In this document: positions 1-64,000 of the stretch, piece by piece | Layout: each line of letters starts with the position of its first letter | Position numbering within the stretch: the first letter of the stretch is position 1 | From: Schmidtea polychroa | Taxonomy: Eukaryota | Reading direction: 5' to 3' | Assembly: GCA_044892525.1 (NCBI GenBank) | Contig: CM097885.1 | Coordinates: forward strand, 54,932,001-54,996,000 | Length of the DNA: 64,000 bases | Translations under genes and position numbers: made by a program | Notes under the pieces: generated by a model | Databases searched by the model: none | Told to the model about the DNA's origin: nothing | What the model saw: only the letters and a program-made list of their open reading frames with translations

Positions 1-2070
1 GGAATGAGAAGTGGAAAGCCGAAAGTGTAGTCCTCAAGCCTTCAATGCTCTTCAGATTATATGAATGGCGGTTTGTTGTCTATGGCAATTCGGACGTGAT
101 AACCGCACAGGCGCCGAAGATATGTGGGAAGATCAAGAGGCCGCATTTCCACTGGTGGAAATGTTCTGGGCGAAGATTGAAAAGCTCAATGACCGGATCT
201 GCGAATTAAAGTGAAGAAATGGTTACAACAAATAAAGCAGCTCTAGATGTAACCGGCACGGGACCGAACAGAGATTCAAGCCCAAAAATTCAGTCCAGAC
301 TACAAGGGGCTCAGGATAATCAGGCCTTCATCGACCGGTATCTGGCGAAATGAGTGATGAGTAAGCCACCATTTCAGTTACGGGCTTTAGAGCCCCATGC
401 TACCCCAACGTCTCATCTAACCTCTACCAACGGCCAGGCAAAGATGCGTAGTAGATATGGAAGTTACATACGAATGCGCCAGGCAATGAGCGTTTTAGGT
501 TGCTTGGATCATTGGCCACTCTAACAGCACTCTTGACTCCGGGGATGACCCGGATTTCACACTCATTAACTAATCGAGTGATCGGTGTGCTTTTAAAATA
601 AAATTCATTGTTTCACGTTGTGATTTGTTGTTCGTCTGAGTGAATTGAAATGTTTTGTAATCAATATTAAAGCGTATGACACAACTTTATTAGGACCAGG
701 TTGAAGTCGGACATAAGCCTTCTATCAGAAGTCCACGAACCCAACCGAATGCTCGACACATACGACGCAGTACCAACGTTGATTACTCGACGGGTGTCGG
801 ATGGTAAAGTGAACCATTGTATATTGAGTTACGTCGAAAACGACACGAAACGGTAAATGAGGTTTACTAGCGACTCAAAATATTGATATTTTCATCAGGT
901 GAACTTTGAATACTTATAGCACAGAAATAAATGAAGAACAAATAAATTGATGTTGGTGTGATTATACGTCTTTTACAAATTGTTACAATTCAACATTTTC
1001 GAGTACATTTTTTGTAACTTTAGATAAAAAGGTGGCAGATAATTATAATGTTTAAACAACGTAATTTTGTTTATTTCATCAATAATGCATATGTAATTTT
1101 AATTTAAATAATAAAAAAACTTAATAAAATTAAATAAAATTAAATGTGCATGTTTCAGGCACTAGAATTAAAATAATTGGATGAAGTTATCAATTATAAA
1201 ATGAAATGTTTTCGTAGATTACTGAAAACCAAGTCAAGCAAAATTAAGAAATAGAAAAACTTAAAATTTTTTGATAAAATTAATTTTGATAAAAGGTTTA
1301 TTAAAAAATCACTGCACTAAATAGAGTAAATTTAGAATTTTAAAAACAAAAATGAAGTTGTTTTCAGGGAATCTGTCAGGCCTTTTAAGTATTTGCAATC
1401 GCGCGGGGCCATTGAAATGATATTGTCAATATTATCATAAAATTCATTTTATTTACAAAGTGAACGATAAAGCAGAAAGGCTATTTCACAACGTTTCTTA
1501 TGTTGAGAAAGCGTAGAAAAACTGTGGATGTTACAGAATCTAATTCAAAAACACTGAAAGGAGAAAACTATAAAAGCAAATGTTGAATTTATAGAATAGA
1601 AATTATATAGACACCCGCTGGGTATAGAGATACCTGGGTAGAGATACATTGGTAGACAAAAATAGATTGTAAACATTATTATTGATAAAATATTATTTGA
1701 CGGTAAAATATTATTAGACAAAGAAACTTTTATGGATAAAGGCATATTATTGACAAATTTATTAATATCACTTTTTACCAGATCACCGATTATGACCACT
1801 TTGTCACTAGACTGCATCAAATATCATAATTTGTACTGCTTCTATCAAAATGTATATAATTACTGGGCTATTAGTTTCTATTCTGGATGGTAACGAGTTT
1901 CTTACATGTTACAAATGGGAGCCAAATAACCTCGAAACTATTCTACTAATTAAAATTGAATTGAATATCATATTAAAACTGTATTTTCATCAGTTAGTTA
2001 TTCGAAAACCAAAATCATTCTTACATTACTTCAAAATTTAGTTTAGTATCAATAAAAACAACTTTCTTAC

Positions 2071-5000
2071 CTCCAATTATGTATATTTTGGATTCCATTT
2101 CCACTACAGAATGATTATAAACTGGTTTGCTTAAAATGAATGGAACATTTTCGTCTAACGTTGACCACTCATTGTAATGATCTTTATATTCGTAAATCTC
2201 GTCATTGCTACACAAAATTGTTTCATTTTTATATATGGAATTCTTCATTCCACCGAATCCCAATATGGAATCATTTACTATTAACAGTTGGATATCACTT
2301 ATTCCCATATTGAAAGAAGGTCCTTTTCTCCATTTATTATGAGCTATGTTGTATATTTCCGTCGAGGCGTGAAGTTTTGATGAGTTTTTAAATCCTCCTG
2401 CGTTTATCAAAATAAAAAAGTTTACAAAATAATAAGTTATTCAATGAAGTCTACTATAAAACTTGAACCTTTTTATATTTTAGTATTACTATTTCCCACG
2501 GTGATGGACTTGGGTATCGAGAGTTGCGACTGAAGAACTTTCATTACTTTAGCATACATTTAAAAATTACTTTTTTAATCTATTTTGACATTTTAAATGA
2601 GGAATTAAATTTCATAAAACGTCAGGAAATTTGTCAATTATCCGTCAAAAAAGAAGTTAAAGATATAATTGTGATTTGAAAATTTGAAACACGTATAGAA
2701 TGACCAAGTGAATATAATACATTCAGCATATATTAAAAAATTATTTTCCCCGAAGAGTTATTGAAACTAAGGTTTATTCAAAAGTATTCGGATTTATCCA
2801 CATCTCGCATCTAAAGGGTTAATAAAATTCAATATAATGAAAGAATAGTATAGCTTGCAAAGTTTGGTAATGAGGTGCAAGGTCACCTATCTTTTCATAC
2901 CTAAATGGCTGAGTATGTGCTATTTTATTGAACTTTAGATGTTAAAATTAATCTTAAAATTAATATTTCTTATTTACGCGTATAATATGGTTTTATAAGA
3001 TTCTAATTCATAACAATATTCTTTATTTTTATTTTTCTTTTAAAGTTGTATAAAAAAATATTAGAAGACTGCCAAATTAAAAATGTAAATAGGACAAGAT
3101 GTACTAAAAGATGAAAATAATAGTATATCAGAAAATGCATTGAATTTATAGACACAATTAATTGGCCATAATCTTTTCTTACACAATTATTATTGGTCAA
3201 CAGCAGGGACGTAGCCAGGATTTCAGCTTAGGGAGGAGGGAGGGGCAAAATTATAAATTATTGCAATTCCTCGAGCAATGTTAAAAGTTGACACGGTAAA
3301 ATAGAAAAAAATATTTTAAGATAATTAACAAATTTATTATTAATTATTAACAATGTATATTTCATAAAATATATTACAATATAATATTAATTCGTCTTAG
3401 TCCTTTCATTAATTCAGAATGTATTTCATTTTGACTTATGTTAATGTCTTAAAGAATATATAACAAAGCCAAACCATTTAACCTTTTTCTCATCCATGGT
3501 ATTTTTTAAATATGTTTTCAGGTATTTAAGTGATGAAAAAGAACGCTCTGCTGTACAAGCTGATACGGGCAAAGTAGCAAATATTGTGAGAAGAATATAA
3601 ATGTTTTTATAAAAAATTGGATCACATATTGCTAATGTATCTATAGCAGTAGTCGGTTTGATTTTAATTTCTTCAAATATTTTTGTATCGCAGCTTAAAC
3701 TCATTCAAGAATTATTTTGTTACAATCAATACCTTTTCAATAGAAATCAATTGGGTTATTAAACATTTGAAGTTCTTCGTCCATTTTCTTTAGTTTGGCA
3801 TCCAATGGAATAAGGCAGGCAAATGATTTTATGTTTGTGAGGTATAAATCTAATATTCATTTGACTAATTGTCTGATCTAAAAAAGGTATATAACATGAA
3901 TAAAGAAAATATTCTTCTGCATTTGTACTTGGAACATTGCACTGATGCATTTGTCTCTTTGTCACTCTTGGTACATGAATGTCTGTTAGATACTTTATTA
4001 GCTAATAAATTTGCGTCTCTAAATAGTGTAAAAAAATGTTTTCACAATTTTTATATTTTTCTTGAAGCAGTCCAACGCAAGTTTCTGTATAATTAATGGC
4101 TTCGCATATATCAATTTTTATCGATTGAAATGCCTTACATGGATCTATCTTAAGGCTTAAATTTTTTTAAGATTACAAGTAAATAATGAATTCTTCTTCA
4201 ACCATTCTGCAACTATTTCCAAAGAATTTATGACTGGCTCCATAAGTTCTTTCATAATCTGTACAGAATTGTGGTGGTCTATCCATCGTGTTGGGCATAG
4301 TTTTTATAATCCCACTTTTTTACTTTTAGGGATTAAAATACTTATTTGTTCTGAAAGTACGGTCTGTCTCTAGGGATAATTGAAAAACCTGTATCAAGTT
4401 TCAATAGTTCCCATACAGTTAAGTATGGAAGCATTGGAGTGCAGAGTGATTATTTCTAGATTTAAGGAGTGTGAAAAACTATGAACATATATGGGTGTCG
4501 GGAATTGTTTTTGAAGTAATGCTTGCACACCATTACATTTCCCGCTCATAGAAGCTGCTCCATCATATCCTTGTCCTCACAGTTTTAGTAAATCTAAACC
4601 AGGGGTCTCAAACACGCGGCCCTCAACAACACCCAACATTTAACAAAAATGTAAATTTTAAATTCTTAATGGATCTATAAATTTAATAAATTATTATAGT
4701 ACTATAAAAAATTTTGATGCGTCCCTCGAATTGGTGTTCTTGTCCTAAATTGGCCCTCATAGTGAGTTGTGTTTGAGACCCCTGATCTAAACCATATTTC
4801 TCTAAACTAGTTATAATTGTAAGCCAAATATTTCCCAGTTGTAGAAATTTGCCCCTTACGCCCCTAGCTACGTCACTGATTTACAAAACTGTTCTTAGGA
4901 ATAAGTAGTAAATAATAAATACTTCCGAAACAATTAGATGTAATAGAAAGAATGTGACAAAAGGACTAGTGGCCTCATCATTAATAAATCCTTAAAGTTA

Positions 5001-8000
5001 AGGAGTTTGCAATGGAATTGAAAGATATAGAAGATACATATTAGTTTTCTACAAAGTACTTGAAAGATGTAAAAATTAAAACAAGAAAAAAATATAGTTT
5101 GAAATAGGCACATTTAGTAATCAAATAAACAGACATTAATATATTCGTTTTTNNNNNNNNNNNNNNNNNNNNNNNNNNNNNNNNNNNNNNNNNNNNNNNN
5201 NNNNNNNNNNNNNNNNNNNNNNNNNNNNNNNNNNNNNNNNNNNNNNNNNNNNNNNNNNNNNNNNNNNNNNNNNNNNNNNNNNNNNNNNNNNNNNNNNNNN
5301 NNNNNNNNNNNNNNNNNNNNNNNNNNNNNNNNNNNNNNNNNNNNNNNNNNNNNNNNNNNNNNNNNNNNNNNNNNNNNNNNNNNNNNNNNNNNNNNNNNNN
5401 NNNNNNNNNNNNNNNNNNNNNNNATTAGCATTTGTTTAATTTCAAATTTCATTTTTAAATATAAAATTATTTTTCATATAAGTTATATTTTATCTTTTTC
5501 ACTTTTGATCGACTATTTTCAATTTCTAATTTCCTTTTTTAATTGATACATGCTTTTGAAGTATTTAAACTTTAAATGGATTCAATTTTTTTCTAATAAG
5601 TATATTTCAAGTTACAATAAATAATTTAAAACATTTAATATAGATATTTACCACAAATAACTATTTCATCTTTGAAAACTACTGCAGTAGCCATTCGCCT
5701 TTCATTCTCCATACTTGTAAGATCCGTCCATTCATTAGTTATGACGTCATACCTGTAACAGTATTGTGAGAATTTTTACATTAAATAAATTAATTTGATA
5801 AATAAAATTTATTTTTAAAGTTAATAAACGAAAAAGACCATAAAGTAAAATTTATATTTATTCACCCTTAATTTAAAGTCATCAGTGTAGATATTAGGAG
5901 GTCCATCCTGTAAAACATTAAAATCAGTTTTTGTTTCCATAAATTTTATTTCAGTAAATATCAGAATCAAATTATATCTTCTTTAAACTTTCTTATTTAA
6001 CCAAATTTTCTACGAAGATATTTTTAATTAAAATATCTTCTTATTAGTTTTTAAAAATTAATCTAAAATTTAATTTTTAAAATTTTCAATTTAAAAATTT
6101 CTTCATCATAAAACTTCCTCATAGTAGACATCAATCACATTTAAACAGACATATAATACGAATAGGCTTTTTTATTAATGAAGATACTAGTTATATCCAC
6201 GGTGAGAAGACAGAAAATCCAGAATAATATGTGCAAATTGTAACCAATTTGTGTATCACACCCACCGTGACTTTGTAAAGCTTATTAATTGTCATATGTG
6301 GGTTGTGTAATTTTTAAATTATTCGATCTTTGTATGAAATCTTTGTATGTTTTTGTGGGATGCATAATGCACCTCATAACAGCGTCGGTACTAGGGCTAG
6401 GCGAACACTTCTGTCTATCGCGCAGTATCTCAAAAAGCACCGAAACAATGATCATTTTTTATTAAATATTTCTGAAATTTTTAAATTTTTACTATTCATT
6501 AGATATTTTTCTATAATTTATTATTATTTTTATTAAGGAAAATTAGTTTTTAATAACTGTAGGAGTAGCTAGGAATCTTTGTTGTTCTTTTCAAAGGAAA
6601 TTTTGTTACAAAATCATGTATTTATTATTTCACTGTAAAAAACTGATTGATTTCTTAATATATACAATTTTCAATGAAATGACCTAAATTTTTTTCCTGC
6701 CTAAGGGGCAAGTTTGGGTTATCTCGCCTCCTTCCTATAGGTCTGTAACCTACAAATGTGATGCAGTATTTTTTATTTTGAGCGAATAAAATTTCTCATA
6801 ATAAAATTCCAAAACTATTTATTTTAATTATTATGAATGAGTTTATTTTTTCGGAATAATGATTACTGACATCATAATAAACCCATACCTCGCTATACGG
6901 CCGCTCTTTATACGGCATTTCGCTATAACGGCCCTCTTTAATTAAGGCACGTTTTCGATTTACGGCCTAAAATGTTGCGCTACAACGGCATAAAAAACTT
7001 TTTTTCGATGTTGATATATCTACATGTTGCCAATCTTACGCAAGCGCAATATCGATTTTTTATAAGGCTTTTCGCTTTGCGGCCAAGTTTCGTGGAACGT
7101 ATGTAGGCCGTAAAGCGAGGTATGGGTGTACTTTTCTCATTAAAGTCAATTTATTATCATTCTGCAATCGAAGCATATACACTGTTTCCATATTCAAACT
7201 GTTACAATGAACAAATAAGAACTTTAATGATAAAAATGTATTGCCTCAATAATATAATATAAACTAACCAATAATAAATGCTTGTGTCATTAACAAAATA
7301 GACAATAAATAAGTTTCGTTGACATAGGATATGAGCATATTATAATTAATGAAGAATAGAAAAATTTAATGGGCGAAGAAAAATAATTTGAAACCGAAAA
7401 AAACGATGCACAAAATTTCTTTAATAAAAATGGTGAGCTTCCGGCCCGGGCGCTTTTTTGTGGTTAGTTAAATAAATAAGTTAAATAAATAAATAAATAA
7501 GCATTATTTTATAAACTTGTTAATTTTCTTATTTTAAATATATTATTTTATCTTAGCTAAAGTAAAAAAAATAAATTAAAAAATAATCAAAGATTATTTT
7601 TTATTTAACTAACCACAAAAAAGCGCCCGAGCCGGAAGCTCACCGTTAAAGTATATCTAAACCTCGATTTGCATCGTTAATTGGGACCATAGAAAGATGT
7701 CGCAAATCGAAATCATTTATCATATGTGTTTAACCAGTTTTCATTAATTGGTAGTAATTGGTAGTAATTGGTAGTAAATTTCATGAAAAAAACAAATTTT
7801 ATTAATAAAAACATGTTTTTATATCATAAGTGAATGAATATCAACAAAAACTTTAATTTTAATATTAACGGTAATTTTTTAATGTTAAATTCTATGTAAT
7901 TAAATAATTTATTTTCTTTTTTATTTAATATAAATAGTTTTAAATATTCTTTAGGTTTTATGATAAAAGATGTAAGACATTTATATATTTATTTTAACAT

Positions 8001-11000
8001 GGACAAAGATTTAACATTTTTTCTAAAATGCCTTGTTTCATCATACATTTAGGAAAGAACATTTTAATGTGATGATAGTAATTTCCTAAATTACTTTAAT
8101 CTGGTTTTGGAGTTCTACATTAACTGTTTGGCGTATTGCAGAAAATATATTACTGAAACTCATTCTGCTAAATTCATGAGCTGAGAAAACTTTAATCATT
8201 TCTCAATTTTCAATTTTACTAAATACAATCTAGATGGAGTTTAAAAACGGTTTAGCATCAGAGATATCCTCAATTTTATTCATATTTAATCATTTTAAAA
8301 TTAAAAATTTAGTTCTTTAAAAGACCATTTGAATGTCATTTTTATTATGTAGTTGTGAATCATTTTTGTGCACGTATTTATTTTTCTTCTAACAATGAAT
8401 TTTTCTATCCGTCTAAAATGTAAGTGATTATTTAATGTCATGAATTTAATTAAATTTCATTTGCTTATGATACACACATACAATTAATATAAATAGGTTT
8501 TATTTGTAATATTAATCTTTAAATCAATGTCCATTTAGGCATCTTCAATTGCTCCCTGGTGTATTTTATCACATGTATCTAATTTGCTTGAATTAGTTCC
8601 ATGCAGATATCGACTGATTGATATGATGACGCTCACTACCGGTTGACTCTATTCGGCGTAATAACGTGTACAGGTGACCCTCCTATAACACAGTTTCTGA
8701 CAACACGGTTGCACTCTAACACGTTCAGGCTTTTGATGGTAGCGCCCCTATAACACGGTATCCGATTTCGTTCTTACACGTTCAGAATTTTTATAATTTA
8801 AAATTTAACCAATTCTGTATATATTTCAAAGAAAAAATATAATTAAACAAAAAAATCGAATCGAGGTTTTATTTTTTTGGTGCGAAATTACGAGGTTCCA
8901 TCTATTTCTGTCCAGGTAAGTAAATACATTGTATTAATGGCTAGAAAGTTCACCGTTATTGTTTATGATTACTATTTATTTGGATTTAATCCGAATATAT
9001 TCGGTAAAAATACAAAAAACCAACGTTGAAGAGAAAATACATTTCTCTAGATGATAAGATGCAAATTTTGGATCAAATTATGAAAGAGGAGGAACCAGCA
9101 CACATCGCATAAACATTAAATTTAAATGAAGAAACAATCCGAAGCGTTAGAAACAATGAGAACAAAATTAGGAGTGCTGTGACTGCAGGGTCTTCTATAT
9201 CTACAAAATATTCATCTCGTCCACGTCTACCGATAAAAAAATAAGTGAATGAATATCAACAAAAACTTTAATTTTAATATTAACGGTAATTTTTTAATGT
9301 TAAATTCTATGTAATTAAATAATTTATTTTCTTTTTTATTTAATATAAATAGTTTTAAATATTCTTTAGGTTTTATGATAAAAGATGTAAGACATTTATA
9401 TATTTATTTTAACATGGACAAAGATTTAACATTTTTTCTAAAATGCCTTGTTTCATCATACATTTAGGAAAGAACATTTTAATGTGATGATAGTAATTTC
9501 CTAAATTACTTTAATCTGGTTTTGGAGTTCTACATTAACTGTTTGGCGTATTGCAGAAAATATATTACTGAAACTCATTCTGCTAAATTCATGAGCTGAG
9601 AAAACTTTAATCTTTTCTCAATTTTCAATTTTACTAAATACAATCTAGATGGAGTTTAAAAACGGTTTAGCATCAGAGATATCCTCAATTTTATTCATAT
9701 TTAATCATTTTAAAATTAAAAATTTAGTTCTTTAAAAGACCATTTGAATGTCATTTTTATTATGTAGTTGTGAATCATTTTTGTGCACGTATTTATTTTT
9801 CTTCTAACAATGAATTTTTCTATCCGTCTAAAATGTAAGTGATTATTTAATGTCATGAATTTAATTAAATTTCATTTGCTTATGATACACACATACAATT
9901 AATATAAATAGGTTTTATTTGTAATATTAATCTTTAAATCAATGTCCATTTAGGCATCTTCAATTGCTCCCTGGTGTATTTTATCACATGTATCTAATTT
10001 GCTTGAATTAGTTCCATGCAGATATCGACTGATTGATATGATGACGCTCACTACCGGTTGACTCTATTCGGCGTAATAACGTGTACAGGTGACCCTCCTA
10101 TAACACAGTTTCTGACAACACGGTTGCACTCTAACACGTTCAGGCTTTTGATGGTAGCGCCCCTATAACACGGTATCCGATTTCGTTCTTACACGTTCAG
10201 AATTTTTATAATTTAAAATTTAACCAATTCTGTATATATTTCAAAGAAAAAATATAATTAAACAAAAAAATCGAATCGAGGTTTTATTTTTTTGGTGCGA
10301 AATTACGAGGTTCCATCTATTTCTGTCCAGGTAAGTAAATACATTGTATTAATGGCTAGAAAGTTCACCGTTATTGTTTATGATTACTATTTATTTGGAT
10401 TTAATCCGAATATATTCGGTAAAAATACAAAAAACCAACGTTGAAGAGAAAATACATTTCTCTAGATGATAAGATGCAAATTTTGGATCAAATTATGAAA
10501 GAGGAGGAACCAGCACACATCGCATAAACATTAAATTTAAATGAAGAAACAATCCGAAGCGTTAGAAACAATGAGAACAAAATTAGGAGTGCTGTGACTG
10601 CAGGGTCTTCTATATCTACAAAATATTCATCTCGTCCACGTCTACCGATAAAAAAATGGAAAAGGCTCTCAGCATTTAGATTGACGAATGTTGCCAAAAA
10701 AGGATTCCACTGAATGGGAACATTATTTGACAAAAATCTCTTAAATTTAAGAAGATGGAGAGTCTTCAGTTCGGACTTTGTGGCGAGCAAAGGATGGTTT
10801 GACAAGTTCAAAAAACAATTTTCAATTCACAACTTAAAATACAAGTGAATCCGCATCAGCTGACCACGAAGCTGCAAAGACGTATCCAGAAAAAATTTTA
10901 AAAAATATAGAAGAGAAAGGATACCCAGCCTACCAAGTTTTTACTGCTGATGAAACTGGGCTATGGTGGGGGAAAATAACTAATAGAACATTTATATCCC

Positions 11001-13223
11001 AACGAGAAAGAACAGCACCAGGGTTTAAGGTATCTAAAGAACGCATAACTTTACTTTTGGGCAGTAATGCATCAGGAGACTTTCTGACAAAACCATTACT
11101 CATTCATAAATCATTAAATCCCCGTGCCCTTCAAGAGTCAACCAAAAACAATTTGCCGTACATTGGGCAGCAAATTCAAAAGCTTGGATAACAGGAGATT
11201 TGTTTCGAAAATGGTTTTAAGAGTTCTTTGTGCCAGAAGTAGAAAATTATTTGAAGAAGAATTTGGATTTTTAGGTGCTTTTACTAATTGAAAATGCTCC
11301 AGGACATCCACAAGATTTGAGTCATCCCGTCATTCAAATAGAGTTTCTACCACCAAACACTACGTCACTGATCCAGCCATTAGATCATGGAATCATTTTT
11401 ACCTTCAAAGGTTATTACATGACAAAAATTCACAATGAATTTTAAATATAAGTGAATCAAAAGCGATTGGCGTCATGGTAGCTTAGAAGAAATTCTCAAT
11501 CAAGAACTGCATTGATTTTATATCCATATCGCTGAGAGAATTAAAAGAGTCTACATTAAATGGATGCTGGAAAAAAAATCTGGCCTTCGTCAATTGAAAT
11601 AGGAAACAGTACAGAATTGTCAGAAAATAAAATTGATAACATATTAGAAGTTGCTGCATTGATCGGAGGTAAACGTTTTGAAGATATGACTACATATGAC
11701 GTTCAAGATTTATTTATGGAAGAAGAAATTGTGAGGAGGATTTACTGAAAATGGCTTCAGAAGTTGTGCAATTAATAATTTAAATCGGCATAAATTACGG
11801 GAAGGTCTAAATTTAGCGGAAAATTTAAAATCGTTTTTCGTGAATGCAGATTCATCTGCTGAAAGAAGCCGTAAGTTCAAAAGAGAACTGCAAAATTTAA
11901 CGAGCTATTAAGGAATAGCAAACAATCCAAAATTACAGACTTTTTTAAGAGGACAGATTGGAAATGAATGAAAAAGATTCAGAAAAGAGAACAATTTATC
12001 CAAACAATGAAAAAACTTCGGAAAAGAAAGTTGAATACGAAAATGAGGAGAAGAATACAGAACAGAGTACAGATGATCCGTATGATTCATTAAGAAATTC
12101 TGATATATAATCAAATAAAAATTAAATACTTTCATGAAGTTTGTTTTGTTTCTAAATCTTACATTTCTAATAATATTGAAGTTATTTCTGTGTACCTTAA
12201 AAAATATGTATATATTTTAATTTTTGGAACCTAACTCCCTGTTTCATATTGACCCTGAGTCCCATATAACACACCGTTGTCTTGGAACCTATCTACCGTG
12301 TTATAGGAGGGTCTCCTGTATATATTTTATTAATTGATGGACGTTGTGGATCACCAACTAGCACTTCAATCAAAGCGTGTTTAAATGTTTATTAGTACAT
12401 TCAATTTATTCTGGGCCTTAGTACTATTTTTTAGAATGATTTATATATTTATCTAATAATAGAGATATATTTAGATTGCATGCTTCGTTATCAGTTAGCC
12501 ATTAAAATACACAATTGACCATAAAACCAAAAAGTAGACATTTTAAAATTATATATCTAAATTAACCATTCTCAAAAATTTGTTAAATGAATCTTTTTCA
12601 AGCTTTGAATATAAAATTAGAGTTACAGGATAACAAAACGCTTAATATTGAAATACGAGATTCCATTCACATTCCCAGTGAAAATGACAATCAGAAAAAA
12701 CAAAACACGAAATTTATATTATGTAGTAACTGAAAATAGTTTGAAAGCAGAAAATAATAATTGACGATTATTTATGCATTTTAAACGAATTTTGGTTTTT
12801 CTAAGTTAAAGTTAATGAAATTTAATATGATTTTAGTACATAAAAAACTGGTAGGATTATTTCCTAGGATAAAGAATAGGTAAAGAAAACTTGAAATTTA
12901 AATCACCAAACAATAATGCCAAATCAGCACGAGATATGATCCATAAAGCTCAATACTAGTATACCCTTTGACAATAAATGGCAATTTCATTAATCTTACT
13001 TCTTAACATTTTGAATTGGTCTTTTCAACTTTGCACTATATCCTCCTAAAATGAATATAAATTGTTTATATGAGACGCAGGAAAATTCTTTCAAATTGAC
13101 AATTGGATGCCAAATATCTACTACGGGTTTTTTAGATAAAATTCCAAAAGACAAATCAAATTTCAAAACATTCCCAGATCCTGTTCTTGATAAAAGTAAC
13201 AATTGATCAGTTCCAGTTTCCAT
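2071..13223 (-). CDS. Kelch-repeat (beta-propeller) protein, multi-exon; confident exons 13000-13223, 5652-5752, 2071-2397; 3' end unresolved (probably further exons in about 1545-2000)
   Basis: The three exons join in frame with GT-AG sites and matching phases (2, then 1): METGTDQ...FIFILGGYSAKLKRPIQNVKK / YDVITNEWTDLTSMENERRMATAVVFKDEIVICG / GFKNSSKLHASTEIYNIAHNKWRKGP...IYIIG. The repeated hydrophobic-GG ... Y(D/N)...W pattern is typical of Kelch blades. No BTB/BACK exon was found upstream. Confidence 0.8.
3204..4878 (-). mobile_element. Degenerate hAT DNA transposon (ZMYM1/THAP12-like transposase remnant) inside a Kelch gene intron
   Basis: Imperfect TIRs CAGGGACGTAGCCAGG / CAGTGACGTAGCTAGG. 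Minus-strand remnants GQGYDGAASMSGKCNGVQ (about 4520-4575) and the hAT dimerisation motif LPVSACTAERSFSSLKYLKTYLKNTM (about 3500-3580). Many stops and frameshifts; no TSD recognisable. Confidence 0.8.
4600..4784. mobile_element. 185-bp hAT MITE (Charlie/SPIN-type ends) nested in the hAT remnant
   Basis: TIR CAGGGGTCTCAAACAC at both ends; perfect 8-bp TSD ATCTAAAC at 4592-4599 and 4785-4792. Confidence 0.92.
5153..5423. other. Assembly gap (N run); other gaps at about 20131-20447, 32876-33047, 45142-45272 and 50329-50517
   Basis: Runs of N in the sequence. Confidence 0.99.
6880..7128. mobile_element. Tc1/pogo-type MITE, about 250 bp
   Basis: TIRs AACCCATACCTCGCTATACGGCC / CACCCATACCTCGCTTTACGGCC (2 mismatches), flanked by TA on both sides. 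Confidence 0.8.
7432..7644. mobile_element. Foldback MITE-like element with about 45-bp TIRs and an AT-rich core; family unassigned
   Basis: GGTGAGCTTCCGGC(C/T)CGGGCGCTTTTTTGTGGTTAGTTAAATAAA occurs as an inverted pair with 1 mismatch; no TSD seen. Confidence 0.7.
7826..10655 (+). repeat. Head-to-tail tandem duplication of 1415 bp (7826-9240 / 9241-10655)
   Basis: Near-identical direct copies at a constant offset of 1415. At least one substitution (TAATCATTTCTC vs TAATCTTTTCTC). The unit includes the first 570 bp of the Tigger element. Confidence 0.92.
8671..9240 (+). mobile_element. 5' fragment of the Tigger element created by the tandem duplication
   Basis: Starts with TA + CAGGTGACCCTCCTATAACAC, identical to 10086, and breaks off in the HTH-coding region at the duplication junction. 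Confidence 0.85.
10086..12318 (+). mobile_element. Tigger/pogo DNA transposon with a dead transposase
   Basis: TIRs CAGG(T/A)GACCCTCCTATAACAC with TA on both sides. Fragmented transposase motifs include FVASKGWFDKFK, QVFTADETGLWW, GSNASGDFLTKPLL and [18 protein letters not shown], with many stops and frameshifts. Confidence 0.9.
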
Positions 13224-13540
13224 CGTAAATGTTTAGAATAATAAAATATTAATGACGAGACTTTGTATTTTCAAAAGTGTCGCATGTCATTGATTATTGT
13301 TGATGCATAGTGAAAGCGATAGTGCAACTGACATTATCCATTGTTCTCTATATGCATATGTATAAATTAGAACTTTCTAATAGCAAATGTTAATTTTAAT
13401 GGCACACCACGCAACCACCGATGAAAGGCCGAGTTAAACAGATTTCTAATTGATAATTACAACAATAGAATTGCGATATTAATGCAAGAAAATTTCCGAT
13501 AAAGTCATAAAAATCAAAAGAGTATTTGACAAATAGAAAG

Positions 13541-13546
13541 TTTATT
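13541..13546 (-). promoter_or_regulatory. Candidate polyadenylation signal (AATAAA) of RFC5
   Basis: First AATAAA on the minus strand after the RFC5 stop, about 75 bp downstream; the motif is common in AT-rich DNA. Confidence 0.4.
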
Positions 13547-13621
13547 CTCTACAACACAAACATGATAATGTTAATAACAGTTAATTGCATAGAAAGCAGC
13601 AAATAAACGATGATATCCAAT

Positions 13622-16600
13622 CTATAGAGCTGCTGCACCAATTTTATCTCGGACCAAATAAAATGCAGAAACTAAAGAATAGCATTGTATTTTATCTGAA
13701 CAACCAAGCGATGAATTCCTTTCAATGTCGGCCAATTTTATAATTAATTCTGTCATTGCAATGTCTGGGAAATTGACTAAACAAAAAAATATGTTTAGTC
13801 TGAAATAGACAACTTTTGATAATTTGACACAATGGTGAAATAATGACTTGACGCCATAGCAACAATTTAGGTGCAGTCATTTTTGGAATCATATATTGCT
13901 ACTAGTAGCAACATTAATAAATTTGTAGTAAAATATTATTTGCTGTCTGTTGAGATAAAATTTCATAGCAAAAATTCTCACACAATTGCAAATATATTGC
14001 AGAAATTTAAAATCTTAAATAATTAGTCAAAGTTAAGTTAATATTGTTTGCAAATTTTCTGCTTTCAAGAAAGAGAAGAAGAACATATGAAGGAGTTTGC
14101 AGGATTTACGTTACGAATAAGAAGAATTTAAAATTAGACCTGCAAAACTATTATACTGAATTAAACAGAAAGGTTGAATGGATAAGACAGTACAATAATA
14201 AATAATCTGAAAAAGTTTTTACTGCAAAATACGTATTAAATGAGAAAATTTCTGATTAAAAGAAAAATTTAGCTAGAATGTTTAAAAGCTTGTTGGTTAT
14301 CTGTTTAATATTTATTTTCACCTTAGAATTTAATTGAGTAAAATTTTAAATGAAAAGTAAATTAAATATAAATTTTTTTAAATATTAGAAATTTAAAATT
14401 ACTGAAAGTTTATTATTAAAAGTTTCTCTTTATAAAAAATAAAAACATTTTAATTCTATTGAATTTTCACTAATGGAAGGGAGATAAAAATAAGTACACT
14501 AGAGCCTCGAGTTGCGTTGTCCCAACTTGCGTCCTTTCGAGTTGCGCCAAAAAAATTTTCGATACCCTAATTTTGAGTTGCATTGCTAATTTTCGAAATG
14601 CGTGGAAAAAAAGTTTTAAAATAAAATTTAACCCTACACTGCATGACTTTTTATATTTACACTTTCACTTAAACTGTAAGACGTTTTAAAAATTGATTTG
14701 GTAATACAAAACTATTGAGAATTACATTACGGTTTTTTTGTATTATATTGCAAATATAGCCAATACAATGTAATATGAGAGAACATTTACCGAGAACAAG
14801 AGCGAGACAGTTGTTATTCTAATAAGATAATTGTGTATCACCAGTGATACCATATGCAGTGTAGGGTTAATCAAAAAATAGCATAACGTCTATATTCAAA
14901 AATTAAACTTTAAACCGAAACTAGAATGCCATGATTTATTTTTAAATGCAGCTGCAAATGAAATAATTTTTTATTGTGTATTTATTAGTATAAAAGTCTA
15001 GTTCTTAGTTGTTTGCATAACTTATAACTTATAACGTTTAAGTGTTTCTTGCTTTTTTAATAATAATTGTTTTAAATTCTAAAAACTCAATTACAATATA
15101 TATACATTTCTCAAAGGTATTACATTTTGTTTATTGTTTTTTATTATTTTTTTGGTTTGTAATTGATTTTTTGAAATATTTTTTATTGCCCTATTGTAGA
15201 ATAGAATTATGAATCGTAAACGATCGTCAGATGAAAATGGTAAAAAATCTACGAAAAGAAATAAAAAAGTAATATCTTTGGACGTAAAACATGATATTTT
15301 ACAACGTTTCCAAGCGGGAGAAAAAGCGGTTTTCATTGGCAGAGATCTCGGGCTAGCTCCAACAACAGTAAGAACTATCTGCAATCGCGATGCAAAACAA
15401 ATCAAAACATTATATGAAGCAGCAACAGGTTCCCAATTAAAAAGTACTGTTATAAATCGAAATTCATTAATAGTTAAAATGGAATCTCTACTTTTAATTT
15501 GGATTGAACATCAAACTCAAAAAAGTATGCCGCTGAGCAAAATGGTTATTCAAGCCAAAGCCAAATCTATTTACGATGATCTGCAAGAAAAACTTCCAAT
15601 ATCGAATAAAGCAATTTATGAACAATTTAACGCTAGTGGTGGATGGTTTGAGCGTTTTAAATTTCGCGGAAATCTGCACAACATTTGTTTGAAAGGTGAG
15701 GCAGCTAGTGCAGATCTCACAGCAGCAAATGATTTTAATAAAATATTGAAGGCTGTTATACAGGAAGGTGGCTACAGTTCTAAACAGGTTTGTTTTGGAA
15801 ACGTCTGCCGAAAAGAACCTATATAGCAAAAACAGAATCTTCTGCAACTGGTTTTAAAGTAAGTAAAGATCGCCTAACTATACTTCTTGGAGGCAATGCC
15901 AATGGTGACTTCAAACTAAAACCATTGTTAGTTTATCAGGCTGAGAATCCTAGAGCTCTAAAAGGTGTTGATAAAAGAAATCTTCCTGTGCATTGGCGAT
16001 CTAATAAAAAAGCTTGGGTCACTGTTTCTTTGTTTGTTGATTGGTTGGTCAAATGCGCCATTCCTGAGTTCAAAAACTATTGCAAACGGGAAAATTTAAC
16101 TTTTAAAATATTGGTACTACTGGATAATGCACCAGGACATCCAACATATATAGATGATCTATCAGATAATGTAAAATTTTTATTTATGCCTCCAAACACA
16201 ACTTCACTTATTCAACCAATGGATCAAGGAGTAATCTCAAATTTTAAGTCATACTATATTCGCCGGACATTTAAACAGCTACTGCATGCTGCCGATGCAA
16301 ATGAAGAAACTTCTATGGCTGTATTTTGGAAAAACTACAATGTATTGAAAGCTGTTAAAAATATTGGTGATTCTTGAGCAGAAGTAAAATTCTCTTGTAT
16401 GAATGGTGTATGGCAAAAAATATGGCCAGAATGTACAGCAACTTTTACGGAAGTTGACAATGTGCCATTAGTTCGGGCAGAAATAGTTAACTTAGCCCAA
16501 GAAGCTCATTTCGAAGGATTGGACGAGGCCGATTTCGATGAAATTTTAAATGTAGAAGAGGATTTTGATGTTAATTGAAATGGCTCAAAATTTTTATGAG

Positions 16601-19600
16601 AATGACGACAATTCCGTAGAAGTACCAGAAGTGAAACAATTAACAACAAAGGGTATGGGGAAAGCAATTAAATTAATATCTGAGACATTAGAAATATTTG
16701 TTGCAGAAGATCCAGATACTGATCAAAGTACAAAGGTTACTCAAGCTGTAGAGGCCTCCATCAGCTGTTATAAAAAAATTTATTTGGATAAAAAACAAAA
16801 GGCAGTTCAAATAACTCTGAATAATTTTATAATAAAACAACCAAAAGAAAAGCAAACGCCAAGTCCTGAACCAACGTATGAATAAGAATCTGAATAAATT
16901 CTATAAATTTATGTTGCTTCATTATTTTACATTATTTTAAAATTCTATTAATGTTTGCATTAGTTTTTGGTTTAATAAAACTTATTAAATAATAGTTAAT
17001 CTATTCATACCTATTTTTTATTTAAATATGTAGCAATATAACTAATTTTTTTTTAAAAACATGGATTTCAGATTTTATCGGAACCTATTATATAAAAACA
17101 AATACAATGTATACAAAATTAGAATTCGAATTGCGTTGTTTCGAGATGCGTCGCGATTTATTGGAACGCATTAACGACGCAACTCGAGGCTCTAGTGTAT
17201 TTAATTTTAATTGATTTAAAATATTAATTAAAATATTTATTTTAAATACTTAAAATATGCTCAATAATATCAATTAAAAGATAAATTATAAGAACTTTTT
17301 TCAATTTTCACCTCTGAATTCTTTTCAATTTTCAAAATTTTACTATGAATCAATAAAGATGAATCAGGTCAAGTTACAATCTCATCAGAAATGGGATCGA
17401 TTTCTGAAAAATGAGATTTATATTCTATTCTTGTGGTGTTCATTGAAAATTCTAAAGAGTGCCAAAATTATGCACACACAGGAAAAGTATTTTTAATAGC
17501 TAGTTTCCGATTTCAAAGGTCTTGCGGGCCAAGTGAAATACGTAGAATTATTGATTAATCTTAAAATTTTAGGCAAGACTCTGATATCGTGGTTTAAACG
17601 ATTCATGTGCAAAATTTATGACATCACAAATCAGAAAATGGAAAAATTGGTAGAACATACTGTAGAAGTAGAAGAATCCAAAATATATACACATAAATAT
17701 TTAGAAAGAATATTCAAAAACCAAAACAAATGTGTGGAATTAAATAATGTGGCATGATAATTACGCAACGAAGAAATTGGAGGATAACAATTAACTTTCA
17801 AATAACATTGTATCAAGATCTAGGTTAATTGCGGATGTACTGTTATATCATAGTGAAAATTTTATCGATTCAATAAACTAAGAGATTAAACTAAGAGAAC
17901 ACTAAAACGCAAATCCCCGATTTCGAAAACTTAGAAGGCATAGGTATTTGTTTAGATAAATTTAGGTTTGAAAGATATTATAATTTCCGGAATAGCAGTG
18001 AATGTGTAAATGCTTAAGTTTCTTTATGCCAAATAAATTGAGATTTTTTATAATTAATATATTATTTTATCAAATGTTATATTATTTTATTTCTTCTTTT
18101 ATTAATTTAAATTAAATATTTATATTTATTCCTCTCCCTTATTAAATAAACCTAATAATAATAATAATTAATAATAATTATTATTACAATGCGCCATTCA
18201 AACATACGTTTCACGCTATATTTCAACAATTTTACTAGCAACTGATATTGCAATTGTTGGATTAGGGAGTTACTTTATTATTGCTGTAAATGAAAAATGC
18301 CCATTCAGTTTTAACTGAGTACACCTGAAGAACAACTTGTTTTCAAACTTCATATTTCTTAGTGCTTCAAAGATCCTAAATCAAGAAGATAACATACTAT
18401 TTGGAGTGTTAACTTATCTAAAGTAGAAAATCAAATTATCATTGTGACTTTGTATTTTATCAATTTAGATTTAAATGGAAAGTAAAAGAGAAAATTATCG
18501 TATTAGAGTAAATCAAAGAATTTCAGGATATTATGTCATTATATTATCATTCATTTCCATTTCTAACTAACAAACGGTAACTAGCAAAGGAAATTTAGAG
18601 GAATGTTTAGAATAATTCTTCTTGGGAATGTCATAGCAATCGGATTTCTCTGTTAAAAATAGCCTTAAAAATCGATTGCAGATAAAATAAAAAATTTCAT
18701 TTATCTCATAAATTTAATTATTGATGATCAGACATCATGTACTTCTGTACATTATTTATATTTTAACATCGTCAGATCCGATGTTTATCTATACGTTTCA
18801 AATACATATTTGTGATGTATGTCTGTTCCTAATAATAATAATAATATTAAAAATAATAATAATAGTTGGTTTGAATATCGTTCTATTGGAATTGGGCTAA
18901 AGGTTTTTTGGATTTCAAATGTTCTTTTTGGTTCAAGCCACTTTTGCATTTTAACATCAGTTAATCTGGAAATTTCATTTATTCCTTTCTGCTCAGTAGT
19001 CAAACTGGTTACAAACAGGTTGTTGTCAACAATGCAACCATAAATGTTCTTTCGTTTACTAGATTCTCTTTCTCTGTAACACTTTGATCCTCTTTCCAGA
19101 AGAAATCAAATCCGTGGATTTATTAATACTCTTTGCATCATTAGGAATCTTTGTTGGTCATTATCATCGGCGATTGTTATTAGATTATATTTCCATTCAA
19201 CTTCAAGAGAATTTGTAGATATGACGTTTGAACAATGTTTATTCATATAGGACTGTGGAGATAACGCAACGAAATAGCCAATCAGTGAATATTTGAATTG
19301 TAGAGTGTAGATTGTCAGTAATTTAGTTAAATCTTCTGAGAACTTGTCAATCGAACATGAAGCATTGAGAGATAGAGTAGATGCTTTTGTGTGGTTCAAT
19401 TCAGGAATGAGTTTATATGGATTGTTTTTAGACACGAATTCTGCGTTACTTCCGTTAATATATCTTGCAACTGTTGATGTTTGCTCTACCATTTAAATAT
19501 TTTGAAATTTTAAAGACAGTTCCATCGTAGACATATCGATTTAGTGAGTTCAGATTTTGAACTTTCTGAATGTTTTTCATAACTTTTAAGTGGAAAGAAC

Positions 19601-20603
19601 TCTTCAATGATAAATAAAAGACAAACACGGTCATGGTCACCAGATGTTAGAGATGATAATATATATTCGAAACTTTCACTGAAATTATCCGATGTAAATT
19701 CCTCTACCTCAATGATGTTTCAATTGAAATGTTATAGATTTAAGAGCGCATTTATCATCCGTTTGTAAAAGTCCATTTAAATTAACTTGATAGACATAAG
19801 TACAAAATTTTTCATCATTATTCAAATCTTTTAACGAACTCTTAATTAAAGGAGTTTTTCCAGAACCTATTTTAACAATGATCATCATTGAATTACTTCC
19901 ACCATGTATATAAGCGTTTTTGATGTTGTGGATAATTCTACTTTCATAACTTTCTCATCTAAAGAAATCATGATCCCACCTCGCAAAGAATTTACAATTT
20001 CGTACATGAAATTTGAGTTCATATAAAATATAATCCAAACTAGTTTAAGAAAATTTCGAAGTCAAATAATTTTTATTCACTATTTTAAAACACAATTAAT
20101 CTTTATTAAATTCTTTTAATAATTTTTAAANNNNNNNNNNNNNNNNNNNNNNNNNNNNNNNNNNNNNNNNNNNNNNNNNNNNNNNNNNNNNNNNNNNNNN
20201 NNNNNNNNNNNNNNNNNNNNNNNNNNNNNNNNNNNNNNNNNNNNNNNNNNNNNNNNNNNNNNNNNNNNNNNAAGTTAACANNNNNNNNNNNNNNNNNNNN
20301 NNNNNNNNNNNNNNNNNNNNNNNNNNNNNNNNNNNNNNNNNNNNNNNNNNNNNNNNNNNNNNNNNNNNNNNNNNNNNNNNNNNNNNNNNNNNNNNNNNNN
20401 NNNNNNNNNNNNNNNNNNNNNNNNNNNNNNNNNNNNNNNNNNNNNNNAATATTAAAAATAATAATAACAAATATTATTATTATGTTAACAATAATTATAA
20501 AAATATTAAAAATAATAATAATAAAGTTAATAATTATAAAAATATTAAAAATAATTAGTATTAATAATTAATAATATTAATTATTATTATTATTATTATT
20601 ATA

Positions 20604-20635
<32 letters not shown>

Positions 20636-23600
20636 GTTAATAATAATTATTATTATATTAAAAAGCAATTTAGTGAGATTTCATCATTGTCAGCAAATCA
20701 AATGCAATTGATAAATGTGCACAATTTAAACAAAATAAACCTTTAGTTAGAAATTTCATCAATTCCGTTATGATATCACTCAGAGCGATGGATTTATCGA
20801 TTCTGATTTCTGTCATTCCTTGAAAAGAAGCGCTAAATAATACAAATACGAAAACCTCAATCCTAACTTTTCATGCTATTTACGATGTCCTCATTCAGTA
20901 GAATATTCAATATTAATTTCATGTCATCCGGTGTGGGTTTACCGACACAAGCATATACATTCGTCTCGTTCACAATATCGAATGACATGGAAGTGCATTG
21001 AAGAACATTTATCGCTTGTCTCATGTCTCCATTGGATAATCGGATCAAAGCTTCCAATCCATCTGGTGTATAATTCACTCTGTTAATTTATTTAAAGGTG
21101 CCAACTTAGGAGATTAATTTACTTTTCTTCATTAATTATATGCATTAACCTCGGCTGGATTTGTTCCGACTTCAGAGGTGAGAATCTAAATCGGGTACAT
21201 CTAGATTGAATGGCTGGTATTATTTTATTTTGATAATTGCATATTAAGCAAAATCTGGTGAATTCGGAATATTTTTCTATTACTAAAATTTATTGAAATA
21301 AATTATAATTTTATATTTAAATAATAATATTCAATATTTAATTCAATATTCAATATATTTAATTACAAATTAATATTTATTATTCAATCCAATAGAGATT
21401 TTTTCCACTTGCCTTTAATCGTTCTGTATGTAGAATTGCAATTTTTAATTTTTCCTTTTTCTTTTCATTTTTTACAATGTGTTGATGAGAAAGAAACTCG
21501 CTTACACATATTTTTTAAAATTGTCATGTTAACTGATTTCTTTTTTATGATGTAATTTCATCATATAATTTAACAAATTAATTTTACCCAAAATTTTTAT
21601 AAATTTCTTATTTTTCTTAATATAATTTTTATCACTTAAAAAAAATAATTTTGATAAAATATTGTTTAAAAAAGGCCGGTACTCTATTAGACCTTTAGGT
21701 CCGTTATTTTTAAACTATTATTATTTAAATTATTATATTATTTATTGATAAAATAATTCATAATTTATCGTGGGAAAAATGATTAAAATAACAAAGAAAA
21801 GAGAGATTAATTAGGAAAACTGCACAATTAATGAAAAGTGGACTTTTTATTATTTCTTTATTAATAATTACAATAAAGCATATTTCTAATTTGCAAAGAA
21901 TCTATGAGCGTGTTCAAAGAATTTAATTTGCGTCACCACTACGAAACGAAACATAAAAGGGAATATGATAAATCTGAATCGCAATTCAGACAAAATAAAA
22001 TTAATTCTTTACAGGAATCATTTGAAGCACAGCAAAACAGCTCTAAAAAATGTAAGGAACAAAATTCAGTATTGGTCAAAATATCCTTACATATTTCAAA
22101 ATTAATTGCTGAACAAAACAAACCATTTACGGATGGAGAGTTCATTAAAATTCTTCTTGACTGCTGTTAACGAAATTTTAACAGAAAAAATTAAAAAATT
22201 AGAAGATATTAGTTTGTCTGCACATACAGTTCGACGTATTGAAAATATAACAACTAGTATGTTTAATAAGTTAAGAGAAAACTCTTCACAATTTGATGTA
22301 TTTTTCACTAGCACTTGATGAAAGCAACGATATAACTAGCACCGCTCAATTCTTGATTTTTATCAGTGGAATTGATAAACAATTTTGTGTAACAGAAGAA
22401 CTTTCTGCATTGAATATTGTAGTAAAATCCATCAATTATTTTCGAGAAAATGGTATGAACCATCGAACATTTCGGAATTTCTTAAATGAAATTGACGCAA
22501 AATATGAAGATATTATTTACTTTAAAAAGATTTTTCGAGTTGAGAGACGAGATTGAAATGATTTTGGCAGCAAAAGGAAATATTATATCAGAGTTATCTA
22601 ATTTTAAATGGATAAGCAAGTTAGCTTTTCTTGTATATATTACAACTTACCTCAATAAATTAAATTTAACGCAACAATGTAAAGGAAAGTTATTCAAAGG
22701 GCTATTTACAGAATTCAAAAGTTTCCAGCTTAAAATAAAATTGTTTATTACTCAATTTGAAAAGAATAATTATTCTCATTTTCCTTCGAATGTTTTTATT
22801 GGGTCACTAAAAGTACTGGAGGAGAATTTTCGTCATCGGTTTCAGGATTTTTATGCAAAAGAAATGGACGTAGTAGAAAACAAATTTCCCAATTTAAGAA
22901 ATTATGCAAAATCAGTGATTTGTATATTTTCGAGCACCTATTTATGCGAACAAAATTTCAAGAATGAATTTCATAAAATCAATATACAGAACAGGTTTGA
23001 CGGATGAAAATTTACAACACTTGTTAAGGATCTCAGTATCCTAAACAGAACCAGACTTAAATGAATTAACAGAAAATATTCAAGAACAAAAAGCACATTG
23101 AATTTTAATAAATGAATAAACTGAAAACTTTGCTATTTTCATATTTTCCCTATACATATGTAATAAAGCATTTTTTTTTACTTTTTAAGAGTTGCAAAAT
23201 TTTTGTTCTCTGGCATTATTGTTATTATAGGATGTTAAAAATAATATCGAAAAGGTTGCCGACCCCTGATTTAGACAATAATGACATTAGAATTACAAAT
23301 TTTCCTTTGGTTATTACATAATAATAAGTAATATCAAAATTTTATAAAATTAGTTCGGAGAGTGACATTTTTTTAAAACTGTATTTTTTTATTGCAATTT
23401 TCGTTAATAATATATGAAAACTCATCATATGATAATGGAGGTAAACACTGAAAAAATCACATGCTTAACATACTATACTTATATTCGAAAAAATTAAAGC
23501 GAACTAAATTTACGAAAAAGCAATACTTATAAAATGAATAAAAATCAATGGTAGAAAAAAATTAATAATAATAATTCGAGACGATAAAACTTATATAGGT

Positions 23601-26600
23601 ATGTGCCAAATCACGACTACTATCCGTTCAAGCAGTAGACATTTAATTTTGCTGATTAATTTTGCAGACTTTATCTTTCTATAGACAGTATTGTATTTGT
23701 CAACAAAGTTATTGTTTCGGCCGATCTACTATCATAAGTCAAATTATCAATTAGACTTATGATAGCTTGTGTACGCATTGAATTTTAGACGGTTGGGATA
23801 TTGTGGGCCGAGTGAGTGATTGTAGTTTGATGTCAGTTTTCTTTGTTGTGATTCACTCATTATTTATTTATTTTTATTTGTAGTTTGATTAATTGTTGGA
23901 ATATAATTTTTTAAATTATTGGTTTCTGGAATTTTAAATGAAGGATTTTGATTTTAAAAAGTCAATACAAAGAAGATAAAATCGATGAAGTGTGATGTGA
24001 AAAGTTCTTTTAGTGATTCAATCATTGACTCGTTGAATGAAAACAAAATATATCGGAATTTAGCACGAAAGAGTTAGAATTAACCGACCATACAGATTTA
24101 AAGTGTTAAGTACACTTGATTCGAATGAAAAAGTTCAATCTAATGAACACGCATCTAAGAATTTGATGAATTTCAACAGAACTTATAAAGATATGCATTT
24201 GATTATTAAATATTAAGCTATGTATAATGACTATGAATTTGGAATTAAAATATATTAATATTGGTAAAGTATAAATAAATACAAATTCTTAAAATGTCTC
24301 GGAATTCCCGTTCAAGTTATAATCACCAAGATCAGTTATTATTAATAAAAGTCATTTTAAGTCTCAAATTAATCAAATCTTTAATAATACGATAAACTTT
24401 AAAAAACAACAGATTTCCTTTAATAATCAGTGAGATTGGTTCAAAAAATGTTGATTAGAGAAATGAAAATAGCGATATTTGAGATAAACTGTTTGTAGTA
24501 ATAAAAATAAAAAAACAGTAAAGTAATCAAATATTTTCCGGTTAAAGTACAAAAATGGATAAAGTATTAGACAATGTTAATAACGAAAATATTATGAGAT
24601 AACTAAAAATTATATTTTATTTTGAACTTAATTGAATTTTTATTTATTTAAATAATTGAATTTATTTTTATTTTCGATATACTTTTGCACAAAATTTTCT
24701 CTATAAAGCATAAATCTCTCGGACCTTATCATGAAATTTGCAGTTATTTTTTAACTGAAATTTTTAGGTCACTGCAACTATTTCCAGTTTCCTATTCATT
24801 TCCATTATGAAATGAGTAACTTTAAAATAGTGAACTGTGTAATATATAATAATTACTATTCAACATCGTCGATTGGTTAAATTGATAGTAATTTAAAAAT
24901 AAATCGTAAGTTTATTTTCTTTAAAGGTACTTTAAGGAAAATTTGAACTTTTTTGAAATGTATGAGTAATTATTCCCTAAGAACTATTAAATGTTAAATT
25001 TTAATATTTTTAACTGGATTTTAGGATTACATAATATTAATAATTATTCTATGAAATAACTTCTATGTGGAAACTTCAAAGTTAAAAATTAATTTTCTCA
25101 GTTATAATTATTAGTAGGGCAGGGAATAATTTGCATTGAAAATTGAAAATTTTGCATTTTTGAATGATAGATATTAATGTTAATTTTTAAAATAAAAAGT
25201 TTGAAAAGCGGTATGTCAGCAGACAAAAATACTGTCACGACCAAATTTGCAAATTGTTTATTCTCCGGCTGTGAGTCCTTATTTGATTTTGTATGGAAAC
25301 AAGTTTTGTATCCTTTTTTGAATTACGGTGACTATCGACAGATATTTTACGATTGTGATCTACAAATATGCTACACAAGTTTCAAAACAATTTTTGTGCC
25401 ACCTTTGAATTCGCGCACAAATCGTTTAATATTGTCGAGGACCGTTTTTTGTTTTTGACCATGTGCGATAAATTTAAAGAGAATTTAATATCGTTAAAAT
25501 TAAAACAAATAATTTTTTCAGCAAATATTTTTTGCATTTATAAAATGAATTTTGCATTTTTGGCAAATTACTTGCCGTAATTATTAGTTTTTCATCAATA
25601 ATTGTTTTGATATTTGCACTCAGGTATGGCTTATATAAATCAGTATTGTTAAGTCAAATCACTATAAATAAAAAATAAAATGTTCGCTTGATAGTTTTTT
25701 ATATAAAGTATTATAAATTATATAGAGACAGTGGCGCAACAATGTATTGTACAGGTTTTTCAATGTATAAGGCCCTATAAAGTTAAAATTGTTTGCTAAT
25801 AATCACTATTTTAATTAGACAACCCAACTGTTTCGCATCGACAGTTTTTACTATATTTGTAATCAGGAATTTAAGTTTTTGTAATTTTGCACACGTCCTT
25901 GACTTATTTGCTTGAAATCGGTGACAATTAATGGTTCAAAGGACCCAACCACAAATCCCTTCATAAGGGCCACATTAACCTTGTGACGCCAATGTAACTT
26001 ACATTATGTAAGCACATGCTCAAAGATTAGAGTACATTTGAAATTTGAATAAGGAGTAATGTGCGCAATACAACAGAAGGATTTGTGAATATAAAGTAAT
26101 AATTTGTGAGGTGCTTGCTTTGTAACATACTACAAGAATCCAAAAAACAAAATTAAGCTACTTTAATATAAAATATTTTACAATATTCTTTAAAAAATCT
26201 GTTACTCAAATCATCTAGTTAAAAATTATTCGGAATACAGAGACTTAATCTTCTTACGTTTTACTATTATATTGAAATAATAAACTTTAGTAACCCGTCA
26301 GCTAGAAATATAGGTTAAATTTGAATTTTAAAAATATTTATTAGTTATCAAATAATTTAAAATAAATTTTAGCAATAAAAGCCGAGAATGGTAGTTGGAA
26401 TATTAATTCAATTAAATTAATTATTAGTTCTACATTAAGATTTACTTCTTTTCAATGCATTCTGTGCATCTTTTGTCATTGCGTCAGCTTCATCCAGTAT
26501 AATTAATTTACTTTTTTCTTGGTGCATTGTCTTACTAGATGCAAAATTAAGAATCTCAGTCCTGACTACTTCTATTCCTCTATCATCTGAGGCATTTAAC

Positions 26601-26962
26601 TAAAATTTAATGTTATAGTTGACTTTTATTTTTAAACTATATACTTCTAAGACTAAAGATCGTACATGCTTATCGTAGATTTGCTTTGCTATAGCCAAAA
26701 TAGAACTTGTTTTCCCAGTTCCCGGTGGACCATAAAACAATAAGTGTGGTAAACTTCTTTTTGAAACAAATTTTTGAACTAAAAATTTGGACAATTATAT
26801 TTGACAAAATAATTTTATATACGAGTATGAATTATATCTTCATGACTTATAAGGTCATTTAACTGCTGTGGTCGGTATTTTTCAATCCTAGAAAATATAT
26901 AATTTTAATTTGGCATTTAAATATTTAATAATTGAAATTTACCAAGGCAAATTAACAGTCAT
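13622..26962 (-). CDS. RFC5: Replication factor C small subunit (RFC5, 36-kDa / yeast Rfc3 type); 8 exons: 26943-26962, 26823-26887, 26645-26778, 26446-26599, 21123-21282, 20868-21079, 20741-20818, 13622-13776; 325 aa
   Basis: All joins are GT-AG and in frame (978 nt). The protein reads MTVNLPWIEKYRP...[16 protein letters not shown] (Walker A)...LNASDDRGI...[19 protein letters not shown] (Walker B)...SRC...GDMRQAIN...[19 protein letters not shown]...AAAL*. The C-terminal pattern fits the RFC5 paralogue best. Confidence 0.92.
14497..17197 (+). mobile_element. Full-length Tigger/pogo DNA transposon (2.7 kb) in RFC5 intron 7; transposase pseudogene 15209-16885
   Basis: Perfect 21-bp TIR CACTAGAGCCTCGAGTTGCGT with TA TSDs. 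HTH-psq/CENP-B-type N-terminus ([10 protein letters not shown]) and DDE_1 core ([26 protein letters not shown]). Frameshift at about 15790 and a stop at 16375-16377. Confidence 0.95.
14632..14866. mobile_element. 235-bp piggyBac-type MITE nested in the Tigger 5' region
   Basis: TTAA on both sides and a perfect 13-bp TIR CCCTACACTGCAT. Confidence 0.88.
17533..17757 (+). mobile_element. Possible Merlin/ISXO2-like transposase remnant
   Basis: The ORF contains ISWFKRFMC...[15 protein letters not shown]...RIFKNQ, resembling the VEIDESKF..RKY..GR motif of IS1595/Merlin transposases. Short and degenerate; no ends found. Confidence 0.4.
18900..19960 (-). pseudogene. ORC4: Decayed ORC4-like (origin recognition complex subunit 4) copy within RFC5 intron 7
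   Basis: Translation across a frameshift gives [19 protein letters not shown]...[23 protein letters not shown]...[18 protein letters not shown]...LLFIIEEF. This matches the ORC4 pattern HGESNS..IIGPRGSGKT..LNGLLQ.NDK.AL..F.ENL..LL..L..G..IFILDEF. The confident part is about 19597-19950; the downstream part is weak. No introns seen. Confidence 0.72.
20448..20660. repeat. (AAT)n/(ATT)n-rich low-complexity tract next to an assembly gap
   Basis: Direct reading; similar shorter tracts at about 18155-18185, 18830-18865 and 34273-34335. Confidence 0.85.
21904..23268 (+). mobile_element. Degenerate Charlie/SPIN-type (GTF2IRD2-like) hAT transposon, 5' end missing, in RFC5 intron 4
   Basis: Fragments [60 protein letters not shown] and FSSTYLCEQ. 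Right TIR CAGGGGTCGGCAACCT ends at 23268; left TIR not found. Confidence 0.85.
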
Positions 26963-27239
26963 TATAAATTTTAATTAAAGGCAATATTAAAACAACGAAT
27001 TGAAAAATAAAATTCTAAAATATTAAATTCTAGAATATTAAAGATTATATAAATTTTAATTTAATTAAATTAAATCTATTTTAATAATTAGTACTAATAA
27101 TTAGAGTATATAAAATTAATTAGTAAGATAAAGAAAAATAGATCGGAGTGAAGTTTTATTGACACAAGGAAATCACAACGTTTTTTAAATTCTATTTTTA
27201 TCACAAAATCTGCATATTAAAACAAATTTAATTATGTAA

Positions 27240-30030
27240 TTACATCTCCGCGTGATTTTCATCTTCGTTCTCGATAAAACTGGTTTCAAAATCATCAAGA
27301 TAACGAGGTCTTTTCGTCCTGCCTCTACGTTCATCTCGGCGAAGTGAGTTGAGCAAAGGATTGTCTACGTCTGTTAATCCATCATCGTCGTTGTTCTCCA
27401 CTTCGTTGACAGCCGGTCGTAAGTCGGAATAGTGTCGTGGAATCCAGTTGATGTCGAAATTAGTCGATGAATTTACCTTCGTTACAATCCCTTCACCCCA
27501 TGTCGATGTGCACTTCGCATTTGGTGGTTTAACGTAAACTGCATCGCCAACTTGGAACGACGTGTCCTGTGTCTTCTCTTCTGTATAACAAGCGCCAACT
27601 CCTTTCCAGCAATATGAAAACACTGATGAAGACGGCGGCGTTCCGCACTTGTCATTGGCTGCTAGGTTATACCAATATATCATTTCCAATATTCCCTTCT
27701 TGGTTCTTGCTGCCATGCGTTTAATTGTACGATGGTTCCGTTCTATTATGCCGTTTCCTGATGGTCGATAAGCACATTGAAACACACATTTCACACCCCA
27801 TTTGCGACACAGTACTTTCATTTGTGTCGACCATAATGATGTCGCATTATCAATCAACAACTCATCAGGGGAACTTCGTTCTCTAAAGATCTGTTCAAGA
27901 TTCCGTGTAATGGTCTCCACGTCTTCACCTCTTATTTCTCTCCACAGAGCAAAACGACCCGGTCCACAATCAATCATAGTTAAATATAGCTTACTTAGGT
28001 AGTGTGTAACATCCATAGCCAGTCTCTTCCACGTCTCCTTAACGCTTAACTCTCCATGCTCCCATTTTACAGGCGCCGGATCGATAGATTGACATTCTGA
28101 ACATTCACTAATTATAGCCTTTACATCCTCAAGTATAACGTCCGGGCAAAGTTGCTTTGCAAAATACAACGTATTCTTGTCACCGAAATGGTGCTGGCTA
28201 TGACTTTCTCGTAACACTTGGTTCACAACAGCAACGGTGCTTGCAGTTGGTTCGACACACGATTTAACCCATGTCAGCCATTTATTACTGACTCTTGTGA
28301 GTGCATCTGCTCTGTTTTTATCTGTCGGGACTAACTCAACCGAGATCGTTAAGTCATAGCTTTTTCGTAATTCACAAATGATCTTCAGACGTCTTCGGAC
28401 TAGCATCTCAGCAATTCCATGAGTTCGGATTCTGGCAGTATCCGTTAAAACTGAATCTATCCAACTCCTGACGGTAGCGGAATCTGTTACTACAACTAAG
28501 TTGCTTCTTTCCCAGCTGATGGCTAAGTTAATTAGCTTTATCACAGCGTCTAACTCTGCAAGGTTTATATGAGCAAAATCGTTTTTCTTCCTCATCCATG
28601 ATGCATCTTCGACGATTTTTCCTGATATTTCTAACGCATTTCCTAATGCTAAATTGCTCGCACCAGACAATCGTAGATCCGTCCTTGTTTACGTGCCACT
28701 CACCAGTCACAGGATCGCTCTCTTTCACACAATAGATCATTTCGTTAACCATTTTTAACGCGATTTTTCCAATCGTATCATTTCGCTTACTTCCAGCACT
28801 GTGTCGTTTTATATAGCTACTTGCTACTCTTAACCATCCAGCAACGGGATAGTGCCCAACAAGTTGACCGCAGAGGAAAAATAACTCCATTCTTGACATA
28901 GTTGTAAACGCACTGTGTGGCAAAATGTTTCCACGATGCCACGTACGACCGTTAATACTTGTTTGAAGCTGGACACCTAGCACTCTTGCATCATCAAACT
29001 CTTCCGGTGGCTTTGTAATTAGCCCTTATGCTGCTAAATGGCTTATTACTTCATTGACGTTTATTCTTGACTGGTTGACAAAAATGTCATCAATATAACT
29101 ATCCGTTGCTTTCCTGATATCTTCAGTACCTTCCGTAATATTGTTGACATTATTTTCGGAGCCACATTTAAACCAAAACCGAGTCTCGTTAGAAAGTATC
29201 CGTTCCCTTTGTAACTAACCCTTTGGTGCTCCCACAGGTCTTCATCAACATGTATCTGAAGATAAGCATTTTTAAGATCAATTAACATTACCTGTTCGCC
29301 CATCATTCGCCATCGCCTTAATGATTCGCCACATACATCACTTTGTCCAGTATGGCTACTAACATATTTATTTAGTTCTCGAAAATCCATTACTGGACGA
29401 ACTTTTCCTTTGTTTGCTTGCTCTACTGCCAATAACGGAATTTTTCCATACACAACGTCTTTCGTTGGAATTAGCCATCCTTCTTGAATCCACCGTTCAA
29501 CCTCCGTGTCAAACTTGTGTTGCAGCCCTGGATCGATTTTATAATTTGAAATTTTATTCAATAGTACAGCTGGTTCTGCTTTCCATTTCCACTTCACCGT
29601 CCACTTGCCGTCACTGAATGCTGCCGAAAAATCACCATCTTCAATTTGCAATACCTGGAAAAGATACACCCGTCTTGTCAATTTTAAGACCTCCCAGCAT
29701 CATTTTTACGTCCATTCCTAAAATCATTTCAACATTAAGTGGTTGTTTCATCAACGAAACACAATTAACACTCAATAAACTACCACCAACGATCAGCTGA
29801 ACTTTCACATCACGCATACACTTGACTAGTGATCCATCCGCAGTCATGATACTCCCAATCCGTATAAATCTTTTCTTCGCAATTCTGGCTGACACAACTG
29901 ATTTGGAACATCCCGAGTCGATCAATGCTTTCATGGACTCCCCATTGATTATGACTGAAATAAACAGCAGCGTCATTATATTCGTGCTAGAGTAGACGCT
30001 GGCACACGCGCTACTCCTTTGGCATTTCCC
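27240..30030 (-). pseudogene. pol: Pol (PR-RT-RH-IN) of the mini-LTR gypsy, broken by frameshifts and a stop
   Basis: ORF pieces at 29641-30114 (PR), 29061-29681 (RT), 28528-28983 and 27240-28670 (RH-IN). The integrase stop codon lies inside the 3' LTR. Confidence 0.88.
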
Positions 30031-30617
30031 GACTCTGAATTCCTGGTACACTCCTTTGCAATGTGGCCCTCTTCTGCACATAGCCAACACTTCTTTCCTT
30101 GTTTCTTGAAACAACGTTCTTCTAGATTGCCATTCTTTCCGCTATACGAGCATTTCTTTTTCTTGTCTTGTTTTCCCACGACAGCCGAACACAGTTTCAT
30201 ATGGTCACAGTTTACTAAGACATGAGACTGTTTCAAGACCTCAACAAGAGACATCTGCTGAATATTGGCATTGGATCGTAACTGTTGTGACGACACTGCT
30301 GGCAAATCCATTATGAATGCGCTTTTAATTATGATTTCGTTATCTATCTTGGCCAGAGATGCTAAGTTTTTGAGATCATTCAAATAGACATCTACTGGCT
30401 CATTGCACCACCTTCGTTCACGGAATCGGTCATAAGCTTGGAACATATCGATCGAATAGACATCGATTAAGGCATGTTCGATCTTCAATGCGTTGCCTTT
30501 GTCTTCCGTGCTCAAATGCTGATACACTGCAAAAGCTGGTCCATCTAGATATAAAGGAATTATTGATTCCAACTCAACGATTCTTTGAATTTTTGCCACA
30601 AACGTCACATTCTCCAT
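29976..30617 (-). CDS. gag: Gag of the mini-LTR gypsy (likely start MENVTF at 30617)
   Basis: Open frame with C-terminal CWLCAEEGHIAKEC zinc knuckle; the ATG is about 25 bp inside the 5' LTR boundary. Confidence 0.8.
   Translation of the reverse strand: MENVTFVAKIQRIVELESIIPLYLDGPAFAVYQHLSTEDKGNALKIEHALIDVYSIDMFQAYDRFRERRWCNEPVDVYLNDLKNLASLAKIDNEIIIKSAFIMDLPAVSSQQLRSNANIQQMSLVEVLKQSHVLVNCDHMKLCSAVVGKQDKKKKCSYSGKNGNLEERCFKKQGKKCWLCAEEGHIAKECTRNSESGNAKGVARVPASTLARI
29984..30030 (-). promoter_or_regulatory. Predicted -1 programmed ribosomal frameshift signal (slippery heptamer plus H-type pseudoknot) at the gag-pol junction
   Basis: G GGA AAU in the gag frame (30024-30030), a 7-nt spacer, stem GAGUAG-CGC / GCG-u-CUACUC, and loop GUGC able to pair with downstream GCAC. 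A -1 slip enters the protease frame (GKCQRSS...). Confidence 0.7.
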
Positions 30618-30953
30618 TGAAAATGATATAGCCGCGATAGCTTGAAGTTTTATTGACACAAGGAAATCACAACGTTTTTTAAATTCTATTTTTATCACAA
30701 AATCTACATATTAAAACAAATTTAATTATGCAATTACACGGAGAAAAGCCAATAATGATTAATTTCCACTAATTTTAAACTAAAATAAAAATATTTTCAT
30801 GACAGCTTGCCAAAGAAAAAGTCGAGAGAACTGTTGGTGTGTAAAGATTTCCGAATGCTAGTTAAACAATAAAATGAATGGTAAGGGTCAACAAAATTTG
30901 TCAAAAGAAGACATCAAAATAACCAAATAGACAAGATTAGCGAGACTATAACA

Positions 30954-32595
30954 GGGTACTAGGAAAAAATATCAAAATGTTACTGGACCAAATGTCACAG
31001 ATAAAATGTCATGGTTAAAATGTCGTGAACAAAATGTAACATAACATTATTATACTTGATTGTTTTAAACAAAAATATTTTTCTTAAACCGTACGTTAAT
31101 TATCTTTAATCAAAAATATTACAACGTTACACGTCGTTTATATTGTTGAGGTTCAACAAGAGAGGCACAAAAATGAGTTGAAAAATTGACAAAAACACCA
31201 AATTCACAAATAAAATTTAAAGTACAAAATATTAATTAAAAATCAAAAATTTAAAAAAAATTAATATTTTCTGGGGGAAACTGGTATGGGCGGATGCTAA
31301 ATAATGAGACGAGTTCAGCTATAATAAAATAAAATCAATGGGGGGTCCCTAAAAGGAATAAATTACAAAAAAACAAAAATTAATTAAAAAATTAATTAAC
31401 TAATGGAAAACCCGAGCTAATGGAAACCCCGAGCTAATGGAGAACCCGAGCTAATGGGAAACCCGATACAATGGAAAACCCGAGCGAATTGATAAATCCA
31501 ATTTTGGGAAGGCAATTAATTTAGCCGGATAAAAAGTAATAAGCGCCGTCAAAGAAAATGAGCCAATTCCCTTCAATTGAATTAGACCTCCAAGAGGAAA
31601 CCCGGGGGGGAAATAAGACCAAAATAATTGGCAAAAATAAAGTCAATTACCAAACGAGTATAAAAGCAACTGGCAAGAAAACAAAATGCCAGTTGGTCGA
31701 AGAAAAGAAAATAGAAGTTTGACGAGAGCGAAAAAGGAAATATTAAAGTTAGTAGAAATTAAACCATTTAAAAATCGAACGTACCAGAAAGGGACATCTC
31801 CCATTGGAAGATCTACCCCTGCGTGAGATTTGTTGGCAAATTGAAAAGTGCAGACAAAACCTGATTGTATCAAGTGTGAGTAAACTAATACAAGTGTAAA
31901 AGTGTAACTGCATCAGTGTCAATAAAGATTTTGTGTTGGGTTATTTATTTATTTGGAAAAGAACACAAAGGAGTCAGACCGTAGTACCGACTTACATTAA
32001 AAACCCAACAATATTAAGTACATCGCAATATCATGCAGATATGTAACTCGATCTTGATTGACGTAGTCCGAGAACATAATGTGTACATTTTCTTCTTCTT
32101 TTCTGCTGGAACATCTAATTTCAATTGCTGACTAAGGAGTTAGGTGCTATGTGGTTCTTGTTGAAGTTTGCTAGCCAGTTTTGTGGTTGTTGGGTGAACA
32201 AAAGCCAAAAACATTGTTGAAAGTTTTGTGCTACCATTCTACATTGCTGTTGCTGCGTAGCAAGTTGTGGTTGACTCTTTCGGCTGAATAATGCAGTAAT
32301 CATTTCTTCTTGTCCTGCATGTTTGTTGGGTTCTTCATCTACGCTCTAACTAATTTGCTCATGAATCGAAAGAAAACTTTTTCTTCACTTCCTCTGTGCT
32401 CTATAGTTAATTTGTCTATAGCTGGAAGAAAAATAATAAATAAATATTTCTAAACAGGATGAAATTATCAGCTCATTTTATCCACAACATTTATACCACG
32501 ACATTCTGTCCAGTAACATTTTGTCCACATAACATTTTCTCCGCAATGTTTTGTCCGCGATATTTTTTGTCCTATGACATTTTGTCCGGCCACCC
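30954..32595 (-). mobile_element. Mutator/MULE deletion derivative with repeat-rich termini
   Basis: Inverted termini are built of GGACAAAATGTC-like subrepeats (30954-31040, 32480-32595). CTATAAC at both junctions is a degenerate TSD. A minus-strand remnant RSNSNVEW*HKTFNN (about 32210-32260) resembles the MULE transposase RTNN.VEGWH motif. Confidence 0.65.
31144..32010 (+). mobile_element. Solo LTR (867 bp) inserted into the MULE derivative
   Basis: TGTTG...CAACA ends, 4-bp TSD ATAT, TATAAAAG and AATAAA motifs, five 19-bp tandem units GAAAACCCGAGCTAATG(G) at about 31400-31490; no internal retroelement sequence adjoining. Confidence 0.85.
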
Positions 32596-33495
32596 TATAA
32601 CGTCAAATGATGAAATCACAAAAGGTATGAACAACAGTAAATGAATGTTACTTTAATGACTGAAAAGTTAGATTATGTTGATATGTAATTTATTGATTGC
32701 TGCTTCGGCTTGCCCCTTAATTATATAGCTAAAAAGTTATTATATTACTATAACAACAAAATTACATTAATTATTACTCTCAAAAAAATGTATCCATCTT
32801 AGTAAAGAGTTAATTATTTTACAAGACTTTTCTTTTGGATCAAATTCTTGAGCTATTTATTTTTTGCCAGTCTATNNNNNNNNNNNNNNNNNNNNNNNNN
32901 NNNNNNNNNNNNNNNNNNNNNNNNNNNNNNNNNNNNNNNNNNNNNNNNNNNNNNNNNNNNNNNNNNNNNNNNNNNNNNNNNNNNNNNNNNNNNNNNNNNN
33001 NNNNNNNNNNNNNNNNNNNNNNNNNNNNNNNNNNNNNNNNNNNNNNNGGATATCTCTGGGGTTTTACTGATCTGTCGAACTCTATCAGCAATAAACAATT
33101 TGTTATTGTCGAAACCCGCGAATTGAAGAAAAATGTTTTCGGGTTGTGCTTTCAAAATTTCAAACTATTTTTCAAATCTCTTAAATCCTTAACAAATTGG
33201 AAGTTCCTGGGAAATTTCTGGCTGACACTTATACGTGTTTTTCTTACATATATCTAGCGTTTACAAAACAAAGTCAAACATTAATTATTTGTTAATTTAC
33301 GATTTATACATTCATTTGTAAAAATTTCAAACAAAAGTAAATTAAAATAAAAAATGCATCAATTTTAATGATTACAATCCTATTTTTATATTGTCTTGAT
33401 GTCTATGTTTAATTTACTCCAGTCGATGGAGGGAAACTTCTTACACAACAATTAGAAGTTACTTTGAGATACAGAAGTTATTTTTATATATTTAA

Positions 33496-33553
33496 CCCTT
33501 TTGTGGACAATGACATGTAAACCCACTACAAAGTGCCATTATTCACGAAAGGG
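33496..33553. mobile_element. 58-bp piggyBac-like mini element
   Basis: TTAA-CCCTTTTGTGGAC ... ATTCACGAAAGGG-TTAA; imperfect 13-bp TIR. Confidence 0.55.
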
Positions 33554-33723
33554 TTAATTGCTATAAATAATTCATTTCTTTCAGTCTTTTTATTTTCAGA
33601 ATGTCTTAATCTTCAAAAATATTGAAAATATGAAACAGCATTCTTAAAAGTTCATCATCGAAAAGGTTAAATAACTTTTTAAAATTTAAAATATTAGATT
33701 TCTTTAAATAAATAACGCTTGCT

Positions 33724-34272
33724 CTAAATTTTTATTTTAAAAATTCTTTTAAAAGCAAGTATTTTTTTATCTATTTTATTATTAATCAGTTTGATAGAAT
33801 TGTCTAAATTCTTTCTGTTTGAAATTTTGTTTATGCCGCTAAATTGTAAATGACTTAAATAATACATGACCAACTGAAAGTTGTCCAATCTTTCAGTACA
33901 CCTTTGCAATTGAAGTAATGCGAAATATGAATTATCTGAATATTTTCCAAGTCTCTTGAGAAATTTTTTGAAAAATGCCGGACAAACAAATGTTAAAAAT
34001 ATCATTTGCTTCTGTAATATGTTATCACTACAAATAGCATCAAAATCCATTAAATTGGTAAAAGAAATGTTGAGAGTAGACGGAAATGCATAGAACGAAT
34101 AAAGAATATTGCTTAATTCATCTTCCATTTCGAGGATCCGAATTGATAAATCTTCCGCTTGAACAAGTTTGATCTTTAACGCGCTGCTGGAAACAAAAGA
34201 TTGTGCGCCAGACTTGACTGTTGAAGGTCTGATTCTTGAATTAGTTCTCAATATTTTCTCGTATTTGTTCAT
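33724..34272 (-). CDS. Unassigned 182-aa ORF (possible exon of an unknown gene)
   Basis: ATG-initiated 549-nt open frame in very AT-rich DNA with protein-like composition; no recognisable motif; Lys/Ile-rich tail may be intronic read-through. Confidence 0.35.
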   Translation of the reverse strand: MNKYEKILRTNSRIRPSTVKSGAQSFVSSSALKIKLVQAEDLSIRILEMEDELSNILYSFYAFPSTLNISFTNLMDFDAICSDNILQKQMIFLTFVCPAFFKKFLKRLGKYSDNSYFALLQLQRCTERLDNFQLVMYYLSHLQFSGINKISNRKNLDNSIKLINNKIDKKILAFKRIFKIKI

Positions 34273-34899
34273 TTATTATTTTATTATTATTTATTATAAT
34301 TTATAATTATAATTATTATAATTGTTTATTATTTATTAACTAATCAATGAGGAATTATTGATTTAACAGAAAATGATGACTTCTACCAAGTTGATAAATA
34401 AGTAAAAATAACCGAGGTATTTTCAAAACAAATTTTTCTATAAACCTTTATTAGTTACCAACAATTAATTACAATACATTTTGGTTCTTATTGTATATAA
34501 GGTGAAAATAATTTACAGATTTCAAGTAAGACACTCTGCAAAACTCCGGGACTTTTAGTTTATGCTTCGTATATAATACGTTATCAGAGAAGCAAGTAGC
34601 ATATATAATTTAGGGCTATCCAAGTATGAGGACTCTCCCGAGACAAGTTACTTATCAATTTTTACAGTTTATTAAATCTACTGGACTGATTAGTATTGTA
34701 CCTCATTGTCGTCTGCTTAGAAACAAAACTAATGATTTATTAATTAACCCTCCCTCCCTAGTTCGGTTTTGCTATGCGGTGCTTCTAGACAGTTTTTCAA
34801 AATCTTTTATACTACAACTTCAATGTAAACGTTACCGGATTTGTAAGATTTGCAGTTAGAGTACTTTTAGATTTTGCATATTTTATTTACGATTGCGTA

Positions 34900-37640
34900 T
34901 GGTGGGTTATAAGTGAACAAGTTACGTTCCTTTCCACAGCATAAACCAAAAAAACATTTGTTTTCTATCTCTCTATACCTGTTGATTATTCAACGTTGGA
35001 ATTGCATTAAATGGGTAAGTACTAGCAAAAAGTGAGCGCATCTCCGTGCACTATGATTGTTATGCCCTCGTATGGGTTCACAGACAAGCGAAATAGGAAT
35101 AGTAGTTTTATTTAACTCTCATGAAAATTTACATGATTTGAATCTTTCTGATAACTTGCGCGTGTGCCCCGCGATACAGGCACACCTTCCGGACTTGTTA
35201 CTCTTGCCAGCCCATCTCGGTACGTAATTGGGCGTCGCTGCAATAGTTTGATTAGTCCGCTCTTAAACTAAATTTGATTTTTTTAATAAAAAGTTCATTC
35301 AAATTCGACTCGACATATGACCTGCGTGGAAAAAGTCGATGTCTAGTCAGACTCGACATAGAATTGCAAAGGGTTAAGAAAACATATTGGTACTTGAAGA
35401 AATGATGATGCCAATGTGAGGATAAAATACTGTTCACTTATTTCACCTGAGAAATACCCATGTTATAATACATTTGGTTGTATTAAAGGTTTTGTATAAA
35501 AACGTTAATGCAGAAAATATTGCAAATGTCGAAAATGATGACGAGAATGGGCTTTTCTGTAGAGACGAATGAGATGAGAAAAAAAATGGTGATAATTTAG
35601 TAATGATAGAAGTTTTTTCGGGTTAAATCATATACTTTGTAATTTACAAAACGTACCATAATTCTGAAAAACCTGATTGTCACAAATTGACTTTAATTAT
35701 GTCCATTTGTTTTTTTAATAAAGACAACATGCATTCACACTTATAATATGTTCAAAATTTATTTCAGCTGCACTTTTTTCTGAAAAAAAGTTATCAGGTT
35801 CATCAGGGCCGCCGCGTACGATTGTTCATATTGTGCCCCGCACAAGGGCGCCGAGTGAAAAAGGCGCCGGCAGGCACCTCTAAAAAAAATTAAATGATAA
35901 AAAAGAAAAAGTGACAAATATGGATTTATTAGAGAGATACTGGAAACGCGGGCGCAACGTATACCTTATTCTACCACGCTATGAAAGCGCGCTAGTGATC
36001 AAAAAACTACCATATGAATCTTCATGTATACAAATTTTACTTGCTAATGATTTCCATTTATGAATTCCTTTGAACCATGTGGTGGGTTGCAGGTAATCAT
36101 ACATTTTACCCTTTCGTGCTGTTTCCAGCGTAACCCAGAATACAAACGATTGCTTTCTCCGCTTGATACCCATTGAGCGATCAACGTTGGTACTGTATCA
36201 AGAGGGTGAGTGTTCGCAAAAAGTGAGCGCACTATTTGCACTATAATTGTCGGGCACTCTTTGGGTTCACGGACTATCGATAGAAGATATACGTCCGATT
36301 TGCTCTGGTTCATTGATTCGATTGTTTTCCCAAATAACCCTTTCGTTACCTCATCAATCAGACATCAAACATACTCGAAATTACACAATTTCATCAAATA
36401 TTTTATTTTCGTACACACGTTTACAAGTTGTTTTGCACATCTTTAAGTTTCTCAAATTTGCTCCAACTTATGACATTTACTGAAGCTCCTGTGTATCAAG
36501 CAAGCATTCCATATTCTGGTCTTGTATTTTAATAGTTACATTTGGTCGGCCTTGCATTTTATCATAACTAATAATATCATTTTTCCATTCATCTAATGTG
36601 AGTATTTTTATTTTGTCTCTTTCTATTTCTGCAAAATCCTTTTTTATGAATCTGTTTACTTTCCTTATTACATTATTTTCTTCTTCCATTACCTCTGTAT
36701 CTTTCACATCTTTTTCTATAATACATGATATTTTACTTTAATTATAATAATCATTAATTTGGGAGTCAGCATCGCTGTTTAATACACTGCCCCGACTATC
36801 TCCTCTTCTATCGGGGCGTTGATATTTGGGTATTCTATGAATTTATCTTCTATTCTTTCATCACTTGGTTCGTCTATGAATGCTACGTGTCTCTCGTCTG
36901 CTTGTCTTGTATTCTTTTTAGTTCCTTGATAATCATGCCCTGCTTCGTATCACTCTTGTTGTCTTCAATGTAACAATCTGCCACTTTATGAACTCCCAAG
37001 CTACACCTCGTACACATTATTTTTTGACAATCTCTTCTCACGTGTCCCAGGGTACCACACGCATAACATTCGACTACCTTTTTCTGCATCTATGGACACT
37101 GATGTCTTACATGTCCTTGTCTTCCACATGTAAAACATGTAACTGCCTTCTTTATTATGCAATTTCTACTCAAATGTCCTACCTTGTGACATGTCCGACA
37201 TTCGTTCTTAGTTCTGTTCGGTCTTTCTTCACGATACTCTCTCGGCTCGCTATTATATCTTGGTGATACAATATTTTTTGCTTGATTTGTTACTACGTCT
37301 CTGTAACTTCTTGTTATACTCTGTTCTGGTCTTCTTTCTCTCACTGCATAGATCTCTTCTGCAACTATACCAGATTCGTGTAACTTCTTGATTTTTTTCT
37401 TCACTTTTGTTGTTCCTTTGGTGTCACTTAAACACAATTCTCATTTTAAAGTTTTCTCGGCTGCACAGTGTACCAGCAGATATTCTGTTAAACTTTCCTT
37501 GTTTAACTCATGCCCAAATATTTTATCGACTAACTCGACTATGATAGTAAAATATTTATCGGGCTGCTTTATCGTCTGTCTATAAGACATATTAATAATA
37601 TTATAATATTAACAATGTACTTATTGTATTTCCATGACTA
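34900..37640 (-). mobile_element. Degenerate Ty3/gypsy remnant: gag with four CCHC knuckles, truncated protease, integrase fragments; RT/RNase H missing
   Basis: Knuckles CRTCHKVGHLSRNC, CFTCGRQGHVRHQC, CYACGTLGHVRRDC and CTRCSLGVHKVADC. Protease ECLLDT (about 36490-36510) is joined to integrase-like text. An integrase-like segment is repeated at about 35025-35100 and 36217-36290. Boundaries are approximate. Confidence 0.7.
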
Positions 37641-37715
37641 ATAAGACAAGGCAGATCAAACAGTCTGATTCAGGCTGATCAATCAACTAAAGTTCTTTTA
37701 ACATCTTATGAACAT

Positions 37716-40700
37716 TAGGGTTATGACTTTTTGACTTTTTAAAAAAAATTAATTTCCTGTGTCATAAATCGATGAACTTTTATTAGAAAACATTGAAAAC
37801 ATGTTCAAGTTCTCTCGGTTGTAAAAAAAGGTCACCCCGCAATTAAATTTACGTTTCGTAATTTATTTAATCTTGTTACTGCTACTACTAATACGTGTGG
37901 CTTTCCTGCAAATCATTTAAAACTTGTATAGATTAGAAGTGTTTAGAACTTTAGAACATTTTGGAAAATAACAGAATATTTTAGAAGACTTTAGAAAATT
38001 CTAGAACAATTTATAGCTCAATATATAGCTCAATATATAGAATCAATATATAGCTGTCATCTAATTTTATAGTTATTACAGAAGCAACAGATGGCGTCGT
38101 ACAAGCCTAGCAATAGTAGCATTCAGAAGAACAAGGATGCCTATTTCAATAATCTGGTAAAATTTGAAGACTCTTGTTATGCTGTTAATTTCCTATATTG
38201 TTCAGAATGTGTTATTTTTAATTATTGGTTATTTATTTATTTGATGATTCGTGCTGTGTAAGGAAAGATGTAGAACCCAGCCGAGTCTCCTTTAAATGAA
38301 ACTGTCTTGGGACAGCTGGGGTGAATGTATGTACTGAAAAGTAAAAAATACTTTATAAAATATGAACAGTAACAATTTTTCAACTTCAAACTTTATTTAT
38401 AAAAACAATAAAAGTAAAACCTTAGTTATTGGTTCTGTGGTATCCAATTATTGTATCTAATGGTTTTAGATTATCCGCGCGGACTTCAGTGGGTAAATAG
38501 TTTGACACGAGATTAGAATTTGTTTCCCAAACTTATTTTCCTAATAGTTTGGGTTGAGATTTCTTTCGGCTCTTTAGTTCGATTGACACTGGTTAGATAC
38601 AAGATTATTATTTACTTTCTAAACTTGTTTTCCGAATAGTTTAGGTGGAGTTTTCTAAGTTGAGTTTTGGCTTGAAATTTGGTTGTTATATATAATTTAT
38701 TTTCTAAACTTGTTTTCCGAATAGTTTAGATTGAGTTTTCTAAGTTGAGTTTTGGGTTTGAAATTTGATATGTTCTATTTTCCAAACTTGTTTTCCGAAT
38801 AGTTTAGGTTGGGTTTTGGCTTGAAATAATAATTAACAATTTTTTTATGGATTTTGTATTTTGTAATCCATTTTCTATAGCGATAATTTACCATAGTAAA
38901 TTATCGCTATATAGTTTATTTTATTTTAAAAAAAAGGATAAAAAACCTTCTCCGCGTGCAACTTGAGATTGTAATTCAAATTCGAACCATACAACTAACA
39001 AACAAAAAAAATAAGGAATTACAATACATTACAACTCTCATAAAAGAAGAAGAATGGTCTTTTTGAAAGAATATTCACTGGAAGAAAAGTGCAGAATGCC
39101 TCTCCAAAAACTAATTATCGGACGCTACCATTTCCTTGGACCAAAAATCAAAGAAAGAAAGGAGCAAATAGCGGAAATTTCCAAAGAAGTCACCAAATTG
39201 TGGAAGAATAAACTGAATTTTCCTCATGTATCTGATCAAGTTATACGAGCAAAACTTGATAAAATACTGAAATGTTATGATGAATGTGTCAAGCGGGGAA
39301 GCTACGAACCCCTTGATGAAACTTTTGATATTACTAAAGTGGATTGAACATGGTTATCTTCCGAGAACAAGCGATTGTACCATCTCCAAGTGGAAAGCAA
39401 AAGAACAGTGGGATACTCTACAGGCCAAGCGACCAGTAAAGAAACGATCCATCCCTCTAAAAGACAAAGACTTTCTAATGAGTCATCCAACTCATCATCT
39501 TACTATCCTGGTTTTAGTGATTCTGACTCTGAGGCTGACGACAGTGAATATGAAAACAATGAAAAAGAAGATGAGACAAATCCTACACCAAGCATAAAAC
39601 ATCATAAAAGTAAAATTGCAGTCAACATGGTAACCTCCTCAAGAGTATCAACAAACAAAACTGCTAACATATGCAAGCAATTGGCTCGTGAAGGCATTGA
39701 CATCCCAACTCCATGTCAATCAGCTATTTACAAGTCAACAATCAAAGAGGCAATCAAGCTGAAGGAAGAAATGATTGAAAAGTTGCATATGGAAAGTTGG
39801 TCCTTACACTTTGATGGCAAGCACATCGACAGAATGGATTATTAAGTGGTCGTTCTTAAAAATGAAAGAAGAGAAATCAAATTGAATGTCCTTGGCTTGG
39901 TAGATGGCAGGGCTTTAACTATTGCTGAAGGAATTTCTAAAGTCCTCGATGAATTTCACCTTTGGAATTCAATAGAGATTATTGTTGCAGATACCACCAG
40001 CGTTAACACTGGGGAAAAGAATGGTGTTGTTGTAATATTGCAACGAATGTTCACAGGGAAACGCATCAACAAACTTCAGTTTATGAGCTGTCAATACCAT
40101 GTATTAGATATAATCCTCAATTTGGTGATGGATGAAGAACTTGGAAGTAAAACACAATCGCCAAACATCGAATATTTATTTATATCTCAACTGTTGAAGG
40201 ACTACGAACAACTGAAAACACAGTTTGTTAACGGAACAGAAGTAATTCTCGAAACATCAGGCTGGAGAGATGATATGAAATTTTTGTTTCATCTCACTCG
40301 AGTGTTCCGATCTTTTGAGGAAAACGGACATTTTCCATTCATCAAGTTTCAGAAAATACCCAACATCAGCCATGTGAGGTGGAACTCCAGAGCTATACTA
40401 GCGATCCTGGCCTTCATTTTAATTCCTTCAGCAAGGACATTTCTGCAGAGAGTATGTTGATTTATATCGTATGGCTGAGCAGACCATTGGTTTACAGACC
40501 AACTGTACAACGAAAACGACTTTAATAACTTGGCTGAAATACTGATTCCATACAAAAAGGCTTTAAGCTCTTTGAAAAATCACTGGAAGCGAGAGCCATC
40601 CATACTACAGATACCCAGAAGTAGTCAATGCACAGAGCGCGCAATCAAAGTAATGGAGGAAATTAATTCATCTTGCAAAAATAAAGACAAATTCTACCTT

Positions 40701-40959
40701 CGATTCCTTCTGTGCAACTAGCAAGAGCAAGGTCAACGGTTTGAGTCATTGTTGTATTGAAAATTTATTGTATTACATGACTATGACATTCTAAGTACAT
40801 TTGAATACATAGTAGTACTTATGTCAAAATCGATTTTTCAATGGCGGGGTGAACGTTTTTGAAAAGATATGCAAATAATAGTTCATTTCGTGCTTTTTAG
40901 GTAAAAATTCATCAAACTACAGTACAGGAGCATAGGGTTGATAAAAAGTCATAACCCTA
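37716..40959 (+). mobile_element. hATm-type hAT transposon (3244 bp) with broken transposase 39054-40721
   Basis: TIR TAGGGTTATGACTTTTT at both ends; 8-bp TSD ATGAACAT/ATCAACAT (1 mismatch); motifs WSLHFDGK, VADTTSVNTG, CQYHVLDIIL, RWNSRAI and ERAIKVM; frameshifts and stops. Confidence 0.88.
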
Positions 40960-41241
40960 ATCAACATAGGCAGGCAGCCGCAATAGATTAAATTAATAAA
41001 TAATTATTCTTGATTTCGCTGGGTTGGGCCCCACAGCACAGCTGTAGCCGCTACACCGTAGTTACGTCACTGATATTAGTTAACTTGAAATTAGAATTTA
41101 ATGAACTCATACTCAAATTACCATATTATTTTATCAGCACTTTTACTGTACCAATTGCGTGCTACTCTCAAGGTCATAATTTTTAGTTATAAATAAATTT
41201 GAAAACTCAATTTATTCATTTTCATATTAAATAATAACTTC

Positions 41242-44200
41242 ATGATTATTGTGAACAGCTTTTTCATTTTGGTGGTTTTTTATTTCAGTTTAATAGGATT
41301 ATCTGAAGTAATTATTGTTATTATACAAAGAATCCATAGTATAATTATTTAAGGGAATTGGTGAACCACCAAACAATGTCAAGGGATTTATTATTCCAGA
41401 GCCTGATGTTACGAAAGTCAACATCATATTCATGAACCATTTAGGTTATGTCGATAATTCTGATAATAAGTGTTAATATTTAAATATAAAATTAAAGATG
41501 TCGGCTACAGTGATCCTTTAGTTGGAGTAATTGGATACTCTGCAAACGTTTTGAATACATATTTTAATGTCCATTATCCAAAAGCGATTGATTTAGCGAA
41601 TCAGTTAAAGTCTCAGGGTTATGTTGAAACATTCCGATATACGACTCACCCTTGGTTGTTGTCGTTTTTTTTGAATTGTCCTAAAAATTTGGTTCTGGCA
41701 AATGTCAAAGTTCAGGTAAGTTCAATTTTCCTTTACCATTTAAAGTTTATTTATTAAATTTATTATAATTATTGATTTTATCACAATGTATTTTTTTGCT
41801 GACTTATAATTGAGAGACTTTTAGTATTTATAACATCCATAATTTGATACACAAAATATTTATCCAAATCAAACCATTAGAATTTGTATGCAATATTCAA
41901 ACAAATCTCCACTGGGATTCAACATAGAGTCATTGTAAGCATAATGAATTTGCATACCGCAACAATCCATAACATCCATAACATGATATTACTGCCATAA
42001 TCATTTTCGACAAAATGATTTCCAAGTTCAATCCAATATCGCAATACGGATAGATTCTCAATAACAAGTCAAAGTCAAATTGTATAAATAACTTTATATT
42101 CAATCGAGTTATTCCTTTTAAATGTGTAACGTTAGAAATTTCTTTAATAATATTAAAATATCGTCCATGTAAATAATTGTAAATTTTCAATTAAATTTTC
42201 AACTAAAGCTGCCGTCATTTCAAATAACATACGGTAGAAATAATATTGTATAATATTAATGGAAAATGTAGTTTTCAATTTTGATGCTTTAAGTTCAACT
42301 TGATAATATGCATTTACCGAATGAATTGTACCATAATGTATTCAATAATTCAATAGTTATTGGAAGCTTTATTTTATAAATATTTTAAAATAATTTTTAA
42401 AATCGGCTTATATGAGGTAATTATAGAAGCTTTAAAAATTTAAAATTTTAGTTGGTTTTTCATTTGGAATTTTAGAGGATATTTAATTTTAATTTTAAAT
42501 AAAATTTTTTAAAAATTCAAAAAATTCTTCAGAAAAAGAAAGTATATTATTATATTATATTTTTAATCAATGAAAAGTAAGAAAAAAGAAATAAAAGAAA
42601 GATCGAGATGTATGTTCGGGAAGAGGAATGCTAAATTCCAAGAGATTTACAAGGACTATATTATATTCGAAAGCTTTTTCATTAAATACATTATTCGCAG
42701 CAAAAGGCTTAAATTATCACTTTATTGTTTTAAATAATAAATGTTGCTACCAAGAAATCATCATTTTATATTGTTATTATTATTGTTATACCAGTGCCCA
42801 AATGCAACCGCGTTAAATACAATGATTCAAGCTATAAAGAGCGGAGTCATTTTATGGCATGACGGACCAATGAATATGAATTTTGAAAATATGAATGCTT
42901 TTGGATTGGAAGTATCTCTGAATATTTCAGCTAATCTAAACAAACAATTCGGTTTAAATAAACCAATTCGAGTGGTTTCCTTGCGTGATGTACCTGGTAA
43001 AAATTAAATTGACCCGACTAATTATATTGTTTGATTGATTTGACAGGTCTTAGTCGAGGGGTAATCAGGACTTTATTGAAAAACAATGTTGTTGGGATCA
43101 CGAGTGGAGTGAATTCTGGCTCAGCTCCACCTAATGTAACGAAGTTATGCAGGTGGCGTGCTGCTCGACGATCATTGAAAGAACAGAACATTCCAGAGAT
43201 TCTTTATATGCAAAATCCATGTAGGACAATTATTATTATCTGATTAATGTATTTTAACGTTTATAAGAACTTTTGTTTACTACAAGCACATAATAACATT
43301 ATTCTTATTTAGGGGGTTACCCTGCTGACGTTGGACCTAATCCAAATAACCCCGGAGGTATGAGAGAACAAGACTGTTTCCGAGCTCCAGGATCAACCGA
43401 AGTCTTGTGTTTTAAATTTCGTAACGATAATACCGGTCCCCCTCAATCTATTCAGGAAGTATTAAACGCTTATGAAGTTGTTAGAGCTCGTTACATTAAT
43501 GTGAGTATTTTGGTTGATTGGACATAATTTAGAGTTCTTTCACATCCAAAAATCGACTAACAGATTTTCATTTTATACTTTTACCCTATTCAACTCAGTA
43601 AAATAAAAAACTAAATTACGACTTCATTTAAACACACTGCATATCTCCCTTATTAAAGAATCATTTAAACTGTACCACCTGCACATTTGTGCCATATAAA
43701 TATCCTATGGACCATGAATCAATAAATGGATTAGAGGGGAGTGATTGGATGACATTGAATGGCTCAATCTATTCATTTTCACATCTCATTTATATGATTG
43801 TTATCTTATGTTTTTTATCCCTTTGAACGATTTGGTTTTAAACTCATATAAAAATATACTATATACATCTGATGGTTTCTTCAATGTTAATAAGGTTGGA
43901 TCATTAAATCATTGTATGAACCAAAAATCAATAATAAATTTGTAAAAGATAAAGTGTTAATCAACAACTGATTTATTTAAATACAAATTACTAACAAAAA
44001 TGCGAGGAAATTTCAACATGATTTCATCTTGTTCGCCAACTATTCTTACTAAATAATTATTATAGATATGTCAACATGTGATGGCAAAATCAATCATATG
44101 TTTGACATCGTATATTACAAGATTAGAGGGGAGTGAGTAGATGATATCGAATGGCACAATCTAGTTATTTTCACTTCTCTCTTATATGATTGTTATCTCA

Positions 44201-47200
44201 TGTTTATACCTCTTTGAAGTATTTAGTTTTAAACTTATATAAAACTGTGATAAATACGCGTGATGGTTTTTTAAATGTTACAATAAGGTTGGAACATTGC
44301 ATTATTGTAATTATAATTTCGTATAGTTAAATAAATTGTTTTTTCAATATTTCTCATAATAATTCTAGCTCAATTAATCACTTTGAATACATAAACAGAA
44401 ATTCTATTGAAAGAAAATGAAAGATGATAAGGGGGGGGGGGGCTTCTATTATATCATTAGGAGAATTGAATATATTCTCGGAATCCAAAAACCTCTGCCG
44501 ATTGAATTATTATTTTATTTTATTGTTTCTGTGCTGATCCTACTTTTATTGCTATGTTATAATATAAGTAGAAATTTTAAAATTTATAATTTAAAAATTT
44601 AATAAAATTTATTTTAGTATTATCATTTTTTTACAACTTTTACAAATCATTCATTATGCTGTTAAATTCTAACTTCGATATTTCAATGATGACACAAATT
44701 TCGATTCAAGATAGAAAACCAATACAATATTTACCTTCAAAAAGAATTTTCCTTTATTTTTTACATTTCTAAATTTTGATTAATTTTGCAAATAATAAAT
44801 AATAATAATAAATAATATAGCTATATAGGTGACATTATTAAAACAAAAACTAATCATATTTCGGCATTCATTTTTAATACATTACTATAATTTATATATA
44901 ATGTTAATTCAAATTAAAAATTCAGTTAATTGAATTGTTCTAGGCTGAATTATATGCTGGCACATTTGAAGAATTTTTTGCCATTGCTTGGGAAAATCGA
45001 AATTTATTGCCAGTAGTGGATAATGAAGTTGGTGACACTTGGATTCAAGGAACAGCTTCAGATCCCAAAAAGTTTGCTCGATTTCGAGCAATGCAAAGAG
45101 AATTTGAATATTATTATCAAATGGGTATAATATTCGATTTTNNNNNNNNNNNNNNNNNNNNNNNNNNNNNNNNNNNNNNNNNNNNNNNNNNNNNNNNNNN
45201 NNNNNNNNNNNNNNNNNNNNNNNNNNNNNNNNNNNNNNNNNNNNNNNNNNNNNNNNNNNNNNNNNNNNNNNNTATATATTTATAATTTTGAAATTTTTAA
45301 TTAAAGGCATTTAATAATATTTTTGAAGGAAGTGACATAGTACAAAAATAAATTATATATTATACATATTTTTTAAAAATCTAGCTGTATCTGTTATAAA
45401 ACCTTGACTGGTTGAAAATATTTTAAACTATCTAAATAAAAATTATTTTTAAATAAAATACAAATCAAATACTAATTTATTTCACTGAAATTATAAACAT
45501 CAAGTCTGATTCATTTTTCGAAATTCGAAGTTCTCGTAATGTAATGAAGAATTCCTAATTTAGTGTTCTTCTATAATTAGAGCAATTATTATTTCACCAG
45601 ATCCTTCGATGCACCCTAAAATGTTCCACTGCATATCTACTATGAGAGCCAAATGACCCTTGAGAGTAGCATGGCGCATTTCTTAGGGATTATCATTTTA
45701 TCATTATCAATATCCGTCAGGTTTAAGATTTTTAAATAAACAGTAACATCAATTTGTTACACTCACTAATGTTGTATAGAAAGGAATGTGTCATATATAA
45801 ATATATACATATGTAGAGCATAGTCGAGTGTCCTTTAAAACAACTGTAGCAGGGTGGCTGGGGTGAATGTCTGTTGAGTGAGTATGAATGAATTGCCTTA
45901 CAATATTTTGTTAATGTTAGTAATCGAACTCTTACTCATTAATGGGAATTTAAATCGATTGTTTATTTAACTGTTTCATGATCGGAATATTGAATAAATC
46001 ATTTATTAATAGCACACGCTCCACTATGGGAACCAAGTCTTATCAAATTCTGGTACGAACTCCTTGCGATATGGGCTGCTTTACGAGCACGCCGTCGGTC
46101 TCACTCCCGTTTTTCTGGTTTGCCATGCTTAATTCATTTTCTGATGATATTTTGTGGAAATCTTTTCCATTTCCACTCCTACTTTTCTTTTCTCTCTATT
46201 ATTTCAAATTTTTTTATTTCTGTTATGTGGATATGTTATGTTTCAGTTTGTTTCGTGTAATACTTCTTGCTTTTGTTTTATTTTACTTTACGTTTGTGCT
46301 TATCATTTTGGTGTTATGTGAATTCTTTTTAATTGTGTTTAATAGATGTTTTGACGTGCTTTGAGTTTGACCTCACCTAATGTTGTGCCTCCATGCTATT
46401 TTCTGACGAATTTCTGTCACGTTATATCTAAATGACCTTAAATAAGTTATTGCCTAACAGATAGACAGAATAAACATTAAATAACTTCCCATTAAAACCG
46501 GAGGTTAATATATTCATTAAATTTATTTTCTATAGGTTTTTCAAAATAACCAGTCGTCAAACAAAGCGTGGTAACATAAAAATATCTATCTATCTATCTG
46601 TTTGGGTTATTGGTTTGGTGGTAATATCTAAAAGTCACTAATCAAATCTCTGACTCCAAAGTGGGTTTTATCTGATCCACAAAATAACAATTCTCAGACA
46701 AGAGAAACCTTTACTGATTACCACAATGGATTACACGAATCAAATCTATACTCAAATAGGTAATTACACAGAGCTTATCGGGAAGCTACGCGAAGAATAG
46801 ATCTACTCGTATAATTCCCAATTACTGAACAACCACTACCCGCTAATCTGACTCAATAGTCTGGTAAATTAAATTGAATTCCCTTTGCTATGACTTAAAT
46901 TTATTCAGTATATTATAAACCTTTTTTTTGCACTCAATTTTAGTACACCGTTTAGTTCCAATATTTTCAATTGACATTGTATTTATTATAAAACTTGACT
47001 ATGAATCAGTAGAGATATCGATGTTTTTTTGATATTCACGAATTCATAGTCAAGTTTTTTAATAAGTACTATATATATGTGTGTATATATCATCTTTTTT
47101 AGTAGTTGAATTTACTTAAATAATTTGGTTATTGATATGATTCGGAAGGAATTGTAAAATTTACCATTATTTGTATGTCCCTACATACCATTTAATCCTC

Positions 47201-50200
47201 GTGATAAATAATTTGGTGATCACTTAATTACTTAATAAAATTTTATATATTAAGATATTTAACAGTTATTGCATTCATTTTCATCACATTTATAAACTTT
47301 GGCTTTCATATGATTCGAAATTTTAATGCATTGAAACGTGTACCGACAGTAATGTTGTACATTTTATATTTATATTAGTAAATAATTAAAGTAATACTAA
47401 ATGTTTAAATAAATTAATTATTAGTAAATATTTATAGTAATTTTTTTGATGAAAGTTTTACTTTTCTACAAGAATTTCTATCGTGATTGAGTTAAATAAA
47501 ATGAATAAATTATTTTAATAAAAACCAAATATACTTTGTATTCGAGGATTGGGCTAGAAATTCAACCATAATCATCTTAGATTTATAAGATTTTATAAAT
47601 AATTTTAAATATATTATATTACTTTGTTTGTATGTACTTATTTATTAAATAAAAATTGATTATTATTGTGAGATAAATCTAAAATTATATTTATCGCTTA
47701 TTTAAATTGGTATAATATATTTATTATATTATCATATTATATTATATTTATTACATTATTATATTATATATTATATAGTATTTGTATGATTGTAGTATAG
47801 CAACATCACTCAGAATATGAAAATGCATTATTAGATTTTTCAAGGTTTATTTGAAATTTTAATTATATAATATATTGTGAAAATCGTGCGGTTAATTTGA
47901 AAAAAAAATAATATTGAATAATCTTAATAATAAGTATTTTATTATTATTGTTACTATTATTATTATCAAATGATGATTTCTTGGTAGCAGCATTTATTAT
48001 TTAAAACAATAAAATGATAATTTAAGCCTTTTGCTGCAAATAATGTATTTAATGAAAAAATTTTCGACTATAAGATAGTCCTTGTCAATCTATCTTATAG
48101 TCGAAAATTTTTCATTAAATACATTATTTGCAGCAAAATGCTTAAATTATCATTTTATTGTTTTATTATTATTATTATTATTATAAATTAGGTAAACCTA
48201 TTACTTCAAATGTTGTTGATGCATCGAGGTTTATGGTAAAACCTGCCGAACATACTTACGGATTAGATAGTTGTGGAGACACCATTAACTGGCGTAATGA
48301 TCAATTCGAAAATATTAGACAGCGTAAAAATGAAAATATAATATATAAATATATAATTATTGGATTGCCCATTCAGAACCGGGAGTACTCAATTCAGAAT
48401 TGTCATGGGTTGAGCAACGTCAATATCAACAATTGGCTTTAGATATTTTAGGTCCCACCCATCCATTAACAATATCTATTTTAAAAGCTTTTAAAAAGTT
48501 AGAAGATTTTGATGGCATCAAATATCGTAAGTTCGGATCTACATAAATCTCCTCAATATAATTATATCTGTTTGTTTTTTTTTCATGACCTCATTGACAT
48601 TTTATAACTATTTTATAGCAGATTTTAGGTTACGTGAATATATTCAGGATTGAGTAAATGACATCATTTAAACAATTTATATCAATTTACATATGCAATA
48701 ATATAACCATGTGACATACTAAAAACATTCTTATTGCAATAGTACTGTTATAATTTATTAATTATCTAATATTTTGCTTATTCAAGTGAGATAACATTCT
48801 CATATCAAGATATTGAATAGTAAGTTAAAGAATCATAATCCTTAAAAGGTTTTATCCTCTTCACCACTGATTGATCATTACTATTTTCAAATTTGTTAAT
48901 CTTTATTTCAAACAATAGATAAATGCTTTTATTTTTATTTTAAAACTTTGCTGCCAAATTATTGATATTCCATATTTATTGTCATTGTCAAAAATTATAT
49001 TTTATTGTCTGTTTTACAATAAAGTTTATTTGTTTCAACATAATTTATTTCAAGTCACACAAGTTTTTGGCAATATTCGAGATTTGCATTAGTTGTAAAT
49101 AAAATAAATGAAATGTTTAAAGAAAACAGATCAAAATTTAACAAAAAATTAATGGATATTTCTATGTGACCCGTTCCGACGCTTTGACCGCTGCAAAACA
49201 ATTTGTTTATTAACTGTACGAAAGGATGATAAATAGATATTATACAATTAATTAAAATATCCTATTGTATAATAATATTGCAAAATCGTAGTTTCAAGAT
49301 CAGAGGTTATTTATGATGTTTGATGGTTGTTTTTGAATGTTGGTATTTATATGTGGTTGCAGGATTTCTATATCAATAATTAATAAACAAACTTTTAATA
49401 GTTTTCTATATTTATTCCCGCGTTATTGATTGTCTATGAGTTTTATTTAGAAAACTTTTATGTTGTAAATTTATTAGTGTAAAAATTTTTTTTTAAATTG
49501 TTCTTTAGAAGGAGATGGACATTCAGCTCGAAACTCAATTCATTCAAGTAATATTTTGTTGTTTTTATAAATCAAACATCGTCAACTTTCAGATTTTCTG
49601 TATTTCAAATTCTATATTAATTGAAACTTAGTGAAACACAAATTTAGATTAAATTTATTTATTCGCATATTGAATTTTCCGGTTGATTTGTTTACTTTTA
49701 TGTACATTTAGCATTATTTCAACATCTGTTAATTAAGAATATCTTTCGCTTTTCTTGTTTTTACTAGCTTCACATTGTCATTCTTACTCCTATTGTGAGT
49801 AATGTTATTTGAATTACATTATTTTTCTTCGACCACCGCCTATTTTCCTGATTTTTCTCCTGTAGCAGTGTAATGATTTCACTTTAGGTAATATTTTCCT
49901 AATATGATAAAATTTAAATGATAAATTCATCATGATTGATAATAAAGTAAATAATGGAATAGCGTAAAATGACTGAATACAGTTCGAAATGGAAAATATT
50001 CAATTTTTTTCTACTAATTAATTAATTAAATCTAACTTCAAGGTTTCAAACATCAAATGAACACTTACTCTTTCAATTGTACAAACAAGACGCATTTGAT
50101 TACGGTTGAATTTAAAGACGGAGCTATAACAAGTTTAGAAATGGTAAGTTTATCAAAATTGCAAATAACTAATTTCGAAAAGTTTATTTCAGTAATAAAT

Positions 50201-53200
50201 AAATTTTCATATTAAATAATTTAATATTCATAAAGCTTTATCATTAGGAAATTATGTTTTTGACAAACTGAAATATTATGTGATCTAAAGGCTTGCTTAG
50301 ATCATTAAAAATGTTTACATTTTAGTAANNNNNNNNNNNNNNNNNNNNNNNNNNNNNNNNNNNNNNNNNNNNNNNNNNNNNNNNNNNNNNNNNNNNNNNN
50401 NNNNNNNNNNNNNNNNNNNNNNNNNNNNNNNNNNNNNNNNNNNNNNNNNNNNNNNNNNNNNNNNNNNNNNNNNNNNNNNNNNNNNNNNNNNNNNNNNNNN
50501 NNNNNNNNNNNNNNNNNCTAAGAATTGTATTAATCGCAACTAAATAAATTTAATAATATTCAAACAAATTAACAACTAATAATCGTAATCAAACTGTGTC
50601 AAAAAGATATTTGGATAAAATTTTGAAAAACATTTTTTTAATCATATAAAACTTATTTTAATTTTTAAAATGTTCAAAAATTGTTAAAAAACCATTCTCA
50701 TACAAAAGATCTTTTTCAAAAATTAATATAAAAAATAAATACAAATTTAAAAATTCAAAATTGTTTTTATAGAAAAATTTATTACAAGCAACATCATCCC
50801 AAATATTAAATATACAAGTTAAATTATTTATTAATTGAATATTAATTATATGATTTAAAGATCTAAATAACAACGCTTCGCACGTTACTCTTCCCAGTAA
50901 TTACTCAAACTCATCTACAATATCTTAAAAACAGCAAAACTTATTTTTTTACTGGTACACTTCCTAAAATGATTACTAATGTGAGTGAATCCATTCCGTC
51001 GGAATTGCTCAACTCATCTCTGCATTCGAGTTCTTATACCGATTTTTATGAACTTTATAAAGTCGGATAGTTGACTTATAATAAGAAAATCTGAAATGGA
51101 TTAATAGAAATCTAACATTAGAAACAGAAAATCAAGTGACGAAATTATAAATGTATATAATATGCGAGAATTGACAAATATCGCTTTTCTTGTATTTTCT
51201 TAGTTAAAATTTACAATTTTTATTTGAGGTTATCATTTAAGAAGTTTTAAAATTCTATCATGTATGTATTGCCTTGATAAAGGCTCTGCCGAAATATCGT
51301 GTGATTTATTTATTAAAGTTTTGAGATTTTTCAGTCAATTATGTTAATTTTTAATAATCTACGAGACTTTTATTGTATTCATTTCAATTTAATTTTTTCC
51401 AGGATAATATTAAAATAACTCCTGAAAATCCTCTTGGAAAATTAATCTATAACACCTACAACGAATCTGATACAGATTTTTTCCTTAAATATTATAAAAC
51501 ATATTGGAATACCGGTTATGGAAAAACGAATTCAACAGATAATGCGCACCCAGAAAGTAAAGAATGGAAAATCGTAATGAAGAGTATTTATCGACAAAGT
51601 GATAGCTCATGCAGCTTTTTGTGCATACTCGAACCTGAAGATTCGAGAGCGACGACATATTATGGTTTTCCTGATTCAGTTTTGGTTTTATGGGATATTA
51701 ATATTTCAAGTAGGAATTAACACTTATTATATATGTATATCCATATACTTTCTCAAATAGCCAATGAGATTTCTACAGAGGTATTTTGGGATAATAAACC
51801 CCCAACTCGGCTTATGGAGGCTATTTCATTTAAATTTCAACCGGGAATCATTGGTGATCAATTTCAATGGTATTTGAGTAAAATGGGAGAACCGATATCT
51901 CCTTATTCTGTTCTCAAAAATGGTAGTCAATGGCAGCATAGTATGTAATATATTGCACAGTATTTATATAGTTGTTTCGGTGTATAGAATGTTATTAATT
52001 TAATTAAATTTGTGGAAATCTATTGTCACGTGAAATGAAAAGTAAAAATTTAAGTGAGGGCAGAAAAATAAAATATAAATGAACTGGGCAGGCAAATCAT
52101 TATTAATGCCGTGCACTTCTGCATAATTAATTTGCAGCAAAACAGATAGTACGAGACCGTATTATAGAACTCCTACTAATCAAGGTAAACGTTTTCTCAG
52201 CTCATGAATTCTGCAGAATGAGTTTCAATAATATATTTTCTGAACTACGCCGAGCAGTCTTACCTCTTTTACCATAAAATCTAAAGAATATTCAAAAATC
52301 TTTATATTAAATAAAATAAAAAATAAATCATTTAATTACTTAGATATTAACATTAAAAATTAGCGTAATATTAAAATTAACACAATGCGCAATCGACAGG
52401 ATTTCATTTAATGTCCGATTAGCCGATTAGTCCGATTGCGATTTGGTATATATATATATATATATTTCTCGAAAAATGTTGTTGATACACATTGCATGTT
52501 TTGACACATAAAATAAAATATTTACAATACAATACTCAAATTTTAATATTGAATATTGACCATATACTAAAAGTATTAAATTTTTATTCAACTGTCACTT
52601 TGACAGCAAATGGGTTTGTGTTTTTCATGGATTCGGCGTAATACTTATTTTTATATTAATATAATGAAATAAATACAATGTTGGGGTTTGTACAAAAACT
52701 AAAAAATTTATATATAAAAAGAAGGCATAATAAATATTATAAAAATCAATAAAAGTGCAAAATTAATTATAAATAAATGTCAAAAATTAATATTGAACGG
52801 GAGTATCGAGTATGGTTGAACGCCAAATTGATTGAATACTTTAGAAATTATAATGAAAATTTAATAAGGTGTTCTCAGGGAAAGTTACTGCGAAAAAAAC
52901 AAATTAATTAATCTGTACTGGAAGGCCCGAGCTAGTGGGAAGCACGAACCTATAGGAAACCGGAGCGCTGAAGGAAACCTGGTTCGCATTGAGACCCGAT
53001 TGATCAGAGAAGAGAGGGAATATTTCTCGCGCCAATTAAAATAATTTGGAAACCCTCAAATGTTTTTCTAGGATTCCCGGGAAATAATTAATTGCAATTT
53101 TGGAGATAATTGCCCCTCTGAGAAACAGTATAAAAAGACAGCTTAGAAAAAGACAAGCAGCCATTTGGTCGAAGAATAAAAAGAGAAGCTCAGAGAATCT

Positions 53201-54030
53201 GTCGATCAGTGATCAAAAAAAGAAATCTAGTAATTCGAAAAACGTTTAATCCTCGTACGAGAAAAGGTGATTGGCCCTTGGGCTATCTACCTTATCGATT
53301 GATAATTATATTTAGTGAAAGATGCAAACATAGTAACAAATTGTAATTTGTTTGAAATTGAATAAAGTTATTCTATGTTGAGTTTCGACTTATTTTTTTG
53401 AATAAGAACACGAGGGGTCAGAGAAAGAACCGACTTCAAAAATAAAACCCAATAACAATAAGTTAATTATAAATTTTTCATTCAAATTTGTATTTGTCTT
53501 TCTGTTTATAAAGATATTCTATTTATTTATTATTTTTTAACCCCTAACTAAAAGAAATAATAATTGAATGATAAATAATTAAATAAGCATTATTCTTAAA
53601 TTCTGAATATAAATCTAACGAAAGGTAAAATGCTCGGATTTATTTTACTTCCGTCTTTTATGACAGCTTACGAGGCTAGTCTTACTAATAACTATCGGTT
53701 TATCTTTTAGATGTGGATGATTCTGGTGTGTTCATCTCTTCAGCCCCAGATGCTACACCAATATTTCGAGTAATTCCATGGGATACTGGAATTACATGTC
53801 CGATAACTAAAAGTTATGGACCAACTGTTTGGCCAGCTCCACTTTTTCCAATCACGAGCAATTTAACTGGAGTTGCGTTTAATTTTTATAACAATGTCTG
53901 GAATACCAATTATATATACTGGTACCCATTTAGGGGAGCAGGCACCGAAACGGACAATCGATTTAAAGCACGTTTTACAACTCATGTGAATTTGGTGACT
54001 AAGAAAGTGGACGATACTCTTCGATATTAA
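41242..54030 (+). CDS. Secreted GH38-N-like / DUF5054-type glycoside hydrolase. Exons 41242-41307, 41354-41444, 41498-41715, 42795-42996, 43047-43220, 43313-43500, 44944-45124, 48192-48323, 48377-48526, (49509-49547 optional), 50043-50143, 51403-51709, 51761-51940, 53711-54030
   Basis: All joins are GT-AG and in frame (2310 or 2349 nt). Signal-peptide-like MIIVNSFFILVVFYFSLIGLSE. Motifs FMNHLDVGY (GH38-like metal motif), TTHPWL, RDVPG, WGYP, FRNDNTGPP, EVGDTWIQG..SDP.K, KPAEHTYG, SWVEQR, KPPTRLMEA and NNVWNTNY..WY recall the DUF5054 family. Confidence 0.85.
42644..42766 (+). repeat. About 123-bp sequence just upstream of the exon-4 acceptor; inverted copy at 47968-48090
   Basis: Manual alignment to the reverse complement of 47968-48090 gives about 8 differences. 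Confidence 0.85.
43727..44292 (+). repeat. Two diverged copies of an about 170-bp sequence (about 43727-43900 and 44120-44292) in intron 6
   Basis: Both read GATTAGAGGGGAGTGA...TATATGATTGTTATCT...TGATGGTTT...AATAAGGTTGGA with many substitutions. Confidence 0.75.
48002..48165. repeat. Long hairpin (about 77-bp arms, 11-nt loop) ending 26 nt before the exon-8 acceptor
   Basis: Arms 48002-48078 and 48090-48165 are reverse complements with 1 mismatch and 1 indel. Confidence 0.92.
52679..53454 (+). mobile_element. Solo LTR (776 bp) in the last intron of the hydrolase gene; copies at 58935-59710 (inverted) and 60471-60979 (partial)
   Basis: Starts TGTTGGGG and ends CCCAATA (CA mutated to TA), with TSD ACAA on both sides. 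Shares blocks with the 31144-32010 LTR (CCCGAGCTA, TATAAAA, TTGGTCGAAGAA, AAGAACAC..GGGTCAGA, ACCGACTT). Confidence 0.8.
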
Positions 54031-56157
54031 ATTTACTTCTGGAACTTGTGATGAATTATTTTTTGTTATTCATGACTTTTATAAATCTTTTTATTGTGAA
54101 CTCTAATTATTAAAAAACTACTTAAAAACTACTTTAAAAACAGATTTTTTTGTGCAGTTTACTTTTTCAATAAAATATTGTTTAATTGCCAATTTTAAAG
54201 TAAGACAGCCGAATTAGTAAAATAGATTTTATCATTGAGGTAAAGATATACAAGTCAAAGGTAAATCTTAGTTTGGATAATAATTAGGATAGCAAGGTTA
54301 CAACTATTTCAACTTTCGATAATATCAATTTTTTTTATTAATTAATTTATTAATTTAGTGATTCACAGTCAAAAAATATTTAATAAATACAATGTCAATT
54401 GAACAGAAATCAGAGGTGAAAATTGAAAAAAGTTCTTATAACATTAATTATAGATCAAAATATTGATCATTAGTGTAAAAAATAAAAATAAAAATAAAAA
54501 AAATTGAAGGTTAATTTTGAAAAGGATGAAAATTTTTATTTGTATTATTCGTAGGATCGAATTTTAATAATTTTAATAAATTTATTATATGCTTAATTTT
54601 TTTTATATAAAATTCAAACTTCCAAAATTATTTTTTTAAATATAAATGTTTCCATCTTTAAAAAGATAAACTAAATAATAAAAGTATATAATATTGTTTA
54701 AAATTGTGTTAGACATTCTTTTATTGGCGCCTTTAGTTTAAACTTTTGAGTGTTTTGGATTTCTGAACTGTGACAATGCATAATAAAGTTGTTCATTATA
54801 AAAAAACATGAACGTTTAAATGTACACAAACAAAATTAAATGTTTAACTTTAAGACTGGGTAATGGTCATGAATATGCTGTAAATTCTCAATTGATAGAT
54901 AACATTGTAGTGCCTCTGACTTCCACATTAATTAAAATATCAACCAAATAATTAAACTTAAAATATATTATTAAATTAATTAAATTAAAATTATTATTTT
55001 GATATTCTTTTCTTTCAAAAAACCATATAAAAACAATTCATGCAGCATTCAACATCTCAAACGTTAATTCTTATCAAAATCAATAAAAAAAATATCCCAA
55101 ACATTCGAAAAGCTGAAACTTTTGTTTTTCTAGCCGTGTTCTCTCTGTTGATGAGCTTGATCATCATCACTTATTCAGCCTAAGAAATTTTTCTTAGAAT
55201 ACTAATTAGCGATTCTAGCGATTCTTATGATAAAGTTCGTTACGTGAGCCGTGATTAATCATTAAGACTTATTTTCAATTAATAATGGGAGTTATAAATT
55301 GAAAATTGGTCATGTATTGAATAGTTAATGGGGAAAAACTTCATTATACTTATTTTGTGGGAAATGCATTAAAAGTACAAAATGTTCAATAGTAAAGTAA
55401 AACAAATGTGATTCATAGTGTCAAAGCTTTGGAAATGAGACCAAAATTTGCTCAGATTTTGTCAGAAATTCAATATATTTTAATATCGTCAAATATATAT
55501 TTTACTATGTGTAAACTTATAACATTATAGTATGTATCCTGTTGGGAGGCCAGGAGCTTATTGTTAGTTGAAGGAAATTTGTTAAATAATTATATTTTAT
55601 ATTGTGTATATGAAAATGTAAAACAGAAAGAGTCAACCTAACCTATTTTTGAGAAGCATTTGCAATATTAGAAGCTTCGTAGTTGATAAATATTTTTTAT
55701 AATTTTTTTTCATAAAATATTTTACTGGTGAAAATTGATCCAAAACTCCGCACCAAAATAAGAGAAGCATTAGAAGATTTTCCAAAAACATTTCTATAAT
55801 TAAAATTTATTTCCAGTTTTGTTGTTGGTATATAAATTGGTGCAAAAATAACATTGAACGTACAAAGAATTTTAGACAGGGCAATTAAGTGTCAAAAATT
55901 TTTTAAATTAAATATATTTTAATTAGAAAATTTGAAAAAATATTGAAAAATCTAAAAATTAATTTTTCTCGAGAGCAAAACTATGAGCAATTAGCCAATT
56001 ACATGATAAATAAGTATAATATCCCTAGGCGACTTTTTACTACATTTACAAGGACGACATTTATCATATCATTTGGGTAGACACAATTTCGGAGCATGAC
56101 AGGGATTTTGCTATTTTGCTACATTAATATAATTAAATCTAATCATGGTTTATTTAA

Positions 56158-56378
56158 CCCTCTAACGCTCACAAGAAAACTACACGTAAAAATTTCTTAA
56201 TCGTTATTTATTATGACGTATTGGGTAAATTAGAACATTTATAACAAAAATTATGGAGAATTTTTTCATAGACTACTAGTGCCATCTATTGTTGAGATGG
56301 GCCACTACTTTCAGGATAAAAACATGAAACCACGCATTTAACAAGTGTACCGATGTGAGTACAGTGGGAGGTAATGGG
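56158..56378. mobile_element. Possible piggyBac-type MITE (copy at 63683-63903)
   Basis: TTAA-CCC ... GGG-TTAA, but the TIR similarity beyond the terminal CCC is weak. Confidence 0.4.
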
Positions 56379-57771
56379 TTAAATTGATTCCGGATTTCAT
56401 ATTAGTAAACTCTTAGTTTATATTACATATGCTATTAATCGTCGTTATGTTGGTAATCTTACTTTGAAATGTAAAAAGGAAGAAATGGCGATGCTAGATA
56501 AAGAATTCCCTGAACCTGCAGGTGATGCTGTCAATGTCAATCATGGTGTATCTAACTGAGTCCAGATTTAATAGTGAGTAATGTGAGAAATTTTCTGAAT
56601 TGAAATTGTAATTTTTAAAAAATTTTTCCCAAGTTGTAATTTTGATCCATTTTTATCAAAAGATTAGACAGCTAGCTATGATGAATGGAGATATAGTATC
56701 AATTACCCATTAGATTATGGTTTGAAAGTGATGGCAACCAGAGGATGGTGCCAGCTTAATCGGGTCGTGGAGCAATTATTCTACGGAGATTGATTCACCA
56801 AATTAATCGTATTGCCGGTATTTTTTATTTAAAAACTTTTTAAGTGTTTGTTCTTTAAATTTTTTTGCAATTTTTAAGAGTTATTTAAAGCTATTTCTTT
56901 AATCAATTTAATCAACTATATATCTGGTTATGTTAATCGAATATGGTTAACTCATGCGGTAAGGGGTTGTTCTTATTTTCGTATTTATTGATTAAAGTAA
57001 GCACTCGAATTAGCAAGGAAGATTTTTTCGTGTTCATTGTTTTTTATCTTTTTGATTTTTTAGTAGGGACGACCTGGATTTAGGTAGTTTTAATCTCTCC
57101 CTTTTAAACTTCTAATTTTTGCTAGCATATTTATAGGAATAAATGTTTATTCTATTCTTTTGAGGGTCGGCTTGATTTGATTCATTTATAGGAATTAGCC
57201 CTCTGGTACCAGACGCAATGATCGATCACATTCGTCATTTTAATTAATGTTAAATCTACTTCAATCTTCATTGTATGCTGTGAGGATTTTACGTCTAAAT
57301 GTTTAAATACTCGTTTTTCGACCTCCAGTGGCGTGCGAGTATGCGTATTTTTGACAATAAAATTGATTTACATTATCGAAGAAGCTGAGATGTAAAATAA
57401 ATTTTAAAATATTTATTGGTGGTTTGATTTGATATTTAATAGAATATAAAATTAATATAATTATCTATTAATTTTTTCCAAATTTCCATCACCAAGCAGA
57501 ACGTAACAGGGTCACCGATAAAATTTGTATTATGACTGCTAAGTCAATTGTATGTCAAATTGTATGATTTGATGTATATGTATATATTACTAAGTAAAAC
57601 CTCAAATAAATCTTCCTAGAAGAATTATTTGTTTTTTTGAAAAAAATCTAAGTTGGGAATTATGTAGGTTTTCCAAAAAATATTTATTGGCGGTTTGGTT
57701 TGACATTTAATAGAATATAAAATTCATATAATTATCTATTAATTTCTTTCCAAATTTGTATTTCCAGATGG

Positions 57772-60470
57772 GGAATTTTGAATTTTATATAAAAAAAATT
57801 AAGCATATAATAATTTTATTAAAATTATTAAAATTCGATCCTACGAATAATACAAATAAAAATTTTCATCCTTTTCAAAATTAACCTTCAATTTTTTTTA
57901 TTTTTATTTTTTACACTAATGATCAATATTTTGATCTATAATTAATGTTATAAGAACTTTTTTCAATTTTCACCTCTGATTTCTGTTCAATTGACATTGC
58001 ATTTATTAAATATTTTTTGACTGTGAATCACTAAATTAATAAATTAATTAATAAAAAAAATTGATATTATCGAAAGTTGAAATAGTTGTAACCTTGCCAT
58101 CCTAATTATTATCCAAACTAAGATTTACCTTTGACTTGTATATCTTTACCTCAATGATAAAATCTATTTTACTAATTCGGCTGTCTTACTTTAAAATTGG
58201 CAATTAAACAATATTTTATTGAAAAAGTAAACTGCACAAAAAAATCTGTTTTTAAAGTAGTTTTTAAGTAGTTTTTTAATAATTAGAGTTCACAATAAAA
58301 AGATTTATAAAAGTCATGAATAACAAAAAATAATTCATCACAAGTTCCAGAAGTAAATTTAATATCGAAGAATATCGTCCACTTTCTTGGTCACCAAATT
58401 CACATGAGTTGTAAAACGTGCTTTAAATCGATTGTCCGTTTCGGTGCCTGCTCCCCTAAATGGGTACCAGTATATATAATTGGTATTCCAGACATTGTTA
58501 TAAAAATGAAACGCAACTCCAGTTAAATTGCTCGTGATTGGAAAAAGTGGAGCTGGCCAAACAGTTGGTCCATAACTTTTAGTTATCGGACATGTAATTC
58601 CAGTATCCCATGGAATTACTCGAAATATCGGTGTAGCATCTGGGGCTGAAGAGATGAACACACCAGAATCATCCACATCTAAAAGATAAACCGATAGTTA
58701 TTAGTAAGACTAGCCTCGTAAGCTGTCATAAAAGACGGAAGTAAAATAAATCCGAGCATTTTACCTTTCGTTAGATTTATATTCAGAATTTAAGAATAAT
58801 GCTTATTTAATTATTTATCATTCAATTATTATTTCTTTTAGTTAGGGGTTAAAAAATAATAAATAAATAGAATATCTTTATAAACAGAAAGACAAATACA
58901 AATTTGAATGAAAAATTTATAATTAACTTATTGTTATTGGGTTTTATTTTTGAAGTCGGTTCTTTCTCTGACCCCTCGTGTTCTTATTCAAAAAAATAAG
59001 TCGAAACTCAACATAGAATAACTTTATTCAATTTCAAACAAATTACAATTTGTTACTATGTTTGCATCTTTCACTAAATATAATTATCAATCGATAAGGT
59101 AGATAGCCCAAGGGCCAATCACCTTTTCTCGTACGAGGATTAAACGTTTTTCGAATTACTAGATTTCTTTTTTTGATCACTGATCGACAGATTCTCTGAG
59201 CTTCTCTTTTTATTCTTCGACCAAATGGCTGCTTGTCTTTTTCTAAGCTGTCTTTTTATACTGTTTCTCAGAGGGGCAATTATCTCCAAAATTGCAATTA
59301 ATTATTTCCCGGGAATCCTAGAAAAACATTTGAGGGTTTCCAAATTATTTTAATTGGCGCGAGAAATATTCCCTCTCTTCTCTGATCAATCGGGTCTCAA
59401 TGCGAACCAGGTTTCCTTCAGCGCTCCGGTTTCCTATAGGTTCGTGCTTCCCACTAGCTCGGGCCTTCCAGTACAGATTAATTAATTTGTTTTTTTCGCA
59501 GTAACTTTCTCTGAGAACACCTTATTAAATTTTCATTATAATTTCTAAAGTATTCAATCAATTTGGCGTTCAACCATACTCGATACTCCCGTTCAATATT
59601 AATTTTTGACATTTATTTATAATTAATTTTGCACTTTTATTGATTTTAATAATATTTATTATGCCTTCTTTTTATATATAAATTTTTTAGTTTTTGTACA
59701 AACCCCAACATTGTATTTATTTCATTATATTAATATAAAAATAAGTATTACGCCGAATCCATGAAAAACACAAACCCATTTGCTGTCAAAGTGACAGTTG
59801 AATAAAAATTTAATACTTTTAGTATATGGTCAATATTCAATATTAAAATTTGAGTATTGTATTGTAAATATTTTATTTTATGTGTCAAAACATGCAATGT
59901 GTATCAACAACATTTTTCGAGAAATATATATATATATATATACCAAATCGCAATCGGACTAATCGGCTAATCGGACATTAAATGAAATCCTGTCGATTGC
60001 GCATTGTGTTAATTTTAATATTACGCTAATTTTTAATGTTAATATCTAAGTAATTAAATGATTTATTTTTTATTTTATTTAATATAAAGATTTTTGAATA
60101 TTCTTTAGATTTTATGGTAAAAGAGGTAAGACTGCTCGGCGTAGTTCAGAAAATATATTATTGAAACTCATTCTGCAGAATTCATGAGCTGAGAAAACGT
60201 TTACCTTGATTAGTAGGAGTTCTATAATACGGTCTCGTACTATCTGTTTTGCTGCAAATTAATTATGCAGAAGTGCACGGCATTAATAATGATTTGCCTG
60301 CCCAGTTCATTTATATTTTATTTTTCTGCCCTCACTTAAATTTTTACTTTTCATTTCACGTGACAATAGATTTCCACAAATTTAATTAAATTAATAACAT
60401 TCTATACACCGAAACAACTATATAAATACTGTGCAAAATATTACATACTATGCTGCCATTGACTACCATT
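57772..60470 (-). repeat. Inverted duplicate (about 2.7 kb) of 51919-54623
   Basis: Reverse-complement match with coordinate sum 112389 over most of its length, plus a small indel in an AAAAAT run. Includes the last 22 nt of the penultimate exon, the last intron and the terminal exon. Confidence 0.95.
58359..58678 (-). pseudogene. Inverted orphan copy of the hydrolase terminal exon
   Basis: Same 105-aa text as 53713-54030 except N>H and T>I; two further synonymous changes. Confidence 0.9.
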
Positions 60471-63400
60471 GAACCCATAGGAAACCGGAGCGCTGAAGGA
60501 AACCTGGTTCGCATTGAGACCCGATTGATCAGAGAAGAGAGGGAATATTTCTCGCGCCAATTAAAATAATTTGGAAACCCTCAAATGTTTTTCTAGGATT
60601 CTCGGGAAATAATTAATTGCAATTTTGGAGATAATTGCCCCTCTGAGAAACAGTATAAAAAGACAGCTTAGAAAAAGACAAGCAGCCATTTGGTCGAAGA
60701 ATAAAAAGAGAAGCTCAGAGAATCTGTCGATCAGTGATCAAAAAAAGAAATCTAGTAATTCGAAAAACGTTTAATCCTCGTACGAGAAAAGGTGATTGGC
60801 CCTTGGGCTATCTACCTTATCGATTGATAATTATATTTAGTGAAAGATGCAAACATAGTAACAAATTGTAATTTGTTTGAAATTGAATAAAGTTATTCTA
60901 TGTTGAGTTTCGACTTATTTTTTTGAATAAGAACACGAGGGGTCAGAGAAAGAACCGACTTCAAAAATAAAACCCAATAACAATAAGTTAATTATAAATT
61001 TTTCATTCAAATTTGTATTTGTCTTTCTGTTTATAAAGATATTCTATTTATTTATTATTTTTTAACCCCTAACTAAAAGAAATAATAATTGAATGATAAA
61101 TAATTAAATAAGCATTATTCTTAAATTCTGAATATAAATCTAACGAAAGGTAAAATGCTCGGATTTATTTTACTTCCGTCTTTTATGACAGCTTACGAGG
61201 CTAGTCTTACTAATAACTATCGGTTTATCTTTTAGATGTGGATGATTCTGGTGTGTTCATCTCTTCAGCCCCAGATGCTACACCAATATTTCGAGTAATT
61301 CCATGGGATACTGGAATTACATGTCCGATAACTAAAAGTTATGGACCAACTGTTTGGCCAGCTCCACTTTTTCCAATCACGAGCAATTTAACTGGAGTTG
61401 CGTTTAATTTTTATAACAATGTCTGGAATACCAATTATATATACTGGTACCCATTTAGGGGAGCAGGCACCGAAACGGACAATCGATTTAAAGCACGTTT
61501 TACAACTCATGTGAATTTGGTGACTAAGAAAGTGGACGATACTCTTCGATATTAAATTTACTTCTGGAACTTGTGATGAATTATTTTTTGTTATTCATGA
61601 CTTTTATAAATCTTTTTATTGTGAACTCTAATTATTAAAAAACTACTTAAAAACTACTTTAAAAACAGATTTTTTTGTGCAGTTTACTTTTTCAATAAAA
61701 TATTGTTTAATTGCCAATTTTAAAGTAAGACAGCCGAATTAGTAAAATAGATTTTATCATTGAGGTAAAGATATACAAGTCAAAGGTAAATCTTAGTTTG
61801 GATAATAATTAGGATAGCAAGGTTACAACTATTTCAACTTTCGATAATATCAATTTTTTTTATTAATTAATTTATTAATTTAGTGATTCACAGTCAAAAA
61901 ATATTTAATAAATACAATGTCAATTGAACAGAAATCAGAGGTGAAAATTGAAAAAAGTTCTTATAACATTAATTATAGATCAAAATATTGATCATTAGTG
62001 TAAAAAATAAAAATAAAAATAAAAAAAATTGAAGGTTAATTTTGAAAAGGATGAAAATTTTTATTTGTATTATTCGTAGGATCGAATTTTAATAATTTTA
62101 ATAAATTTATTATATGCTTAATTTTTTTTATATAAAATTCAAACTTCCAAAATTATTTTTTTAAATATAAATGTTTCCATCTTTAAAAAGATAAACTAAA
62201 TAATAAAAGTATATAATATTGTTTAAAATTGTGTTAGACATTCTTTTATTGGCGCCTTTAGTTTAAACTTTTGAGTGTTTTGGATTTCTGAACTGTGACA
62301 ATGCATAATAAAGTTGTTCATTATAAAAAAACATGAACGTTTAAATGTACACAAACAAAATTAAATGTTTAACTTTAAGACTGGGTAATGGTCATGAATA
62401 TGCTGTAAATTCTCAATTGATAGATAACATTGTAGTGCCTCTGACTTCCACATTAATTAAAATATCAACCAAATAATTAAACTTAAAATATATTATTAAA
62501 TTAATTAAATTAAAATTATTATTTTGATATTCTTTTCTTTCAAAAAACCATATAAAAACAATTCATGCAGCATTCAACATCTCAAACGTTAATTCTTATC
62601 AAAATCAATAAAAAAAATATCCCAAACATTCGAAAAGCTGAAACTTTTGTTTTTCTAGCCGTGTTCTCTCTGTTGATGAGCTTGATCATCATCACTTATT
62701 CAGCCTAAGAAATTTTTCTTAGAATACTAATTAGCGATTCTAGCGATTCTTATGATAAAGTTCGTTACGTGAGCCGTGATTAATCATTAAGACTTATTTT
62801 CAATTAATAATGGGAGTTATAAATTGAAAATTGGTCATGTATTGAATAGTTAATGGGGAAAAACTTCATTATACTTATTTTGTGGGAAATGCATTAAAAG
62901 TACAAAATGTTCAATAGTAAAGTAAAACAAATGTGATTCATAGTGTCAAAGCTTTGGAAATGAGACCAAAATTTGCTCAGATTTTGTCAGAAATTCAATA
63001 TATTTTAATATCGTCAAATATATATTTTACTATGTGTAAACTTATAACATTATAGTATGTATCCTGTTGGGAGGCCAGGAGCTTATTGTTAGTTGAAGGA
63101 AATTTGTTAAATAATTATATTTTATATTGTGTATATGAAAATGTAAAACAGAAAGAGTCAACCTAACCTATTTTTGAGAAGCATTTGCAATATTAGAAGC
63201 TTCGTAGTTGATAAATATTTTTTATAATTTTTTTTCATAAAATATTTTACTGGTGAAAATTGATCCAAAACTCCGCACCAAAATAAGAGAAGCATTAGAA
63301 GATTTTCCAAAAACATTTCTATAATTAAAATTTATTTCCAGTTTTGTTGTTGGTATATAAATTGGTGCAAAAATAACATTGAACGTACAAAGAATTTTAG

Positions 63401-64000
63401 ACAGGGCAATTAAGTGTCAAAAATTTTTTAAATTAAATATATTTTAATTAGAAAATTTGAAAAAATATTGAAAAATCTAAAAATTAATTTTTCTCGAGAG
63501 CAAAACTATGAGCAATTAGCCAATTACATGATAAATAAGTATAATATCCCTAGGCGACTTTTTACTACATTTACAAGGACGACATTTATCATATCATTTG
63601 GGTAGACACAATTTCGGAGCATGACAGGGATTTTGCTATTTTGCTACATTAATATAATTAAATCTAATCATGGTTTATTTAACCCTCTAACGCTCACAAG
63701 AAAACTACACGTAAAAATTTCTTAATCGTTATTTATTATGACGTATTGGGTAAATTAGAACATTTATAACAAAAATTATGTAGAATTTTTTCATAGACTA
63801 CTAGTGCCATCTATTGTTGAGATGGGCCACTACTTTCAGGATAAAAACATGAAACCACGCATTTAACAAGTGTACCGATGTGAGTACAGTGGGAGGTAAT
63901 GGGTTAAATTGATTCCGGATTTCATATTAGTAAACTCTTAGTATATATTACATATGCTATTAATCGTCGTTATGTTGGTAATCTTACTTTGAAATGTAAA
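60471..64000 (+). repeat. Direct duplicate of 52946-56475 (runs off the window end)
   Basis: Constant offset 7525; only four substitutions noticed (60476, 60602, 63781, 63943). Confidence 0.95.
61236..61555 (+). pseudogene. Third (direct) copy of the hydrolase terminal exon with an intact splice acceptor
   Basis: Translation identical to 53711-54030; preceded by the same TTATCTTTTAG acceptor. Confidence 0.85.

What the first reader, a model, noticed from the sequence alone, without database searches (positions are those of the whole stretch)
51919..64000. DUP-TRP/INV-DUP-shaped rearrangement triplicating the hydrolase's last exon
Seen: let X=51919-52945, Y=52946-54623 and Z=54624-57771. The window then reads X Y Z, inverted (Y X), then Y Z onward. 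X is doubled, Y (with the terminal exon) is tripled with the middle copy inverted, and Z is doubled. At junction 60470/60471 the inverted strand would continue CCATT-TTTGA-GAAC but reads CCATT-GAAC, so GAAC is a possible microhomology with a 5-bp loss, and there is a substitution 5 bp later. Junction 57771/57772 sits just after an about 80-bp diverged direct repeat (about 57407 and 57677). Established: this architecture is the signature of two replication template switches (FoSTeS/MMBIR), known from human CNV disorders and yeast inverted triplications.
Basis: partly seen in the sequence, partly recalled or inferred. Interest (0 to 1): 0.7.

Follow-up and report, generated by a model that had tools for sequence, protein, structure and literature searches.

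The report
Duplication inside convergent gene-pair palindrome
Two tail-to-tail copies of a gene in a flatworm-like genome form a large mirror-image repeat, and 7.5 kb at its centre has been copied once more. Cut off by the window's end, this looks like a human-disease-type 'inverted triplication'. It appears real but leaves both genes whole, so it is a clean example of a known kind of rearrangement.

Summary
The described layout is exactly there: 52946-56475 = 60471-64000 (99.9%) and 51919-54623 = reverse complement of 57772-60470 (99.4%). But the window cuts the structure.

With 40 kb more of the same chromosome it reads W X Y Z Y'X' Y Z Y'X'W'. Two complete convergent DUF5054-family genes form an older inverted duplication, 94-96% identical at the outside and 98.6-99.3% over the inner 6.5 kb. 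A 7,525-bp unit [Y Z Y'X'] at its centre is present twice. Genome-wide, Y (last exon) is x4, X x3 and Z x2.

Only 60470/60471 is a new junction, and it is blunt. 57771/57772 is the old inner edge of the palindrome and occurs twice.

Short-read contigs of four runs from two studies all end exactly at 60470, and a contig spans 57771/57772. The genome's statistics fit a published HiFi assembly. I rate the structure real at about 0.9.

The middle inverted copy is chimeric, gene-B type next to Z and gene-A type further on. This fits an inverted-repeat-mediated DUP-TRP/INV-DUP event (about 0.45), or a plain tandem duplication followed by arm-to-arm conversion (about 0.38).

Both genes stay intact. 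This is a known kind of rearrangement, of modest interest. The scan noted other palindromes in this genome, but not this one.

The parts
42741..54030 (+). Gene A, DUF5054-family. Exon ORFs lie at 42741-43007, 43031-43243, 45007-45141, 48158-48442, 51373-~51711, ~51769-51940 and 53711-54030 (last exon).
   Evidence: ORFs. Pfam DUF5054 matches on two exon ORFs, both below Pfam's curated cut-off of 37.6 bits (E 6.5e-6 at 26.7 bits; 0.0035 at 17.8 bits). tblastn finds a full second copy and a third paralog. Splice sites were read.
48146..51918 (+). W1: outer part of the highly similar inner arm (gene A exons 4-6). Its mirror W' lies beyond the window at G000:C1:54999998-55003547.
   Evidence: 48146-50188 is 98.6% and 50518-51918 about 99.6% identical to the inverted copy. 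The N run 50329-50517 was left untouched.
51919..52945 (+). X1: last 22 bp of exon 6, the donor GTATGT at 51941, and the 5' part of intron 6.
52946..54623 (+). Y1: rest of intron 6 (its first ~510 bp lie within a dispersed repeat that starts upstream in X), acceptor, last exon 53711-54030, stop, AATAAA 138 nt after the stop, and 3' flank up to the arm's inner edge.
54624..57771 (+). Z1: the 3,148-bp spacer of the palindrome. It holds a ~345-bp dispersed repeat at about 54906-55251 and the 81-bp direct repeat near its end.
   Evidence: There are only two full copies of Z in the genome, both here. Z1 and Z2 differ at 5 sites.
57772..59443 (-). Y2': inverted orphan copy of Y with last-exon copy 58359-58678. 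It is chimeric: gene-B type at 54000, 54291, the 6-bp deletion, 54581 and 54619 (Y1 numbering), and gene-A type from 53509 onward.
   Evidence: Four-way site patterns. Its three private exon changes are derived relative to paralog C, and two change an amino acid.
59444..60470 (-). X2': inverted orphan copy of X, gene-A type at all 8 arm-diagnostic sites.
60470..60471 (.). The only novel junction. Exon 6 (inverted) is joined bluntly to intron 6 (direct).
   Evidence: Junction letters. The junction 32-mer is unique in the genome. The preceding 30-mer occurs exactly 3 times. Contigs of four runs end exactly at 60470.
60471..62148 (+). Y3: direct orphan copy of Y with last-exon copy 61236-61555. 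It differs from Y1 at 2 sites.
62149..64000 (+). Z2, first 1,852 bp. Z2 runs on to 65296 in window numbering. Then follow Y4' X4' W' and the rest of gene B on the minus strand, up to about 82296.

Best explanation
SHOWN. The locus is an older inverted (tail-to-tail) duplication of a whole DUF5054-family gene. Gene A is on + at 42741-54030. Gene B is on - at about 82296-65886 in window numbering, beyond the window. The inner 6.5 kb of the two genes are kept nearly identical and are separated by a 3.1-kb spacer Z. Inside this palindrome a 7,525-bp unit [Y Z Y'X'] is present twice, with one new, blunt junction at 60470/60471. That junction joins exon 6 in inverted orientation to intron 6 in direct orientation. 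Both genes remain whole. The extra DNA puts two orphan copies of the last exon (with acceptor, stop and poly(A) signal), one on each strand, between the genes' 3' ends.

INFERRED, and slightly favoured. The extra unit arose in one replication-repair event of the inverted-repeat-mediated DUP-TRP/INV-DUP type. A strand being copied through Z into gene B's arm re-invaded gene A's arm by homology in the opposite orientation. It copied Y' and X' from arm A, which made a chimeric arm and no visible junction. It then let go inside exon 6 and resumed, without homology, 1,027 bp away at 52946 in the forward direction, copying Y and Z a second time before running on into gene B.
For: Structure: searches give W X Y Z Y'X' Y Z Y'X'W', with unit 52946-60470 = 60471-67997 at 99.64%. 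Searches show two complete convergent genes, 93.9-95.7% identical in their outer parts and 98.6-99.3% in the inner 6.5 kb.

Reality:
- The 30-mer before the junction occurs only 3 times in the genome, and the junction 32-mer occurs once.
- In all four runs laid (two studies) a contig ends exactly at 60470. That needs a fork in the read graph at that base.
- An X4 contig of 1,451 nt spans Z|Y'.
Reads of that length would span the 4.4 kb between Z1 and Z2.

Mechanism:
- At 17 sites that tell arm A from arm B, the middle copy reads A at the 10 sites from 52344 to 53509, then B B A A B B B up to Z1. A runs test gives p=0.017, and the chance of the first ten all being A is p=0.003.
- The polarity, B-type next to Z1 and A-type toward the blunt junction, is what the model predicts.
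- The duplicated Z is exactly the interval between the inverted arms, as in the model (PMC11293582).
- Blunt second junctions occur in the human series.
- The two units differ 7/4826 in Y Z but 19/2700 in Y'X' (Fisher p=1.3e-4). A plain tandem duplication alone does not predict this.
- Three of 14 unit-private variants lie within 150 bp of the junction (p=0.02). This fits error-prone repair synthesis.
Against: - Formally the product equals a simple tandem duplication with one junction. Nothing in the sequence requires two switches.
- The arms clearly exchange sequence: identity rises toward the centre. The study-P1 runs differ from the assembly by 1-2.8% in non-coding parts here, yet show the same contig end at 60470. 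That suggests an old, shared junction and concerted evolution, in which case the chimeric pattern could be later conversion and all the 'ages' are unreliable.
- Two sites (54426, 54449) break the single-switch pattern.
- No contig bridging 60470/60471 was among the pieces listed.
- Contig depths fit the X3:Y4:Z2 copy numbers only in run X4.
- No single long molecule was seen by me.
Confidence: 0.45

Rival explanations
1. A plain tandem duplication. One non-homologous join (an end-joining between sister chromatids, or a single backward template switch of 7.5 kb) duplicated [Y Z Y'X'] across the centre of the existing palindrome. Arm-to-arm gene conversion later overwrote at least 1.2 kb of the middle inverted copy with gene-A type sequence.
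For: - There are two head-to-tail units of 7,525 bp at 99.64%.
- There is only one novel junction in the genome, and it is blunt, as end-joining gives.
- Conversion between arms is evident from the identity gradient, 94-96% outside and 98.6-99.3% inside.
- The likely sharing of the junction by runs that are 1-2.8% diverged elsewhere in the locus implies ongoing homogenisation.
- Tandem duplication is the commonest kind of duplication (general knowledge).
Against: - It needs two events where one suffices.
- Unit divergence is uneven (p=1.3e-4). Without conversion, copy 4 would carry 12 private changes against about 2 expected (p=1e-6).
- The gene-A-type part of the middle copy differs from X1Y1 by 5 sites in about 2 kb. 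That is no less than the 7/4826 between Y1Z1 and Y3Z2, so the supposed conversion is not visibly younger than the duplication.
Confidence: 0.38
2. An assembly artefact. The extra 7.5-kb unit does not exist in the animal and was produced by the assembler from two haplotypes or from chimeric reads.
For: - The repeats are 99.4-99.9% identical, and the animal may be heterozygous.
- Contig depths in runs X6, X1 and X2 do not fit X3:Y4:Z2 well.
- The copy-2 private allele at 60437 is not seen in any run's contigs.
Against: - The junction is non-homologous, and overlap-based assemblers do not create such joins.
- Missing-adapter fold-back reads would give X'|X, not X'|Y.
- Contigs of four short-read runs from two studies end exactly at 60470, although the preceding 30-mer has only these three genomic places. 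So the reads themselves fork there.
- No N and no contig break lies in the region.
- No alternative haplotig of Z exists.
- HiFi reads of 14-22 kb exceed the unit length.
Confidence: 0.1
3. ODIRA-type origin. An inverted triplication with palindromic junctions formed at a replication fork, and one long palindromic junction (Y'X'|XY) was later trimmed by an asymmetric deletion of X, leaving Y'X'|Y.
For: Brewer et al. 2024 (PMC10766186) propose exactly this route for human DUP-TRP/INV-DUP shapes. The Y2' X2' Y3 stretch is an inverted repeat of Y with X as an asymmetric 1-kb centre.
Against: No short inverted repeat or microhomology is present at 51919 / 52946. The route needs an extra deletion whose ends happen to give a blunt join. 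The Z|Y' side is an old boundary, not a fresh fold-back.
Confidence: 0.05

Closest known systems
Inverted-repeat-mediated DUP-TRP/INV-DUP rearrangements of human genomic-disorder loci (MECP2, PLP1; Grochowski et al. 2024 PMC11293582; Beck et al. 2015 PMC4352052)
   Same: - A pre-existing pair of inverted repeats.
- The middle copy is inverted.
- A chimeric repeat stands where junction 1 would be.
- The duplicated distal segment is exactly the interval between the repeats.
- The second junction is non-homologous; blunt ones are on record in the human series.
   Different: - The second switch falls inside the repeat arm itself. Relative to the ancestral palindrome, copy numbers therefore go 2->3 (X), 2->4 (Y) and 1->2 (Z), and the product is indistinguishable from a tandem duplication.
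- The scale is 7.5 kb rather than tens to hundreds of kb.
- It sits in an assembled invertebrate genome, probably shared between samples, not as a de novo pathogenic allele.
- A single-event origin is not shown.
Simple tandem duplication with an end-joined junction
   Same: Two head-to-tail units of one contiguous ancestral segment, and one novel blunt junction.
   Different: Divergence between the units is uneven, and the inverted part of unit 1 carries the other arm's variants.
ODIRA inverted triplications of yeast (Brewer et al. 2015 PMC4689423; 2024 PMC10766186)
   Same: Direct-inverted-direct order of copies, and a replication-fork origin is proposed.
   Different: No short inverted repeats at the junction, the junctions are not fold-backs, and no origin of replication is known here.
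Gene-bearing palindromes kept alike by arm-to-arm gene conversion (e.g. human sex-chromosome palindromes; from general knowledge, not tested against a paper here)
   Same: Long inverted arms carrying paralogous genes around a short unique spacer, with identity much higher in the inner arms than in the older flanks.
   Different: The arms here are short (6.5 kb of high identity within about 12-17 kb of gene), and an extra duplicated unit sits at the centre.

Membership tests
DUP-TRP/INV-DUP (inverted-repeat-mediated) | Copy-number pattern duplication - triplication - duplication, with the middle copy of the triplicated segment inverted | tested here: met
   Counted on arm A, X is 1->2, Y is 1->3 (middle copy inverted) and Z is 1->2. 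Counting gene B's arm too gives X3, Y4, Z2.
DUP-TRP/INV-DUP (inverted-repeat-mediated) | A pre-existing pair of inverted repeats flanks the distal duplication, and that duplication equals the interval between them | tested here: met
   The arms 48146-54623 and rc(65297-71547) predate the event, since they belong to full convergent genes that are 94-96% identical further out. Z (3,148 bp) is exactly the spacer.
DUP-TRP/INV-DUP (inverted-repeat-mediated) | Junction 1 is a recombinant (chimeric) repeat | tested here: inconclusive
   Y2'X2' is gene-B type next to Z1 and gene-A type beyond 53509 (p=0.003-0.017). Later gene conversion would look the same, and two sites break the pattern.
DUP-TRP/INV-DUP (inverted-repeat-mediated) | Junction 2 is non-homologous (microhomology, small insertion or blunt) | tested here: met
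   60470/60471 is blunt with 0 bp shared. The human series includes blunt junctions.
DUP-TRP/INV-DUP (inverted-repeat-mediated) | Both junctions lie in cis on single molecules and arose in one event | not testable with these tools
   Only short Logan contigs could be laid. Long reads and pedigrees are out of reach.
Simple tandem duplication | Two adjacent head-to-tail copies of one contiguous segment with a single novel junction | tested here: met
   52946-60470 = 60471-67997 at 99.64%. The junction 32-mer is unique. The Z|Y' boundary is identical in both units.
Simple tandem duplication | The units are equally diverged along their length, and each part is sister to its counterpart | tested here: not met
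   7/4826 against 19/2700 differences, p=1.3e-4. X2' groups with X1, not X4', at 8 of 8 diagnostic sites. It is met only if later conversion is added.
ODIRA inverted triplication | Both junctions lie at short, closely spaced inverted repeats (fold-back junctions) | tested here: not met
   There is no inverted microhomology between the 51919 and 52946 breakpoints. X'|Y is not a fold-back.
NAHR-mediated duplication | Direct repeats at both ends of the duplicated unit | tested here: not met
   The sequence after unit 2 (W', exon 6) has no similarity to the start of Y. The dispersed repeat at the start of Y spans the breakpoint and has no partner at the other end.
DUF5054 protein family (Pfam PF16477), for the gene concerned | Match to the Pfam model above its curated cut-off | tested here: inconclusive
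   Single exon ORFs match at E 6.5e-6 (26.7 bits) and 0.0035 (17.8 bits), both below the 37.6-bit cut-off because only pieces were scanned. The spliced protein was not scanned, and 'hydrolase' activity was not tested.

The most novel reading that the evidence does not exclude
The arrangement may work as a hairpin-RNA locus. Each convergent gene now has, about 3.7 kb past its own last exon, an inverted copy of that exon and its flanks: Y1 with Y2', and Y4' with Y3. Read-through transcripts would fold into a ~1.7-kb double-stranded stem. That could feed small-RNA silencing of the three DUF5054 paralogs, and selection for it could explain why the copies are kept so alike and why the junction seems shared between diverged samples.
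Probability: 0.05. Interest if true: 0.6.

Novelty: new member of a known kind. Interest (0 to 1): 0.3.

Why it matters
If the one-event reading holds, this is a natural, apparently population-shared example outside humans and yeast of an inverted-repeat-driven inverted triplication, complete with its chimeric arm. It would show that the mechanism known from de novo disease alleles also remodels gene clusters over evolutionary time, in a lineage noted for fast structural change (PMC11410931).

In practice it is also a caution. A window edge turned a 'tandem unit inside a palindrome' into an apparent two-junction rearrangement.

No effect on the coding capacity of either gene is evident.

Tried and rejected
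(1) Breakpoint at a transposon edge. One search showed thousands of 80-84% matches starting at base 1 of Y. Aligning four copies with flanks showed the repeat runs at least 60-100 bp upstream of 52946, so the start at base 1 was an effect of where my query began. Rejected.

(2) GAAC microhomology. It needs an added 5-bp loss. Read directly, the junction has no shared bases. Rejected.

(3) NAHR between direct repeats. There is no similarity between the start of Y and the sequence after unit 2. Rejected.

(4) The 81-bp direct repeat near the end of Z as a cause. It lies in both Z copies, 14 bp inside an old boundary, and no link to the new junction was found.

(5) Copy number from contig depth. 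Run X4 fits X3:Y4:Z2 (X/Z 1.55, Y/Z 2.09), but X6, X1 and X2 do not fit cleanly, and the tool warns against using depth. Not used as support.

(6) A whole-genome search with the Pfam model found nothing exon by exon, and its controls also found nothing. A protein search with exon 5 worked instead and found three paralogs, all in this cluster.

(7) Dead ends on the gene's function:
- The protein-atlas look-up of exon 5 gave no usable hit.
- The PDB sequence search gave only designed repeat proteins, which I take to be spurious.
- Rfam found no RNA family in 48000-64000.

(8) A first try at look-up of sequencing runs failed as busy and was repeated unchanged.

(9) A literature search for inverted triplications in natural fly populations returned nothing relevant.

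N runs were left as they are.
Full report
OBSERVATION.
- 52946-56475 repeats directly at 60471-64000: 3530 nt, 4 mismatches, cut by the window end.
- 51919-54623 repeats inverted at 60470-57772: 2705 nt, 11 mismatches and one 6-bp gap.
- No N run lies in the region.
- The junction letters, the substitution at 60476 and the 81-bp direct repeat near the end of Z are as described.

THE WINDOW CUTS THE STRUCTURE. The window is G000:C1:54932001-54996000. That search also found a fourth copy of Y just beyond the end. I fetched 40 kb more and repeated the self-comparison.

In window numbering the region reads W(48146-51918) X Y Z | Y'X' | Y Z | Y'X'W'(to 71547).
- The direct repeat is a full unit of 7,525 bp: 52946-60470 = 60471-67997, 99.64%.
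- The second inverted copy runs on through X into W: 50518-54623 = rc 65297-69399 at 99.3%, and 48146-50188 = rc 69506-71547 at 98.6%.
- Genome-wide, Y is present four times, X three times and Z twice. There are no other copies of Z and no alternative haplotig.

THE GENES.
- Exon-sized ORFs on the + strand from 42741 to 54030 belong to a DUF5054-family gene. The Pfam matches are on two exon ORFs, both below the curated cut-off because only pieces were scanned.
- tblastn of these exons shows a complete second copy on the minus strand at about 82296-65886, 96-100% identical in protein. A third, older paralog lies further on at about 102271-89970, 48-90% identical across its five matched exons.
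- These three are the only members in the genome.
- DNA identity between genes A and B is 93.9-95.7% in the outer parts (41115-45141). It jumps to 98.6-99.3% from 48146 inward.
- So an old tail-to-tail gene pair has had its inner 6.5 kb homogenised, with Z as the spacer.
- The donor of exon 6 is GTATGT at 51941, and the acceptor of the last exon is at 53710. The phases agree. The two breakpoints of the new junction therefore lie in exon 6, 22 bp before its end, and in intron 6.
- All four copies of the last exon keep the acceptor, open frame, stop and AATAAA. Only the inverted orphan copy has amino-acid changes (N57H, T102I), both derived relative to paralog C.
- Genes A and B are both left intact.

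JUNCTIONS.
- The Z|Y' boundary has the same letters at 57771/57772 and at 65296/65297. It is the inner edge of the older palindrome, not a junction of the recent event.
- The only novel join is 60470/60471...CTACCATT|GAACCC... Neither donor sequence shares bases across it, so it is blunt.
- The dispersed repeat at the start of Y spans the breakpoint rather than ending at it.
- No repeat is shared between the two breakpoints, so homologous unequal exchange is out.

IS IT REAL?
- The 30-mer that precedes the junction occurs in just three places in the genome, X1, X2' and X4'. The junction 32-mer occurs once.
- Only short-read contigs were available. In all four runs laid (X4 and X6 of one study, X1 and X2 of another) a contig ends exactly at 60470. 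In X4 and X6 the listed contig is laid over its whole length.
- In a word graph such an end needs two continuations after that base. Given, these can only be the native one and the junction.
- An X4 contig of 1,451 nt spans Z1|Y2' with 35 nt beyond it, and an X2 contig spans it with 30 nt.
- I did not see a listed contig that bridges 60470/60471. The sequence beyond is a high-copy repeat, and only the longest pieces are shown.
- Contig depths fit X3:Y4:Z2 in X4 but not cleanly in the other runs. I do not count them as support.
- The genome's size, contig number and GC (781.27 Mb, 1012 contigs, about 28%) nearly equal those of the published Schmidtea polychroa assembly (781.29 Mb, 1013 contigs, 28.1%). 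That assembly was made from HiFi reads of DNA sheared to 14-22 kb with hifiasm (PMC11410931).
- Earlier notes of this scan also call the genome Schmidtea-like. The match to that assembly is an inference.
- Reads of that length exceed the unit length, and a non-homologous join is not something an overlap assembler invents.
- I put the structure at about 0.9 real.

HOW IT FORMED. I aligned the four Y and three X copies.

At the 17 sites that distinguish gene A's arm (copy 1) from gene B's arm (copy 4), the middle inverted copy behaves as follows:
- It is A-type at all ten sites from 52344 to 53509.
- It is B-type at 54000 and 54291.
- It is A-type at 54426 and 54449.
- It is B-type at the 6-bp deletion, 54581 and 54619, next to Z1.

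Y3 and Z2 are nearly identical to Y1 and Z1: 7 differences in 4826. The two inverted copies differ at 19 positions in 2700 (p=1.3e-4).

A tandem duplication alone predicts that Y2'X2' is sister to Y4'X4' throughout, which is rejected. Copy 4 would have 12 private changes against about 2 expected (p=1e-6).

Two histories fit.

(a) The inverted-repeat-mediated DUP-TRP/INV-DUP route described for human loci (PMC11293582).
- A homology-driven switch between the inverted arms makes a chimeric repeat and duplicates the interval between them.
- A second, non-homologous switch sets the size of the inverted segment.
- Here that second switch falls inside the arm, so the product looks like a tandem unit.
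- The polarity of the chimera is the one this route predicts: B-type next to Z1, A-type toward the blunt junction.
- The blunt junction and three unit-private variants within 150 bp of it (p=0.02) also fit.
- The A-type part of the middle copy is about as diverged from X1Y1 (5 in about 2 kb) as Y3Z2 is from Y1Z1, as expected if both were copied at the same time.

(b) A plain tandem duplication, then arm-to-arm conversion of at least 1.2 kb.
- This is credible because conversion clearly acts here.
- The runs of study P1 differ from the assembly by 1-2.8% in non-coding parts of the locus, yet show the same contig end at 60470.
- If they carry the junction, the copies evolve in concert, and variant patterns are a poor record of origin.

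I favour (a) slightly, 0.45 against 0.38. An ODIRA-plus-deletion route (PMC10766186) gets 0.05 and an artefact 0.1.

COMPARISON AND VERDICT. The thing works like, and may be, a small evolutionary instance of the inverted-repeat-mediated inverted triplication known from MECP2 and PLP1. Formally it is also a tandem duplication.
- It is not an ODIRA product by the junction test.
- It is not NAHR.
- There is no sign that it changes either gene's product.
- It is a new member of a known kind and of modest interest. Its main value is as a clean natural example, and as a warning about structures cut by a window edge.
- The most novel reading not excluded is that the facing last-exon copies form a hairpin-RNA source. 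I could not test expression.

LIMITS. Only one call each of the run finder and the read layer was allowed, and only contigs were available. The spliced protein could not be submitted by reference, so the family assignment rests on exon pieces.

Noticed in passing
beyond the window: G000:C1:55021970-55034271 (window numbering about 89970-102271), minus strand: A third, older DUF5054-family paralog (five matched exons 48-90% identical in protein to gene A) lies downstream of gene B. The family has only these three members in the genome, all in this cluster.
   Followed up: partly
window 52860-53455 (and the same stretch in the other three Y copies): A dispersed repeat of about 600 bp has thousands of candidate copies at 80-84% identity across all four large chromosomes. 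Its ends look like short terminal inverted repeats (GTGTTC ... GAACAC). It was not classified.
   Followed up: partly
window about 54906-55251 (in Z): A second dispersed repeat of about 345 bp, with at least 40 scored copies at 83-89% identity genome-wide.
   Followed up: no
window 52257-52380; also 7853-7978 and 9268-9393: A 126-bp repeat shared at 88% between intron 6 and two places early in the window, possibly a miniature transposon.
   Followed up: no
window 57487 joined to 61795 on opposite strands (runs X1, X2 only): Contigs of study P1 join Z at 57487 to inverted Y at the position matching 58119. This would be a ~630-bp shorter Z|Y' boundary in one copy or allele. The same runs also hold the reference boundary. 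The shorter side of the joint is only 36 letters, so it may be spurious.
   Followed up: no
window 57403-57719 (runs X4, X6): Contigs replace about 315 bp, covering the first copy of the 81-bp direct repeat, the interval between the copies and about half of the second copy, by 22 other letters. This suggests an allelic or copy-specific variant of the end of Z.
   Followed up: no
window 56500-62400, runs X1 and X2: The two runs of study P1 differ from the assembly by 1-2.8% in non-coding parts of this locus (16 substitutions and 4 gaps in 722 nt of Z) but by 0 in one contig and about 1% in the other over the last exon. This points to a well-diverged lineage or haplotype under the same species label.
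   Followed up: no
window 47964-48165 and 42643-42770: A 164-bp self-complementary element (48002-48165) and a related inverted copy near exon 1 sit exactly where A/B identity jumps from 79% to 98.6%. They may mark the edge of the homogenised tract.
   Followed up: no
beyond the window: window numbering 73231-73431, 75812-76096, 82293-82593: Short-period tandem arrays lie in the introns and 5' end of gene B and have no counterpart in gene A. They are part of why gene B is longer, about 16.4 kb against 11.3 kb.
   Followed up: no
window 39846-40460 (+): A 204-aa ORF just upstream of gene A has no Pfam match. By eye it looks like a transposase-derived fragment.
   Followed up: no
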